The notes beneath the pieces are model-generated. The model saw only the letters and a list, made by a program, of their open reading frames with translations. It searched no databases and had not been told where the DNA came from. A DNA stretch of 64,000 bases from Myxococcota bacterium (lineage in GTDB: Bacteria > Myxococcota_A > SURF-8 > G963663525). The DNA is taken from positions 160,001 to 224,000 of the forward strand of contig CAXXVK010000043.1 in NCBI GenBank assembly GCA_963676915.2, read 5' to 3'. Positions 1-64,000 of this stretch are shown in pieces; position 1 is the stretch's first letter, and every line of letters begins with the position of its first letter. Made by a program: the position numbers and the translations under genes.

Positions 1-3000
1 GTAGGCGATTTCAGCATCCGCGAAATCGGTGGATCGGGAACGGATATTCAGTTCGAAGTGTCGTTCTGTCGTCCCGATTGCAGTGGGAAAAACTGTGGCG
101 ACGATGGTTGCGGCGGTTCTTGCGGGGAATGCCTGCCCAACTCGGATTGTGTTGCCGGTGTTTGTAGCGATTGCATTCCCGAAGATTGCACGACGCTCGA
201 ATGTGGCAACGACGGCTGCGGTGGTTCCTGCGGGGATTGCGAATCGGGCGAGAACTGTTCGGACGACGGCTTCTGCATCTCGTTCTGTCCTATGGCCGAC
301 CTGGGCAGCGCAATTGGAAACGCTGTGGTGACCGGGAGTACGACCGGTGGCGAGAATCATTTCGAGCCGACCTGTTCTTCCAACAGCTACGCTGCCGATG
401 CGACGTATTCCTGGACGGCGCCGGAGCACGGAATTTTCCTGTTCGATACAAATTCTTCCAGCTACGACACGATTTTGTTGGCCTTGCGGAACGATTGCGA
501 TGGCGAAGAGATCGCTTGTGACGACGATTCGGGAGACGGTTCCCGATCCCAGTTCCAAATGGAGATGCAACAAGGCGAAGTCATCATTCTCGTGATTGAC
601 GGCTATAGCTCGCATACGGGGAGCTACCAGTTGAACATCACGCAGCTTTGTATGCCGGATTGCGAAAACAAGGAATGTGGCGACGACGGTTGCGGTGGCT
701 CTTGTGGCGAATGCCAACCCAACGCGGAATGCATCGACGGTCTTTGCGATGTCTGTGTTCCCTTTGACTGCACGGCAAGAGAATGCGGCGCCGATGGCTG
801 CGGCGGTTCCTGTGGCGATTGCCCGGAAGGGGAAAAATGCTCGGACGACGGCGCGTGTTTCACCTACTGTCCGGTAGATGACCTGGGTAGCCTGACGGGT
901 AACGCCGTCGTAACGGGAACGACATCGGGACGCGACGACGATTTCTCTCCTTCCTGTCAGAATTCCAGCAATGCCGGGGATATTACTTACACCTGGCAGG
1001 CTCCCGAGACGGGAACCTTCGTAATCGATACCGACAATTCCTCGTTTGATACGGTTTTGACGATTTTGTCTCAAAGTTGCTTAGGCGAAGAGTTGGCTTG
1101 CGATGACGATGGGGGAGTAAGTACCCGCTCCAGAATCGAGATCGAACTGACCGAGGGCGATGTCATCGTGATCGTAATCGACGGCTACAGTTCGAACTCT
1201 GGGAGTTTCGTGTTGAATATCACTCCTCCCTGTCACCCGGATTGTGAAGGAAAAGACTGTGGCGACGACGGTTGCGGGGGAACTTGCGGAGAGTGCGAAG
1301 ACGGGTATCTCTGCGACGATAACGGCTTGTGCTCGATCTGTGTGGCCGATTGCGAAGGCAAAACCTGTGGTGACGACGGTTGTGGAGGTTCCTGCGGCGA
1401 ATGCGAAGGTTTCGATGTTTGCGATGACAGCGGCTTGTGTGTGTCTCATTGTCCGATGGAAGATTTGGGAACGGTTTTCGGAGACGCCGTAGCCACGGGC
1501 ACCACGGTTGGAGGGTACAACCTGTTTGCTCCTTCCTGTCAGGACAACAGCAACGCCAACGATGTGAGCTACCTCTGGACGGCTCCCGTAACAGGGCAGT
1601 ACACGATTACGACGGAAGGATCGTCGTTCGATACGGTACTGAGCGTTCTCGATGGAGAGTGCGACGGCGAGGTGCTGGCCTGTGACGACGACAGCGGAAA
1701 CAGCACGAGATCCATGGTGGAACTCTCTGTTGTGCAAGGGCAATCCGTGATTTTTGTAATCGATGCTTATTCCGGGAATTCGGGGAATTACCAACTCAAC
1801 ATCGGGGAGCCTTGTATTCCCGATTGTGATGGAAAAATGTGCGGCGACGACGGTTGCGGAAATTCCTGTGGCGAATGTGGAATTTTCGAAGCTTGCGACG
1901 AAAACGCCCAGTGCGTCGATCGTCCCGTGGCAACCGTGCCGTTCTCTGATAGCTTCGATAGTGACACTTTTAGCGAATACTGGACGACTTCCTCTACCGG
2001 CAATGGTCGAATTCGAATTTCGGGCGAGTACGAACCGTACTCCGATCCGTACCACGTGCTGATGGATTCGGAAGGCTCCAACGCACTCAATGGTTTGGAA
2101 TTGCTGGTCGATCTCTCGCAAAGCTCCGACATTTCGTTGTCGTTCATGCACAAAGCCTTCAACGACGAATCGCATACGATGCCTGCAAGTTTCGAAGGGG
2201 AGAGTTTGACCGACGGCGTAGCTCTCAGCACGGATGGTTTGACCTGGCGACGGCTTGTGGATCTGACGGCGAGCGACATCCCGAACGAGACGTACACCCG
2301 TTTCGAGGTTCATCTCGGTGACTGGGCGACGGCTCAGGGGGTTACGCTGAGCGCCATGACGTTGATTCGTTTCCAGCAGTACGACAACTCGACGATCGAT
2401 GCTGACGGCTTTGCCTTTGATGATGTGGAAATCGATGCGTGTTTCCCGGATTGCACCGGGAAAATCTGCGGTGACGATGGCTGTGGCGGCTCGTGTGGCG
2501 AGTGCGGAGAGTTGGAAATCTGTTCTGCCGACGGATCGAGTTGCGATTCGGCTTGTCCCACCGACGATCTTGGAACGTCGCTCGGTTCTCCGGTCGTAAG
2601 TGGAAGTACGCAGGATATGGGAGACTTTTTCGATCCCTCCTGTTCTTTCTTAGGCGATTCTTCGGAGGTGACGTATCTCTGGCAAGCTCCTGAAAACGGC
2701 TACTATGCTTTTGATACCGAAGGTTCTGCTTTCAATACGATTTTGTCGATGCTGGATTCCGACTGCGCTGGAGAGGAACTCGAATGTTCGATTTCCGGTT
2801 CCATCGACCGTTATTTCGGTGCCGGCGAGCAGGTCGTGATCGTAATCGATGGGGATATGGGCCAGTCGGGCGAGTTTAATCTGAATATCGAACTGACCTG
2901 TGTCCCGGATTGCGATGGAAAACAGTGCGGCGACAATGGCTGTGGAGAATCCTGCGGCGAATGCACCATGTTCGAAACTTGTTCGAGCGAAGGTCTTTGC

Positions 3001-6000
3001 GAGTCGAGAGAAGCCGCCGGTTTCCCCTTCCTTGAAGAGTTTGAGGATGTAGAGTTCGCTCCGTATTGGAGTCAATATTCCACATCAGGCGGTAACATCA
3101 GGCTTTCCAGCTACAACGAACCCCAGGGCGGTACTCAGCATGTGTTGATGGATGCCAGTGGCTCCAACGCTCTAAATGAACTGACGCTGCTTGCGGACCT
3201 TTCCGGGCAGGACAACATCATGCTTTCGTTCTGGCACAAGCACTTCAGTGACGAGAGCCACGTCATGCCCGATCAATTCGAGGGTCACGATTATTCGGAC
3301 GGTGTGGCATTGAGCGTCGATGGCGAGACGTGGTACAAAATCAAGGGATTGGATGCAAGTGAAGGCATTTCGGGAACATATAAGGAATTCCGTGTCGATA
3401 TCGCTGAAGCTCTGACTTTGCTGGGGCTGGAGGCGAGTGAGCAGACGTTGATCAAATTCCAGCAATACGACAATGCCGCGATCTTATCCGATGGCTTCGC
3501 GTTCGATACGATTGCTTTGGAGCCATGCATTCACGATTGTACCGGGAAAATCTGCGGTGACGATGGTTGTGGCGGTTCCTGCGGCGAATGCGATGGATTT
3601 ACGGAATGTTCCGACGACGGAACGGCTTGCGTGTCCTATTGTCCGCTGGTCGATATTCGGGTCGAAACGGGGCAGGCTATCGCCACAGGCAGCACGGTAG
3701 GTTTCGGTAATTACTTCACGCCTTCTTGTTCCTATTCCAGCGCAGCTTCCGAAGTGACTTTCCTTTGGTCTGCACCCCAAAACGGAACCTATCGGATCGA
3801 CACGACCGGTTCGTCGTTCGATACGGTGCTGTACCTGCTGGAGGGATCCTGCGGTGGGGAAGAGTTGGCTTGCGACGACGACGACGGCAGCATCCGCACC
3901 TCGACCATCGAGCGAAACATGGTGGCGGATGAGACCGTTGTCATCGTGATCGATGGTTATGGGTCGGCGGACGGAGATTTCCTGCTCAATATCGAACAGA
4001 CCTGCTTCCCCGCTTGTAACGGTTTGCAGTGCGGCGATGACGGTTGCGGTGGTTCCTGCGGCGAGTGCGATTCGGGAACGATCTGCGACGACAATGGGCA
4101 GTGTGTAGGTTGCATCCCTGATTGCAACGGCAAGGAATGCGGCGACGATGGTTGCAGCGGAAGTTGCGGTACCTGTGAGTACAACGAAGAGTGTTCCGAC
4201 GCGGGACTTTGCGAGGAATTCTGTCCTTTGGGGGACTTGGGAAGCCTCGTGGGCGAGTCGATAGCGACCGGAAACACGGCCGGAAACGGAGATCACTTCA
4301 GGGCGTCCTGCAACGTTCAAACGAGCACGGCCCCGGAGGAAACGTTGCTCTGGACGGCTCCGGCTACAGGGATTTATACCATTTCCACCACGGGTTCGGA
4401 TTTCGATACGGTGCTTGCGGTGCTCGACGGCGAATGCGCAGGTGATGAGCTAGCGTGCAACGATTTCGTTGGTTCGGATTACTTCCCCTCTATCGTTGAC
4501 GTAACGGTTACCGAGGGGCAGGTTCTAACCATCGTGATAGATGGATACGGAACCAATAGCGGCAACTACGTACTGAACATCGAACAGTCCTGTATTCCTA
4601 GTTGCGACGGTAAACAGTGTGGTGATGACGGTTGTGGCGGCTCCTGTGGGGACTGCGGAACCGACGGTATCTTCTGTAACGGTGAGGAATCTTGCAGCGA
4701 TGAAGGGTTGTGCGTCCATTCCGGCGATCCATGTCAGGACGGCGATGCTTGCAACAGCCAGTGCAACGAGATGGAACAGACCTGCTTCTCTGCGCTCGAT
4801 ACGGTTTGCGATGACAACCTGTATTGCAACGGCGAAGACACCTGCGACGGTCAGGGGCACTGTACCGTGCATGCGGGAGATCCCTGTGAAGGCGGCGATG
4901 CCTGCAACAATTCCTGTAACGAAGCGGATCAAAACTGTTTCTCGGCTGCTTCTACATCCTGCAATGACGATCTGTTCTGCAATGGTGAGGATACCTGCGA
5001 CGGTCAGGGTGGTTGCACGGTGCATGTAGGCGATCCCTGTGTGGGTGGCGAGATGTGTAACGACACTTGCAACGAGCAACGTGATAGTTGCCAAAACCCC
5101 AATGGAAGCGGTTGCAACGACGGGCTGTTCTGTACCTTGCACGATGCCTGTATTCAGGGGGAATGTCGTGGGGCGGGAAGTCCATGCAACGATGGTGTCA
5201 ACTGCACGAACGATATCTGCGAGGAAAGCACCGATTCCTGTCGTTTCGAGCCGGACGACACCGTGTGTCTGGACGGCCTGTATTGCAACGGAGAGGAATT
5301 CTGCGACGTAAGCAACGGTTGTTTAAACGGTACGGCCCCGGATGTCGATGACGGAATTGACTGTACGGAAGATCAATGCTTGGAGGGGAATAATCTGTCG
5401 GACAATATTGGTGAAATCAGGCATCAGCCATGGAACCAACGTTGCGATGACGGATCGCTCTGCACAGAGGATATCTGCGACGCAGACAGCGGGTGCAGAT
5501 GGTCGCCGGATAACGAGGGACAGGTTTGCACGACGGCTTCGAACCTTGAAGGTTCGTGCGAAAACGGCATCTGTGTGCCGGATTGCACCCAGAACGAGGA
5601 TTGCAACGACGGCATCGAATGTACGCAGGATGTCTGTGATCTGTCGATCGGAAAATGCACCTATCGCGCCATGGACAACCGTTGCGATGACGACAACGAT
5701 TGTACCGACGATTCCTGCAACCCGACGCAGGGCTGCATTTTCGACAAAGACGATACCAATGCATGTGACGACGGGTTGTTCTGCACGGCGATCGATTATT
5801 GCAGCGACGGTTCGTGCATGGGCGAAGGGAATCCCTGTAACGACACCGTGAATTGCACGGTGGATTCGTGCCTGGAAGATAGTGACACCTGCCGGTTCAC
5901 GCCTGACGATGCCGCTTGTGACGATACCAACATTTGTACGGCGGATGTATGCGATGCCGACTTGGGATGCCAGTACTCGCCGGATCAGGAAGACGAGACC

Positions 6001-8877
6001 TGCACCAATGCTTCGGGTAACGCCGGAACCTGCACCCAGGGTATTTGTATCGTCGAGTGCACGAACGACGCGGATTGCAACGACGGCATTGCCTGTACGT
6101 TGGAGCGCTGCGAACCGTCTTCCGGTAAATGCGTGGTACGCGCCTACGACAACCTTTGCGACGACGACAACCCCTGTACCGATAACGTTTGCAGTACCAC
6201 CGAAGGGTGCCGTTTCATTGCGAACGATACCCTTACATGCGACGATGACGCGTTTTGTACGGTTTCGGATCGTTGTGTTGGTGGTGAGTGTGTAGGTGAA
6301 ATAAACGATTGCAACGATGGCATCGATTGCACGGTGGATCGATGCGACGAACAGGCCGACATCTGCAATCACTTGACCGACGATTCGGCTTGCGATGACG
6401 GGTCCATTTGTACAGCGGATAGCTGCCAGGAAGACTCCGGTTGCCAGTATGAGCCGGACCACGAACAAGCATCCTGCCTCACATCGTCAGGGATGGTGGG
6501 TGCCTGCGAAAGCGGTTTGTGCATCCCCGAGTGCGAAAATGACGGAGATTGCTCGGACGGCATCGGTTGCACGAACGACCGTTGCGACATGACGACGGGA
6601 ACCTGCATTTTCGAAGCTGTCGATGCATTGTGCGACGACTCGAACCCATGCACCTCGGATAGCTGCTCGCCCTTCGTAGGTTGTCAGCGGACTTTCGATG
6701 ATACGGCCACCTGCGATGATGGTAATTTCTGCACGGCGAACGACCGTTGCGAGGCTGGGAACTGTATCGGAAGCGGATCGCCTTGTAACGATGGTATTGC
6801 TTGCACTGTGGATCGTTGCAACGAGCAAGCTGACACCTGCATGTTCGATCCCCGTGATTCCCTCTGTGATGATGGGAACTTCTGTACGGTGGATAGCTGT
6901 GACGATCAGCAAGGATGTCTGAATCCTGCGACGAACGAAGGTCTGGACTGTACGACTGGTCTGAATCAGTCCGGTACGTGTTTCTCCGGGGTTTGTACGG
7001 TGGAATGTGTCAGCCACAGCGATTGCGACGACTTCCTGGAATGCACCCTGGACTACTGTGACGACATCACGAATCTTTGTATGCACAGGACGAGAGACGC
7101 ACTATGCAACGACAACAATCCCTGTACAGACGATTTTTGCGATGCCACCGTGGGATGTCAGGCCGTTGAAGACGATACAAACGTTTGTGACGACGGCCTG
7201 TTCTGTACCGATGTCGATAGCTGTTCGAACGGGAATTGCATAGGCCAGACACGAGATTGTGACGATCATGTGTCGTGCACCATCGATGCCTGCGACGAGA
7301 ACGCGAATCTCTGTACGCACCAGTCTCAGGACAGTCTTTGCAACGATAACAACCCCTGCACCGATGATTTCTGTGACGAAGCATTGGATTGCCAGGCGGT
7401 CGAAGACGATACAAACACTTGTAACGACGGTCTGTTCTGCACCGTCTCCGATTATTGCCAAAACGGAAATTGTATCGGCGACGAGCGTAATTGCTCGACT
7501 TTCGAAGACGAGTGCAATTGGGGTGTTTGTGACGAAAACGACCGATCCTGTGCAAGTTTGCCCAAGGATGACAACACCTCCTGCAACGATGGAGAGTTCT
7601 GCACCGAAACCGATGTCTGTCTCTCCGGTGTATGTACGGGAACGGCGGAGCGAGATTGCTCGGCCTTCGATGGCGAGTGCACCGTCGGAGCTTGTGACGA
7701 AATGCTGGATCAGTGTTTCGCCGATCCGGTAATGGATCTCACACCTTGTAGCGATGGCGTGTTCTGTACGGTAGAGGATCACTGCGAGGACGGGATTTGT
7801 GTGGGCGACGACATGGATTGCAGTGATTTGGATGCGGCTTGTACGGTCGGTGCTTGTGACGAAACGCAAATGGAATGCTATGCTCAAAGCCTCCCGGACG
7901 GTGTCGGATGTACGGATGAAAGCCTATGTACCGTAAATGATTCCTGTCTGAACGGAGTGTGCACGGGTGAAGTCATCGATTGCAGCGACGACGATCCCTG
8001 CACCGAGGATCTGTGTCTGCCGGAGAGCGGTTGCGATTATCCGACGATGAACGATTGGAGCGATTGTAGCGAAGACGGCGCTCCATCATCGGCGTGTTTC
8101 GAGGGAACTTGTGAGGTTTTGGCCGAAAACGACCGTTGCGAGGATGCCACGGAGTTGGTGGAAGATCAGGCCGTCGTGCTGTCGATGACCGGCTATCACG
8201 CTTCACGCTTGGTAGAGCCGCCTTGTGTGTCGGACACCCTCACTCGAAACGATGCCTATTACAGGATTTCCACAGAATTGGCGCGATATTACGACGTAAC
8301 GGTAGAAACCACATCGGCTGTCGATCTGACGGTTGTGGCTTGGAGCGATTGTGGCGAAGATGCCGTGTGCCTCGGTTCGGTAGAGAGAACGTCGTTTACG
8401 GGAATGGAAATACTGACGCAACTTGAAGGTGCAGATGGTGAAATTATCCTTCAGGTGTTGGTGGAGCCGAGCGATGGTTCTGACGAGGTGGAAGACATCA
8501 CGATCACGGTTAACGGCTACTACCTGTTCGATGGTGGGGACGAGGATCTCACGGAAGGAGATGACGATTTCGATACCGACATCTTGGAAAGCGATAACGA
8601 TATCGTCGATGACGCCGACGCGGACACCGATGCAAACGATAGCGACATGACTGACGATGCCGAGGGTTCGGAAGACGATACGGACGCCGTGGCTCCTGGT
8701 GACGAGGATGATATTTACCCGAACGCGGATGTCGACATCAGCGGCGAGGAAATTACACGGTTCTCCATCGGTTCCGGTGGTTGCCGTTCGACCGAAACCG
8801 GGTCGTTTACGGGAATCGTTCTCGCTTTTATCGGTTTGTTGTGGATTGCGGTTCGCCGTCGTCGCCAGGGAAATTGA
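1..8877 (+). CDS. Giant Cys-rich modular surface protein with MYXO-CTERM-like C-terminal anchor (5' truncated by window edge)
   Basis: Frame is open from base 1 (VGDFSIREIGGSGTDIQFEVSFC...). It contains 13 CxPDCxGKxCGDDGCGGSCGxC repeats, 6 PPC-like domains (DTxGSSFDTVL...ELACDDD), 2 beta-sandwich domains (FQQYDN..DGFAFD), a long CDDGxxCTxDxC array and an acidic linker, and ends GGCRS-hydrophobic helix-RRRR. Confidence 0.9.
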   Translation, partial: VGDFSIREIGGSGTDIQFEVSFCRPDCSGKNCGDDGCGGSCGECLPNSDCVAGVCSDCIPEDCTTLECGNDGCGGSCGDCESGENCSDDGFCISFCPMADLGSAIGNAVVTGSTTGGENHFEPTCSSNSYAADATYSWTAPEHGIFLFDTNSSSYDTILLALRNDCDGEEIACDDDSGDGSRSQFQMEMQQGEVIILVIDGYSSHTGSYQLNITQLCMPDCENKECGDDGCGGSCGECQPNAECIDGLCDVCVPFDCTARECGADGCGGSCGDCPEGEKCSDDGACFTYCPVDDLGSLTGNAVVTGTTSGRDDDFSPSCQNSSNAGDITYTWQAPETGTFVIDTDNSSFDTVLTILSQSCLGEELACDDDGGVSTRSRIEIELTEGDVIVIVIDGYSSNSGSFVLNITPPCHPDCEGKDCGDDGCGGTCGECEDGYLCDDNGLCSICVADCEGKTCGDDGCGGSCGECEGFDVCDDSGLCVSHCPMEDLGTVFGDAVATGTTVGGYNLFAPSCQDNSNANDVSYLWTAPVTGQYTITTEGSSFDTVLSVLDGECDGEVLACDDDSGNSTRSMVELSVVQGQSVIFVIDAYSGNSGNYQLNIGEPCIPDCDGKMCGDDGCGNSCGECGIFEACDENAQCVDRPVATVPFSDSFDSDTFSEYWTTSSTGNGRIRISGEYEPYSDPYHVLMDSEGSNALNGLELLVDLSQSSDISLSFMHKAFNDESHTMPASFEGESLTDGVALSTDGLTWRRLVDLTASDIPNETYTRFEVHLGDWATAQGVTLSAMTLIRFQQYDNSTIDADGFAFDDVEIDACFPDCTGKICGDDGCGGSCGECGELEICSADGSSCDSACPTDDLGTSLGSPVVSGSTQDMGDFFDPSCSFLGDSSEVTYLWQAPENGYYAFDTEGSAFNTILSMLDSDCAGEELECSISGSIDRYFGAGEQVVIVIDGDMGQSGEFNLNIELTCVPDCDGKQCGDNGCGESCGECTMFETCSSEGLCESREAAGFPFLEEFEDVEFAPYWSQYSTSGGNIRLSSYNEPQGGTQHVLMDASGSNALNELTLLADLSGQDNIMLSFWHKHFSDESHVMPDQFEGHDYSDGVALSVDGETWYKIKGLDASEGISGTYKEFRVDIAEALTLLGLEASEQTLIKFQQYDNAAILSDGFAFDTIALEPCIHDCTGKICGDDGCGGSCGECDGFTECSDDGTACVSYCPLVDIRVETGQAIATGSTVGFGNYFTPSCSYSSAASEVTFLWSAPQNGTYRIDTTGSSFDTVLYLLEGSCGGEELACDDDDGSIRTSTIERNMVADETVVIVIDGYGSADGDFLLNIEQTCFPACNGLQCGDDGCGGSCGECDSGTICDDNGQCVGCIPDCNGKECGDDGCSGSCGTCEYNEECSDAGLCEEFCPLGDLGSLVGESIATGNTAGNGDHFRASCNVQTSTAPEETLLWTAPATGIYTISTTGSDFDTVLAVLDGECAGDELACNDFVGSDYFPSIVDVTVTEGQVLTIVIDGYGTNSGNYVLNIEQSCIPSCDGKQCGDDGCGGSCGDCGTDGIFCNGEESCSDEGLCVHSGDPCQDGDACNSQCNEMEQTCFSALDTVCDDNLYCNGEDTCDGQGHCTVHAGDPCEGGDACNNSCNEADQNCFSAASTSCNDDLFCNGEDTCDGQGGCTVHVGDPCVGGEMCNDTCNEQRDSCQNPNGSGCNDGLFCTLHDACIQGECRGAGSPCNDGVNCTNDICEESTDSCRFEPDDTVCLDGLYCNGEEFCDVSNGCLNGTAPDVDDGIDCTEDQCLEGNNLSDNIGEIRHQPWNQRCDDGSLCTEDICDADSGCRWSPDNEGQVCTTASNLEGSCENGICVPDCTQNEDCNDGIECTQDVCDLSIGKCTYRAMDNRCDDDNDCTDDSCNPTQGCIFDKDDTNACDDGLFCTAIDYCSDGSCMGEGNPCNDTVNCTVDSCLEDSDTCRFTPDDAACDDTNICTADVCDADLGCQYSPDQEDETCTNASGNAGTCTQGICIVECTNDADCNDGIACTLERCEPSSGKCVVRAYDNLCDDDNPCTDNVCSTTEGCRFIANDTLTCDDDAFCTVSDRCVGGECVGEINDCNDGIDCTVDRCDEQADICNHLTDDSACDDGSICTADSCQEDSGCQYEPDHEQASCLTSSGMVGACESGLCIPECENDGDCSDGIGCTNDRCDMTTGTCIFEAVDALCDDSNPCTSDSCSPFVGCQRTFDDTATCDDGNFCTANDRCEAGNCIGSGSPCNDGIACTVDRCNEQADTCMFDPRDSLCDDGNFCTVDSCDDQQGCLNPATNEGLDCTTGLNQSGTCFSGVCTVECVSHSDCDDFLECTLDYCDDITNLCMHRTRDALCNDNNPCTDDFCDATVGCQAVEDDTNVCDDGLFCTDVDSCSNGNCIGQTRDCDDHVSCTIDACDENANLCTHQSQDSLCNDNNPCTDDFCDEALDCQAVEDDTNTCNDGLFCTVSDYCQNGNCIGDERNCSTFEDECNWGVCDENDRSCASLPKDDNTSCNDGEFCTETDVCLSGVCTGTAERDCSAFDGECTVGACDEMLDQCFADPVMDLTPCSDGVFCTVEDHCEDGICVGDDMDCSDLDAACTVGACDETQMECYAQSLPDGVGCTDESLCTVNDSCLNGVCTGEVIDCSDDDPCTEDLCLPESGCDYPTMNDWSDCSEDGAPSSACFEGTCEVLAENDRCEDATELVEDQAVVLSMTGYHASRLVEPPCVSDTLTRNDAYYRISTELARYYDVTVETTSAVDLTVVAWSDCGEDAVCLGSVERTSFTGMEILTQLEGADGEIILQVLVEPSDGSDEVEDITITVNGYYLFDGGDEDLTEGDDDFDTDILESDNDIVDDADADTDANDSDMTDDAEGSEDDTDAVAPGDEDDIYPNADVDISGEEITRFSIGSGGCRSTETGSFTGIVLAFIGLLWIAVRRRRQGN

Positions 8878-8982
8878 GCAGGAATTTGGACGTTTTGAAG
8901 GAATAATGCACGGTTCGTGAAACCCGAAAAAACAGGGAAACGAACCGGTGCATTTTTCCATGTAAAAAGCGACATCTTTTTC

Positions 8983-9011
8983 TTGCCTCGGAAAAGGAAA
9001 CCGATTAGTAT
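8983..9011 (+). promoter_or_regulatory. Putative sigma70 promoter for tRNA-Leu
   Basis: TTGCCT-N17-TAGTAT about 35 nt upstream of the tRNA. Confidence 0.5.
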
Positions 9012-9045
9012 CCCTCCTGCTTCGCAAGAACGTCACCCAAGATTG

Positions 9046-9133
9046 GCCGGAGTGGCGGAATTGGCAGACGCGATAGACTCAAAATCTGTTGTACTTTACG
9101 TGCGTGTGGGTTCGAGTCCCACCTCCGGCACCA
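9046..9133 (+). tRNA. tRNA-Leu (anticodon CAA)
   Basis: Acceptor stem GCCGGAG/CTCCGGC, D-arm GTGGCGGAATTGGCAGACGC, anticodon loop CTCAAAA, long variable arm, T-arm GTGGGTTCGAGTCCCAC, encoded CCA. Confidence 0.95.
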
Positions 9134-9141
9134 ACTTTTCT

Positions 9142-9540
9142 CTATGAAAACGGCGAGTTAGATAACTCGCCGTTTTCTTGTGCCCAAATAGTGCCCACTT
9201 TGTTCCCATCAAGCAGCTTGACCGCATCGATTCTCGACTCGGGGGAAAGGTGGGCATAGCGTTCCGTCATTGCTTCACTGGGTTTGTTATTGGTTCTGAC
9301 GTGCTTTTGCATCTCTCGCTGAACTCCTTGAACAGTGGTCTTGATTCTTCTGTTTGTTCCTCCTTCTCAGTTTTTCCGAAGTTGTCTTCAAGCAAAGATT
9401 GCTGCACTTCTCTCTCTCTCGTACTTTTCTGCTCCTTTTCTGGTAATGACGGGAGATACAATGCGCACTCGCTTGCTTTTTCCTTCGGCTGTTTTGTACC
9501 GAATATCAATCATCCATTTGTTGTTGCGGCGACGAACAGC
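9142..9540 (-). pseudogene. Tyrosine recombinase/integrase remnant (frameshifted, most of core deleted)
   Basis: Manual minus-strand translation gives VRRRNNKWMIDIRYKTAEGKSKRVRIVSPVITRKGAEKYERE / VQQSLLEDNFGK...PLFKEFSER / HVRTNNKPSE fused directly to MTERYAHLSPESRIDAVKLL (the catalytic Tyr motif). Confidence 0.82.
9146..9177. terminator. Hairpin immediately downstream of the tRNA (probably bidirectional)
   Basis: GAAAACGGCGAGTTA-GA-TAACTCGCCGTTTTC perfect inverted repeat. Confidence 0.7.
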
Positions 9541-9817
9541 TGAGATTTTGACCAAGCAACTTAGAACTGTAAATCTGCATTATGGTGTTGCTATACCGAG
9601 AAATATTTGTACAAACCCGGAAAGAGACGAAATCTATCAAGATTTGTTGTACCAAATAGGAGATTAGCTACCAACACCATATAGTTTTTATAGAGATAAT
9701 GAAACATATGATGATGCTGGCACGTGCGATGTTAAAAAAATTGACAACATTCAATGAATTGATGTAATTTTACTGTTTCAAAAGTTCCATCTAAAAATGC
9801 CTATTGGATAGAAGTCG

Positions 9818-11242
9818 ATGAACTTTGATATAAAAATGAAAAGTACCAGAATAGATAGAACACATTATTACTCTCATAAAAAAAGAAATATTGTGTTGAA
9901 AATACTCCTGCTAGGGATGATTTTGATTGTATTTGAAAAGCCTTTGGGGTGTTCTAATGATGTAGGAGTATTTCCTCCTCAGGGAGACATAGACACTGAA
10001 AAAATTGAAAATGAAGAATTTGCTGACGTAGAAGATGATAATGAAGATTACGAAGAAAATATTCGCGAGAGGCCTGAAAATCCTGAAGATGCGCAATACA
10101 CGAAAACTCTATGGCGAGATGAGGTGACAACAGGACAAACTTTCACTTGGGGATTTTTTCCGCGTGACTATTCTCCATATTTCCCAAAATACAGTAATTA
10201 TTTTCCTATTGTTTGGGAGGATCAAGGTAAAAAAATATTATCTGTCGATCATGGACGATATAGATCAATAGATCCATATCATTTCGTTGTTTACTCACTT
10301 TCTGAAAGAAAATCGGAAATTCTTGCAAGTGCTTATCTTCCTACCCCAGAAGATCCAGGATGGCAATGGTCTACCGATGCAACCTGGATCGAGGGGATGG
10401 TACTATGGGAGAATAAGTTATTGTTTACGTTTAGGAAGAATGGCTTGTATTGGAATAATATCGACTACGTAATTACGGGGTTGGTCTCTTTTGATCTTTT
10501 TAGTCATGAAGTGCGGTACTTGTATTATTCAATGAAACTTTGGAGCGAAGTAGATTTGCTTGGGATGGTTCAAAAATATGATGAAAATACGTTGTTGATA
10601 CGAAGAGAGACTGGATTATTCGTCTTCGACCTTAATGATGAAACTATGAATCCCGTTCGTTCCTATTGTGACGAAGATCATCCCTATTTACAAACATGTA
10701 ACGACTTTGCAAATGACAAAGACAATAATCTAAAAAGCGCGATAAAAGGACCATTAAAGGGATATGAAGGGTTTGCATTGTTTAGTGGTCGGTTGGCTTC
10801 ACTAGCTCTGCAGAATAGCGGTGATATAGTTATGAATTCTCTGATCCCATCAATCGCAACTGATTGCAAGAGTTGGCAGGAACATAAAGAATGCAACGAA
10901 TCGTGGCTTTCATTTTCTCAGGATTGTTGTGTGGATAGTAGAAAAATAGAAATATATAAAGAAAAGCCTTATGTCCTTTCTGCAACTCAAGCAATCCTTT
11001 ATGAAATCAATTTACAGGATAACGGTTATAAGAAAAAAGTAGGACGATCTCAGGCTGTTTATCAGTACGCTCTTTCTCCAGATGGAACTCAAGCTTCCGA
11101 AGCGATATTGGGAACACCCCAGGATTGGCTCATTACTCCCGATGGCGACTTGATGTGGTTTTCTCCTTCAGATTACTCTGTTCGTGGAATAGCCGGACCT
11201 TTGGAAGAATGGGCGGAAAAAAAGAAAAATACTGAAAAATAG
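9818..11242 (+). CDS. Low-GC hypothetical lipoprotein-like cargo protein
   Basis: 474-aa AT-rich ORF; hydrophobic N-terminus ending LGC followed by an acidic linker; TTGACA at 9741 upstream. The true start may lie a little downstream. Confidence 0.75.
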   Translation: MNFDIKMKSTRIDRTHYYSHKKRNIVLKILLLGMILIVFEKPLGCSNDVGVFPPQGDIDTEKIENEEFADVEDDNEDYEENIRERPENPEDAQYTKTLWRDEVTTGQTFTWGFFPRDYSPYFPKYSNYFPIVWEDQGKKILSVDHGRYRSIDPYHFVVYSLSERKSEILASAYLPTPEDPGWQWSTDATWIEGMVLWENKLLFTFRKNGLYWNNIDYVITGLVSFDLFSHEVRYLYYSMKLWSEVDLLGMVQKYDENTLLIRRETGLFVFDLNDETMNPVRSYCDEDHPYLQTCNDFANDKDNNLKSAIKGPLKGYEGFALFSGRLASLALQNSGDIVMNSLIPSIATDCKSWQEHKECNESWLSFSQDCCVDSRKIEIYKEKPYVLSATQAILYEINLQDNGYKKKVGRSQAVYQYALSPDGTQASEAILGTPQDWLITPDGDLMWFSPSDYSVRGIAGPLEEWAEKKKNTEK

Positions 11243-11368
11243 TATTCAATAATAACATCTAGATGATTTGAGGCATACATTCAACAGCTTAAAATCCTTG
11301 AAAAGCTTGCGTTTTTAATTATATTTTAGCGTAAGCGAGTTCGAGTCCCACCTCCGGCACCAACGTTC

Positions 11369-11395
11369 AAGCCGCCTGTTTCGGGCGGCTTTTTT
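11369..11395 (+). terminator. Rho-independent terminator (probably the original tRNA terminator)
   Basis: AAGCCGCCTG-TTTC-GGGCGGCTT followed by a T run, directly after the att copy. Confidence 0.75.
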
Positions 11396-11618
11396 CGTGT
11401 TCTTTTAGCTTTTTCAACTGTTTTCATGGGAGGCGAGTGGTTCACCCGTCGAACGTCTCCCGTTTCAGACAAGTTCATACCATTTCGCTGAATTGACCGG
11501 GATTCGAATCCTGTGGTACATCTTAAAAACAGTAAGGATAAAAACGAGTTTCATCGATCCTGTTCGTTGGAGTGATGAAAGATTCCCGGTGTTATTCCTT
11601 GAATCCTCATAGGTTTTT

Positions 11619-13241
11619 ATGTCGAATGCATTTCCTTCTCTGAGTGATTCCATTTCGGAGCAAGACCCTTCGGTGTCTCTCGGCTGGTTGGTGGCCATCG
11701 TACTGGGACCGGCTTTGCTTGTGACGCTGTTGTATCTCAACACTCTTTCCAACGAGTTCGTATACGACGACTTCCAGATTCTTGTGTCCAATCGGTGTTT
11801 GTCCGAAAAAGTTCCCGTTTCAACAGCTCTGGCTCGGGATGTCTGGTGTCTCGAAGGAGAAAACTCCACCGGAAGCTGGCGTCCGATGACGTTTTTAGTG
11901 TTGCGTGGGATGCACTCGTTGGTAGGCTTGCAGGAATGGCCGTATCACCTGGTCAATCTTCTGATTTTTGCCTTGGCAGCGGGGTTTGCCGGACTGTTTG
12001 TATGGCGCATAAGCAATAAACCGGAAATCGCTTTAGGAGCCGGGCTGTTGTACTCCGCCCATCCGGGACATTCGGAGGCGGTGGCTTCGGTGGCCGGAAG
12101 TTCGGATGTGCTCAGTGCCGCGTTGCTGATTGCCGGGTTCGTCGTCTACGCCGGGTTGTTGTGTTATTCCTCTCAGGTCTGGCGTCGATTTGCCGGAATG
12201 GCTTTGTTGTTTCTCGCTTTACTGGCCAAAGAAAGCGCTCTGACCGGGTTCGCTGTTTTTTTTCTGATCGACCTGACCATAATTCTTCGTTCCCGCTCTT
12301 TGGGGGAAAAGCCGTGGTATTCCAACTGGAAACTTCTCGGTTCGTGGCTGGGTTCCATTTTGCTGGTTTTGGGATATCTTGCGGTTCGACAGGCGCTGTT
12401 CGGAGGAGTAGGAACGCAGATTCATTTTCAGGACAATCCCTTGGCCAACCAGCCACCGGGAACTTACTATCCGACGGCTTTTGCCGCTTTGGGAGAATAC
12501 TTGCGGCTGATGCTCTGGCCGCTACGGCTTTCGGTCGATTATGGCTACAACCAGATTCCGCTTGCCGAGGGATTCGGTTCGCTCAGAGTGCTTGGACCTC
12601 TGGTCGTTCTCGTGCTGAGTACGGTTCTCGCTGTGGTTTCCTTTAAGAAAAACAAGGTGTTATCTATTGGTATCCTTTTGATTTGGAGCAGTTTGTCCAT
12701 TGCCTCGAATCTCATCGTGACTATTCCAACAATGGTAGCCGAACGGTTGTTGATCGTGCCGAACCTTGGAGTTGCGATGGTTGCGGCTGCAGGTGTGGTT
12801 CCGTTGGCCAAACGTTTTCCCAAGTGTCGGTTGCTGGTTGTTGTTCTGTTGGTCACGGTTCTCTCTGCCATGAGTTTTCGTGTGGCGATAAGGAATACGG
12901 AATGGCGCAGCAATCTCTCGCTGTTTCTTTCGGCGGCTCATACCACACCGGAATCCCGGAAGGTTCAGTTGAATGCCGGGTGGTTTTTGCGTTTGGAGGG
13001 GGCCTATTCCAAAGCGCTCGAACATTATCGTAAAGCCGATGCCATCGATCCATCCCTGCGAGATGCCTTCCTGGATCGTGAATTGGGAATTTGTTACCAC
13101 GGTATAGGAAATTTCTCACAGGCCGTGTTTCACTACGAGCGGGTTTTAAAGCTCACTCCTGGGGATGCAATGATGCAAAAACTTCTCGATGCATCCCAAA
13201 ATGGTTGGATTCCCAGCGACCTTCACAAGATTTCCCGGTAA
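11619..13241 (+). CDS. TMTC-like GT-C membrane glycosyltransferase with C-terminal TPR
   Basis: NEFVYDD, WRPMT, HPGHSEAVASVAG, AKESAL, DNPL, LSVDY, AERLLIVP and RNTEWRS motifs typical of TMTC1-4-like proteins; many TM helices; TPR tail. Confidence 0.82.
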   Translation: MSNAFPSLSDSISEQDPSVSLGWLVAIVLGPALLVTLLYLNTLSNEFVYDDFQILVSNRCLSEKVPVSTALARDVWCLEGENSTGSWRPMTFLVLRGMHSLVGLQEWPYHLVNLLIFALAAGFAGLFVWRISNKPEIALGAGLLYSAHPGHSEAVASVAGSSDVLSAALLIAGFVVYAGLLCYSSQVWRRFAGMALLFLALLAKESALTGFAVFFLIDLTIILRSRSLGEKPWYSNWKLLGSWLGSILLVLGYLAVRQALFGGVGTQIHFQDNPLANQPPGTYYPTAFAALGEYLRLMLWPLRLSVDYGYNQIPLAEGFGSLRVLGPLVVLVLSTVLAVVSFKKNKVLSIGILLIWSSLSIASNLIVTIPTMVAERLLIVPNLGVAMVAAAGVVPLAKRFPKCRLLVVVLLVTVLSAMSFRVAIRNTEWRSNLSLFLSAAHTTPESRKVQLNAGWFLRLEGAYSKALEHYRKADAIDPSLRDAFLDRELGICYHGIGNFSQAVFHYERVLKLTPGDAMMQKLLDASQNGWIPSDLHKISR

Positions 13242-13461
13242 ATCCACGTCAATGTGGTTATAGGCGTAACTATAGGATATTGTGGGTGAATTGCTGTTCG
13301 TTGCATGGTTCGTGCGGTGTTGGGGGCAGTGAGCGAACCTCCTGATTTTACGGAATTTTCTACGGTGCTGAAGGCTGTAATCTCCTGAGATATCCGTGGG
13401 TTACACGTGGTATAGTAGCCGCTCGTACGGTGGAAAATGCCGTTTCTCCTTGGGGGAAAGC

Positions 13462-13490
13462 TTGCACCCTTGTTCGGGCTTTGGTAAAAT
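13462..13490 (+). promoter_or_regulatory. Putative sigma70 promoter with extended -10
   Basis: TTGCAC-N17-TAAAAT preceded by TG. Confidence 0.55.
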
Positions 13491-13570
13491 TACCTCCGAA
13501 TAATTCCCGGAAAACGGACGGGGATGTCAGACTCGTATGTTTCCTAACCGTGTTCGACAGGTGGTGACGA

Positions 13571-14662
13571 ATGAATCGGATGGGTTTTCGGGCGCACGCT
13601 TTTTCTTTGGCGATTTTCTGCGCTTTTTGTTTTGTGGTTATGCAGGGTTCGATTTGCGACGACATGCAGACGCTGCCGTTCGAAATCAAATATCCCTACG
13701 CAGATGACGGTTCCGACGCGCTGGAGTTCGAACTCCAACTTGCGGCTTCAGGAGGGACCGAACCTCTACCCGATGGGGATATCGACAGTGACTTCGATGG
13801 CGACTTCGAAGGGGAGTTGGATGGCGAATTGGAAGAAGACAGCCAGTTCACCAAAACGTTTTCCCGATATTGTCGAGAACTGGAAGAGGGCGAAGCCGGG
13901 TACGACCCCGAAACCGCGATGCTTTCCTGTCGCATGGCTCCCGTAACTCGTGAAATTAATTTCAAGGAAAGTTCAGCAGAGTTGTCGAAATACAGCAAAC
14001 TCTTGCGAGGAATCTTCGTTCGGGACGTTACGTACAAAATCAAAGATAATGAAATTCCGGCGGATATTCCAAGTGTGGACGTGTATTTCAGCAAAATACA
14101 CAAAGATGAGGATCAATGGGCCTGTCATTTCGTCAATCACGAATCGTTGACAGATGAGGAACGGGAGATTTGCGACCAAGGCGGGTTGTTCGAAGTTCCG
14201 GATCTTGCCGATTTCTGTGACGAAACCGAAACGTTGGACGAATTCTGTGCGCGTCAGTACTGGTTCGAGGACATCTGTGCAATGTCCGAGAGCGAAGTTC
14301 GTAGCTATTGCGATGGGACGGATATTCTCAAAAACGAAGGTGTCGGTGCACATGAACTGGTAAAACTGGGAAGTACTCACAGGATTTACAATTACTGGTC
14401 CGAATTGCTGCCCGATGACGATGTGAAATTCCCCGAGACATCCGGTGATATCCGAATTCAGCGTGAAGTGGGGAATATTTCATTGATTTCGGAAGTTATC
14501 GATAACGATAGAACGTACACCTTCGACATGATCACGGTGCCTCATAAGGAAGTGCTGATTCCCAAAGACATCGTGATGCAATATGTCGAATCCGGTGATA
14601 ACCCGACGGTTCAGATGGATCTGAAACTGGTGGTGATCATCGAGGTGAATCCCAATATCTGA
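13571..14662 (+). CDS. Hypothetical secreted/lipoprotein, acidic
   Basis: 363-aa ORF; signal peptide ending GSIC; DGDIDSDFDGDFEGELDGELEE linker. Confidence 0.75.
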   Translation: MNRMGFRAHAFSLAIFCAFCFVVMQGSICDDMQTLPFEIKYPYADDGSDALEFELQLAASGGTEPLPDGDIDSDFDGDFEGELDGELEEDSQFTKTFSRYCRELEEGEAGYDPETAMLSCRMAPVTREINFKESSAELSKYSKLLRGIFVRDVTYKIKDNEIPADIPSVDVYFSKIHKDEDQWACHFVNHESLTDEEREICDQGGLFEVPDLADFCDETETLDEFCARQYWFEDICAMSESEVRSYCDGTDILKNEGVGAHELVKLGSTHRIYNYWSELLPDDDVKFPETSGDIRIQREVGNISLISEVIDNDRTYTFDMITVPHKEVLIPKDIVMQYVESGDNPTVQMDLKLVVIIEVNPNI

Positions 14663-14725
14663 TCCGAACGGGTACCTTTTCTTTGTTGGGGGGAGTTGTT
14701 CCTATCCTTTTCCCATTGTATCGTC

Positions 14726-15439
14726 ATGAAAAGAATCGCTTGGTTCATACTGCTGTTTTGTCTTGTCATCGGTTTTTCCTGCTCGAAAACGCAGGAAAAG
14801 TCGGAAAGCCCTGCAAAAAAAACGGAGAAAACGCCTGCGCTTCGACCGATTGACGAAACCACCGAGAACATCCTTTACAATTACATCGACGAGCAGGGAA
14901 ATTTCCATGCGGTCGAGAACTCCGACGATGTGCCCGATGCGTTTCGTAACGATGTGGTGGTGATCGATCTCAACCTGTCGCCGGAACAAAGAGGTTCGGC
15001 CGAATCGGTGGTGGTGGCCGATCTGGAGCGTTTGGACGAAAAAGGGCATTTCACCTTGAGGGTGGAGAATCGCGCCAAGTTCGATCAGGCGATCAAACTG
15101 AAACGAAAGTGGAAACTCAACGAAGCTCCGCAGGCTTTGGCGCAAGCCAGTCCCCAACAACTCCAAAACGTGCAATTGACGCCCAATACGGACCAGGTAA
15201 TCCTTTATTCCACGGCATGGTGCGGATACTGCAAAGCGGCGCGAAAATGGTTGACATCCAACGGGGTGCCGTTTGTGGAGAAGGATATCGAAAAGGACGA
15301 TCAAGCCTCCCTCGAACTTCAAGCGAAACTGGCGCGTGCCGGACAGCAGACCGGCGGGGTTCCCGTAATCGACTGGAAAGGTCAACTGGTCTCTGGTTTC
15401 GACCGAAATATCCTTGAACAACTGAAGAATTCGAAGTAA
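14726..15439 (+). CDS. Lipoprotein with C-terminal glutaredoxin/NrdH-like domain
   Basis: Lipobox GFSC; YSTAWCGYC...FVEKDIEKD...GGVPVID motif. Confidence 0.85.
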   Translation: MKRIAWFILLFCLVIGFSCSKTQEKSESPAKKTEKTPALRPIDETTENILYNYIDEQGNFHAVENSDDVPDAFRNDVVVIDLNLSPEQRGSAESVVVADLERLDEKGHFTLRVENRAKFDQAIKLKRKWKLNEAPQALAQASPQQLQNVQLTPNTDQVILYSTAWCGYCKAARKWLTSNGVPFVEKDIEKDDQASLELQAKLARAGQQTGGVPVIDWKGQLVSGFDRNILEQLKNSK

Positions 15440-15515
15440 ACCGCTCGAAGTCATGGGGAGAATCGGGCGTGTTTCGGAATGCATGGGTTTATCGCTGGTG
15501 GTTTACAGCGATTTC

Positions 15516-17033
15516 ATGAAAGAGACTATCGTGAAATTTCGAGATTTTTCGGTGTTTGGGCTTGTGTTGCTTTGTCTGCTTTCGATGTCTTGCAACGATT
15601 CCGGCGACTCCGCCGACGATCAGGATGTTGGCGACGAGGACCGTTTGGAAATCGATGAGTCGGATGGCGAGGAAGACGTCGCCGAAGTGGATCTCGAACC
15701 GGTGGATTATCCGCTGTACTGGAGCGATGGCCGCTATATTCGTGATGAGCAGGGCAGGGCGGTGGTGCTTCGCGGGATCAACGTGACCAATCGTTACAAA
15801 TATCAGCCGAAGCAGGAACCGACGTACGTTGGAGAAGAGGGATTTCGGCGTATCGCCGATCTCGGATTCAACGCCGTTCGACTGATTCACCAATGGTACG
15901 CCATCGAACCCCAGGAAAATCAGTACGATGAAGAATACCTTGCCGTGACCGTGCAGCGTATCCGCTGGGCGACCCAAGCAGGGTTGTATACGATCATCGA
16001 TATGCACCAGGATATTTACGGGGAAGGGTTTGGCGATAACGGCGCACCGGCCTGGACGTGCGACGAGTCGAATTATCAGTCTTACGAACCCACGACGCCA
16101 TGGGTGATGAATTACTACAGTGACGAAGTAACGGCCTGTTTCGACCATTTCTGGGAAACCACGAGTTTGTGGGAGCATTTGCAGAAAAGCGCGGCAGAGG
16201 TCGGACGCCGGGTGGCCGATGATACAAGAGTCATCGGTTTCGATCCCTTCAACGAGCCGTTCTGGGGCTCGCGGGATGTGTCGGATTTCGAAGCCGGTCC
16301 TTTGTGGTCATTTCATGCGGATTTCTCGGATGCCGTCGATGAAAGCTTACCGGAGCGGCTGGTGTTCTTCCAGCCGACCATCATGTTCAATACGGCGCTC
16401 GAAACGGCTTTTCCTGCGCAAGCTGCCGAACTTCGTGGGGTTTTCACGCCTCATTATTATCACCCGAAAATGGAGCTTCTCCACGAGTATGACGAAAACC
16501 GCACGGAGGTCTTCGAGGCCGTCGAACGTGCCCGAAGTGAGTCCGACCGTTTGGGTGTGCCTCTTGTGTTCGGTGAGTTGGGCGCGTACAACGATTCAGT
16601 CAATCTGGAACGGTATCTCATCGATCTTTTCGACGCCCTGGACCACGAGCAAGTCGGTGGAATTTTTTGGGGTTTCGGTCCCGAAGATAAAAGCATCATG
16701 GCCGATGAAGATGGAACGCTGCTACCCGAAGCCGGGCCGATTTTCAGGCCGTCCCCTTCGGCGGTGGCAGGTACGCCCGTATCGTTTTCATGGGATTTCG
16801 AAACCGGTCGCTTCGAGTTGATCTGGGAGGAAGATCCCCGCTCGGGAGATACCGAAATCAATCTGCCCGCCTGGATGCTCGACAGTGGATTTTCCATGGA
16901 AATCGACGAGGAACAGGCCGAACCCCAATTCAATACCTTGCAGACTCGTCTTGTTATCCCAGGAGGTCAGGGGGGACGGCGGCAGGTTGTTCTCGTCGCA
17001 AAACAAAAGTACCGGGACGCCACAACGGAGTAA
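15516..17033 (+). CDS. GH5 glycoside hydrolase, endoglycoceramidase-like lipoprotein
   Basis: GRAVVLRGIN, IIDMHQD, GDNGAPAW, FNEP (acid/base), FTPHYY, FGELG (nucleophile), RPSPSAVAGTP; lipobox SMSC. Confidence 0.85.
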   Translation: MKETIVKFRDFSVFGLVLLCLLSMSCNDSGDSADDQDVGDEDRLEIDESDGEEDVAEVDLEPVDYPLYWSDGRYIRDEQGRAVVLRGINVTNRYKYQPKQEPTYVGEEGFRRIADLGFNAVRLIHQWYAIEPQENQYDEEYLAVTVQRIRWATQAGLYTIIDMHQDIYGEGFGDNGAPAWTCDESNYQSYEPTTPWVMNYYSDEVTACFDHFWETTSLWEHLQKSAAEVGRRVADDTRVIGFDPFNEPFWGSRDVSDFEAGPLWSFHADFSDAVDESLPERLVFFQPTIMFNTALETAFPAQAAELRGVFTPHYYHPKMELLHEYDENRTEVFEAVERARSESDRLGVPLVFGELGAYNDSVNLERYLIDLFDALDHEQVGGIFWGFGPEDKSIMADEDGTLLPEAGPIFRPSPSAVAGTPVSFSWDFETGRFELIWEEDPRSGDTEINLPAWMLDSGFSMEIDEEQAEPQFNTLQTRLVIPGGQGGRRQVVLVAKQKYRDATTE

Positions 17034-17149
17034 ACAACGGATTCGTGATGGGTTAAGGCATTACTCCCGTACAAAAGCATCCTATGGTTGTACTGATTCC
17101 GACACCATGTTTGATTGATTGAACATGTTTTGGTACAATTTCGCGCATA

Positions 17150-18170
17150 ATGAATGATGACTCATGGCGAACCATGAAAAAAAGAACCATAGAATCGGCG
17201 CGATCCGGCGGGGAATCGCTGAAATCGATCGCTCGGCTGGGTGTGCTCGTTCTTTTGCTCCTGGTTCTCCTAAACTGCCAGCCCTCCGAACGCGCTGTAA
17301 ATTCCCCGGCAGACCTCGACAACCCACCAGCCTCGTCTAGCGAAGTGGAAGAATCTGACTTTCACGATATGGACGCAATGGAAGACGACGAAGCCGAAGA
17401 AGATACCGATCCTGATTTTCCCTGGTGCGATCCCGAATGGATCTCCAACCCGATGCCAATCGAAGATTTTCTTTCGCAACAAACGTGTCGGGAACATCCC
17501 GATTGCTCGGAAGGGTATTACTGCGTGCGAAAAGAAAATGAAGACGAAGGTCTTTGCGCGAAAAAATGCACTCCTGGGGAGGATTGCCCGGAAAAACTCT
17601 GTGGTTCAGGGTGTCCACCGGGTCAAATCTGCGGGTGTTGTCCTGGCAAGGTTTGCGGGTGGGATTGGGATGATACTTTCCCTACCTGCAAAAAGGAATG
17701 TGGTATATTTTCAAGATATCAATATTGCTCTAATGATTTGACTTGTCTGTTTAGCGTTTTTTCCTGAACCCGGTGGGATTGCTCCAGGACATTGCATTGC
17801 TCCGTATCCATACCACTCGAATGGATGTCCAGAAAACTATTTCAGTGGAGGGCATATGTTCCCAGGTCATTGTTATCCTGGTGATGATGGATCGTGCGAA
17901 GAAGAGTGTCATCCAGGGTATGCTTGTCAAGGTGGAGCTTGTCAAATTATGCGTCCTAAAAAATGCGCGGATATAATGTGTACTTGGCATTCAGCTCCTC
18001 GCTGTATTTTATCCTTTGAATGTTCTATAAAGGGCGAGCGTTGTATTAAGCATGAAGAAACTTGCTGTGGAAATCTACGATGTTGCGCTCAAGAGGATTT
18101 ACCTCAGGATGAAGGGCGATGCACTCCCCAACAGGATTGTGAAAGCGGTATCTTTCTGGACCCCTACTGA
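17150..18170 (+). CDS. Cys-rich lipoprotein, apparently split by a frameshift at about 17742-17765
   Basis: ORF 17150-17767 (lipobox LLNC, acidic linker, Cys-rich) continues in the +1 frame, which is open from 17742 to 18170 with the same Cys-rich style. Confidence 0.6.
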
Positions 18171-18223
18171 CGGTGGTTCCGATATCCGTGGATTCCGTGC
18201 CGTATGAAACGGAGGATTCGGTC

Positions 18224-19087
18224 ATGAAAATGTCTTTTACTTTTTTAGTGATTTTGCTCTTGGGACTCCCTTGTTGGGGATGTTTCGAATCTTCCGACGA
18301 CGAACCCGGTCACGGAGATAGCGAACTCGATAGCCTCGACGACGAAACCCCAACCGCTGCGGATGAAGACAACCCGGAGGATGCCGAGTCGGACGAAGAA
18401 ACCATCCTCTGCGATGCACAAAGCTACGATCCCGGTGCCTTTTTCGGCATTTTGGAGGGTCTGACTTCCACAAGCCGTAGAAAAGTCATGCCGTTTTATA
18501 GTTGGTATGTTCTTGATTTCGTTTACGATTCCGACGCCGACGTACTCGATATTACAAGCTACTGGATCAACAAGTTGCCGATGTGCGCTTGTGGGCTGGA
18601 TCTGCCCGACGATTCGGTGGATGTTCCCGGCGACCCGGAGGTGCTGGAATACATCGAAACCAACGGCATCGGCCAAGGAAGCGGTTTTCTCACGATTCGC
18701 CTGGATCTTGCGACGGGTGCAAGCCATGCTATAGCCCGAGATCTCGGAGCAGAGGATGCCGAGTTGCCCACTCTGCCAGGGAGCGGCGGCCAGAGCTACG
18801 ATATCGAAGTGCAGCGGGCGGGCGGTTCGGTAACCTTCCTGCTCGAAGCCGCCGGAGGCTACGATTTGCGGGGATGCCCGACCGGAAACACCCAGCAAAC
18901 CAAAAAGATTCTGAACGTGTTACGAGACGGTCCGTGGGGAACGGATCTCTCGATTTGCGGGGAAGACAGCGAAGGAACGACGGATTGTGGCTTGCCCGAA
19001 CCCACCGAGACACTGGAAACGATTTCGACAAAAACGCCGGGAGCCTATCTCTGCGATTCGGAGGGGTGCACGTTACAAGAGGAATAG
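18224..19087 (+). CDS. Hypothetical lipoprotein
   Basis: GGAGG RBS; signal peptide ending CWGC; acidic linker. Confidence 0.75.
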   Translation: MKMSFTFLVILLLGLPCWGCFESSDDEPGHGDSELDSLDDETPTAADEDNPEDAESDEETILCDAQSYDPGAFFGILEGLTSTSRRKVMPFYSWYVLDFVYDSDADVLDITSYWINKLPMCACGLDLPDDSVDVPGDPEVLEYIETNGIGQGSGFLTIRLDLATGASHAIARDLGAEDAELPTLPGSGGQSYDIEVQRAGGSVTFLLEAAGGYDLRGCPTGNTQQTKKILNVLRDGPWGTDLSICGEDSEGTTDCGLPEPTETLETISTKTPGAYLCDSEGCTLQEE

Positions 19088-19128
19088 TTTTTTATTTCCA
19101 CTGTTTTTCATCGGAAATTTTGCCTTCG

Positions 19129-20484
19129 TCACTTTACGACGGATTGCAGATCCTTACCCATCGCCTTGAAAAACTCCAGCTTCGTCAACTGTTTTTCCAG
19201 GCGTTTCAGGACGAGATCGATTCGGTTGTTCTGATGAGTGTTGCGGGCGTCCACCACGTCCAGTGAGGAAACCGTACCGTTTTCGTAATAGGTTTCCGCA
19301 AGTTTCAAAGATTCTTCCGAAATGTCGGCTTTTTCCTCGGACATCCGCAGTCTGTCCACCGCTTCACGGTAATTTCTCTCGGTTTGACGCACTTCCAGCT
19401 CGGCGTTGTCCAGCGTTTCTTGCTGCGCCAGGCGAGCGCTTCGAGTCGCGGCGCGGGTTTGCTGCAAATCGCCGTAGGTTGTGTAGTCGAACAATGGAAT
19501 CGACAATACAAGCCCCGCATACCAACGCGAACGCTCGATGCCGCTGTTGCTCTCCGCCGGATCGGAGAGTTGGTAGTTCCATTGCCAGGATGCTCCCAGG
19601 GTTGGAACGAATTGCATGTAGTTTGCCAGATGCTGTTTTTCAGCTACCTCAAGATTGCGCTTGGCGATTTTCAGATCGAAACGATGTTCCTTGGCTCCGG
19701 CGAGAGTTTCTTCCTCCGAGGTTTCGGGGAACTTCTCCAGGGTTTCTCCTTCTTCGGGTAAAGGCAGCGTGTCCATGCACAACAGGGTTTTTAGGGTGTC
19801 TCGGGCATTTTCGAGACTGTAATGCGCCTGGATCAGACTATCTCTCGTTGCCACGAATTCGCTTTGGTAGCGGGTGACATCCAGCCGTGTTCCCACCCCG
19901 TGTCGATGGCGAAAATCGGCCATTTCCATGTGGTGCCGGATCGCCTCTAGCTGACTTTCGTACACCTTGATCGTCGAGCGTGCCGAAATCGCCTGATAAA
20001 AGGCGGAAGCCACGGTAAAAAGCAGTTCCTGACGGACTTGCTCGGCATTCAGGCGAGACAATTCAAGGCTTTTCTTCGAAGAGGAAACTCCCACCCATTG
20101 TTGAGCGCTGACCAATGGAAGATTCGCCGAAATTGCGGCATCAAGATCGTGGCGGGCACGGGTTTCTATGGATTGCCCGTTGACGACGCTCGACTCGGCG
20201 TGATCGTAGAGAATATAGTTCAGTGAGCCGTCCACGGTGGGCAGCAAGCCACCCCATGAGGTCTTCAGTCGTCCTCTCGCCGCTTCGATTTCCGCCCGGC
20301 TCTGCTGGATGGTCAGGTTCCGTTGTTTGGCCAACTCGAAAGCTTGCGGGAGCGTAAGCGACTCGCCTGGAGCGATGGCCGGAACGGCTACGGATGTCAG
20401 GGAGCGCGCTTCGACCGAAATCGGGAGTGTCAAACATGCGAAAAATGCAACAAAAACGAGCCGTTTCATATTGATAAGATTCAT
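19129..20484 (-). CDS. TolC-family outer membrane efflux protein
   Basis: Signal peptide, two OEP-like helical repeats (LSIPLFD, YENGTVSSLDVVDA); overlaps the RND gene by 4 nt. Confidence 0.9.
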   Translation of the reverse strand: MNLINMKRLVFVAFFACLTLPISVEARSLTSVAVPAIAPGESLTLPQAFELAKQRNLTIQQSRAEIEAARGRLKTSWGGLLPTVDGSLNYILYDHAESSVVNGQSIETRARHDLDAAISANLPLVSAQQWVGVSSSKKSLELSRLNAEQVRQELLFTVASAFYQAISARSTIKVYESQLEAIRHHMEMADFRHRHGVGTRLDVTRYQSEFVATRDSLIQAHYSLENARDTLKTLLCMDTLPLPEEGETLEKFPETSEEETLAGAKEHRFDLKIAKRNLEVAEKQHLANYMQFVPTLGASWQWNYQLSDPAESNSGIERSRWYAGLVLSIPLFDYTTYGDLQQTRAATRSARLAQQETLDNAELEVRQTERNYREAVDRLRMSEEKADISEESLKLAETYYENGTVSSLDVVDARNTHQNNRIDLVLKRLEKQLTKLEFFKAMGKDLQSVVK

Positions 20485-23400
20485 CCCGCTACCTCCGTAG
20501 CTTCTTTTGCGGGTTGGGTTTCCGTTTCGTTACCGGATTTGAAAAACGCCCGAAGATGCTCGGTCATCACGAAAAGCGCCGGTGTCAGCAACAACACGAA
20601 GGTTGTCGCAACGACGATTCCGAAGCCCAGGCTTACCGCCATCGGAACGATCATACGTGCCGAGAAATCCGTTTCGAAGATCATCGGCATCAGACCGAAG
20701 AAGGTGGTTGCCGTCGTGAGGAAAATCGGCCGGAATCTTCGGCAGGCTGCGTCGATCGCCGCCCGTTCGGGTTCCAATCCCTCGTTTCGCAGGTTGTTGG
20801 CCGTATCGACGTATACAATGGAGTCGTTGACCACAACCCCGGCCAGAGCCAGCATACCCATGATGCTGAACATGCTCAAATCCATGCCCAGCAACACGTG
20901 TCCCAGCACCGATCCCACCATACCGAAGGGAATGGCGGACATCACCACGAACAGGGGTTGCAGGTAGCTTTTCAACGGAATGGCGATTAGGGCGAAAATC
21001 GCGAGCAGCGCCAGTGCGAACCCGAGTTTCATGTATTCGGCGAAATCCTGCATATCTTCCTGTCGGCCTCGGAACTGCCATTTCAATCCCGGATACTGAG
21101 CTTCAAGTGACGGCAGATAGGACGAGAAAAGTTCTCCTACGATTTCGTTGGCGTTGGCCTGGTTTTCATCCACGGCCGCTTGAATCTGCAAGGTCCGTTT
21201 GGCGTCGGTGCGTCGGATGGAAGTATAGGCCCGGCCGAAATCGATTTTCGCCACATCCTGCAACGGCATTTCGCCACCGCTTGGAGTGCGGATCATCAGG
21301 TTTTCCACGCTTTGCAGATTTTCCCGTTCTTCGCGGGTCAGGCGTACCATGACTTTGACTTCGTTGCGTCCCCGTTGTTGGCGCAGGGCTTCGGAACCAT
21401 AGAATCTGGCGCGAACCTGACGAGCCAACTCGGCAGCCGTCAAACCGGCGTTCACGCCCTCGGGAGTCAGCTTGAAACTCCATTGAGTTTTGCCCAATTC
21501 GATACCGTTGTCAATGTCGTGCACACCGGAAAAGGACTCCAACTGCTCGCCGACTTTTTGGGCGCATAGCTGAAGAATCTCGTTGTCCGGGTGCGATAGT
21601 TCGAAGTCGATGGCTTTGCGTGTTCCGTGCATGGTGGCACTGAAAACGATGGTGTCCAGCATATCGGTGGGACCGAATTCTTCGCGCCAGGCGCGGGCGA
21701 ATTGTGCTGAACTGAACGTGCGTTCGTCCGGAGATACCAGCATGATTTCCACCGAGGTCAGATTGCTCGAGGAGGCACCGACGCTACCGCGTGGTCCTCT
21801 ACTTGCCCCTTGCCCGAGTCGAGCGAAGATTCCGAGGGTGATTTTATCGCCACCGAAAGCCGCAATCGCACGTTTTCCCGACTCGACCAGACGGCGCATG
21901 ACGCGCTCGGTTTCCGTAGAGGACACGCCGAAAGGCAATGTAGCCGAAACCTGGACGCGGTCGGTGTCGTCTTTGGGAAAGTCGATGTACTTGATGCGTC
22001 CGCCTGCAACGATACCCGCTACGACGATCAACAAGCTCAGACTTGCCGCCAGAGTAATCCAGCGGTTTCGTACCGTCGCCGTGACGACAGGTCGAAAGCG
22101 GGTTTCGATAAAGCGGGTCATCGCATCCGAAAACGCCTTCTGGAAGCGTAATACCGCACCGAAAAGGTTCTGAGAACGGCCGTTTTTCTTTACGTGAGCC
22201 AGGTGTGCCGGGAGGATGAAAAACGATTCGACGAGCGAAATGATGAGCACGAAAATCACGATGACCGGTACGGCGAACACGATCTTGCCGAACGTTCCGG
22301 GAACCATCAGCAGCGGGAAAAATGCGGCAACGGTCGTTCCGATGGAGAAAAACACCGGCATCGCCATTTCTTTCACGCCCAGAATCGCCGCCTCGATCGG
22401 CGGATGTCCTTCGTTTCGCTTGTGAAAAACGTTTTCACCGACGACGATAGCGTCATCCACCACCATACCGAGCGTAACGAGGAAGGCGAACATGCTGATC
22501 ATGTTCAGTGAAACACCCAAGGCCGGTAAAAACAGAAACGAGCCTAAAAATGAGACGGGAATTCCTAAACTGACCCAGAACGCCAAACGGGGTTCGAGAA
22601 AGAGTCCCAAAATGAGCAACACCAGTGCCAGTCCGATGGCGGCATTGCGTAACAGCAGATCTAGACGTTCCTCGAACATTTTGGAGCGGTCGTTCCAGGT
22701 TGTTACTTTGATCTTGTCGGGAAGTTTCTGTCGCAATGTTTCGGCATAGCCTTTGACCGCTTCGGCAACCTGGGTCGGCGATTGTTCACCCACGCTGGAA
22801 ACGTCCAGAACCAAAGCCCGTTCGCCATTGAAAAAGCCCGCAATATCGCTTTCTTCGAAATCGTCGTTGATTGTGGCGATGTCTCCTAGCGGCACCTGAG
22901 CGCCATCGTTCCCGAAAACGATTGGAATGTTGGCGAATTCATAGCCGTAATCCCGGCGTTCCTGCACGCGCAGGAGAATATCACCGGCGCCGCTTTTCAC
23001 GCCGCCGCCGGGAGTTTCCACCGCCATATTCTTGATTTGCTGGGCGATTCCGTCGAGTGTGACGTTGTATTTCCGTAAAGCATCCTGCGTCAGTTCGATT
23101 CCGATTTCTTCACTACGTACGCCTTTGATTTCGACTCGCGAAACTTCAGATAACCCCAACAGACCCTCGCGGATTCTCTCGCCGTAGGCATGCAGGGTTT
23201 GTTCGTCCACATCTCCGTATACGACAAGACTGATGGCTTCCGCCGTCATTTCACGCATGGAAACGATGGGGTTTTCGATTCCATCGGGAAACGAGCTGAT
23301 GCGATCCACCGCGCTTTGTACGTCATTTAAGGCTTTGTTGCGGTTCGTGCCCTCTTCGAGTTCGACCGTGATCGAACCGGAACCTTCCGAGGCGACCGAA

Positions 23401-23663
23401 TACACCTTTTTTACACCGTCGAGTGGTCGCACCGCTTCTTCAACCGACAGCAGCAGTCCGCGTTCGATTTCCTCGGGGCTGGAGCCGGGATAGGCGATGC
23501 TGATGCTCACCTGATCCATTTCGATTTTCGGAAAGACTTCCTTGTTGATTCGCTGGCTCATCAGCACACCGCCGACGAGCAACATCACCATCAGCAGGTT
23601 GGCTGCTACCGGGTTTCTGGCCATCCAGGAGAACGACCCCTTGTACAAATCCGAGCGTTTCAT
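20481..23663 (-). CDS. RND efflux transporter permease (AcrB/AcrD/AcrF family)
   Basis: 1060 aa; NPVAANLLM, YPGSSPEEIE, GMVVDDAIVVGEN, GVVVNDSIV, RFRPIFLTTATT. Confidence 0.95.
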   Translation of the reverse strand: MKRSDLYKGSFSWMARNPVAANLLMVMLLVGGVLMSQRINKEVFPKIEMDQVSISIAYPGSSPEEIERGLLLSVEEAVRPLDGVKKVYSVASEGSGSITVELEEGTNRNKALNDVQSAVDRISSFPDGIENPIVSMREMTAEAISLVVYGDVDEQTLHAYGERIREGLLGLSEVSRVEIKGVRSEEIGIELTQDALRKYNVTLDGIAQQIKNMAVETPGGGVKSGAGDILLRVQERRDYGYEFANIPIVFGNDGAQVPLGDIATINDDFEESDIAGFFNGERALVLDVSSVGEQSPTQVAEAVKGYAETLRQKLPDKIKVTTWNDRSKMFEERLDLLLRNAAIGLALVLLILGLFLEPRLAFWVSLGIPVSFLGSFLFLPALGVSLNMISMFAFLVTLGMVVDDAIVVGENVFHKRNEGHPPIEAAILGVKEMAMPVFFSIGTTVAAFFPLLMVPGTFGKIVFAVPVIVIFVLIISLVESFFILPAHLAHVKKNGRSQNLFGAVLRFQKAFSDAMTRFIETRFRPVVTATVRNRWITLAASLSLLIVVAGIVAGGRIKYIDFPKDDTDRVQVSATLPFGVSSTETERVMRRLVESGKRAIAAFGGDKITLGIFARLGQGASRGPRGSVGASSSNLTSVEIMLVSPDERTFSSAQFARAWREEFGPTDMLDTIVFSATMHGTRKAIDFELSHPDNEILQLCAQKVGEQLESFSGVHDIDNGIELGKTQWSFKLTPEGVNAGLTAAELARQVRARFYGSEALRQQRGRNEVKVMVRLTREERENLQSVENLMIRTPSGGEMPLQDVAKIDFGRAYTSIRRTDAKRTLQIQAAVDENQANANEIVGELFSSYLPSLEAQYPGLKWQFRGRQEDMQDFAEYMKLGFALALLAIFALIAIPLKSYLQPLFVVMSAIPFGMVGSVLGHVLLGMDLSMFSIMGMLALAGVVVNDSIVYVDTANNLRNEGLEPERAAIDAACRRFRPIFLTTATTFFGLMPMIFETDFSARMIVPMAVSLGFGIVVATTFVLLLTPALFVMTEHLRAFFKSGNETETQPAKEATEVAG

Positions 23664-24940
23664 GGATGGACCTCGGCCTTGTCGTCGGTTTTGTCGCTAG
23701 CTGCTTTTCGTCTTGGCTTGTAACCTTTTTGCTGGTCGGATTCCGTTTCCATATTTTCGGCCAGACGCAATTCCATTCCGGCAACGGGAATCTGTATCCG
23801 GCTGGTGATAACCGCCGCTCCATCGCTCAGGTTTCCTCGCACGATCGTTCGGTCCGCTTCGCGCCACAACAATTGCACGTTGGCGATATCAAGGCGGCTC
23901 TGGTCGTCGAGCAGCCAGACCTTTTTTTCTTCGTGCAAAGCCCCTTCGGGAAGGGCGATGGCATCGGGTAGCTGTTTTCCCAATAATTCGACTCGCACGT
24001 AAGCCCCCAACATCAAAGGTAATTGACTTTTACCTTTCGTGTCGTCTTTACCGGATGATTTCAGATAATGTGGATCTTCGACGCGTACGAGAAGCTGGGC
24101 GGTTTTTCCGCTGGTGTCCAGTTCAGCCAGAAGTTTGATGACCTGTCCGTCGAAAACTTGTTCTTCTTCGCCAAAATGATACAGAATCCGCGCTTTCGAG
24201 CCGTTCTTGCCGCTGTCGTCGGGTAAGTCGAGCCAGCGAAGTTTTTCGAGCGGAACGGACACCTGCACCCAGAAGGCGTCGCTATCGACCAGGGTGGCGA
24301 TCAATGTCTGAGAAGACACCACTTGACCGGTATCCACGTTCTCCGCGATTACAAAAGCATTGAAAGGGGCACGGATACGGGTTCGAGACAAATCCAATTG
24401 GGCTTTTTCGAGGCTGCTTTGTGCCGATGACAGCGCCGCCTTGGCGCTTTGCAACTGAATCTCACGGGTTGCAAGGCGCTTGGCTTGCTCGGTCGGCTCC
24501 ACATTGTGCTCGATCAATTCCCATTCGCGCTTCGCCGCCGAGTGATTCGCTTCTTCCTGCGCCAAGGCAAGTTCGGCCTGCGCCACGGTTCCTTCCTGGG
24601 AACGGACCTGCAAGCGGTAGTCGCTTGTATCGATACGTAGCAAGGTGTCGTCTTTTTTGAGGTGTCCGCCGGGGATCAGACGGTCCGACATCGAGGTTAC
24701 GCGCCCACTGACCTGCGGATACACATCCACGCGACGAGCGGCTTTGACGGTGCCCATCGTTTGAACCACTGCTTGGATGGTTTCCTGACGTACGGAAATC
24801 GTTTCGACCGTCATGGCCTTTTGAGCGGCGTGAACGCGTGAGGGCGCTTTTCGAGTTCCGACAAAGTAGGAAAAAATCACCGCTCCCCCGCCTAGCAAAA
24901 CGAGAATCGCGAGAATGGTTTTATAGGGTTTCGGTTTCAT
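23660..24940 (-). CDS. RND membrane fusion protein (periplasmic adaptor)
   Basis: AAGGAGG RBS before ATG 24940; N-terminal TM; GTVKAARRVDVYPQVSG, LSRTRIRAPFNA. Confidence 0.92.
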   Translation of the reverse strand: MKPKPYKTILAILVLLGGGAVIFSYFVGTRKAPSRVHAAQKAMTVETISVRQETIQAVVQTMGTVKAARRVDVYPQVSGRVTSMSDRLIPGGHLKKDDTLLRIDTSDYRLQVRSQEGTVAQAELALAQEEANHSAAKREWELIEHNVEPTEQAKRLATREIQLQSAKAALSSAQSSLEKAQLDLSRTRIRAPFNAFVIAENVDTGQVVSSQTLIATLVDSDAFWVQVSVPLEKLRWLDLPDDSGKNGSKARILYHFGEEEQVFDGQVIKLLAELDTSGKTAQLLVRVEDPHYLKSSGKDDTKGKSQLPLMLGAYVRVELLGKQLPDAIALPEGALHEEKKVWLLDDQSRLDIANVQLLWREADRTIVRGNLSDGAAVITSRIQIPVAGMELRLAENMETESDQQKGYKPRRKAASDKTDDKAEVHP

Positions 24941-25063
24941 TTCTAGTGCCTCCTTACGAACGTAACCGTTTACGTCACCTACGGTATCAGACGTTTCTTT
25001 TTGGTTCAGCTTAGTTTCGGTAGCAGGTTTGTATCCAATATGGTCGATGTTTGCATACAAAGG

Positions 25064-25077
25064 TACAATTCGATACA
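25064..25077. promoter_or_regulatory. RstA-box-like direct repeat
   Basis: TACA-N6-TACA (TACAATTCGATACA), with an extra TACA at 25056, between the divergent RND and regulator genes. Confidence 0.45.
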
Positions 25078-25189
25078 AAAACGAAACGGAATTCGACGTT
25101 CGGTTGTGATTTAATAAAATTGATATGTGCGGATACATGGAGCCGGTGCCGTATTTTGGACGCGGGAGTTTTGTAGAAGGAAAAAACTC

Positions 25190-25915
25190 ATGATGCAAAA
25201 CGAACAGAAACGCATCCTGTTGGTGGAAGACGACGAGAAACTAGCCAACCTCGTCAAAGATTTTCTAGAATCCAACGGATTTTCGGTACTTATCGAAATG
25301 CGTGGAGACCAGGCCGCCGAACGGATCGAACGGGAAGAGCCGGATATTCTGATTCTGGACTGGATGCTTCCGGGAATGGACGGTCTCGCCATTTGTCGGC
25401 AGGTTCGTAACCGGTTCAACAAGCCCATTCTGATGCTCACCGCACGAGGAGACGAGGTGGATGAAATCGTCGGTCTGGAAGTAGGTGTTGACGACTATCT
25501 TGCCAAGCCGGTACGACCGCGATTGCTTTTGGCGCGAATTCATGCGCTTTTGCGTCGTTTTGATCCTTCCGATACAACTGGTACGACCTCTATGATAGAT
25601 CATGATGACAAAACCATCTGGCTCGGCAACTTAAGTGTCGATCCGAAAAACCGAAGAGTTTATATCAACGATAGAGAAATCCTGTTGACCACGAGTGAAT
25701 TCGATCTGTTGCTGTATTTGGCTCGTCATTCCGGCGAGTTGCTGGAGCGGGAGCGAATTTACCAGGACGTTCGGGGCATCGAATGGGATGGGTTGGACCG
25801 GTCCATCGATCTGCGTATCGCACGTTTGAGGAAAAAACTTGGAGATGACGCCCGCTCCCCCAAACGGATCAAATCCGTTCGTGGTACGGGATATCTGATG
25901 GTGGCCAATCCATGA
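25190..25915 (+). CDS. OmpR/PhoB-family response regulator (RstA-like)
   Basis: ILLVEDD, LDWMLPGMDG, LMLTARGDEVD, DDYLAKP; winged helix GIEWDGLDRSIDLRIARLRKKL. Confidence 0.95.
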   Translation: MMQNEQKRILLVEDDEKLANLVKDFLESNGFSVLIEMRGDQAAERIEREEPDILILDWMLPGMDGLAICRQVRNRFNKPILMLTARGDEVDEIVGLEVGVDDYLAKPVRPRLLLARIHALLRRFDPSDTTGTTSMIDHDDKTIWLGNLSVDPKNRRVYINDREILLTTSEFDLLLYLARHSGELLERERIYQDVRGIEWDGLDRSIDLRIARLRKKLGDDARSPKRIKSVRGTGYLMVANP

Positions 25916-27198
25916 CTCGCCTGTTATTACGAATCAGCATCATTATTCTAATCACGATCGGTTCGGCTTTTATGCTGATCGATTTCATTCTCAAACAGCG
26001 TTTTGAGCACGATTTCAATAAAACGCCACCGACACCCGTGCTGGTCATGGCGAAACTGATCAACGAACAGTTTAGCGAGTTGTCTACCGAGCAACTTCCC
26101 CGCGAAACCCGACGCCTGGCCGAACGTATGAAAGCGTCGATTAATCTCGTGCATAAAGACGATCCCTCGTTTCCGAAAAGCCTTCTAGGTCAGATCGGGG
26201 ATAAACCCGGGGATTTCTGGATGCATTTGAAAGATCATTCGATCTATTTACGACTGAAAGACGACTATTTCCTTCATTTCAAACGTACCGGAAAACGTCA
26301 CAGTACCAGCGAATTCACGATTGCGCTCGTGGTGCTGGCCATGCTGTTGATTACATTTATTTCAGCCTCTTTTCTTGCGTTGCCCATGGTGCGACGCATC
26401 GAGAAACTGCGCCTAGCGGCCCAGCGTATCAGCCGGGGAGAACTCAACGCCCGCGCCGAGCCTTCCGGTCCTTCGGACAGCATCGGTGACCTGGCTCGCT
26501 CGTTCAATCACATGGCGGCAACTAACGAACGCCTGATCGAAAGTCAGCGCCACTTGCTCGAAGCTGTAACGCACGAGTTGAGAACCCCGACCGCACGTAT
26601 ACGTTTCGGTCTGGAATTGATGCTCGATGCTTCGAGCGAACAAGAGCGGGAAAAGCGCCTTACGGACATCGACAATGACCTGACCGAGTTGGATGAACTG
26701 GTCAATGAACTGCTTTTGTATCATCGTTTCGAGGATGGCAAGCGAACCGTGGACCACCAACCGGTGGATGTTTCAGAGGTTATGGAAGGTCTGGTTCGGA
26801 GGCTGGCTCATTTGCGTCAGGAACTCAAGGTGGAGTTACGTATCGACGAATCACTCCCGGCGCTTTCTGCCGATGCCCGCTCTTTCAGTCGGGCGATGCA
26901 AAACCTTCTGGCTAATGCCATGAAATATGCATCTTCTCGTGTGATCGTTGAGGCCAAAGCGACTTCGGATCAACTGGTTATCGACATCATGGACGACGGA
27001 CCCGGTATCCCCGAGAACATGCGGGAAGAGATTTTCCTGCCGTTCAAGCGCGTCGATCCCAGTCGAAGCAAGAGCACGGGTGGCGTCGGGTTGGGGTTGG
27101 CAATTGTCAAACGGATCATCGATCATCACGAAGCGTTCATCGAAATTCGCGACACTCCCGGCGGTGGGGCGAATCTTCATACCCGCTGGCCGTTATAA
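25912..27198 (+). CDS. HAMP-domain sensor histidine kinase (RstB-like)
   Basis: Two TM, HAMP, H-box THELRTP, N-box NLLANAMKY, DDGPGI, GGVGLGLAIV. Confidence 0.95.
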   Translation: MTRLLLRISIIILITIGSAFMLIDFILKQRFEHDFNKTPPTPVLVMAKLINEQFSELSTEQLPRETRRLAERMKASINLVHKDDPSFPKSLLGQIGDKPGDFWMHLKDHSIYLRLKDDYFLHFKRTGKRHSTSEFTIALVVLAMLLITFISASFLALPMVRRIEKLRLAAQRISRGELNARAEPSGPSDSIGDLARSFNHMAATNERLIESQRHLLEAVTHELRTPTARIRFGLELMLDASSEQEREKRLTDIDNDLTELDELVNELLLYHRFEDGKRTVDHQPVDVSEVMEGLVRRLAHLRQELKVELRIDESLPALSADARSFSRAMQNLLANAMKYASSRVIVEAKATSDQLVIDIMDDGPGIPENMREEIFLPFKRVDPSRSKSTGGVGLGLAIVKRIIDHHEAFIEIRDTPGGGANLHTRWPL

Positions 27199-27218
27199 AC
27201 CTCTGTTTTTCCAAAGAT

Positions 27219-27258
27219 AAGCGCACCTTCGGATTCTGATGGAGGTGTGCTTTTTTTT
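27219..27258 (+). terminator. Rho-independent terminator
   Basis: GCGCACCTTC...GGAGGTGTGC stem followed by T8. Confidence 0.6.
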
Positions 27259-27417
27259 GCCGATCTTTCTTGCTCATCGCAATAGATTGATCTAATCTCC
27301 GTTTCGGAGAGAGTTTCTCACAAATCGCATGTTCGTTTCGAGTTGTTGGATTCGTTTATCCAAAAATCTGCTCGAATTCGGGCATTGTTGTGTACCCCGA
27401 AACACGAGGAGTCCGCG

Positions 27418-29067
27418 ATGCGTAATCCACGAGGCAGGGACGATTCCATGCGCCGATCCACGTCCCAATCAAGGCGCAATTTCATCAAAAACGCCGTGTC
27501 GGCATCGGCTGTCTTGGGGGCAGCCGCCGTAGTTTCCGGCTGCAACAGTGAAGACTGTGGCGAAACCTGCAACACCGACGATTCCGGGTCCACGGGCAAA
27601 AAACTCAGTTGGGACCGCGAGACGGATGTCATCGTTGTAGGTTCGGGAACGGGACTCGCCTCTGCTCTCGCCTCTTCTGTCTCCGGTTCGGAAACGTTGG
27701 TGCTCGAAAAATGGGAGAGCATCGGTGGTTCGACGAAAATGTCCGGTGGTGTGTTGTGGATTCCCAACAATCCCGTGATGAAACGTAACGGAATCGACGA
27801 TTCCCGTGAAAACGCGATGACCTACGTCACGATGGTGGCCCACGGGCAAGCGGAGGACGAAATCATCGAGGCTTTCGTGGACAGAGGGCCGGAGATGGTG
27901 GAGTTTATCGAGCAACACGCCGATTTCAACTGGCGCAGTTCGGTATTGTTGACCGACTATCACCCCGAATGGCCCGGTTCGGTTTTCCAGGGTCGTAATT
28001 TGGAGCCGGATCTGTCGGGTACCTCGATCACGCTGGGTCCGAAACTCGTGCAGGGGCTGGCGGATGCCGTCGAAAAGGCCGGGGGAGAGATTCTGTTGGA
28101 AACCCCGGTGAAACGACTCGTGACACAACTCAAAGACGATGGAACCCAGGAAGTGCTTGGTGTTGTCGCCGAGCAGGAAGGCAGTGAAATCGCGATCAAA
28201 GCCCGGCAGGGCGTCGTACTGGCTGCGGGTGGTTATGACTGGAATTTCGAGATGAAAAAGCATTTTTTGCGGGGTCCGTCGAAATATACCATCGGTCATC
28301 CGGGCAATACTGGTGACGGTATCCAAATGGCGATGCTGGCCGGAGCGGGTTTGAGCAATATGAACGAATGTTGGGGCGCTGTAGTCTATAAAGATGAGAC
28401 CGAGGCAGCCCACGAAAACGGCGATCCCGGCGTGTTGACCGCCATGACTCAGCGCCGTATGTGCGGCTGTATTACCGTCAATCGCTACGGCAAACGTTTC
28501 GGAAACGAAGCGGGGGATTACGACTCTTCCTGGCGCTCGTTTTTTTCGTGGGAAAACTGGGGAGATACCTTCGACCACAACCTTCCCGCTTACCAGATTT
28601 CAGACAAAAGCGTGGAACCCAGTGCGGAACGGGGAATCGTAGAAGCCGACACGATTCGGGAACTCGCCGAAAAACTGGGGATCGACCCGGATGGTCTGGA
28701 AGCTACGGTAGAGGAATTCAACCAGTGTTGCGAGAACGAGCAAGACCCGCAATTCCATCGTGGTGAAAGCGCGTACGATACCCATTATGGGAAAACGCTG
28801 GGCACCATCGAAGATCCGCCGTTTTACGGGATCGAAGTCGCCCCGGCGGATCTTGGAACCTGCGGTGGGGCGCGTGTCAATGCCAACGCACAGGTGCTTA
28901 ATCCCATGGGTGAACCGATTGCGCGGTTGTATGCGGCGGGTAACAACGCCGGGGTTGGTGGTCCGGGTGCTGGCTACGGCGGTGGGGGCGGGACCATCGG
29001 TCCGGGGCTGACGTTCGCACACATCGCCGGTTTGCATGTGGCGGGGTTGGAGAAACAAGAAGAATAG
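27418..29067 (+). CDS. Tat-exported FAD-dependent oxidoreductase (3-ketosteroid-delta1-dehydrogenase/fumarate reductase flavoprotein family)
   Basis: SRRNFIK Tat motif plus VSGC lipobox; DVIVVGSG, GGSTKMSGGVLWIPNN, DYHPEWPG, NTGDGI, LYAAGN, YGGGGGTIGPGL. Confidence 0.85.
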   Translation: MRNPRGRDDSMRRSTSQSRRNFIKNAVSASAVLGAAAVVSGCNSEDCGETCNTDDSGSTGKKLSWDRETDVIVVGSGTGLASALASSVSGSETLVLEKWESIGGSTKMSGGVLWIPNNPVMKRNGIDDSRENAMTYVTMVAHGQAEDEIIEAFVDRGPEMVEFIEQHADFNWRSSVLLTDYHPEWPGSVFQGRNLEPDLSGTSITLGPKLVQGLADAVEKAGGEILLETPVKRLVTQLKDDGTQEVLGVVAEQEGSEIAIKARQGVVLAAGGYDWNFEMKKHFLRGPSKYTIGHPGNTGDGIQMAMLAGAGLSNMNECWGAVVYKDETEAAHENGDPGVLTAMTQRRMCGCITVNRYGKRFGNEAGDYDSSWRSFFSWENWGDTFDHNLPAYQISDKSVEPSAERGIVEADTIRELAEKLGIDPDGLEATVEEFNQCCENEQDPQFHRGESAYDTHYGKTLGTIEDPPFYGIEVAPADLGTCGGARVNANAQVLNPMGEPIARLYAAGNNAGVGGPGAGYGGGGGTIGPGLTFAHIAGLHVAGLEKQEE

Positions 29068-29084
29068 CCGGATCGGGTATATAT

Positions 29085-29118
29085 AAAAAAGGATACGGAG
29101 AGTCCGTATCCTTTTTTT
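29085..29118. terminator. Bidirectional terminator between convergent genes
   Basis: AAAAAAGGATACGGA-GAG-TCCGTATCCTTTTTTT. Confidence 0.85.
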
Positions 29119-29136
29119 ATGCCTGTATTTTTCACG

Positions 29137-30345
29137 TCACGAATTGGGGTGATCGAGCACGATTTTGATCGCTCCGGTCTGCTTTTTGTTCGTAAAGGCG
29201 CGAATGGCGTCTTTGTAGCGATTCATGGGAAACCTGTGGGTGATGATATCCATGGGGTTTACGGCATCGTTGAGCAACAAATCGGCGGCGAGGTCGAACG
29301 AGGTGCGACCATCGGCCTCGGTAGCGTGACAGTTGATGCCGACGAGTTCGATTTCCTGTGCCCATACCGGGCTGTAGTCGATTTTTCCCGGTTTGAAATT
29401 GATGCCGATCAACACCACGCGACCGCCACCCTTGGTCCAGCGTAACGCATGGTGCAGGCTGTGGTCATTGCCCACGGTGTCGTATACCACGTCGAAACCA
29501 CCCAACAGGATTTCATTACGGAAGTAGCCTTTGGCATAGCTTGCCCCGGTCGTTTTGGCGATTCGGGCATAGATCGACTTCGAGTGGTCCGCTATGGCTT
29601 CTCCGCCCAGTTTGCGCACGACTTTGCGTTGGAACGGATGGCGAGCCAGAACGTGTACCTCGACCTCCGGTGCCAGTACCCGAAGTGCGGCGAGCGTCAA
29701 CAGACCCAAGGTTCCCGCACCGACCACCAAAGCTTTCTGACCTTCGTGAAGCGGTGCTTTGAGCACGCCATGCACGGCGCTGGCCAGGGGTTCGATCAGC
29801 AAGGCTTTTTCCAGCGTCAGTTCGTCGGGAATGCGAAATGCCTGGGTGTGGTGCATCACCATGATGGGTGAAAACCCCCCGCCTGGATTTTCGATGGGTA
29901 GCGGCCGTTTGCCCTGGTTTTCGCAAAGCATGTAATTGCCGCGAGCACATTGCGGGCAGGGAGGATCGAACTCCATCTGGTAGCAGCTTGGCCAGTCGAT
30001 GCGCATGGTTACGCGGTCGCCGGGGGAGATATCCTCGACGCTGCCGCCCACCTCCAGAACTTCACCCACCAACTCGTGCCCCAGGAATTTCCTGGAAATG
30101 CCCGGAACCGCAGCCGGAAAGCATTTGGGGTCCATGTCCATGAACATGAAATGCAGGTCGGTGCCGCACAGTCCGCAGGCGAGGTTTCGGACTTTCAACC
30201 AGCGGGAGTTGGGAATCTCCGGTTCGTCGATTTCGTCGTATTTCAGCGGGGATATCGGTCCCAAAGCCGCTTCTTTGTCGATCAACGAGGCGGCACGCAT
30301 GGCGATAACTTTCGACAGCCGGTTTTCGAAAAACAGGGCTTTCAT
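29137..30345 (-). CDS. Zn-dependent medium-chain dehydrogenase
   Basis: CGLCGTDLH, LGHELVGEV, structural Zn Cys cluster (C...CPQC...C), GAGTLG, ITHRFP. Confidence 0.92.
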   Translation of the reverse strand: MKALFFENRLSKVIAMRAASLIDKEAALGPISPLKYDEIDEPEIPNSRWLKVRNLACGLCGTDLHFMFMDMDPKCFPAAVPGISRKFLGHELVGEVLEVGGSVEDISPGDRVTMRIDWPSCYQMEFDPPCPQCARGNYMLCENQGKRPLPIENPGGGFSPIMVMHHTQAFRIPDELTLEKALLIEPLASAVHGVLKAPLHEGQKALVVGAGTLGLLTLAALRVLAPEVEVHVLARHPFQRKVVRKLGGEAIADHSKSIYARIAKTTGASYAKGYFRNEILLGGFDVVYDTVGNDHSLHHALRWTKGGGRVVLIGINFKPGKIDYSPVWAQEIELVGINCHATEADGRTSFDLAADLLLNDAVNPMDIITHRFPMNRYKDAIRAFTNKKQTGAIKIVLDHPNS

Positions 30346-31598
30346 GCCGTTTCCTTTCCCGATTCCAAGTCACTTAATACCTTTTCCAGGAGTTTCACTG
30401 CTTGCGCTATTTCACTCTCGTTCAGTTGCAACGGAGGACGTAAAACGACAGTATCTTTCGCTACTTCTCCAGTTGCCAGCAGTATTCCGTTTTCCGCCGC
30501 CCGTCGGACGAACTCGCTTGCGAGGCTTTCCTCTTTGAAACGCAGGGAAAACAGCCCGCCCGTTCCTTCGATGGAATGAATCGTTTCGACATGTTTTTTT
30601 GCAAGACGATCCAATTCTTTGCGAAGATGGTCACCCATTTCTTTCGCATGGTCCCAGGGATGTTCCCGCTCATAGATCTCAAGCGCTTTTAACGCCACAC
30701 GACAACCGATGTCCGAACCGCCGAAGGTGGAGAGGTGGATCATCGGGTGCTCGTTCATGAAACGGTTGACCTTCTGAGTGATGACCGTTGCCGCAATGGG
30801 AAACATTCCACCTCCCAACGCTTCGCCTAGTATCAGGATATCCGGTTCCAATCCGCTTTCCAGAAATGCGAATTTCTCCCCCGAACGTCCGAAACCGGTT
30901 TGTGTCTCATCCACAACAAATAGTGCTCCTGTGGATTTGCAACGCGCCTCGATTTTTGTCAGCCACTTCGGTTCGAGCCTGTGGCAGTGGTTTTCCACCT
31001 GGATCGGTTCGACGATGACGGCCGCTGTGTCGGTATCGATGGCATCGAGTAATGCTTGCAACGATTTCATCGGCTGGATATCCGTTTCGGGAATCAACGG
31101 GGAGTAGTGGTCCTTGTCGTCTCGTGTCGAGAGCGAAAGAGCGAAGCCGGTTTGCCCGTGCCAGCCACCTTCGAGGGCTAGCAATTTGCGTCGTCCTGTG
31201 ACGCCCCTGGCTACTTTGCAGGCAAACTCCAACGTTTCGCCGCGTACCACGCTGAACACCGAGCACTCCAGGCCACCGGGGAGAAAACGAGCCAAAGCTT
31301 CGGCCAAGGCGGCTTTTTCGATGGAAATCATCGGAAAATTTCCCTGGTCGGTTTCATGAACCGCCTGTTTCAGAGCCTCGGCCAATTCGGGATTTCGGCG
31401 TCCCAGGTTGTAGATTCCCGCTCCGCTGAACCAGTCGAGCACCTCGCGGCCTGTTTCGTCCCGAAACGTGTTTTCACTCCGTTCCGATTCGAAAAAGACT
31501 CGACCGGTTTGTTTCATTTTCTCAAGAATTCCGGGTCCGAATAAAGCTTCACAGGAAGATTCGAACGATTCTGTGGAAGATTTCGTGTGTTTTGCCAT
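30342..31598 (-). CDS. Class-III aminotransferase paralog lacking the PLP-binding Lys
   Basis: WHGQT, EPIQVE, DETQTGFGRSG and HLSTFGG are present, but PDILILGEALGGG has Glu at the Lys position (codon GAA, 30822-30824). Confidence 0.85.
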   Translation of the reverse strand: MAKHTKSSTESFESSCEALFGPGILEKMKQTGRVFFESERSENTFRDETGREVLDWFSGAGIYNLGRRNPELAEALKQAVHETDQGNFPMISIEKAALAEALARFLPGGLECSVFSVVRGETLEFACKVARGVTGRRKLLALEGGWHGQTGFALSLSTRDDKDHYSPLIPETDIQPMKSLQALLDAIDTDTAAVIVEPIQVENHCHRLEPKWLTKIEARCKSTGALFVVDETQTGFGRSGEKFAFLESGLEPDILILGEALGGGMFPIAATVITQKVNRFMNEHPMIHLSTFGGSDIGCRVALKALEIYEREHPWDHAKEMGDHLRKELDRLAKKHVETIHSIEGTGGLFSLRFKEESLASEFVRRAAENGILLATGEVAKDTVVLRPPLQLNESEIAQAVKLLEKVLSDLESGKETA

Positions 31599-31600
31599 TT

Positions 31601-33028
31601 TCAATTCCCTTTGAACGAATCGGTTAGTTTTTTTACACCGTCTTCCATGCTGCGCATGGCTCCGAAAAGTCGGGTCTGTACGGCTTCGCTGTTAAGCAAT
31701 CGGAGCAGGGCAGGGATTTTGGCCGCCGGAAGTGCAAGAGGTAACAGGGTTTTCATGTCTTTCAGCGCTCCGCTTATGGCCTCGATCAATTCCTCAAGTT
31801 CTTCTTCGCTGATCGTGATCGGAGCCATGAAACGCATGACCTGCGGTGCATTCCCGGAATAGGCGGCGAACACACCATGCTTGGCCAAAGCATCGGCCAT
31901 CATCGGCCCAAGAAATTCGTGGATGTACTCAATGCCCACCATCAGGCCGATCCCACGGATATCTTTGATGATTTTCGGATTTTGGCGCTTCATTTCCAAG
32001 AGTGCTTCGCGAAATCTGCGGCCTCGTTGCTCGGCGTTTTCCCATAGTTTGTTTTCGACGATGTAGTCCAGCACCGCCGACGATACCCGGCAACCCAGGT
32101 CGCTGCCCCCGGTGGAACTGGGATGGAAATCGGGATTCGCATCGACGAACGTTCCCAACGGACCATCGCCGCGATACAGCACCGAAGCGTTGGGGTATAC
32201 GCCACCACCCAGCGATTTCGCGACGGTCAGAATGTCGGGAACCACGCCCGACCACTGGCAGGCGAATAGTTTTCCGGTGCGTCCGAAACCTGTCTGGATT
32301 TCATCGAAAATCAGCAAAATCCCCCGTTGGTCGCATAGTTTTCGCAATCCCTGAAGATAGTCGTTGCTACCAATATAAATTCCGGCTTCACCTTGAACCG
32401 GTTCGACGATAATGGAGGCGGTGTCGTCGTCCACGGCGTCTTCCATGGCTTTCAGGTCGTTGAACGGTACGAATTCGAAACCGGGCATCAGTGGTTCACA
32501 ATAGTTGCGGTAGTGTTCTTTGCCATTGGCCGAAAGAGCGAATCCGGTATGACCGTGGTAGGCTTTGACGGTAGAGAGAATTTTGGTTTTTCCCGTAGCG
32601 CCACGAACCATTTTGATGGCGGCGTCCACTGCATCTCCTCCGCCGGCAGCAAACAGAATTCGATTGAGATCCCCCGGCGCCAGATCGACAAGCTTGCGTG
32701 CAAACGTGATTTTTTCTTCGGAAAGCAGGTTCCATTCTCCCATATCCAAAGAATCCGCTGCTTGGTCGAGCGCTTCGACGATTTGTGTGTTGCCACGCCC
32801 CACGTTGAAACATCCGGCGGAGGAAAAGCAGTCGAACATCGCTTTTCCCGGCAGGGGATCGACGAAACGGACACCCTGACGACGGGTTTCGATGACGTCG
32901 AGATGTCCGGCACGCAAATATCGGACTTGTCCGCGATTGATGTATTTCGTAAAGCGTTCGACCAGATTTTTCTTTTCGTCCGCTGTCATGGTCGAAAAAG
33001 CACTCGCCCTGTTCGTTTCGGCACTCAT
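31601..33028 (-). CDS. Class-III PLP aminotransferase (putrescine/ornithine aminotransferase-like)
   Basis: YHGHT, EPVQGEAG, FDEIQTGFGRTG, PDILTVAKSLGGG; GAGGT RBS before ATG 33028. Confidence 0.92.
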   Translation of the reverse strand: MSAETNRASAFSTMTADEKKNLVERFTKYINRGQVRYLRAGHLDVIETRRQGVRFVDPLPGKAMFDCFSSAGCFNVGRGNTQIVEALDQAADSLDMGEWNLLSEEKITFARKLVDLAPGDLNRILFAAGGGDAVDAAIKMVRGATGKTKILSTVKAYHGHTGFALSANGKEHYRNYCEPLMPGFEFVPFNDLKAMEDAVDDDTASIIVEPVQGEAGIYIGSNDYLQGLRKLCDQRGILLIFDEIQTGFGRTGKLFACQWSGVVPDILTVAKSLGGGVYPNASVLYRGDGPLGTFVDANPDFHPSSTGGSDLGCRVSSAVLDYIVENKLWENAEQRGRRFREALLEMKRQNPKIIKDIRGIGLMVGIEYIHEFLGPMMADALAKHGVFAAYSGNAPQVMRFMAPITISEEELEELIEAISGALKDMKTLLPLALPAAKIPALLRLLNSEAVQTRLFGAMRSMEDGVKKLTDSFKGN

Positions 33029-33240
33029 TGAGTTTACCTCATATGTGAGTTGTGATATGATGCCAATGGTAAAAAAATGCCCATGCTTCAAAGTATTTCC
33101 TTCACCTTGTCTTCTTCTGTCCGATTAAGACTGTCGAAAGAGGGAAAGTGAAGCTGTAAAATCGACTCTCCAATTAGAACGGCAATTGTAGCGAGACGAT
33201 CCGTTCGATTCAACATTATTCTCTCTAGAAAGGGGTGGTT

Positions 33241-33840
33241 ATGAAAGCGACCGATTTCAATCTTAAAAACGATCTCCGTTTCGATCCGGGGCAGGGCTTG
33301 ACTTCGTTCCGAGATTCGAGACTGGTGATTTTCGATGCCAATGCCATCGGTTTGCTGCGTCAGAATCTGTTGGAAGAACTCGGTTTGGAGGCGGCACGCC
33401 GCTTCTTCCTACGGTTCGGATTTCAGCACGGGTACGCTGATTTCATGCAAATGAAAGTCAACTACGAGTTCGATTCCGAAATGGATCTTCTGGCCTCCGG
33501 GCCGGTGATGCACAGTTGGGAAGGTATCGTACAAGCTACCCCGAAAGAGCTGGATTACAGCCGTGAGACGGGAAAATTTTACTTTACCGGCACCTGGACC
33601 AACTCGTACGAGGCCGAACAGCACCTTAGCTACAACGAAACGGGAACGGAACCGGTTTGCTGGAGCTTGATGGGCTATGCCAGCGGTTGGGGAACCGCTT
33701 TCTTCGGGAAACCCTTGTTGGCTATCGAACCCGTGTGCATGGGCAAAGGCGACGATCATTGTGAATGGAAAATGTTACCGGTCGATGAGTGGGGAGATGA
33801 AGCGAAACTATATCTCGAAGCACTCAAAGATCTGTTTTAG
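33241..33840 (+). CDS. Stand-alone XylR-N/V4R ligand-binding domain protein
   Basis: LRQNLLEELG..AARRFFLRFGF, GPVMHSWEG, NSYEAEQH, PVCWSLMGYASG, EPVCMGKGDDHCEW; no AAA+ domain. Confidence 0.88.
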   Translation: MKATDFNLKNDLRFDPGQGLTSFRDSRLVIFDANAIGLLRQNLLEELGLEAARRFFLRFGFQHGYADFMQMKVNYEFDSEMDLLASGPVMHSWEGIVQATPKELDYSRETGKFYFTGTWTNSYEAEQHLSYNETGTEPVCWSLMGYASGWGTAFFGKPLLAIEPVCMGKGDDHCEWKMLPVDEWGDEAKLYLEALKDLF

Positions 33841-33849
33841 GAGGGGATT

Positions 33850-34040
33850 ATGGGAGAAAAACTCGTTAGATACTACAAATTCGTCGGAGATGAGTTCGGA
33901 CTGTCCGCCAAAGTCAATTTGGCCAAAGAAACCAAAATCCCTTCGATGAAAGCCGCTATGGCCGAGGATTCCGAAGAAAACATAAACTGTTCAAAGACGC
34001 CATTCTGAAAGTCACCGGCAAATCCGCGCCGGATATGTAA
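33850..34040 (+). CDS. Small (about 63 aa) protein cotranscribed with the V4R gene; apparent 1-nt deletion at 33984-33986
   Basis: GAGGGG RBS; MGEKLVRYYKFVGDEFGLSAKVNLAKETKIPSMKAAMAEDSEENI continues KLFKDAILKVTGKSAPDM* if one A is added; missing from the ORF track. Confidence 0.65.
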
Positions 34041-34145
34041 TATTCATGGGAATCCGGTATGTATCCGGATTCCCATGCATTCCTCGTAACTTCTCAAGTA
34101 TCATATCCCGCCAAATTAATGAGAATACGACCGTAACCCGTTGTA

Positions 34146-35110
34146 TTATTTCTCCTTTTTTGTATATTCTCCATAGTGTTTTTCTGCGCATTCCGGACAT
34201 AAACCGTGGGAGAATTCGGCCTCCGAATGCTGGCTGATGTAGCTTTCCATCTGGTTCCAGTAACCTTCGTCATCCCGGATTTTTTTACAGATCGAGCAGA
34301 TCGGAATCAAGCCTTGCAGAGTTTTGACTTCACCCATGGCTTCTTGAAGTTCTCGAATCAGCCGTTCTTTCTCTTTTCCGAACGCTCTCGGAACTCGATT
34401 TCTTCTTCCAGTCGTTGATTGAAAACACCCAGTTGCTCGTTCATTTTTTCCATGGATTTCCGGTAGTTTGTCATCGTGATGATCACGGTTCCGGCTATCA
34501 CGATGTAAAGACTCCAGGTGACGAGCACCACGCGCCAGTCCATCATGATCGACCGAAAAGCTTCACGATGAATCAACAACGGGGCGTAGTCGAGAACGCC
34601 GAAGTATTCCAGGCAGACGATTGCAATCATGGCTGTATGACCCACGATGAAAAAGATCGTGGTTTCCTTCGGTCGGAGAAACCAACCGACCATGATTGTC
34701 GTTACCAGTACCAATCCCATCATGATGGAGTTCAGCGAGCCGCAAAAGTGCATGTGCATCAGCCAGACAGCCTGGACAAAATAGGCGCAAGCAACGATTA
34801 CAGGGTAGAAAAACTTTGTAATATCGGTACGTTGTTTGCGATAAGCCCATTTGAAAAACACGACGACGGTGAACAATGTCAGGATCAGTGCCATATTGAC
34901 ACCAATGCCGAAGGTAAAGATTTCCATATCGATAAGCTGTTGTTCTCCAGCCACAGTGCAGACAATGAACTGAATGAAGACGAACGGCGTGAACAACATC
35001 AGCAATACGCGTACCGCCAGGAAGGCACGTGAGGGAAACACTTGTTCGAAAGTGTCCGACTTTGGAAGGGTATGTTTTACGGAAAAGTTGGAATCTTTAC
35101 TGCCATCCAT
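34146..35110 (-). CDS. Multi-TM membrane sensor with C-terminal ICxxCKKIRD...HGLCPEC domain (frameshift at 34374-34377)
   Basis: TM ORF 34358-35110 joins ORF 34146-34337 through a coiled coil (EKEKERLIRELQEAMGEVKTLQGL) if one A is restored. Confidence 0.75.
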
Positions 35111-35463
35111 GACGTTCTCCGTTTGCGAAACGAATACGAATTTTTTCCTTACAGAGGTGAGAGCTGTTTCGGAGTGTTACGGGAACCCGTCTTTTCCCGG
35201 AACTCATTTCTGTCTACAATGATACCACATTTGAGAGTTCCGATTCAATCCTCCTGTATTTTTCCTTTTTATCTCCACTTTTTTCCACAAAAAAGTGATT
35301 TTCACGGAAAATTAGCTTTTTATGTTTTCCAAATTCTCCGACATGACAGAAAACCTACCGAACTTCTTCTCCATTCCGTATTGCAAAAGAAGGAAACCGG
35401 CCTTATCTTGGAGAAGGAAAACCTCCCCGTAAGGGACAGACATTCAGCGTGAGGGTTCGATTG

Positions 35464-37399
35464 ATGGCATTTATTTCGACAGTCTTCTGGGGTATCGTTC
35501 TTCTGGGCGTACTGGTTCTCGTTCACGAAATGGGGCATTTTCTTGCGGCACGTCAGGTGGGAATTCGGGTGCTGACGTTTTCCATCGGGTTCGGTAAGAA
35601 GCTCTTTTCTTTCCGACGTGGACATACGGAGTACCGTATCGCCGCCGTTCCACTGGGTGGTTACGTTCGCCTGATGGGGCATGAATTCGACGAGATGTTG
35701 CCGCCGATCATTCTTGGAACCGCTCCGGGAAGTCTGGCCGACAAAGCAGGATTGAAACCCGGCGACGTGTTGTTCAGTATCGATGACAAAGAGCAAAGCG
35801 ACTGGAAAGAAACCGGCGATCTTCTAAACGATAGCCTCGGTGAAGACATTCACCTTGCGGTTGTTCGAGATGGAAAACTGCTGGAATTTACGGTGGAATC
35901 CGGGGATGCTTCCGAGGATGCGCCATCAGGCGAGTTTCCTGGAAAACTCGATTGTGTGGAAGACAAGGAAATGACGATTTCTCCTTTGGGACTCACCATC
36001 GGAGTGGATGCCGAAACCGCACAGGAAAGTTTTTCGAGAAAACCGCTATGGGACGTTTTTGGGTGGTTCTTGCCGGACCGCTGGCCTCATTGCTGTTTCC
36101 GATTCTGATTTATTTCTTTTTCAACCTGGGAACCGGCGAAGTGCTCGATTCCCGAATCGGTAGCGTATTTCCCGAACGCCCGCCGAACGCGCCGGATTGA
36201 TGGCCGGAGACCGGATTGTCGAGATTTCCGGGCAGCCCGTCAGTCGCTGGAGAGACCTCGTTGCTGCCATCGATATGCAAAAAGGACAGGAAACCCGCTT
36301 GAAAGTACTGCGGGACGGAGAAAAGTTGTCTCTTACCGTGACGCCCGAAACTCGAGAATCACGGGATCGATTGGGAAAAAGCCAGGAGCGTGGGCAGATC
36401 GGCATCGGTTATGCTCCGTTGCAGGCCATCGTAGCTGTGGGAAATGAAGCCTCTCCCGCCGCTCGTGCCGGAATTCGCTCGGGAGATACGGTGCTGGCGA
36501 TCAATGGCGAGGAAATCAGTCGGTATTACGAATTGCAACGCCACCTGGACGAAATGGCTATCAGTGGCCGGACGGTGTCGCTGAAAGTTGCGGGGGAAGA
36601 CGGGAAACCTCGGGAAGTCCGTCTTACGCCCGAGCTTGGGAAAAACAACGAATACCGAACCGGACTTTATCCGGCGGATGTGTTGATCGGGAAAATCGCG
36701 CCGGACAGCGCCGCTGAAAAAGTTGGGCTGAAAGCCGGAGACCTGTTGATGCGTTTCAACGGGCAACCGATTTCCTCGTGGTTGGTTTTCGAGGTGCTGT
36801 TGGGACGCCTGAAACCGCAGGATACACCGTTCGAACTTGAAGTGGAGCGACAGGGAGAAAGCCTGAAAGTGACGGTTGCCATGGCGAAGCTTTCGACGAA
36901 AGATCGTATGGGCAACGAGCACGAATACTGGCAGTTGGGTGTTTCGCCACAATACAATTACCTGAAATATTCCGAACCTTTCCTGCGGGAAGTGGACAAC
37001 CGCCTGGTGTACGCTGCCGTACAATCGGTCAAGGATCTGGCTGACATGATGTGGCTGCAACTGCGGATTATCCACGAGTTGGTCACGGGTGGAATCGGGC
37101 TGAATACCGTCGGTGGACCGATCGCCATCGTGGATCTCGCCGGACAGGCGGCCAAAGAGGGCGCGGGTCAGTTTTTGCAGATCATGGCGCTGATTTCCGT
37201 CAACCTCGGCATTATCAACCTGTTTCCGATTCCGGTGCTCGACGGCGGGCACCTGATGTTCTTCACGTTGGAAGCTTTGCTGCGCAAGCCGCTCAATCGC
37301 AAACTTCGCGAACGGGCGACCATGGTGGGTTTCGTGTTCCTGATGGGCTTGATCGGTTTGGTGATTTTGCAGGATCTTTCCCGCTATCTGTTTTCTTGA
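35464..37399 (+). CDS. rseP: RIP metalloprotease RseP (two apparent 1-nt deletions at about 36051 and 36175)
   Basis: VHEMGHF, FSIGFGK, PLGGYVRL, VVLAGP, several PDZ domains, GGPIAI, NLFPIPVLDGGH. Confidence 0.88.
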
Positions 37400-37412
37400 T
37401 GAGGATGATTTC

Positions 37413-38095
37413 GTGAGTATTCCCCGTAAATTGCTGGCTATCGAAGCCAGCGGGCGACCGATTTCCCTAGCCCTTTTCGAAGATGGAGCATGGTGCGCGG
37501 GTCGCGAGAAGCGAGCCGAGGTTCGTCACAGCGCGGATCTGCTTCCCATGCTGGAGGATCTTCTCGACGAAACAGGGTGGAAGCTCGGTGATCTCGAAGC
37601 CATCGCCGTCACACGCGGTCCAGGCTCGTTTACGTCCGTACGTATTGCGCTGGCAACCGCTCGGGGACTCGCTTACCCCTCGGGAACTCCGGTCTATGCC
37701 CTGAATTCCCTGGAAGTCCTCGCCGCCGGAAGACTTTCGGTGGAACAGCCGATGGTGCTGGCCGCATTGGATGCCCGAAAAAAGCAGGTTTATGCCGCCT
37801 GTTACGAGATGGGAGACATGCCTCGTCCCCTGATGACGCCTCGCTGTATCGATCCGAAGAGGTTCGCGACCTCGGAACGAACCCTTTGGTGGTAACGGGT
37901 AGCGGAGCGGCAATGGTTCTGCCTTTCGTACAGGCTACGACCTCTGAACCTGATGATTTTCCCCAGGCGCGTGTTTTAGGTCGTCTGGTACTTGAACGAA
38001 TGAAGGCGGGAGAGGATTTCGAACCCGCAACACCGCTGTACTTGCGTCGTTCCGAAGCGGAAGAAAACCTTCGGAAAGCGCAGGACGCATTGTAG
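37413..38095 (+). CDS. tsaB: tRNA threonylcarbamoyladenosine biosynthesis protein TsaB (apparent 1-nt deletion at about 37855)
   Basis: LLAIEAS, HSADLLP, GPGSFTSVRI, DARKKQVY and, in the next frame, PLYLRRSEAE. Confidence 0.88.
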
Positions 38096-38137
38096 ATCCC
38101 TTTCTCATAGTTTCCACATATTGTAAAGGAGAAAACC

Positions 38138-38359
38138 ATGGCCGCAACTGTAAAACCCCTCAGCGACGATCAGAAAAAAGTTTTAAAAGCCTTCGGTTCC
38201 ATGTCCGAGCCGGTGGGAGGCAAAGTCATCGCCGAAAATACCGGCATCGACTCGAAAGATGTTACAAAGCACGTCAAAAAGCTCAAAGATGCCGGATTGA
38301 TCGAGTCGCCGGTACGCTGTAAATACAGCATCACCGATCTGGGGAAGAAGGAAATCTAA
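38138..38359 (+). CDS. Small winged-helix DNA-binding protein
   Basis: AAGGAG RBS; GGKVIAENTGIDSKDVTKHVKKLKDAGLIESPVRCKY. Confidence 0.75.
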   Translation: MAATVKPLSDDQKKVLKAFGSMSEPVGGKVIAENTGIDSKDVTKHVKKLKDAGLIESPVRCKYSITDLGKKEI

Positions 38360-38390
38360 CCTTTGGAGTTCCTTTTGTTTTTGATGTATG

Positions 38391-38429
38391 AAGCCGGAGT
38401 GGGTTTGAGAATCCCGTTCCGGCTTTTTT
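38391..38429 (+). terminator. Rho-independent terminator
   Basis: AAGCCGGAGTGGG...CCCGTTCCGGCTT followed by a T run. Confidence 0.6.
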
Positions 38430-38498
38430 AGGCTTTTTTCCAATCAATAATTACGATTTTAAATACCATAAACAGGAATAGAGCATGTATAATATTTT

Positions 38499-39090
38499 GT
38501 AGCGGCGAGGCGTAAGCCCGCCGTAATTTGATCGAGATAGACCTTATAGGAAATAATTTTATGTGCCATGTCAAATTCACGCTATAAAACTCGAAAAACA
38601 ATCCGCCTAAATAAAGAAGCCTATATGGGAGGAAACACTTTTCACGTAACTGTACGATGTTATCAAAAAATGGATTTACTTAGGAATGATGTAGCGAAAA
38701 TGACATTAGAAGTATTGAATAATATTTGTGAAAATGGCCAATTTAAAGTCTTTGCAGCTATTGCAATGCCGAATCATATTCATTTTCTTTGTTCGACAAA
38801 TGAAGGGGATGTTCTTACTCGTCATATTAATCGTTTTAAAGCAGTTACGACAACAATATTCCATCGCCAAGGGTACCACGGTCCTTTATGGCAGAGACGG
38901 TATTATGACCATGGTTTGCGTTCGATCGAAAGCCTTCAGCAGATTGTTTTGTATATTCTAGAAAATCCAGTTCGAAAAGGCTTCGTTGATGATTGGAAAC
39001 AGTGGCCATATTGTGTGGTTTCAGAGGGAGTTGGCATTTAATTGCAATAACTTTGGAGTTTTTTACGGCGGGCTTACGCCTCGCCGCTAC
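38499..39090. mobile_element. REPtron: RAYT gene flanked by inverted GTAG-REP sequences
   Basis: GTAGCGGCGAGGCGTAAGCCCGCCGTAA (38499-38526) and its exact reverse complement (39063-39090); AT-rich interior. Confidence 0.88.
38568..39041 (+). CDS. REP-associated tyrosine transposase (RAYT, Y1/HUH IS200-like)
   Basis: FHVTVRC, AMPNHIHFL (HUH), LWQRRYYDHGLRS, YILENPVRKG. Confidence 0.92.
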   Translation: MSNSRYKTRKTIRLNKEAYMGGNTFHVTVRCYQKMDLLRNDVAKMTLEVLNNICENGQFKVFAAIAMPNHIHFLCSTNEGDVLTRHINRFKAVTTTIFHRQGYHGPLWQRRYYDHGLRSIESLQQIVLYILENPVRKGFVDDWKQWPYCVVSEGVGI

Positions 39091-39150
39091 TAACCTGACA
39101 ATATTGATTAAAAAAAACTTTCGTAAGAGGAACACGAAACTTCCCCAAAA

Positions 39151-40259
39151 TCAGTGGATGGTCGGACCGCCGTTGTCGTTTCGATTTGTAGGAGGTAGGC
39201 CCGGAATGACCTCCGGGGCGTCTTGCTCGGATTGGTTGCTATCCAGCGGCGTTTCTGGAAACAGATTGCGGTCCCGTTCGCGTTCCATTTCCTCCCATTC
39301 TTGCATTTTTCGTGCTTTTTTCGCGCCGACGTTTGACGTAACCCATGAGGAAAAGAATCGAGGTGGCGAACCAGAGGGTGGAGCTGGAAAACAGCAGCGG
39401 AATCCAGTTCCATCGAAGCTTGATTGTGGAAATCCACTCCTTTTCCAACTCGTCGAGGGATTTTCCGAACGTCTCCGTCAAAGCCGTATCGAATTCCGTT
39501 CCTTCCGCGAGTTTTTTGACGAAGCGGTTCATATTTCGGCGACCGAATTCTCCCACCAGAAAATTGACGAATTCGAAGCTTTGGGCATAGGCTAGTGAAA
39601 TGTCGGGTTACGCGAAAACCATGGGAGAGTTCCGCAAGCGTGTAAAGCCGTCCTGTTGCCGCCGCCGTGACGAGCAACTTGGCGCGTTCCAGGCTGAAAT
39701 CTTCCGAATGATAAATCGCGATGCCCTCGACGAACCATTTGGGCACAGGTTTTCCCTTCGTGGCCTGACGAAACACGATATGAGACAGTTCGTGGACAAG
39801 CGTGGTGTCCAGGTCGATCGCCCCTCCGCGTTCCGCCGCTTGCCGAAGTACGACCACGCCGATGTAAGGAAACGTGATTCCGGCGGCCCAATTCGGCACT
39901 TTCTGCCGACCGGGTTGGAGCAGTCGCCAGTCTTTTGTACTACCTGCCAGGTAGATCCTCGTTTTCATCTCGGGGCGATAACCGATCATGGCGACGAGAC
40001 GCCCCATGGCTTCCGTAGCTCGGTCCAGCAATTCCCCTGCTCGTTGCCGACCGCCGGGCGGGAAGTGCAATTCGATATCTCCCGCTTCGATTTTGGCGTA
40101 GCCTTCCGGGACGACCACTTGCGTTCCGGGTTTGACATCCAGTCCCTCTTTCGAGGCATGGAGGGAAATCGGCAGGAAGAAAAGGAAAATTCCGCACCAA
40201 AAGACGCAATGTCGTACGATTTCGGAAAAAAACGACCGTCTGGCGTCGAGGTGCTTCAC
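39151..40259 (-). CDS. Peptidase MA-family (HExxH) metallopeptidase with C-terminal TM (apparent indels at about 39610 and 39320)
   Basis: PNWAAG, LVHELSH, PKWFVEGIA; the frame-corrected sequence continues ISLAYAQSFEFVNFL...TM...PTIH*. Confidence 0.75.
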
Positions 40260-40555
40260 GAGGTTTCCAGACTCTGTGCAAGTTCTTCGAGCGATACGCC
40301 TTCGATGATCACCGTCTTACGTTTGCCGGTGCTTCCTTTGGCGATTGTCACTTTCGACTTGGCGACGCCGCAGGTTTTCGCGAGAAAAGCGGTCAATTCC
40401 TTATTGGCGGCTCCATCCACAGGCGGAGCTTTTAGGCGAATCTTCAGGCGATCATCCAGCAGACCGACGATTTCCGTCCGGCTGGCGCGTGGCTGCACGA
40501 CGATTTCGACGGCTACACCCTCCGGTTGTTTTCGCAACCAGGCCACGTCGTCCAC
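40256..40555 (-). CDS. yggU: DUF167/YggU family protein
   Basis: VQPRASRT, LKAPPVDGAANKEL, GSTGKRK. Confidence 0.88.
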   Translation of the reverse strand: MDDVAWLRKQPEGVAVEIVVQPRASRTEIVGLLDDRLKIRLKAPPVDGAANKELTAFLAKTCGVAKSKVTIAKGSTGKRKTVIIEGVSLEELAQSLETS

Positions 40556-40560
40556 CTCCG

Positions 40561-41253
40561 CTAGATTCCCATGGAAAGGCTGTTGAGCATATGAGCGGCA
40601 TGGGCAATCAACGCACTCGACGCTCCGTAAAGGATAATCGACAACACCAGCAGCACCCAGGGGGCCGCTTTGGCTCCACTTGAGGAGGATTCGGGTGGTT
40701 TTCGCAGATACGTAACGTTTGCGCTTCCATTGCCGCCATTGGATTTCGGCTTGTTGGGGGGGGAGATCAGTTTGGCTACCCGGCTTTCAAACGGAGCGGA
40801 AAGCCTGTAAATCGCTTGGTAAAATGGAGAATACGGACTGGTTCCGGCAATCAGCATCACTGCGCGAATGGCGAAAATCAACAGGAAAAGGAAAAGCACC
40901 GCGTTGACGATCATACCGAAACCGCGCATTAGGTTGCCCAACAGATTGCCGTATCCGGCGATGGTATCGAGCACGATGGCGGAAAACAGGCCGATCATCA
41001 GGATTAAAACGATTGGAGATAAATCCACCGAACCGCGAGCCAGCCAGGGGAACCAGCGCCGTGTCAGTCGAAACGCCGGGTCGGTCACCCGGTAGATCGC
41101 GGCGACGAGCGGGTTTCGCGGATCGGGCGACACCCAGGACAGCAGCACCCGTAGCATGATCACCATCATGGAGACGTTGAGGATCATGCGGATTACTTCG
41201 ACGACACCCCGCACGGCATCGCCCATTACCTGTCCCGTTTGAACTTCGATCAT
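40561..41253 (-). CDS. yggT: YggT family membrane protein (two repeats)
   Basis: RVLLSWVSPDPRNPLV..IYRVTDP, DLSPI. Confidence 0.85.
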   Translation of the reverse strand: MIEVQTGQVMGDAVRGVVEVIRMILNVSMMVIMLRVLLSWVSPDPRNPLVAAIYRVTDPAFRLTRRWFPWLARGSVDLSPIVLILMIGLFSAIVLDTIAGYGNLLGNLMRGFGMIVNAVLFLFLLIFAIRAVMLIAGTSPYSPFYQAIYRLSAPFESRVAKLISPPNKPKSNGGNGSANVTYLRKPPESSSSGAKAAPWVLLVLSIILYGASSALIAHAAHMLNSLSMGI

Positions 41254-41951
41254 ATTTCCTCCCCGGTTGGTTTCGGTGTGGGTCTGGGACCGAAAATCGC
41301 GGTTCCGATCCGTATCCAGGTTGCACCTTCTTCTATGGCCGGTTCCAGGTCGTGACTCAGTCCCATGGAAAGCTCCGGCAAGGCCAGCCCTTTTCGTTGC
41401 TGGAGATCGTCCCGCAAGCGTCGCAGTGCTGCATGATAGGGGCGCGTCTGCTCGGCGTTCAATTCGAACGGCGGCATCGACATCAACCCCAACGCCTCGA
41501 CATGAGGTAACCTGTTGATTTCATCGAGAATCTCAGCCGCTTGTTCGGGCGAACATCCCCGCTTGGAGGCTTCTTTCCCTACGTTGACTTCCACGAGCAC
41601 CCGAGCTGTCCAGTCGGCGACAGCGGCTCGTTTTTCCAATTCGTGGATCTGTTTGAGCTTGTCCAGGCTGTGAATCAAGGCCACTTTGCCGATAAGTTTG
41701 CGAATTTTGTTGGTTTGTAGCGCTCCTATGAAATGCCACTCGGCTTCGGGTAGATCTTCGACTTTTCCCAACAATTCCTGAACGTAGTTTTCCCCAAATG
41801 CTTCCTGACCGGCTTCCTTTAGTTGCCGAATGCTTTCGATGGGATGAAATTTACTGACCGCCAGCAGTTTGACCTTGGCCGGGTCACGGTCGCAACGGTC
41901 ACAGGCTTTGCGGATGCGCTCGTGGACTTCGTGCAGTCGGTCGGCGATCAT
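41250..41951 (-). CDS. yggS: PLP homeostasis protein YggS
   Basis: LLAVSKFH, FGENYVQE, WHFIGALQTNK, LSMGLSHD, RIGTAIFG. Confidence 0.95.
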   Translation of the reverse strand: MIADRLHEVHERIRKACDRCDRDPAKVKLLAVSKFHPIESIRQLKEAGQEAFGENYVQELLGKVEDLPEAEWHFIGALQTNKIRKLIGKVALIHSLDKLKQIHELEKRAAVADWTARVLVEVNVGKEASKRGCSPEQAAEILDEINRLPHVEALGLMSMPPFELNAEQTRPYHAALRRLRDDLQQRKGLALPELSMGLSHDLEPAIEEGATWIRIGTAIFGPRPTPKPTGEEI

Positions 41952-42514
41952 GGACGACCTCCCATCGCTAGCAACATTTCGATGGATTCTCCCAAAGGGA
42001 GGCCGACCACGTTGGTGTATGATCCTTCCAGGTTTTCGACCATGAAACCGCCGATTCCCTGAATCGCATAGGAGCCGGCGCGGTCCAGCGGTTCTCCCGT
42101 GTCGATATACCGAACGATTTCCTGCTCTTCCAGCGCACGGAAGCGGACATCCGTTCGTACGGCCAGTCGGGATTTCCTGCCGGACGGTGCAACCACCACC
42201 ACTCCGGTGATGACGGTATGCACCGCCCCGGAGAGTTGAGTCAGCATCCGCTTGGCGTGGGCTTTGTCGTCGGGTTTTCCTAACGCTTTTCCCTCGAAAA
42301 AGACCAGTGTATCCGCTGCGAGCAGAGGCACAGTAGGCCGAACCCTCTGAAATACCTCGTCGGCCTTGCACTCGGCGATGGAAAGAGCCAACGCTTCCGG
42401 TTGCAATTGCGGATCGATGCTTTCATCCGCCGTACTGGGGATGACTTCCAGATTCCATCCCGCCCGGTGCAGAAGTTCGCGTCGGCGGGGAGATTGTGAG
42501 GCGAGAACGATCAC
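41948..42514 (-). CDS. maf: Maf-family nucleotide pyrophosphatase
   Basis: LASQSPRRRELL, AADT, GKP, GEPLDRAGSYAIQG, GSYTNVVGLP. Confidence 0.95.
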   Translation of the reverse strand: MIVLASQSPRRRELLHRAGWNLEVIPSTADESIDPQLQPEALALSIAECKADEVFQRVRPTVPLLAADTLVFFEGKALGKPDDKAHAKRMLTQLSGAVHTVITGVVVVAPSGRKSRLAVRTDVRFRALEEQEIVRYIDTGEPLDRAGSYAIQGIGGFMVENLEGSYTNVVGLPLGESIEMLLAMGGRP

Positions 42515-42632
42515 GAGACGACTCCTTCATTACATCCTGCCCCTGTAAACTAGATGCTAAAGGTGAAGGCGTCAAGTCCGCGAAAGGTTTGGTTTTTATA
42601 GAAACGGATGTTCGGAAACGAAACGGTATGAA

Positions 42633-43688
42633 TCAGGATTGCACGATTTTTCGTAGTTTGTGGAAAGAGTCCATCTCGCCCATGCATACCAGGACGTGTC
42701 CTTCCTTGAGTTTGAAATTGGCTTCGGGATTGAACACATATTCTTTTTGGTCGGGATCGAACACGGCCATGACTGCCAGTCCGACTTTTTTACGGATTTC
42801 CATTTCCATAATGGTTTTCCCGGCATAGCGGGATTCGGGCGGGATGGTGACTTCCTCGACCCGCAACGTGCTGTCATGGGTTCGCAGCATTTTGTCCAAA
42901 AATGTCACCACGGTGGGACGCAGCATTTCCGAGGCCATTCTCATGCCGCTGATGAACGTACCGGTAACCACTTTGTCCGCTCCGGCGCTAAGTAGTTTGG
43001 ATTCGGAATTTTTTGCTACAGCCTTGGTGATGATTCGCAGTTTCGGATTGAGTTGGCGTGCCGAGATGATGATGAACAGGTTGTCTTTATCGTCCGTGCA
43101 GGCCGAAATCAGACCAACGGCGCGCATGATTCCCGCTTGAATCAGGTTCTGATCGTCGGCGGCGTCTCCTACTATGTAAGGTAAGTTATCATTGTACCTG
43201 TTGTATGCGGTTTTCAGGCGCTCTTCGTTCGTATCGATGACCACGGTCGGCGTGTTGGTTTTCATCAGTTCTTGAATGATGTGCCCGCCGGTTTCGCCTG
43301 CACCGCAGACGATGATGTGGTCTTTCATTTTTGCGAGCTGTTTTTCCATTTTCCGTCTCCAAACCATGCTCTGGAGGTTGCCTTCCACGATGAACGCGGT
43401 AACCGTCGAAGTGAAAAACACGGTGGTACCCATGCCAAACAGAATGACGAAAATCGTGAAAAATTTGAACAGAGGTTCTTCCGCCGAAATCACCTCGCCG
43501 TAACCTACCGTGGACAAAGTGATGACGGTCATGTACGCGCAATCCAGGATCGACCAGTTGTCGTGATCGGTGAAAAGTCCGATGAAATAATAGCCGAAGA
43601 TCCCGATAGCGAACATCGACATCATCAGGACGCCGCTGATGATCAGCTTTCGCAGTGCGACGCTTTCTTCGCTTGTGCGGTAATCCAT
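42633..43688 (-). CDS. Two-TM potassium channel with TrkA-N/TrkA-C (RCK) domains
   Basis: TLSTVGYGE selectivity filter; HIIVCGAGETG; TrkA-C FNPEANFKL. Confidence 0.92.
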   Translation of the reverse strand: MDYRTSEESVALRKLIISGVLMMSMFAIGIFGYYFIGLFTDHDNWSILDCAYMTVITLSTVGYGEVISAEEPLFKFFTIFVILFGMGTTVFFTSTVTAFIVEGNLQSMVWRRKMEKQLAKMKDHIIVCGAGETGGHIIQELMKTNTPTVVIDTNEERLKTAYNRYNDNLPYIVGDAADDQNLIQAGIMRAVGLISACTDDKDNLFIIISARQLNPKLRIITKAVAKNSESKLLSAGADKVVTGTFISGMRMASEMLRPTVVTFLDKMLRTHDSTLRVEEVTIPPESRYAGKTIMEMEIRKKVGLAVMAVFDPDQKEYVFNPEANFKLKEGHVLVCMGEMDSFHKLRKIVQS

Positions 43689-43966
43689 CGTCCCAACATT
43701 CCGATTCGGTAAAGAAAGGACCGGCGAAGCAATCCCGGAAAGGATCGAAAACGCCTTGAATTCGAAACCATACGTCTTGCATAGCACTAAAAGACGATAT
43801 TTTACCAGAAAAACGACAGAAATACGCCAATTTAAACCGGTGTTTATATAAGAAGTCAAAGTTCCTATATAAGAGGAAAATACCCCTTTTTTTGAAATTC
43901 CGGCGCGGTTCTGCTACATCCTAAGAGCTTGGAAAACCATGCGAAACCTGTTTCGGAGTTTTTGCC

Positions 43967-45079
43967 GTGAAGCACAATCCGTTTGTAAGTCTGCATCCTT
44001 ATCGTTTATTACTGGTTCGTCTTTCCGCCATGGGAGATGTGATCCACACCCTTCCTGCCGTGCGGGCGTTGCATCGCCGGTATCCCAAGACCCGTCTCGT
44101 GTATCTTGTGGACGACCGCAACGCCGATATTGTCGAGGGACTGAAAGATCTCGAACGTGTGATGGTGTTCAATCGCCGTGACGCCACGAGTCGGTTCATG
44201 TCGTTTCATTTCATCTGGTTGGCGTTTCAGTTCATTTTAGAATTCGTGATGAAATTGAGGAAATTAAGGTGCAACGGGTCGTTCGATTTCCATATGCTGC
44301 TGCGCTCCGGATTTTTCGCCTGGGCGTCCGGGGCACGGATTCGCATGGCATTGCGCACCTGGAAAGAAGGGAATCGCCTGTTCCAAAATCATACGGTGAA
44401 AAAGCCGAAAACGCTGCACGCCATCGACCGCAACCTGCACCTTGTTTCCCAAGCGGTAGGAGCATCGGATAAAGCCGAGCGCGTGCCCGTGCCGGTAGTT
44501 CGGGAAGAGAAGGCCCGATGCGATCTTTTCCTGAAACAGCACGGTTTGACCTCGAAAGGCTTTTTCCTGCTGCTTCCCGCCGCATCCAGACGGGCCAAAA
44601 TGCTCCCCATGGAAACCTATGTCGAAGTGCTCAACCGAGTGGCTGAATACTCGGGGCTGGCAGGGGTGATCGTCACCGGGCCGGGGGAAGAGCGCATTGC
44701 CGCTCAACTGAGCGAAAGCACCGAAGGGCGGTTTGTGGTTGCTGACAAAATGGGAATCAAGGCATTGGCCGCTTTGGCGTTGCAGGCACGGATTGCCATT
44801 GGTGTCGATACCGGGCCTTTACACCTTTGCGCGGCGCAAGGAACACCGGTTGTAGGGATTTACGGGCCGACCGATCCGCTGGAATTCGGTCCGTACTGGG
44901 AGCCGTACGAAGTCGTGGATGCGGCGGCGGGAGAAAAGCGCTATTCGCAACGAAAGTTAAGGAAGCGAAAAAGCCCTTGTCCGTCGCTCGAATCTCTCGA
45001 TGCCGATACGGTGGTGCAGGCCACGTTACGCCTGCTGGCGAAATCGGAAAGCGAAACGGGTAAGAGTTCTGTTGTGTGA
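43967..45079 (+). CDS. Glycosyltransferase family 9 (LPS heptosyltransferase-like)
   Basis: LLVRLSAMGDVIHTLP; GVDTGPLHL..A.GTPVVGIYGPT. Confidence 0.92.
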   Translation: MKHNPFVSLHPYRLLLVRLSAMGDVIHTLPAVRALHRRYPKTRLVYLVDDRNADIVEGLKDLERVMVFNRRDATSRFMSFHFIWLAFQFILEFVMKLRKLRCNGSFDFHMLLRSGFFAWASGARIRMALRTWKEGNRLFQNHTVKKPKTLHAIDRNLHLVSQAVGASDKAERVPVPVVREEKARCDLFLKQHGLTSKGFFLLLPAASRRAKMLPMETYVEVLNRVAEYSGLAGVIVTGPGEERIAAQLSESTEGRFVVADKMGIKALAALALQARIAIGVDTGPLHLCAAQGTPVVGIYGPTDPLEFGPYWEPYEVVDAAAGEKRYSQRKLRKRKSPCPSLESLDADTVVQATLRLLAKSESETGKSSVV

Positions 45080-45145
45080 ACGTTGCAGTGATTGAGAGTG
45101 GTTGCAGGTGTTGTTGCTGAAAGCTCGAATGAAGGGATACGAACC

Positions 45146-46675
45146 ATGAACGATAGGACACGTTGGACGTTTTTTTTCGTCTTCGGACTGATTGTTGTGA
45201 TGTTGGGATGTTTTGCTTGCGGTGATGATGATTCGGGAAATCCGCAAAATGGAGACGAGGACGTAGACCTGACGGAAAACGTTTCCGAGACGGAAGCCGA
45301 TGCGGAAGATTCGCTCATGACCCGTCTTTGGGGTGACTGGCAGCCGGTGGGCGTCTCCATCAAGGAAATGCTCGGTGTCGCCTCGCATATGAAGCAGAAT
45401 GAGGGCGAAGACGAGGACCGCGATTTCGAATTCAGTAAATACGATGAGTTGGGTCAAGCCATCGTTCGCGAACATTTTCGCTGGAACCACATCGAAGCCG
45501 CCGACGACGAGTGGGATTTCGCACGGGTGCAAACTCAAGTGGATATGGCGCAGCAACACAACGTGAAGCTGATTCCGCAAGTGGGCTACGATGTCGATTG
45601 GGCGAAAACGGGGGAGGGGGACAGTTCGCTGATTCCCGAGGAATATGGAGAGTTTACGCGCAAAGTGGCGGAAAAATACTGCGACGTGATCAAGGATTAC
45701 GAGCTGTGGAATGAGCCTAACATCGATGTATTCTGGGAGCCGGAACCGAATCCTCAGCATTACGGGTTGCTGGTCAAGCAAGCCTACGAGAACATCAAGG
45801 CCGTTTGTCCCGATGCGCGGGTGTCGATCGGTGGGCTGGCGTCGTATTCGCTCGACGATCATTTTTACGAGCGCTGGTGGTTTTTAAAGGAACTGTATGC
45901 CGAACACCCGGATATCGGTAATTATTTCGACGTGTTAGCCTTGCATCCCTATTCGGCGCTGATGTCCTATCCGCCGGAATACGATGAATTGAACGGTGAG
46001 TACCAGGCCGAAGGTCAGGTGCTGATGATCGAGATGGCTCGTGACATTCTCGCCGAGATCGGCAAACCGGACGTGCCGATCTGGTTTACCGAGGTCGGTT
46101 GGCCGAGTCTTAGCCTGGGTGAGGAAGCCTGTGCCCGTTACATGACGCGCTCTGCGCTTCTGGCCTCGCGGGACAGGATCGAAGCTTATCTCTGGTACAC
46201 GTTTTTCGATAGCGAGCCGGAACCGGGAGCGCTCGACGATTTCAATAATTATTTCGGACTGTTCGGGTATCCAGAAGATACCGAGCAACCCCGGCGCGAG
46301 AAAAAGACCTGGCAGGCGTTCAAGAATCTGGCGACGGTCGTGGGGGATGCACGTTTCGTACGTGACCTTTCGGACGATCTGGAGTTGCCGGACGATGTGT
46401 ATGTGCTGGGATTCCTACGTGAAGACGGTACTCGACTGCTGGCGGCCTGGGATGGTCGCGAAGTTCCCGACGTAAAGGAAAAAGTCACGGCGGCGGGTGG
46501 AGTTGACACGACCTTCGAACTGGTCTTGTCCTTGCCTGAGGATGTCCAGGAAGTCATCGTGACGGACAGCACCGGAGCGGAATTGTCCCGTCCGACGGTG
46601 GATGCTTTATCGTTGACGGTGACGTTGGATATCGACGTAAAGTATATCGAACTCCTCACAGGAGTGGAACGATAA
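45146..46675 (+). CDS. Clan GH-A glycoside hydrolase lipoprotein (GH39/GH5-like)
   Basis: Lipobox CFAC plus acidic linker; FRWNHIE, YELWNEPN, ALHPY, IWFTEVGW. Confidence 0.8.
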   Translation: MNDRTRWTFFFVFGLIVVMLGCFACGDDDSGNPQNGDEDVDLTENVSETEADAEDSLMTRLWGDWQPVGVSIKEMLGVASHMKQNEGEDEDRDFEFSKYDELGQAIVREHFRWNHIEAADDEWDFARVQTQVDMAQQHNVKLIPQVGYDVDWAKTGEGDSSLIPEEYGEFTRKVAEKYCDVIKDYELWNEPNIDVFWEPEPNPQHYGLLVKQAYENIKAVCPDARVSIGGLASYSLDDHFYERWWFLKELYAEHPDIGNYFDVLALHPYSALMSYPPEYDELNGEYQAEGQVLMIEMARDILAEIGKPDVPIWFTEVGWPSLSLGEEACARYMTRSALLASRDRIEAYLWYTFFDSEPEPGALDDFNNYFGLFGYPEDTEQPRREKKTWQAFKNLATVVGDARFVRDLSDDLELPDDVYVLGFLREDGTRLLAAWDGREVPDVKEKVTAAGGVDTTFELVLSLPEDVQEVIVTDSTGAELSRPTVDALSLTVTLDIDVKYIELLTGVER

Positions 46676-46800
46676 GTAGGTCGGGCAAATTTTTTGCCCG
46701 ACAAGTTCAAGATGAATGTGAATAAAAGGTAGGTCGGATGATTTTAATCCGACCTAAAAGGCGATTTTCGAAAAGTGTCGGGTGAAATCACCCGACCTAC
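46676..46800. repeat. Cluster of three GTAG-type REP palindromes (BIME/REPIN-like)
   Basis: GTAGGTCGGGCAAATTTTTTGCCCGAC (46676-46702), GTAGGTCGGATGATTTTAATCCGAC (46729-46753) and inverted GTCGGGTGAAATCACCCGACCTAC (46777-46800). Confidence 0.8.
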
Positions 46801-46939
46801 TACGATTTCGGTTTGTCGCATGATGGAGCGAATTGACCCGAAATGGAAAAAACTGTAGGTTGTCTTTTCCCAAATGGGAACCGTATCCTACGAAAGTGGA
46901 CATTGGAACAAAGGTTTTGGACAAGAAAGAAATCAACGA

Positions 46940-48241
46940 ATGATCGAACGATACACAAATCCGGAAACCGGTAAAATCTGGACCGACCAAAGCAAATACG
47001 AAATGTGGTGGAAGGTCGAACGTGCGGCGGCGATCGCCATGGGCGAACTGGGCATTATTCCTGCCGACGCCGCGAAGGAAATCGAAGAGGCTACGGTGGA
47101 GATCCGCCCCGAGCGCATCGAAGAAATCGAAGCCACGACCCGGCACGATGTAATCGCTTTCCTGACTCACATCGAAGAGCAGTTGGGTGGCGTTTCGCGC
47201 TGGATTCATTTCGGGATGACGAGTTCCGACGTGCTGGATACTGCCTTTGCTCTGCAATTGAAATCTGCCAGCGAGCGGATTTCCGAAGCGTTGGACGTTT
47301 TGCTCGACACGTTGAAAAAACGCGCCTTGGAATACAAAAACCAACCGATGATGGGCCGCAGCCACGGTATTCATGCCGAGCCGGTGACCTTCGGTCTCGT
47401 GTTGGCGACCTATTACGCGGAGTTCGACCGCCATCGCGAGCGCTTTGCACGGGCGCGCAAGGAAGTGGAAACGGGGATGATTTCCGGCGCTGTGGGAACG
47501 TTTGCGCACATTCCGCCGGAAGTCGAAGTGAAAACCTGCGAGATTTTGGGCTTGACGCCCGAACCGATCTCGACGCAGGTTATTCCCCGAGATCGTCATG
47601 CCGCGTATTTTTCCTGTCTCGCGGGGATTGCGAGCAGCATCGAGCGGCTGGCCGTTCAGTTGCGCCACCAGCAGCGGACCGAAGTGCGCGAGGTCGAGGA
47701 AGCGTTCCGAAAAGGCCAGAAAGGGTCGTCGGCGATGCCGCATAAAAAGAACCCGATTTCCGCCGAAAATCTGACCGGGCTGGCGCGGGTGATCCGTTCC
47801 AATGCGTTTTCCGCTTTCGAAAACGTGGCACTCTGGCACGAAAGAGACATCAGCCACTCGTCGGTGGAACGGGTGATTGCTCCCGATTCGACGATTCTTG
47901 CCGATTATGCTTTACGGCGTCTTACCCGTTTAGTGGGCAATCTGGCCGTAATTCCCGAATCGATGCAGCGCAATCTCGAACAGATGCGCGGGTTGGCGTT
48001 TTCTCAGCCATTTTTGCTGATGTTGGCCCGAAAAGGTCTGAAACGGCAAACGGCGTATGAAATCGTGCAGCGCCATGCGATGAAAGTCTGGGACAACGAC
48101 GATCTCACGCTGAAGGATTCCCTTTTGTCGGATGACGAGGTGGTTGGGAAAATCGGCAAAGAAGCCATTGAACAGGTTTTCGACCTCAAACGGAATCTCA
48201 CGCACGTTGATGCGATTTTCGAGCGCGTGTTCGGGAAGTGA
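46940..48241 (+). CDS. purB: Adenylosuccinate lyase
   Basis: MIERY, TRHDVIAF, HFGMTSSDVLDT, GRSHGIHAEP, GSSAMPHKKNP, LWHERDISHSSVER. Confidence 0.97.
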   Translation: MIERYTNPETGKIWTDQSKYEMWWKVERAAAIAMGELGIIPADAAKEIEEATVEIRPERIEEIEATTRHDVIAFLTHIEEQLGGVSRWIHFGMTSSDVLDTAFALQLKSASERISEALDVLLDTLKKRALEYKNQPMMGRSHGIHAEPVTFGLVLATYYAEFDRHRERFARARKEVETGMISGAVGTFAHIPPEVEVKTCEILGLTPEPISTQVIPRDRHAAYFSCLAGIASSIERLAVQLRHQQRTEVREVEEAFRKGQKGSSAMPHKKNPISAENLTGLARVIRSNAFSAFENVALWHERDISHSSVERVIAPDSTILADYALRRLTRLVGNLAVIPESMQRNLEQMRGLAFSQPFLLMLARKGLKRQTAYEIVQRHAMKVWDNDDLTLKDSLLSDDEVVGKIGKEAIEQVFDLKRNLTHVDAIFERVFGK

Positions 48242-48294
48242 CGACGTTTCAATAAGGAATTACTAACAAGCGAGAAGAACGCGGGGAGCACACC

Positions 48295-49710
48295 ATGGGC
48301 GGATACGATGGGACGAAACGATTTCGGAACGTTGAAAGAGTCGTTCGCTGGTTGGTTGGTTTGTCGATGGCCTTTCTGGTATTTGGTTGCGGCGATCCGC
48401 CGAATTTCACCTGGCCGGATAAACTGCCGGAACTTCCCGTCGTCGATGTTCCCGACCGTACGCCCTATGACGCCTGGAAGGAATGGCGACTCGCCCAGAA
48501 CAGTCGGGAGATGATTGTTGGCGCGAAAGTGATCGATATCACTCCGCTTCGGGAAAAAGGCTACTGGATCGCCGGATATTCCGCCAACAAGCCTTCTCGT
48601 GGTGCGAAAGGACGGATCACCGCCCGGATTCTGTTTTTCGATGACGGCAGACAGTCGCTGGCAATGGTGTCCTGTGATGTGGTCGGATTGATGAACGACC
48701 GTATCTGGAATATCCGTAAACGGCTGAGTTCGACATGGGGGAAAGACGTGCTCGTCACCTCCACACACAATCATGCCGGTCCGGATACGATGGGTTTGTG
48801 GGGACGTTCGCTGTTGCTGATGATTCCTGTCGAGAGCGGAATCGAGGATGGGTATCTGGCGCGAGTCGAGCAGCAGATCGCCGATGGCATCCTGGAAGCG
48901 GCGAAGTCGGCTGTTCCGGCGGATCTGTACGCCGCTAGGACGATGATTCACGAGCAGGTTTCCGAAAACGCCCACAAACCCGGTTGGAAGGACGACGAAT
49001 TGACGGTGATGCAGGCGCGTTCCCGGAAGGACGGCCATACCATCGCTACTATGGTTAATTTCGGCAATCATGCCGAAGCGTTGGGTGGGGATCAGGATTA
49101 CATGCATCCGGATTTCCCCGGCTTTTTGTATCCGCGTCTGGAACGTCGTGAAGGCGGCGTAGCGGCGTTTTTCAACGGGGTTATCGGTGGAATCATCGTA
49201 CCTGCACTCCCGAGACATTTGGAGCACCACAACGAAATCCGCTACAAGTATGCGAAAAAATTCGGAGAATATCTGGCGGATCGGGCTGCCAAAGCCATTC
49301 GTTCGGGAGAAAAATTAAACGTTCGTTCGATACGGGTATTTCGTCAGGCGTTTACCGTTCCGATCGACAACCCGGTGTTCAAATCGTTGGCAACGAAGGT
49401 TGTGTTGAATCAACGAGCGATGAATGAAGAGGGTCGCTTGTATACGGAAGCGTGGCGAATCGATTTCGGTGAGTTGCAGGTTGTCACCGTGCCGGGTGAG
49501 ATTTTTCCCTCGCTGGGATTTGCCATCAAGAGCCGGATGCAAGGAAACTACCGGATGATTTTGGGGCTGGGTGCGGACGAGTTGGGGTACATCATGACGA
49601 AAGAAGAGTACAACGACCCGTTGTATGCTTACGAACAGTCCGTGTCTCTGGGGCCGCAAACCGGACCGATTTTAATGGGACAGGTGCTTGGTCTTCTGGA
49701 AGAAAAGTAG
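48295..49710 (+). CDS. Neutral/alkaline ceramidase N-terminal-domain-like lipoprotein
   Basis: Lipobox VFGC; DITP, STHNHAGPDT, GNHAE, DFPG, VPGEIF, DELGYI, YEQSVSLG. Confidence 0.7.
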   Translation: MGGYDGTKRFRNVERVVRWLVGLSMAFLVFGCGDPPNFTWPDKLPELPVVDVPDRTPYDAWKEWRLAQNSREMIVGAKVIDITPLREKGYWIAGYSANKPSRGAKGRITARILFFDDGRQSLAMVSCDVVGLMNDRIWNIRKRLSSTWGKDVLVTSTHNHAGPDTMGLWGRSLLLMIPVESGIEDGYLARVEQQIADGILEAAKSAVPADLYAARTMIHEQVSENAHKPGWKDDELTVMQARSRKDGHTIATMVNFGNHAEALGGDQDYMHPDFPGFLYPRLERREGGVAAFFNGVIGGIIVPALPRHLEHHNEIRYKYAKKFGEYLADRAAKAIRSGEKLNVRSIRVFRQAFTVPIDNPVFKSLATKVVLNQRAMNEEGRLYTEAWRIDFGELQVVTVPGEIFPSLGFAIKSRMQGNYRMILGLGADELGYIMTKEEYNDPLYAYEQSVSLGPQTGPILMGQVLGLLEEK

Positions 49711-49897
49711 CCCAAAGCGGAACTTTCTGGAAATTTTCGATTGATTTCGGTATAATAGCGTTCGTGCCGTTTACATATGACTCATCAAGGGGAACGAAAA
49801 TTCATTCTGTCGTAGTAATGAAATTAAAATGTAAATATAAAAAAGATAAGATGATTATGTTATAATTTAGCATAATTAAGTTAAATTTGATATTTGT

Positions 49898-49927
49898 TTG
49901 ACAATTTCGCGTTCGTTGGAGTATAAT
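49898..49927 (+). promoter_or_regulatory. Consensus sigma70 promoter of the HTH-pilM operon
   Basis: TTGACA-N18-TATAAT, preceded by a very AT-rich tract (49800-49897). Confidence 0.75.
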
Positions 49928-49973
49928 TGCTTTCAATTGGATTTGTTTCATTTTATGACGGAGAGTGAACGTG

Positions 49974-50234
49974 ATGGTCCCGAACAATGTTCGGCGGCTT
50001 CGAGAAGCCCAATTGATGAGCAAGGCGGAACTGGCTCGCAAAGCGGGACTCTCGGCTCTGACGATCGATCGGGTGGAAAACGGGAAGCCTTGCCGTATGG
50101 ATACGATGCGAAAAATCATTCTGGCGCTTGGACTCGATCTGAAGCAAAAGGATCTCGTTTTCGGCTCGGAATATTTCAATGCCGAGGGAACATCACTTCC
50201 CGAAGCGAAGGAAGCGGGCAAAGACGCCCGTTAA
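49974..50234 (+). CDS. XRE-family HTH regulator upstream of pilM
   Basis: NNVRRLREAQLMSKAELARKAGLSALTIDRVENG. Confidence 0.88.
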   Translation: MVPNNVRRLREAQLMSKAELARKAGLSALTIDRVENGKPCRMDTMRKIILALGLDLKQKDLVFGSEYFNAEGTSLPEAKEAGKDAR

Positions 50235-50252
50235 AGACATTGAGGTGCCTGC

Positions 50253-51308
50253 ATGGGTCGCGGATTAATAGGACTGGATATCGGTTCCAACTCGATTAAA
50301 GTCGTCAGCTTGAAGAAAAACAAGCGCGGGTACGAATTGACCAACTTCGGGTTGGCTCCGCTTCCGCAGCAGACGATTGTGGACCGCTCCCTGATGAACT
50401 CCGGCGCGGTGGTGGATGCCGTGCGCCGATTGATGGATTCGGCGGTGATTAAAACCAAAGATTGCGCGATTTCCATCTCGGGCCATAGCGTTATTATCAA
50501 AAAAATCAGCCTGCCTCAGATGACGAAAACCGAGCTGGACAATTCCATCCAGTGGGAGGCGGAGCAGTATATTCCTTTTGATATCAACGACGTGAATGTC
50601 GCGGTTGAGATTCTCAACCAGGAAGGTTCCGAGCAGGGTCAGATGGACGTACTGCTCGTCGCCGGCAAAAAGGACATGATCTACGATTATACGGCGGTCG
50701 TGTCCGAAGCGGGACTCAATCCGCTGGTCGTGGATGTAGACGCCTTTTCCGTCGTCAACGCCTTCGAGGTCAACTATCCGATTCCGGCGGACGAAACCAT
50801 CGCCCTGATCAATATCGGAGCTTCGGTAACCAATATCGTCGTCATCGCGAACAAAATGACGACGTTTACCCGTGACATCACCATGGGTGGCAACCAGTTC
50901 ACCGAGGAAATCCAGAAACAGCTCAATCTCAGTTACGTTGAGGCCGAAGACCTCAAGCTGGGTGGTGAACCCGGTGTGGATTCGGATTCCGTTATTCCGC
51001 AGGAAGTCGAGCGTGTCATTCGAGAAGTCTGCGAAACGCTCAGTTCCGAAATTCGGCGGTCGTTGGAATTCTTCTCGGCCACCAACCAGGAAGGTGAAAT
51101 CAGCAAGCTGTTCCTTTGTGGCGGAACATCCAAGATTTCATCGCTGCCCAAAATTCTTGAGGGTCGGACCGGCCTGCCGGTCGAGGTCTTTGATCCTTTC
51201 CGTAATATTCGAATTAATGAACGAATTTTCGATATCAATTTTATCCGGCATGAAGCGCCCAAAGCTGCAGTCGCCGTGGGTTTGGCGCTGAGGAGTTTCG
51301 ACGAATGA
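50253..51308 (+). CDS. pilM: Type IV pilus assembly protein PilM
   Basis: IGLDIGSNSIK, SVIIKKISLP, WEAEQYIPF, NIGASVT, AVGLALR. Confidence 0.97.
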   Translation: MGRGLIGLDIGSNSIKVVSLKKNKRGYELTNFGLAPLPQQTIVDRSLMNSGAVVDAVRRLMDSAVIKTKDCAISISGHSVIIKKISLPQMTKTELDNSIQWEAEQYIPFDINDVNVAVEILNQEGSEQGQMDVLLVAGKKDMIYDYTAVVSEAGLNPLVVDVDAFSVVNAFEVNYPIPADETIALINIGASVTNIVVIANKMTTFTRDITMGGNQFTEEIQKQLNLSYVEAEDLKLGGEPGVDSDSVIPQEVERVIREVCETLSSEIRRSLEFFSATNQEGEISKLFLCGGTSKISSLPKILEGRTGLPVEVFDPFRNIRINERIFDINFIRHEAPKAAVAVGLALRSFDE

Positions 51309-51874
51309 TTCGGATCAATCTACTTCCGGTCAAGCAGGCCCAAAAGCGTAGCTTGGGTCAGCAGCAAATCATTCTCGCGGTAATCGCTATCGTGGCGGTC
51401 GTAGCGTTGCTGTATACCAGCAACGAGCGGGAAAGATCGAAAATTTCAGGTTTGGAGACAAAGGTTTCCGATCTGAAAACCGAATTGAGCAAGCTTGATG
51501 ACTTGATCGGCGATGCGGAAGAAGTCAAAAAGCGTGAAACGGAGTTGCAGAAGAAGCTGGACGTTATTAATAAACTGAAAGCTTCGAAAACCGGTCCGGT
51601 CAAAATGTTGGATGAATTGTCCACCATTCTTCCAAGGAAACTTTGGTTGACGAGTTTCAAGATTGGCGGATCGATGATTCAACTCTCTGGCGTGGCTGTC
51701 TCTAACAAGGACATTGCAGTATTCATGCGCAACCTGGAGTCAAGCCCGTTTTTCACAGGGGTGAAACTCAAGGAAGTCAAAGCCCACAGTGCTCAGAAAA
51801 TGGCCAAGGGGGCGGATGTCGAATTCCTTTCGATATTCAAGATGAGCGTCAAATACGTCAAGCCCAGCAGTTAA
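51305..51874 (+). CDS. pilN: Type IV pilus assembly protein PilN
   Basis: MIRINLLP motif, TM, coiled coil. Confidence 0.95.
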   Translation: MIRINLLPVKQAQKRSLGQQQIILAVIAIVAVVALLYTSNERERSKISGLETKVSDLKTELSKLDDLIGDAEEVKKRETELQKKLDVINKLKASKTGPVKMLDELSTILPRKLWLTSFKIGGSMIQLSGVAVSNKDIAVFMRNLESSPFFTGVKLKEVKAHSAQKMAKGADVEFLSIFKMSVKYVKPSS

Positions 51875-51895
51875 GTTTGGGAAGGTTGGATTCCA

Positions 51896-52489
51896 ATGGA
51901 AGAATTTCTCGACCGATTTGCACGAATACCGATTCTCCATAAGATTCTTGGGTTGATCGTTATCTTGATACTGATTTACGTGGCCAATATCTTTCTGTTC
52001 CTCGCTCCGATCGAAGAGGAGCAGGCTAGCGTGAAAAACAAGATTGCCAATCTCGAATCGGATTTGGAGAAAAAGCGGAAGGTGATTGCGGAGTTATCGA
52101 TTTACAAGCGCCGCAAAGAAAAACTGGAGCAGGAGCTTTCCCGCGCTATCAAGCTATTGCCGGAAAAGAGCGAGATCGACGGTTTGTTGCAGCGTCTATC
52201 GGCATTAGCTCGCAAAGCGGGGCTTTTCATCACCTCTTTCGTTCCTAAACCGGAGAAAACGAGCGGATTTTACTCGACGATACCAATCAAGCTGGATTTG
52301 GAGGGTACCTATGTCGAGTTGGTTTCATTTTTCGACTCCGTTCAAAAGTTGAATCGTATTGTGAGCGTCGGAGATTTCAACTTCAACTTAGTCAAGGCTA
52401 AGTCGAAAGGGAAAATCACGGGCAAAAAAATATTGTCCGCGAAAGTTACGGTCACTACGTACCGGTTTTTACCGGGTAAGTTGAATTAG
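51896..52489 (+). CDS. pilO: Type IV pilus assembly protein PilO
   Basis: LPEKSEIDGLL, FYSTIPIKL, LNRIV, VTTYRF; position in the operon. Confidence 0.93.
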   Translation: MEEFLDRFARIPILHKILGLIVILILIYVANIFLFLAPIEEEQASVKNKIANLESDLEKKRKVIAELSIYKRRKEKLEQELSRAIKLLPEKSEIDGLLQRLSALARKAGLFITSFVPKPEKTSGFYSTIPIKLDLEGTYVELVSFFDSVQKLNRIVSVGDFNFNLVKAKSKGKITGKKILSAKVTVTTYRFLPGKLN

Positions 52490-52516
52490 CCCCCGTGTAA
52501 GAAAGGGCTACGGCAC

Positions 52517-53353
52517 ATGATAGGCAAAAAAACAACTCGGATCGCTTTAGCATGGCTGATGATACTCGCTTTTCTGGCTTGGGCTGGTTGCGAGGATGAG
52601 TCACCGGCAGTGAATCAGGTTAAATCTTCGAAAAGCGCTGCAAGTGCAACGGCTGCCGCTAAACAAGCGGAACAGGCGAAAAAGGCCGATCAAGCGAAAA
52701 AGGCCGAAGAAGAACGGAAAATCACGGAAGATTATGTGTATATTTCCGTTGGCAAACGCGATCCGTTTATGTCGATTTACGAAGTCTCCAACGTCAAGAC
52801 CGACAGTACGAGCGGAGGAGAAAACAAGCCAACGATTTTAAGTCCGTTGCAACGTTTCGACGTACAACAGTTCCGTATAACAGGTATTATTTGGGGAACT
52901 GCAGCGCCGATGTCCAATGTTGTTGATCCAGAGGGGCGTTCTCACGTTGTCAAACCGGGAAGTCTGATCGGTCGCAATTGGGGGAAAGTGACGAAAATCA
53001 AGAAAGACAGCATCATCGTTTCCGAGGTGATCGGCGGACCGGAAGGTCGTAAGATCAATCACGAAATCGAATTACGGATGGCGGTGGGCGGTCTGGAGAC
53101 CGGTACGGAAGATGTATATGGTCTGGAAGAATTGGAAGAGGAAGAAGGTGGTGCCGGTGGTAAAGCCGGTGGCAGAGCGACTGCGGCTCCGGATGACGAT
53201 TTGAAAACCGTATTGGAACAATCCAAATCGATTTCCGTTACATCCCAGCCGATTCAGCCCAGGTCGACCGCGCAGCAGCGCCCGACTCCTAATTCCACGT
53301 ACCTGCTGAATTCGGGTAGTGATGTTGTCACGATTCCCGATGTAGATTTCTAG
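52517..53353 (+). CDS. pilP: Type IV pilus lipoprotein PilP with C-terminal extension
   Basis: Lipobox WAGC; GKRDPF, PLQRFD, IGRNWGKV. Confidence 0.92.
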   Translation: MIGKKTTRIALAWLMILAFLAWAGCEDESPAVNQVKSSKSAASATAAAKQAEQAKKADQAKKAEEERKITEDYVYISVGKRDPFMSIYEVSNVKTDSTSGGENKPTILSPLQRFDVQQFRITGIIWGTAAPMSNVVDPEGRSHVVKPGSLIGRNWGKVTKIKKDSIIVSEVIGGPEGRKINHEIELRMAVGGLETGTEDVYGLEELEEEEGGAGGKAGGRATAAPDDDLKTVLEQSKSISVTSQPIQPRSTAQQRPTPNSTYLLNSGSDVVTIPDVDF

Positions 53354-53363
53354 GGAAGGAAAG

Positions 53364-53392
53364 TTGCGCTTTTTCTTTTAAGATAGTATAAT
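53364..53392 (+). promoter_or_regulatory. Putative internal sigma70 promoter for pilQ
   Basis: TTGCGC-N17-TATAAT. Confidence 0.55.
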
Positions 53393-53651
53393 ATACTAAA
53401 TATAACCAAAGGATCGTTAACGTTCCCATGGCGGTACGACGGAGGGAGGGTCGAAAAAGAAGCCACCGAAAGCGAATCGCTGGGAATGATCGATAAAGAT
53501 AAGTGATCGATAGAGCCAATCCGGCTCGGACTGGATACGGGTAGAGGAAAGGAATTCATCGGATATGTTTCGCGCCTTGAATCGAAACCGGAATAAAGGG
53601 AGCGGCTATGTCTCGAACAACCGAAACATGCAGCCGTATAAAGGGAGTCCA

Positions 53652-56555
53652 ATGAACAGACAGACGAACATGTTGCAGCTTGCGGGTCTGTTGATGGTGC
53701 TTGCTTTGACGAGCTGTGCCTCTGGAAAAGCGACCGCGCCTTCAAGCGAACCGAGTTCTCCTGGAGATAATATAGCCAGGATTTCCTCGCTTGACATCGA
53801 CAGACAGCAAAGCCAGACCCTGGTTTCCATCGAGGGCGAAGGCAAACTAACACCGATGGTCCAGAAATTGTTCGATCCTCCCAGGCTGGTGGTCGATTTC
53901 TCGGATGCCGTAGGTGACGATCTGCCTCCTGTCCAGGTTGTGGAAGACGGATTGATAGAGGTTATTACTGCCAATACGCTGGTGGGACCGGACAATCACT
54001 CCGTGCGGTTGCTGTTTGGTTTGGAACAGGATCTGGAATATGCAGTCCGCGACACAGACGGCAAGCTTGTGTTGGTGTTCGATCATCCTGAAGGGTATGT
54101 GGCTGAAGCGCCTCAAAAAGAGGTTCAGGAAGAATCGAAAGAAGAGATTGCTTCCGAACCGGTTGCCGCTGTAGCTGTTGCGCCAGTTGTGGAAGAACCG
54201 GTTGAAACGCCGGTCGAGCTTCCCAAACTTCCTGAATGTGTTGATGGTGAGCCGGTCGTTCTGCATCAGGCACAAGGTGCTTCGAATGCCACCGTATCCG
54301 GTTTGCATTTCAAGGCAAACGAAAATGGTGGTGTGCTTGATGTTCGTAGCAACAAGCCGCTTACCGACGATCAATTTACATTATTACGTTTGTGCGATCC
54401 TGATCGCCTGGTCGTGGATCTTCCGGGTGCGAAAGCGCAAAAAAGCGTGAAGCGCACCTATAAAGGCGATGGAACGTATCTCGAAGGTATCCGAGTGGGT
54501 AAGCACAGTCAGAAAGTGCGGATCGTGCTTGACCTGAAACAGCCGTTGCCAATGTTTGATTTTACTTCGGAAAAACGTAGCAACCATTTCGCCTTTACTC
54601 TTCCTGAAGAACCGAAAGTCGCTCCAGAAACGGCGATTGCGGCTGCTCCGATTCCGGAACCGGTAAAAGAAGAGGTTCTAGAAGAACCCAAGCCGGAAGT
54701 TGTCGAAGCGGTTGATCCCATTGCCTCTGTCGTGAATGAACCGGTTCAAGTTGCTGAAAAGAAGGAGGAAATTCCTTCGTCGATGGCGAGGCTCGATGCC
54801 CTGGAATTCCGTCACGCACCCAATCGTGCCGTTGTGGAAATGAAGCTGGACAAAGTGGCTGACTATCGACTGGTTTCGGCATCGGACGACCAGTTGGTGC
54901 TTGAACTGCCGAACACGATGATTCCTTCTCACTTGGAACAAAGTCTCGATACCAGTGAGTTCAACGGGCCGGTGAAACTGGTCAGCTCTTTCAATTCGAC
55001 TGATGGCGAGTCGATGAGCCAGATTGTTATTCATACTTCGGAAAAAGTCGCCAACCGTGTATGGAACGACAACAATACATTGTATTGGGAGTTTGATTTC
55101 GAAGGAGATAAAACGGCTCAGGGTAGCGGTGAGGGCAAAATCGCCGTCAACGCCGCTGGAGATACGGTTATCGAATATGCGGACGAGCAAACCGCCCCGA
55201 TGGGGGAAGGCGCTTCTGCCAATCCTTACGCTGCCGAAGAGTTCCAGTACCGCGATCCTTTGGGAGATGCCTCTGGCGGTCAGCGAATTTCTTTGGAACT
55301 GAAAAACGCCGATATTCTTGACGTCCTGCGTCTGATCTCGGACGTTAGCAAACTTAACATCATCACCTCGGACGTTGCCGGAACCGTAACGGTACGCTTG
55401 CTCAACGTTCCTTGGAAGCAGGCTTTGGAAATCATTCTTCGTTCCAAAGGTCTGGATATGGAACGCAAAGGCAACATCATTCGGGTGGCTCCGATTGAGG
55501 TGCTGGCTGCCGAACGGGATATCAAGCAGAAAATGTGGGAATCGGAAATGGAAAGTATTCCTCTGCATCTTCGCCTGATTCCGGTCAGTTATTCCAGTGC
55601 GACCGATCTTTTCGATGATGTGTCTCAACTTCTTTCCGAGCGTGGAAAAGTCAGTGTGGACGAACGCATGAACGTGCTGATCGTCAAAGACATGCTTGAA
55701 AACGTATTGCAGATCGAACAGTTGGTCGCCAAACTCGATATGCAGACTCCGCAGGTCAGCATCGAGGCGAAAATCGTCGAAGCCGACGTTCGGAACGTCA
55801 AAGGTTTCGGTATTCAGTGGGGCGGTTATTATCAAATGTCCGCACTTACCGGTAACTCCACCGGGTTGGCTTTCCCGAGCAACTTGGGAATCAACGGTGG
55901 CCAGGACTTGACCAACACCCCCGGTGTTCCGACGGCAGGAACTCCCGATTACGTGGTAAATGTTCCTATCGCTACTTCGACTTCCGGTATTGGTATGCAG
56001 ATGGGTAGCGCAAACAATGCGGCTTCCTTGTCGCTGCGTATTCAATCCGCCGAGGTCAACGGCAAACTGCGGGTTATTTCCTCTCCGAAAATCACAACGT
56101 TGGACAATACCGCTGCTGTTATCGAGCAAGGTATCCGTATTCCGGTTACCACGATTTCCGCTACCGGACAGCCCAACTCGAAGATGGTTCCCGCCTTGCT
56201 GAGACTCAAGGTGCTGCCGCACATCACGGCCGATGGAAGCATCATCATGAAGCTCAACATTGAAAAAGACGAAGCCGACTTCTCTCGTCAGAACGAACGC
56301 ACCAAAGACCCGGCAATCGTTTCCAAGAAGGTTCAGACCGAAGTATTGGTTCGTACGGGAGAGACGGCGGTTATCGGTGGTATCTATACGAAAAAACTGG
56401 ACGAATCGTCCCAGGGGGTTCCTGGATTGATGCACATCCCGATTCTTGGCTGGATCTTCAAAAACTACAGTTCCACGCAAGAGAAGACGGAATTGCTGGT
56501 CTTCATCACCCCGCGGATCATGACCAGGACTCAGTCCTCGATGTCAATGAATTGA
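53652..56555 (+). CDS. pilQ: Type IV pilus secretin PilQ with AMIN domains
   Basis: Lipobox LTSC; AMIN-like PPRLVVDF and PDRLVVDL; ISLELKNADI, VPWKQAL, QVSIEAKIVEA, ELLVFITPRI. Confidence 0.97.
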   Translation: MNRQTNMLQLAGLLMVLALTSCASGKATAPSSEPSSPGDNIARISSLDIDRQQSQTLVSIEGEGKLTPMVQKLFDPPRLVVDFSDAVGDDLPPVQVVEDGLIEVITANTLVGPDNHSVRLLFGLEQDLEYAVRDTDGKLVLVFDHPEGYVAEAPQKEVQEESKEEIASEPVAAVAVAPVVEEPVETPVELPKLPECVDGEPVVLHQAQGASNATVSGLHFKANENGGVLDVRSNKPLTDDQFTLLRLCDPDRLVVDLPGAKAQKSVKRTYKGDGTYLEGIRVGKHSQKVRIVLDLKQPLPMFDFTSEKRSNHFAFTLPEEPKVAPETAIAAAPIPEPVKEEVLEEPKPEVVEAVDPIASVVNEPVQVAEKKEEIPSSMARLDALEFRHAPNRAVVEMKLDKVADYRLVSASDDQLVLELPNTMIPSHLEQSLDTSEFNGPVKLVSSFNSTDGESMSQIVIHTSEKVANRVWNDNNTLYWEFDFEGDKTAQGSGEGKIAVNAAGDTVIEYADEQTAPMGEGASANPYAAEEFQYRDPLGDASGGQRISLELKNADILDVLRLISDVSKLNIITSDVAGTVTVRLLNVPWKQALEIILRSKGLDMERKGNIIRVAPIEVLAAERDIKQKMWESEMESIPLHLRLIPVSYSSATDLFDDVSQLLSERGKVSVDERMNVLIVKDMLENVLQIEQLVAKLDMQTPQVSIEAKIVEADVRNVKGFGIQWGGYYQMSALTGNSTGLAFPSNLGINGGQDLTNTPGVPTAGTPDYVVNVPIATSTSGIGMQMGSANNAASLSLRIQSAEVNGKLRVISSPKITTLDNTAAVIEQGIRIPVTTISATGQPNSKMVPALLRLKVLPHITADGSIIMKLNIEKDEADFSRQNERTKDPAIVSKKVQTEVLVRTGETAVIGGIYTKKLDESSQGVPGLMHIPILGWIFKNYSSTQEKTELLVFITPRIMTRTQSSMSMN

Positions 56556-56568
56556 ACAGGTGGTTACA

Positions 56569-58032
56569 ATGAAATTTAAAGTTAATCCGTTCATTCCACT
56601 GATGGTTTTCGCGATTCTCTTAAGTGTCGCAGGAACTGCCTGTGAAAGCGCGAGTATCGAAACCTTGGTGATTAACGGTGTTCTGTCCCCCTGCGAGGAT
56701 ACCGTTCCCGATCCGTCCAGTGGCGGCGGTGATGTAACCCTTATGAGCAGTGGTAGACTCGATCTAGCCGTACAGAACTACATGGGAAATAGTGGATACG
56801 AGGCTTATCTCTGGGTCGCCAACATGGCGGCATCCAGTTTGGATGAAGCCGCAAACATGGACGAAGGAAACAGGGTCCAGTTGAAAAAGGCGACGGTGAG
56901 CTTTATTACGCCCAGTTCGTGGACAAAATTAACAAGTTTCACAAAAGAATTGAACTTGGTGTTGTCTCCCGAAATGGCTGCTGGATTGCGTCTGAACGTC
57001 ATTACAGCAGAGACGTTGGAAGAGATTCGCGAAATCTATCGAACGCGATCTTATCTTTCCGAGCAGCAACTGGCCTACAGTGACGAGATGCTTTACATGG
57101 ATTACGAAGATTACAGGGAGATCTTCGAGGATTTGTATGTGCTTTGCGAAAGCATACAGCAGGAAGCCTGTATGGCGACGGTATTGCAGGCCAAGTTGAT
57201 TTCGGATATCGAACCCATGCTGGAAGAGATCAATGCTCTTTCCGGTGGCGGTGCTGCTTCGATTATCACCAAGGTTGAAGCGCTTCGGGAAAAAGTTGAT
57301 TCCTTGAAAAACGGCCAGACCCGTTGCCACCCTCAAACGGCATTTTGGGATTGCAACGGGTTCGCTTGTGACATTTCTGATGGTGCGGCTTATACCGATC
57401 TTTCAGGTCGGGATTTCCCTGCCGAACTTGATGATCCTACGATTGATCGTCCGGGTTATTGTCGACCGGATTGTTCGGTAGGTAATGGTTGCGCCAACAA
57501 GTGCGACCATATTTCACTTGCTTCCGACGATTGGGCAATTGATAATGCATACAATTACTCGTGGGTTACGAGACCTTACAATATGGATGTCAAATCCTGT
57601 GATTTCGGTCCGCAGGACAAAGGCGTTTGCCGAACGTCTTGCCTCCAGGGATCGATAGATTGCGAGCCGTTCCTGCATCCGATTTCCGGTGAGATCATCA
57701 TGGATTACGATTGCCACAGGACGATATGCACTCCGAAGACGGACGATTTGGACCCTCACATGCCATCGACGTTGATTGTCAAAATCAAGCTAAAAGGAAT
57801 AAGGATGGATGGATCGTCCATCGAAAGCAATCCGTTTTATTATGCGATTGATGTTTGTAAAGGTTGCCTGATCAGTAGTAGTAGCAAGGACTGTGATTCT
57901 GTATCTACGACAGTTCGTCAGTATTACACAGAAATTTATGGTGTGGATTGCATGACCTTAGATCAGGACTATGTAGTTCGTTGCGGATGGCTAAGTGGAT
58001 GCAAAAGGCATTTCTGTCCCCAAAGTGAATAA
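56569..58032 (+). CDS. Cys-containing lipoprotein downstream of pilQ
   Basis: Lipobox GTAC; 13 nt after the pilQ stop; Cys-rich C-terminal half. Confidence 0.8.
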   Translation: MKFKVNPFIPLMVFAILLSVAGTACESASIETLVINGVLSPCEDTVPDPSSGGGDVTLMSSGRLDLAVQNYMGNSGYEAYLWVANMAASSLDEAANMDEGNRVQLKKATVSFITPSSWTKLTSFTKELNLVLSPEMAAGLRLNVITAETLEEIREIYRTRSYLSEQQLAYSDEMLYMDYEDYREIFEDLYVLCESIQQEACMATVLQAKLISDIEPMLEEINALSGGGAASIITKVEALREKVDSLKNGQTRCHPQTAFWDCNGFACDISDGAAYTDLSGRDFPAELDDPTIDRPGYCRPDCSVGNGCANKCDHISLASDDWAIDNAYNYSWVTRPYNMDVKSCDFGPQDKGVCRTSCLQGSIDCEPFLHPISGEIIMDYDCHRTICTPKTDDLDPHMPSTLIVKIKLKGIRMDGSSIESNPFYYAIDVCKGCLISSSSKDCDSVSTTVRQYYTEIYGVDCMTLDQDYVVRCGWLSGCKRHFCPQSE

Positions 58033-58103
58033 AAAATGTGCGTTGCGAATTCTCTTGCATGGTGGCAAAAGCCGAATACACTGTGAAGAGGGTTCAACGA
58101 GTC

Positions 58104-58137
58104 GAAAAAGCCGGTTTCGTTGCAAACCGGCTTTTTC
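58104..58137 (+). terminator. Hairpin with T tract after the pilQ-lipoprotein genes
   Basis: GAAAAAGCCGGTTT-CGTTGC-AAACCGGCTTTTTC. Confidence 0.65.
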
Positions 58138-58167
58138 TATTTTTTTACGCAGGAGAAGAGCAAAACC

Positions 58168-58524
58168 ATGTTCGATGAAATTCTGAAAAACGTGGTGGAA
58201 AAGACCCCAGGCGGTTTGGCGGGAGTTCTGTTGGCGACGGATGGCATTGTGGTCAGTACCTATCAAGTGCCTGATTCCACTTTGGAATTGGAACTGATGT
58301 CCGCAGAAATCGTCGCGATTTTCAATCAGTGGCGCACGTCATCGTCTTCCGGGAGTTTTGGTGTTGCCGAAGAATTCATCTTCAAAAGCCCTGAAACGAC
58401 TTTGGTTTGCAGCTTTTTAACGAGTGAATACCTTTTAGCGCTGGCTGTGGATTCAACACAGGCATTCGGCAAAGGTCGCTATCTGCTGAAAATCGCTGCC
58501 GAAGCGGTTAGAGCGGAGTTGTAA
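58168..58524 (+). CDS. Roadblock/LC7 domain protein (MglC-like)
   Basis: PGGLAGVLLATDGIVV...EYLLALAV...GKGRYLL; lies between the pilQ region and efp, as mglC does in Myxococcus. Confidence 0.8.
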   Translation: MFDEILKNVVEKTPGGLAGVLLATDGIVVSTYQVPDSTLELELMSAEIVAIFNQWRTSSSSGSFGVAEEFIFKSPETTLVCSFLTSEYLLALAVDSTQAFGKGRYLLKIAAEAVRAEL

Positions 58525-58576
58525 ACCTCTTTTCAAATCGCTGCATTCTTAGTATTTTACCGAAAACGGAGGAATC

Positions 58577-59674
58577 ATGCCGAAGGCCGAATTTGCCAAT
58601 CCGTTTCATTTTACCCTCGATAGTCTGCTTGAAATTTTAAACCTCGATGCTTTGTGGTTGTCGAGTCTTCCCGCTATTCAGCACCAGTGCGGTTTCACCG
58701 GTTCGGCAGGAAATATGCTTCTGGCGCGAGATGGACGTCGGGTGCTTTTCGTGGATGGTCGATACACCGAGCAAGCCGGTCTTCAATGCGGTGACAATGC
58801 GCGTGTCGTAACGATAACCCACCCTTACAACGATATGGCTGATGAGTGGATGAAGATGGATCTTCATCGAATCGGTTTCGAGAGTCTCGCCGTGACGATT
58901 TTCGAGCACCAGATGCTTTTGGAGCGTCTTGAGGATGTCGAACTCGTTCCGGTCGAGAACAATATGGCCTGTTTGCGATCGGTAAAGAACGAAGATGAAC
59001 TTGCCATTTTGCGCAAAGGCAATGAGCTGGCAGGGCAGGTGTTCGAAAGCGTGGTTGCCAATGCCTGGAAGGGAATGACCGAAAAAGAACTGGCCTGGGA
59101 GCTTGAAAAAGGTTTTCGTCAGGCCGGTGGGAGCAAACTGTCGTTCGATACGATCGTAGCGGCCGGAGAACGTGGTGCGTTGATTCACGGGTTTCCCTCC
59201 GACAGAGAATTGCAGGATGGCGATCTGGTTGTGATTGACCGAGGGATGCATTACGAGCATTTCGCAACGGACGAAACCAACACGCTTGTTGTGGGCAAAC
59301 CCACGGAAAAACAGAAAGAAATTTACCAGGTTGTCAAAGATGCCCACGATTACGCTCTGGATGCCATCAAGCCAGGAGCGTCGTTGCCTCGTTTGGATGA
59401 TGTAGCCCGAGGGCATATCGAATCGAAAGGCTATGGAGAGTATTTTACCCACCGTTTGGGTCATGGTGTGGGTTTGGAAGTGCACGAGCAGCCTGTGTTG
59501 TCACCGGCTTTTCCCGGAGTCATTGTTCCGGGTATGGTGTTCAGTGTGGAACCGGGTATTTACATTTCCGGTTGGGGTGGAATTCGAATCGAAGACGTGG
59601 TTGTAGCCACGGAAGACGGATACGAATTGCTCACCCAAACCGACAAGTCGGACTTACGTAGTTTTCTCATTTAA
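58577..59674 (+). CDS. Xaa-Pro aminopeptidase (M24B)
   Basis: GFTGSAG, DGRYTEQ, SFDTIVAAG, HRLGHGVGLEVHE, VEPGIY, GIRIED. Confidence 0.93.
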   Translation: MPKAEFANPFHFTLDSLLEILNLDALWLSSLPAIQHQCGFTGSAGNMLLARDGRRVLFVDGRYTEQAGLQCGDNARVVTITHPYNDMADEWMKMDLHRIGFESLAVTIFEHQMLLERLEDVELVPVENNMACLRSVKNEDELAILRKGNELAGQVFESVVANAWKGMTEKELAWELEKGFRQAGGSKLSFDTIVAAGERGALIHGFPSDRELQDGDLVVIDRGMHYEHFATDETNTLVVGKPTEKQKEIYQVVKDAHDYALDAIKPGASLPRLDDVARGHIESKGYGEYFTHRLGHGVGLEVHEQPVLSPAFPGVIVPGMVFSVEPGIYISGWGGIRIEDVVVATEDGYELLTQTDKSDLRSFLI

Positions 59675-59688
59675 TTCAAGAGGATGTC

Positions 59689-60252
59689 ATGTTTCTGATT
59701 AGTGAATTTCGCAACAATCTTAAAATCGAACTCGACGGCGACCCCTACATCATCGTGTCTTATCAGGCCGTGATGCCGGGCAAAGGTGCCGGATTTACTC
59801 GAACGCGCCTGAAAAACATGATTACCGGGGCCGTGATCGAGCGAACTTTCAAATCGAGTGAAAAGGTCAAAAAACCGAATCTCGAAGAACGCACGATGCA
59901 ATATCTTTACGATGATGGCACAGGCTTCGTTTTTATGGATAACGAAAGCTACGATCAAGTCACGATTCCAACGGAAGTTCTTGACGAAGATCGATATTTC
60001 CTTAAGGAAAACGTTAATTTGGACGTTTTATTCTTCAACGACCGACCTGTCGGCGTGAGTTTCCCCAACTTCGTCGTATTGCAGGTGACGGAATGCGATC
60101 CTGGACTGAAAGGTGACACCGCTTCCGGGGCAACCAAACCGGCGACGTTGGAAACCGGTCTGGTGATTCAGGTGCCGTTGTTCGTCAATGAAGGCGAACA
60201 CCTGCGTATCGATACTCGCAGCCGGGAGTACATTGAGCGGGTGAAAGTCTGA
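59689..60252 (+). CDS. efp: Elongation factor P
   Basis: PGKG loop, MQYLY, FMDNESYDQ, PGLKGDTASGATKPATLETG, IDTR. Confidence 0.97.
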   Translation: MFLISEFRNNLKIELDGDPYIIVSYQAVMPGKGAGFTRTRLKNMITGAVIERTFKSSEKVKKPNLEERTMQYLYDDGTGFVFMDNESYDQVTIPTEVLDEDRYFLKENVNLDVLFFNDRPVGVSFPNFVVLQVTECDPGLKGDTASGATKPATLETGLVIQVPLFVNEGEHLRIDTRSREYIERVKV

Positions 60253-60282
60253 TCGTAATCGGAATGATTTTGAACGTTTTGG

Positions 60283-60311
60283 AAGGCGAGGAGAAGACAT
60301 CTCCTCGCCTT
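60283..60311. terminator. Terminator between convergent efp and hemerythrin genes
   Basis: AAGGCGAGGAGA-AGACA-TCTCCTCGCCTT. Confidence 0.75.
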
Positions 60312-60318
60312 TGTCGTT

Positions 60319-60717
60319 TTATCCTGCGTTGAGGCATTCACCGTACAACTTGTCGGTGCCCTGGATGTGCTGGATCAGCCAGTCCTTGAGGAAATTCATG
60401 ACTTCCAGCGACATCATCAGCTTGCCGTCTTTGTAGTCTTTTTGAAACTGTTTGACTTGCTCGACGAATTCCCGGTGTTTGGCTACATGATTGTAGTAAT
60501 CTGTGTAACGTACCGATTTCATAGCCATTTCTTCTTCTGAAAAATGGTAGGCAGCGTAGTCTACCATTTCGTCGAGAACGAGTTCCAACTCTTCGGAAGC
60601 CCTGCGTTGCGCCATGGCGTCGTTGAGACGATTGACCAAATCGATCAGTTTTTTGTGTTGCTCGTCGAAACGATCCACTCCGACGCTGTAGTCATCTTTC
60701 CATTGTAGAAACGCCAT
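60319..60717 (-). CDS. Bacteriohemerythrin
   Basis: W..DYSVG..FDEQH, HFSEEE, H...H, WLIQHIQGTD iron ligands. Confidence 0.93.
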   Translation of the reverse strand: MAFLQWKDDYSVGVDRFDEQHKKLIDLVNRLNDAMAQRRASEELELVLDEMVDYAAYHFSEEEMAMKSVRYTDYYNHVAKHREFVEQVKQFQKDYKDGKLMMSLEVMNFLKDWLIQHIQGTDKLYGECLNAG

Positions 60718-60894
60718 GGTTTGCTCCCTTCAATAGGACTAAATTGTTGCATAGTTCCTATTCGGGTATCTGAGTGAAAACTTGAATTCTTGTACGTTGT
60801 CGGTGGTGGAAGAATTCGGAAGTGACAGGTTTAGGAAGCACCGGTGTTTACGTAAAAACACGATGAAAGGGAAAAAGTCATGAAAAAAGACCAC

Positions 60895-60927
60895 AAAAAA
60901 AACGATTCGCCGGGGTGGCGAATCGTT
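60895..60927 (-). terminator. Terminator for the minus-strand 61010-61273 gene
   Basis: AACGATTCGCC-GGGGT-GGCGAATCGTT preceded by an A run on the plus strand. Confidence 0.65.
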
Positions 60928-61009
60928 ATTGTAGCAGGCGAAAAAACAGACCGTGGTGATTTTGATAGGATGAATTCGTGTTCGGTGATTGGTGAAGAAT
61001 TCGATGCAA

Positions 61010-61273
61010 TTAGGAGGGATCTGCGTTCTGAGTGCTGTCTGTTTTTCCGCCGAGAAGGCTTTCTATTCGATTGCGATACTGCTCAACTTTCGCTTTCGTG
61101 CTCTCCCCCGCTCTGTCCAGCACTTTGTTGTAGATCTCGTTGAGTCTCTCCTGACTCTGTTTGACCAACTTCTCGCGTCGATTCCGCAGTACTTCCTGAT
61201 CCATGTCGCGAAGATCGGTCAGAGTGCTTTTGACTCGCTCCACCATTTTTTCTGTATCGATGGTGATTTGCAT
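61010..61273 (-). CDS. Small helical protein, possibly phasin-like
   Basis: 87 aa; AAGGAG RBS; amphipathic helical pattern; has its own promoter and terminator. Confidence 0.6.
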   Translation of the reverse strand: MQITIDTEKMVERVKSTLTDLRDMDQEVLRNRREKLVKQSQERLNEIYNKVLDRAGESTKAKVEQYRNRIESLLGGKTDSTQNADPS

Positions 61274-61335
61274 GACACGACTCCTTTTTGAATTGTTTGC
61301 ACTCTGTATCCACGACAGATACGATTCTGAATGCT

Positions 61336-61385
61336 ATTATAATGCGTCGCGTCAGATAGTCAATAGTTTTTATCGCAATGCGTCA
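61336..61385 (-). promoter_or_regulatory. Sigma70 promoter with two operator-like repeats
   Basis: Minus strand TTGACT-N16-TATAAT; 15-bp sites TAATGCGTCGCGTCA (61340-61354) and TATCGCAATGCGTCA (61371-61385). Confidence 0.5.
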
Positions 61386-61495
61386 GAGAAATATCAAAGA
61401 TCAATCCTTGCAGACTTCACGAAAACAGGTAAAGTCGATATCATCATGGTGATGATTGCAAGTTCGTTTCATCAAACAAACGGGAGTCGCAGTTT

Positions 61496-62536
61496 ATGTT
61501 TTCCAGCCAATTTGTCAAGAAGTTTCGTATTTTTATTGTATTTTTCCTTGCCATTGTCGGGATGAGTTTCAGTTGGTCTTTTGCTATCGCTCAGGACGAA
61601 GAAGAGGCCGTGCTCGACGAACTCAACCGGGAACTTGCCGAAAAACTGGAAGCCTCCAAGGAAGAGTCGGAGGAGCAAGCTGAGCCTAAAGAGGAAAAAG
61701 TCAAGGAAGAATCAGAAGATACGATAACAGGCAAGACGGAGCAAGAGGAAGCTTCTCAGGAGAAAACGGATCAAGAACCCGTCGTAGCGGAGACAATGGA
61801 AGAAAAAAACGCAAACGATATGGATGAAAAACCGGAGATTTCTCCGGCGGAAGCTTCCAAATGGTACGATCACGAAAAACCGACCGGTGATGCCTGTCTG
61901 GACCGCTGCAATCGCGCCTGCGATTGTCGTTGGAAACTCGGCGGCGGTGGCCCTGTGATCATGGCGCTGCACCATTTCGGTTATCATTCCGGGTACGGCG
62001 ATCTCGATGGTTTCGGGATCTGGGTCGGTGGACGTGGCTATGGCTATCTGCTGGATGACCAACTGCGCATCGGCGGTATGGGAGTCGGTGGTGGTGTAGG
62101 ATCGAATGTCAGTGAAACGACGGTAGCAGGGAAAAATCTTTTAAACGACTCGGAATACCGAACCAGCTCCGAACGCAGTGTGGGAGGCGGTTATGGCGGC
62201 GTGACATTGGAGTACGTTTTTCGACTGATGGACGGCGCATTCGAGATTCCCATCGGTGCGCTTGTCGGTTTCGGTGGAGCGGGATACAGCTCTCGTGTCG
62301 GAAAAGTCGAAAGCATCAATGGTGACGTTGTAGTGCAGGAAGACGGTCTGTTTTTTGCCTTGCAGCCGATGGCGGGCATCGATATCAACGCCAGTCGCTG
62401 GATGCGTATTGGTGTGGCGGGGACGATGTTGTATACACCGGTCGTACAAGGGAAACTCGACGATCTCAGCGGCGCAGGGGTGATGGTGAACATCATGTTT
62501 GGTAATTTTACGCACGAAGCGTTGGTTTGGGAGTGA
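61496..62536 (+). CDS. Hypothetical outer-membrane beta-barrel protein with acidic N-terminal linker
   Basis: Signal peptide (FAIA-Q), Glu-rich linker, Gly/aromatic alternating strands. Confidence 0.7.
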   Translation: MFSSQFVKKFRIFIVFFLAIVGMSFSWSFAIAQDEEEAVLDELNRELAEKLEASKEESEEQAEPKEEKVKEESEDTITGKTEQEEASQEKTDQEPVVAETMEEKNANDMDEKPEISPAEASKWYDHEKPTGDACLDRCNRACDCRWKLGGGGPVIMALHHFGYHSGYGDLDGFGIWVGGRGYGYLLDDQLRIGGMGVGGGVGSNVSETTVAGKNLLNDSEYRTSSERSVGGGYGGVTLEYVFRLMDGAFEIPIGALVGFGGAGYSSRVGKVESINGDVVVQEDGLFFALQPMAGIDINASRWMRIGVAGTMLYTPVVQGKLDDLSGAGVMVNIMFGNFTHEALVWE

Positions 62537-62569
62537 TTCACTTCTAGCCAAGTGACTGAAATAATAAAG

Positions 62570-62609
62570 AAAAAGCCTGTCGAAGAACGGTTTTCGACAG
62601 GCTTTTTTT
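62570..62609. terminator. Bidirectional terminator
   Basis: AAAAAGCCTGTCGAA...TTCGACAGGCTTTTTTT. Confidence 0.8.
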
Positions 62610-62680
62610 GTTGTTGATACGATATCGCCAGCAAGTATCTGCCTTCAAATCATTACCTTGCCATTCTCCATGAATCTCGC

Positions 62681-62706
62681 GTGTCGGGTGAAATCACCCG
62701 ACCTGC
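62681..62706. repeat. REP copy overlapping the NhaC stop codon
   Basis: GTGTCGGGTGAAATCACCCGACCTGC, 25/26 identical to 46775-46800. Confidence 0.75.
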
Positions 62707-64000
62707 CTTTTGCCGAATACGGAACGACCAATCCCCTTGAAAATCATGGTAAAGGCCACAGGAATCAGCAGGTAAGCCATGATGGGGGACATCCATTGAA
62801 TCCATAAGTAGCCTATTCCCAAAGCCACGATGGCAATGGTGAGAGAATAGGGAAACTGGGTTCGTACGTGGTCGATGTGGTCGCAGTTGGCGGCGATCGA
62901 GGCCATGATGGTCGTATCCGACAGCGGCGAGCAGTGGTCACCGAAAATCGAGCCGTCCAGCACCGTGCCCACTGTGACCAATAGAAGCGGTAATCCACCG
63001 ATATGATGGGCCAGCGGAATCACGGCGGGCAACAACACGGCCATGGTTCCCCAACTGGAACCTGTGGCGAAGGAGATCCCTCCGGCAATCAGAAACACTA
63101 CGACCGGCAACGCCCAGGCTGGGGTATCGCCCGCCAAAGATGAAACAATAAAGGAACTCGTACCCAAAAGTCCGTTGACGTGCCCCAGCGCCCAGGCGAG
63201 AATCAGAACTCCAAACGCGAGAAGCAAGGTTTTCCCTGCCGAAAACCAGGCTTTGATCAGCCATGCCAGCGGAGCACGTCCTAAAACGATACCCAGCAGC
63301 AGTGCCAGAAGGCTACCCAGAATGGCCGCATATGCCAGAACCATGGCGCCGTTTTCGCCTAAGGTCAGGTAGTTTCCTTCCAGTATGAAAATACGTTGAA
63401 TTTCAAAGCTTTGTGCCACTTCTTGCCAGGGCTTTTCTCCAAAGAAGCCCGCGCCATCGAGCACCATGCCTCCAAGCACGCACATGATGACCGTTACCAC
63501 CGGCAGAATAGCTCCCAACGCTTTGGGCTTTCCTTTCGGTTCCGGCGAAGTCGCCCCGGCGAGAGGCTGAGAGTCGGGACGCAAGACTTCCCCTGTTTTC
63601 AAGGCGCGTTCGCAGGCTTTGCGCATCGGACCGTACTCGCGACCTGTGTAAATGTTCACAGCGATGAAAAAAAGCGTCGAAATGCAATAAAACCGAAACG
63701 GAAGGGCGGCCAAAAACACCGAAAACGGTGAGTTGGCCAAGCCGATTTCATCCAGGCCGGAACCGATCAAGCCGATTTCGTAGCCGATCCAGGTGGAAAC
63801 GACGGCCAGTCCTGCAATGGGGGCGGCGGTGGAGTCGATCAGGAAGGCCAGTTTTTCACGCGCTACCCGTGCTCTGTCGCTCAAAGGACGCATGGACGCA
63901 CCGACGACCACCGCGTTGGAGTAATCGTCGAAAAACACGGCCAGTCCCATCAGAGCCGTGGCGGCCTGGGTAGAACGAGCGTTGCGTGCAATTCGTACAA
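62694..64000 (-). CDS. Na+/H+ antiporter NhaC family protein (5' truncated by window edge)
   Basis: FFDDYSN, MRPLSDR, REKLAFLIDSTAAP, GSSWGT, GDHCSPLSDTT; frame is open to the window end. Confidence 0.9.
   Translation of the reverse strand, partial: VRIARNARSTQAATALMGLAVFFDDYSNAVVVGASMRPLSDRARVAREKLAFLIDSTAAPIAGLAVVSTWIGYEIGLIGSGLDEIGLANSPFSVFLAALPFRFYCISTLFFIAVNIYTGREYGPMRKACERALKTGEVLRPDSQPLAGATSPEPKGKPKALGAILPVVTVIMCVLGGMVLDGAGFFGEKPWQEVAQSFEIQRIFILEGNYLTLGENGAMVLAYAAILGSLLALLLGIVLGRAPLAWLIKAWFSAGKTLLLAFGVLILAWALGHVNGLLGTSSFIVSSLAGDTPAWALPVVVFLIAGGISFATGSSWGTMAVLLPAVIPLAHHIGGLPLLLVTVGTVLDGSIFGDHCSPLSDTTIMASIAANCDHIDHVRTQFPYSLTIAIVALGIGYLWIQWMSPIMAYLLIPVAFTMIFKGIGRSVFGKRQVG

Follow-up and report, generated by a model that had tools for sequence, protein, structure and literature searches.

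Tandem class-III aminotransferase paralogs with Lys and Glu at the Schiff-base position: a probable heteromer with one catalytic site

Two class-III aminotransferase paralogs, here termed A and B, are encoded side by side in a Myxococcota genome and probably assemble into a heteromer in which one Lys-bearing site would be formed from the cis parts of A and the trans loops of B. Sequence comparison of the pair gives, in full, the pattern to be expected of an obligate heteromer that has a single catalytic site; the physical heterodimer, the single active site, the direction of the pathway and the amino acceptor are what we infer. The window (the whole stretch of DNA analyzed, 64,000 nucleotides) carries A and B with a dehydrogenase gene, D, as three co-directional genes:

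31601-33028, minus strand: gene A, class-III aminotransferase (Aminotran_3), 475 aa, the presumed catalytic, Lys-bearing subunit
30342-31598, minus strand: gene B, class-III aminotransferase paralog without the Lys (Aminotran_3), 418 aa, the presumed non-catalytic partner
29137-30345, minus strand: gene D, medium-chain Zn-dependent dehydrogenase of the polyol/threonine-dehydrogenase type (ADH_N and ADH_zinc_N), 402 aa

The coordinates and motifs given for A, B and D in the initial annotation were all found as stated, as was the tight coupling of the genes, with a gap of 2 nt between the stop codon of A and the ATG of B and an ATGA overlap between the stop of B and the start of D. A and B are 33% identical and both match PF00202 (Aminotran_3, cut-off 30.5 bits) along nearly its full length, A with 296.6 bits over profile positions 10-403 of 403 and B with 234.1 bits over positions 14-403. 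Identity to a relative of the same genus is 89% for D, 86% for A and 74% for B, and this faster divergence of B fits a partner subunit that may be partly relaxed.

The best solved match of both proteins was E. coli putrescine aminotransferase YgjG/PatA (4uox; A 247.5 bits, B 192.3 bits). The active site of YgjG lies at the dimer interface, where Gly150 and Thr151 in cis and Thr332* in trans bind the PLP phosphate, Phe327* likewise coming from the other subunit (PMC4244111); in the Cv omega-transaminase, F88* is contributed by the other subunit (PMC6698932). Neither A nor B qualified as a putrescine aminotransferase by profile score, both being below the cut-offs of NF008570 (612; A 311.7, B 223.7 bits) and TIGR03372 (658.65; A 255.2, B 191.8 bits), and no NCBIfam cut-off was reached by A or B among the best 25 of 69 matches. 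Alignment with YgjG and sequence comparison placed the following sites in A and B:

32216-32218, minus strand: Schiff-base Lys271 of A (motif TVAKSLGGG), codon AAA, equivalent by alignment to Lys300 of YgjG
32105-32125, minus strand: trans loop of A, HPSSTGG, with Ser305 at the partner-phosphate Thr position (Thr332* of YgjG)
31604-31747, minus strand: conserved C-terminal extension of A, about 48 aa past the aminotransferase fold, LLPLALPAAKIP...
31323-31352, minus strand: loop TDQGNFPMIS of B, residues 83-92, a putative 'roof' loop with invariant D84, G86, N87, F88 and S92
31233-31250, minus strand: segment VVRGET of B, with Arg119-Gly120 in place of the cis phosphate-binding Gly-Thr (Gly150-Thr151 of YgjG)
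30822-30824, minus strand: Glu259 of B (motif ILGEALGGG), codon GAA, equivalent by alignment to Lys300 of YgjG
30717-30737, minus strand: trans loop of B, HLSTFGG, with Thr291 a predicted PLP-phosphate ligand in the site of A (Thr332* of YgjG)

The change from Lys to Glu at the GAA codon of B proved to be real and conserved. Glu259 was found in 120/120 aligned B-type proteins (among them that of the window) and in 80/80 B genes from other genomes, spread over many phyla, and thus is not an assembly error. The assembly is of low coverage, its sole identical contig having a depth of about 5, and a nearby RseP-like gene of the window is split over frames; nevertheless, the B reading frame is intact, and a contig from a second study, with 214 differences over the stretch, spans A, B and D colinearly, the GAA codon being hit by none of the differences listed (46 of the 214). 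An artefact or a recent inactivating mutation at this codon is thus refuted by the conservation of Glu259, and we give it practically no weight. The A family, by contrast, retained Lys271 in 71/71 proteins together with Asp242, Gln245, Glu214, Tyr157-His158 and Arg399; A keeps every catalytic residue. The pair that contacts the pyridine N (Asp) and O3' (Gln) was present in both families, as Asp242/Gln245 in A (71/71) and Asp230/Gln233 in B (80/80). Since its Schiff-base Lys is replaced, B belongs to the family by structure but cannot by itself be a conventional aminotransferase.

The trans loops of the two proteins differed in the opposite sense. Thr291 of B was kept in 80/80 proteins, whereas the corresponding position 305 of A was occupied in 71 A proteins by Tyr (21), His (19), Ile (9), Ser (6), Leu (4), Phe (3), Pro (3), Val (2), Thr (2), Trp (1) and Cys (1), and is unconstrained within the A family. 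A hydroxyl-bearing residue (Ser or Thr) was thus found at this position in 8/71 A proteins compared to 130/134 other Lys-bearing relatives, and the reciprocal loop decay predicted from the window was borne out across orthologues. The degeneracy is seen only at the level of the family, because the Ser of the window's own A also occurs in 20/134 of the Lys-bearing relatives; Ser305 could still bind phosphate.

An unbiased scan for differences in conservation (66 A/B pairs, entropy in bits) revealed that B is on average the less conserved protein (1.56 vs 1.15 bits for A). Only two segments were much more conserved in B than in A, the trans loop HLSTFGG, with the largest excess of the scan (+1.51), and B88-94 (+1.28); both can be read as trans-acting, since their counterparts in solved relatives reach the active site of the partner. 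The roof loop of B is matched to the F88* loop of the Cv omega-transaminase by spacing rather than by alignment. A was more conserved than B at A28-43, A68-74, A349-373 and A387-400, N-terminal and small-domain segments that hold the cis substrate elements of A. These results bear on whether A and B might instead form separate homodimers, with A tolerating a non-Thr trans loop and B acting as a Lys-less binding or regulatory protein that belongs to the pathway of A and is merely co-expressed. The solved relatives listed as matches of A and B are all homo-oligomers, and in a B:B dimer the conserved Thr291 could serve the pocket of B itself; however, such an arrangement leaves unexplained both the loss of the trans hydroxyl from A and the finding that the only two segments favoured in B are trans-acting loops. 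We consider separate homodimers very unlikely.

A and B were found together throughout, as the initial annotation would lead one to expect. Among 80 loci chosen by B alone, A immediately preceded B, in the same orientation, in 76/76 loci with room for it, from Desulfobacterota, Nitrospirales, Hydrogenedentota, Spirochaetota, Myxococcales, Bacteriovoracaceae, Thermoleophilia and other lineages, and in a survey of 401 genomes of the phylum the two genes occurred in the same 14 genomes, neither alone in any. Such strict synteny and co-occurrence would also be expected of two homodimeric enzymes of one pathway. In some lineages, the two proteins are fused: four protein clusters of 851-906 aa each have two Aminotran_3 stretches, an A-type N-terminus (61-62% identical to A) and a B-type C-terminus (51-54% identical to B). 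The fusion was confirmed at the DNA level as one uninterrupted reading frame in L100/L101 and in L103, which are 86% identical and lie on contigs of 139-377 kb, and retention of in-frame fusions across 14% sequence divergence speaks against separate homodimers. Even for a fused chain, pairing of A with A' and of B with B' is conceivable.

The pair is abundant: a collection with one genome per species yielded 389 matching stretches, and the 8000 candidates scored included 465 protein clusters with E <= 1e-60. The A-B family spans at least eight bacterial lineages. The A and B trees correlate (r = 0.87), as those of adjacent co-inherited genes do regardless of whether their products touch. In a tree of 161 tips, the common node of A and B spans 63 tips and the two are not mutual closest relatives; thus, B is no simple recent tandem duplicate of A.

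Modelling of the complex, a check proposed in the initial annotation, passed its controls, with an ipSAE of 0.95 for A:B in three runs compared to 0.00 for the best control; the mark is one reached by 58/80 solved complexes and 2/110 mismatched pairs. The runs had at least 90% of contacts in common and a partner pLDDT of at least 91, and the interface included B 83-93, B 281-293, B 259 and A 270-271. The modelling covered the A:B pairing only, so that it does not tell A:B from A:A or B:B, and the model may pass through mere likeness, since class-III aminotransferases of known structure form homodimers or tetramers. The C-terminal extension of A, in which Pro439 and Arg459 were invariant in 33 sequences, lies outside the confident interface.

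Taken together, conservation, co-occurrence, fusions and the A:B model came out as predicted for an asymmetric pair in which A supplies the Lys and PLP and B the trans loop, and this central claim of the initial annotation is supported by sequence comparison and modelling. The proposed enzyme would be an obligate heteromeric fold-type I class-III aminotransferase with a pseudo-symmetric A:B dimer as its minimal unit and one PLP-dependent site. To this site A would give the cis elements Lys271, Asp242, Gln245, Glu214, Arg399 and a phosphate cup, Gly130-Gly131, that itself lacks a side-chain hydroxyl. Thr291 of B (HLSTFGG) would reach the PLP phosphate, and the invariant D84-x-G86-N87-F88 loop of B would roof the substrate pocket. 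The symmetry-related second site would form no internal aldimine, because Glu259 stands in place of Lys, and the loops of A that face this Lys-less site would be free to vary.

The strong conservation of the B pocket suggests that the pocket may not be empty. Asp230, Gln233, Glu202, Arg387, Arg119 and Glu121 were invariant in 80/80 B proteins, a degree of conservation that seems excessive for a partner with a purely structural role. The term pseudoenzyme, used in the initial annotation, may therefore understate B. The altered phosphate segment VVRGET is likewise present, with Arg119, Gly120 and Glu121 kept in 80/80; as evidence, however, it is weaker than it looked, since the nearest Lys-bearing relative (P0130) shares the Arg-Gly-Glu. 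An A:B heteromer might have two working pockets. The Lys-less site of B would then hold a non-covalently bound ligand (PLP, PMP or some other phosphorylated or anionic compound), Arg119 would stand in for the trans Thr that is lost, and B would provide a further catalytic or allosteric site rather than a dead one. Apart from Lys, almost all pocket residues are retained in B, and the presence of Asp230 (to the pyridine N), Gln233, Glu202, Arg387, Trp146 and an aromatic residue at 147 would agree with this, as would the invariance of Arg119-Gly120-Glu121 (80/80 or 120/120); the example of P0130 indicates that a PLP site can accommodate Arg119, and a Lys position that is always Glu suggests a selected role over decay. 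By contrast, the parts of A that would serve the pocket of B (position 305, position 300 and loop 98-102) are the most variable of A, and our searches found no class-III enzyme working with Glu for Lys. We regard two working pockets as unlikely. A related and bolder idea, to which we give a low but slightly better chance, is that A-B is the first natural heteromeric aminotransferase, a class-III enzyme hard-wired for 'half-of-the-sites' function. B would then be more than a scaffold: its invariant pocket would take up a cofactor or effector without a covalent bond and so control or complement the single Lys-bearing site. The invariant set relevant to effector binding comprises Arg119, Glu121, Glu202, Asp230, Gln233, Glu259 and Arg387.

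Gene D matched PF08240 (61.7 bits) and PF00107 (51.3 bits) and carries GxGxxG with the full feature set of Zn-dependent medium-chain dehydrogenases. Kept in 26/26 D proteins were C57, H90, E91 and E185, which we take to be the catalytic Zn ligands, C121, C130, C133 and C141, presumably the structural-Zn cysteines, and G209, G211 and G214. As an L-threonine 3-dehydrogenase, D scored far below the cut-offs (NF003808, 126.4 bits vs 380; TIGR00692, 111.3 vs 458.35), and its best solved match was an uncharacterised 'putative zinc-binding dehydrogenase' (4ej6, 104.8 bits). The coupling of A-B to a Zn-dehydrogenase, proposed from the window, is true there and in 27/80 loci, where D directly follows B; other loci, however, have an alanine dehydrogenase, an amidohydrolase or a TetR regulator by A-B instead, and D is an accessory in some clades only. 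An alanine dehydrogenase, Ald (TIGR00518, 492.7 bits, cut-off 391.85), was just upstream of A-B in 17/80 loci, and the clade of the window has D in its place. The enzyme would most likely deaminate primary amines; pyruvate would accept the amino group in the alanine dehydrogenase clades, while in the clade of the window a carbonyl product or substrate may be handled by the co-translated D.

Aminotransferases are textbook homo-oligomers. The taurine:pyruvate aminotransferase Tpa pairs with Ald in an amine:pyruvate transaminase and alanine dehydrogenase module, and Ald-bearing A-B loci similarly place a class-III aminotransferase beside an alanine dehydrogenase that recycles pyruvate; known amine:pyruvate transaminases, however, are single-gene homo-oligomers, unlike the two-gene A/B. 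The two-subunit (alpha/beta) glycine decarboxylase P-protein of some bacteria is of fold-type I, with one paralogous half lacking Lys and the site between the halves, and exists in fused and split forms; unlike A/B, it is the decarboxylase of the glycine cleavage system and of another subfamily. YgjG/PatA (4uox), the PigE aminotransferase domain (4ppm) and Thermus AcOAT/LysJ (1vef) have the fold and Pfam family in common with A/B, but the two sites of the YgjG homodimer are identical, whereas A and B appear to split cis and trans roles between paralogs, one of them with Glu. Serine palmitoyltransferase is a heterodimer of related PLP-fold subunits in which LCB2 carries the PLP site and LCB1, thought to be cofactor-free, is needed for stability and activity, its bacterial relatives being homodimers (PMC5519370). 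LCB1/LCB2 resembles A/B in having two paralogous subunits with Lys in only one, A and B being always encoded together; it differs in belonging to the alpha-oxoamine synthase subfamily, in catalyzing condensation rather than transamination and in being eukaryotic and membrane-bound, and we claim homology no further than fold type I. In trypanosomatid prozymes such as that of deoxyhypusine synthase, a dead paralog hetero-oligomerises with an impaired active one and is needed for its activity (PMC3663545), although fold and cofactor are unrelated to those of A/B, the system is eukaryotic and there is no operon.

According to a 2022 review, little is known of heteromultimers from monomers of different aminotransferases (PMC9309667), and a literature search for this enzyme class found no published description of such a two-gene Lys/Glu arrangement. 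The A-B pair is widespread and so far generically annotated. Its module layouts, A-B-D or Ald-amidohydrolase-A-B-TetR, may flag an amine catabolic module in anaerobic and sediment lineages. If confirmed, the heteromer would extend to transaminases the pseudoenzyme-partner principle of serine palmitoyltransferase and the trypanosomatid prozymes, would explain why such 'aminotransferases' expressed from a single gene could fail in enzyme discovery, and would provide an annotation rule by which Glu at the Lys position with Arg-Gly-Glu denotes a partner subunit. Binding of a cofactor or effector by B, if true, would add a new way in which PLP enzymes are regulated or divide their labour.

The A-B-D cluster consists of three co-directional genes, with 2 nt between the stop codon of A and the ATG of B and an ATGA overlap formed by the stop of B and the start of D:

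31601-33028, minus strand: A, class-III aminotransferase of 475 aa (Pfam Aminotran_3, 296.6 bits)
32216-32218, minus strand: AAA codon of A Lys271, within TVAKSLGGG; A also has HPSSTGG
30342-31598, minus strand: B, class-III aminotransferase paralog of 418 aa (Pfam Aminotran_3, 234.1 bits)
30822-30824, minus strand: GAA codon of B Glu259, within ILGEALGGG; B also has VVRGET and HLSTFGG
29137-30345, minus strand: D, medium-chain Zn-dehydrogenase of 402 aa

A and B share 33% protein identity. The initial annotation had proposed that A and B probably form an obligate heterodimer with one catalytic site coupled to D, and all of the motifs it quoted were found in place. Among the best 25 of 69 NCBIfam matches, none of the curated equivalogs was reached by A or B, the best being putrescine aminotransferase (scores of 311.7 for A and 223.7 for B vs. 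a cut-off of 612), and a protein atlas search with B returned generic aminotransferase clusters only.

The nearest solved protein to both A and B is E. coli putrescine aminotransferase YgjG (PDB 4uox). According to the available sections of the YgjG structure paper (PMC4244111), Lys300 carries PLP, the phosphate is bound within the subunit by Gly150 and Thr151 and across the dimer by Thr332 of the partner, the pyridine nitrogen is contacted by Asp271, and Phe327 of the other subunit stands at the cleft entrance. By alignment, Lys300 corresponds to A Lys271 and B Glu259, Thr332 to B Thr291 and A Ser305, Phe327 to B Met286 and A Asp300, and Gly150-Thr151 to B Arg119-Gly120 and A Gly130-Gly131. 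These equivalences, taken with that description of YgjG, bear out the residue roles assigned by the initial annotation. In the accessible part of a review dealing with the Chromobacterium omega-transaminase (PMC6698932), Gly120, Ser121 and Thr321 bind the phosphate, with Thr321 from the other subunit, and the pocket residue Phe88 is marked in a figure legend as also coming from the other subunit; another paper on this enzyme (PMC3606037), as available in part, left the subunit of Phe88 unstated. Phe88 lies 32 residues ahead of the phosphate-binding Gly, and B Asn87 lies 32 residues ahead of Arg119. By this spacing, as opposed to alignment, the B loop TDQGNFPMIS is probably the counterpart of the trans-acting roof loop of the Chromobacterium enzyme.

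B-type proteins were found to be widespread, with 465 clusters at E ≤ 1e-60 among 8000 candidates scored and 389 B-matching stretches in a one-genome-per-species collection. Among the best 120 B-type proteins (the B of the window included), Glu259, Arg119, Gly120, Glu121, Asp230, Thr291 and Phe292 were each present in 120/120. A survey of 80 loci, the best 80 of the 389 genome matches as picked by B alone, gave B genes from other genomes in which Glu259, Thr291, Arg119, Asp84, Gly86, Asn87 and Phe88 were each present in 80/80. The K-to-E change is thus invariant across the relatives of B, which argues that it is ancient and fixed; an artefact is considered exceedingly improbable. All 71 A genes neighbouring B retained Lys271, Asp242, Gln245, Glu214, Tyr157-His158 and Arg399. 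The trans position 305 of these same 71 genes was occupied by Y (21), H (19), I (9), S (6), L (4), F (3), P (3), V (2), T (2), W (1) and C (1), so that Ser or Thr was found in 8 of 71; the equivalent position in 134 other Lys-bearing class-III representatives was Thr in 110 and Ser in 20. The decay of the A trans loop, also claimed by the initial annotation, therefore holds at the level of the family, although Ser305 of the window alone would not show it.

Per-column entropy over 66 aligned A/B pairs averaged 1.56 bits for B vs. 1.15 bits for A; B is thus less conserved overall. Only two segments were clearly more conserved in B than in A. The first was the trans loop (A300-306 / B286-292, +1.51 bits), and the second (A99-105 / B88-94, +1.28 bits) makes up, together with B81-87, the invariant TDQGNFPMIS loop. 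Segments much more conserved in A than in B were A28-43, A68-74, A349-373 and A387-400 (including the Arg399 region), the N-terminal and small-domain segments with the cis substrate elements of A. This pattern suggests that the parts surrounding a site centred on the lysine of A are conserved whichever subunit supplies them. We propose an A:B heteromer in which a single Lys-bearing site would be centred on the lysine of A, with the trans loops of B (the loop with Thr291 and the TDQGNFPMIS loop) helping to surround it. On a basis that is comparative and modelled rather than biochemical, a simple one-site heteromer of this type is likely. A heteromer in which B also has a functional pocket would fit the strong conservation of B Asp230, Gln233, Glu202, Arg387, Arg119, Glu121 and Glu259, but the would-be contribution of A to that pocket varies freely, and we regard this alternative as unlikely. 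The conserved B pocket could be a residue network inside B that replaces PLP and maintains the shape of the trans loops, or a real ligand site.

The A, B and D genes of the surveyed loci were located by tblastn. A was directly upstream of B on the same strand in 76 of the 80 loci, and the other four had B at a contig edge. Record titles of the loci included Desulfobacterota, Nitrospirales, Hydrogenedentota, Spirochaetota/Leptospirales, Myxococcales, Bacteriovoracaceae, Bradymonadales, Thermoleophilia and Thermovirgaceae, and cultured Desulfoluna strains were represented. Within the phylum of the window, A-type and B-type genes occurred in the same 14 of 401 genomes, with neither alone in any. 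Pairwise protein distances of A and B were correlated (r = 0.87, a value reached in 0 of 500 permutations), as is expected for any co-inherited neighbours. Four clusters of fused proteins (851-906 aa) had an A-type N-terminal half and a B-type C-terminal half, and a single unbroken ORF encoding both halves was confirmed at the DNA level for L100/L101 and for L103 (86% identical), loci on contigs of 139-377 kb. A and B are separate genes in L102, a closer relative. The B half of the fusion lineage (L100/L103) lacks about its first 50 residues, and L102 (89% identical over the best segment) retains the B N-terminus; the fusion thus looks like the product of a deletion across the gene junction. 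Only these metagenome fusions were counted. Two genomes of the phylum set, G078 and G358, also seemed to have fusions, with B inside open frames of 848 and 907 aa; these were rejected as alternative-frame read-through of A in high-GC DNA, with B having its own Met start.

A model of the A+B complex, built on 33-row alignments, scored an ipSAE of 0.95 in three runs vs. 0.00 for the best control, a mark reached by 58/80 solved complexes and 2/110 mismatched pairs. At least 90% of contacts were common to the runs, and partner pLDDT was at least 91. The confident interface included B 83-93, B 281-293, B 259, A 270-271 and A 294-307, and the conserved N-terminal helix of A (22-38) rested on B 96-113. 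Since solved class-III aminotransferase homodimers exist, this pass may reflect likeness to them, and the model does not tell A:B from A:A or B:B. That A and B form separate homodimers is judged quite improbable. Past its aminotransferase fold, A has a conserved C-terminal tail of ~48 residues (about 428-475; window 31604-31747, minus strand) with the pattern LLPLALPAAKIP...LLN.E.VQ...F...R..E, in which Pro439 and Arg459 were invariant in 33 sequences. The tail runs into the linker to B in the natural fusions and lies outside the confident interface of the model.

A tree of 161 tips of the nearest representatives (FastTree LG+gamma, midpoint root) was built from sequences of at least 370 aa, after removal of one row in which fewer than 300 positions were aligned. 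B formed one clade (support 1.0) with a long stem, and P0138 and P0134 clustered with A. The node joining A and B spanned 63 of the 161 tips; the tree thus does not support A and B as direct sisters, and this span argues against a recent tandem duplication of A as the origin of B. Sister to the B clade was P0130 (support 0.91), a Lys-bearing protein in which Arg-Gly-Glu is already present and the only 1 of 134 Lys-bearing representatives with Arg in the phosphate-binding segment. P0130 is a possible intermediate toward the B type. By this comparison, Arg119 is older than the loss of the lysine, and the reading of VVRGET, the altered phosphate-binding segment of the initial annotation, as a destroyed site is weakened.

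Only A-B(-D) was common to the window and its order relatives, with D after B in 5 of the 7 order genomes that have the pair. In the 80-locus survey, D was no more than 600 nt downstream of A-B in 27 loci, with two more at 0.8-1.05 kb. Alanine dehydrogenase (Ald; TIGR00518, 492.7 bits, cut-off 391.85) was upstream of A-B in 17 loci, an Amidohydro_3 protein, for which no NCBIfam name was obtained, lay between Ald and A in 8, and a TetR regulator adjoined A-B in 24. The loci with D and those with Ald did not overlap, which argues that the A-B pair is the core and that accessories alternate. The proposed coupling to a Zn-dehydrogenase thus applies to the 27 loci with D close downstream and does not extend to the others, including the 17 with Ald. 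Where an Ald gene adjoins a class-III aminotransferase gene, the usual interpretation is amine catabolism with pyruvate accepting the amino group. D kept all of its Zn ligands in 26/26 sequences, and in 24/26 had Arg, rather than Asp, following strand two of the nucleotide fold, which we take to suggest NADP(H) use. Among solved structures, sorbitol, butanediol and threonine dehydrogenases are the closest to D. From these comparisons, the A-B-D route most likely runs from amine to carbonyl to alcohol, or the reverse. In one genome of the same order (G007, locus L014), three same-strand genes at 12388-16815 directly upstream of A-B-D encode a glycyl-radical enzyme, a radical-SAM activase and a PNPOx-like protein. 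The glycyl-radical enzyme scored 419.4 bits to the PFL2/glycerol-dehydratase subfamily, under the cut-off, and was under every equivalog cut-off. It was seen in G007 only and not as a recurrent neighbour of A-B; this single genome gives a possible hint that alcohol from D feeds a radical dehydratase there.

Other features of the window were as follows:

19132-25198, minus strand: RND efflux operon (OEP, AcrB-type pump, HlyD-type adaptor), an ordinary flank of the region
27343-29067, plus strand: FAD_binding_2 flavoprotein of 574 aa, directly downstream of D on the opposite strand
33235-33840, plus strand: protein of 201 aa, divergent from A, with XylR_N (93.6 bits) and V4R (37.2 bits) sensor domains only
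35449-37399, plus strand: split RseP-like site-2 protease (Peptidase_M50 and PDZ)
38568-39038, plus strand: IS200-like Y1 transposase (48.8 bits), an ordinary flank of the region

The flavoprotein best matched 3-ketosteroid-delta-1-dehydrogenase (362.5 bits vs. a cut-off of 789), its N-terminus resembles a twin-arginine signal (RRNFIK...), and its gene is not conserved with A-B. The XylR_N/V4R protein does not have the AAA+ and DNA-binding regions found in XylR/DmpR/MobR-type activators, and is either a stand-alone sensor or the product of a truncated gene; this gene, too, is not conserved beside A-B in relatives. These two genes, a histidine kinase and the RND pump were rejected as parts of the system, being not conserved beside the pair in relatives. 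The RseP-like gene is split into an N-terminal part (35449-36108) and a remainder (36197-37399), with a third-frame ORF (35952-36200) between, reflecting either two frameshifts or errors in the ~5x-depth assembly.

Full-text literature searches outside subscription journals, covering heterodimeric or heteromeric aminotransferases and transaminases, Lys-less subunits and pseudoenzyme partners, turned up no account of a class-III aminotransferase that is heteromeric. A 2022 review, in its available portion, states that little is known on whether heteromultimers are built from different aminotransferase monomers (PMC9309667). The principle is already known from the LCB1/LCB2 subunits of eukaryotic serine palmitoyltransferase (PMC5519370, in part) and from the dead-paralog partners termed 'prozymes' (PMC3663545, in part); what appears to be new is its proposed occurrence in class-III aminotransferases. 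Further Lys-less class-III representatives carried Arg (P0140 and P0142), His (P0148), Gly (P0230 and P0268) or Asn (P0232) at the lysine position, and three of these six clusters lay inside the broad A+B clade. If these other Lys-less clusters also have Lys-bearing neighbours, aminotransferases of a heteromeric type may have evolved at least twice.
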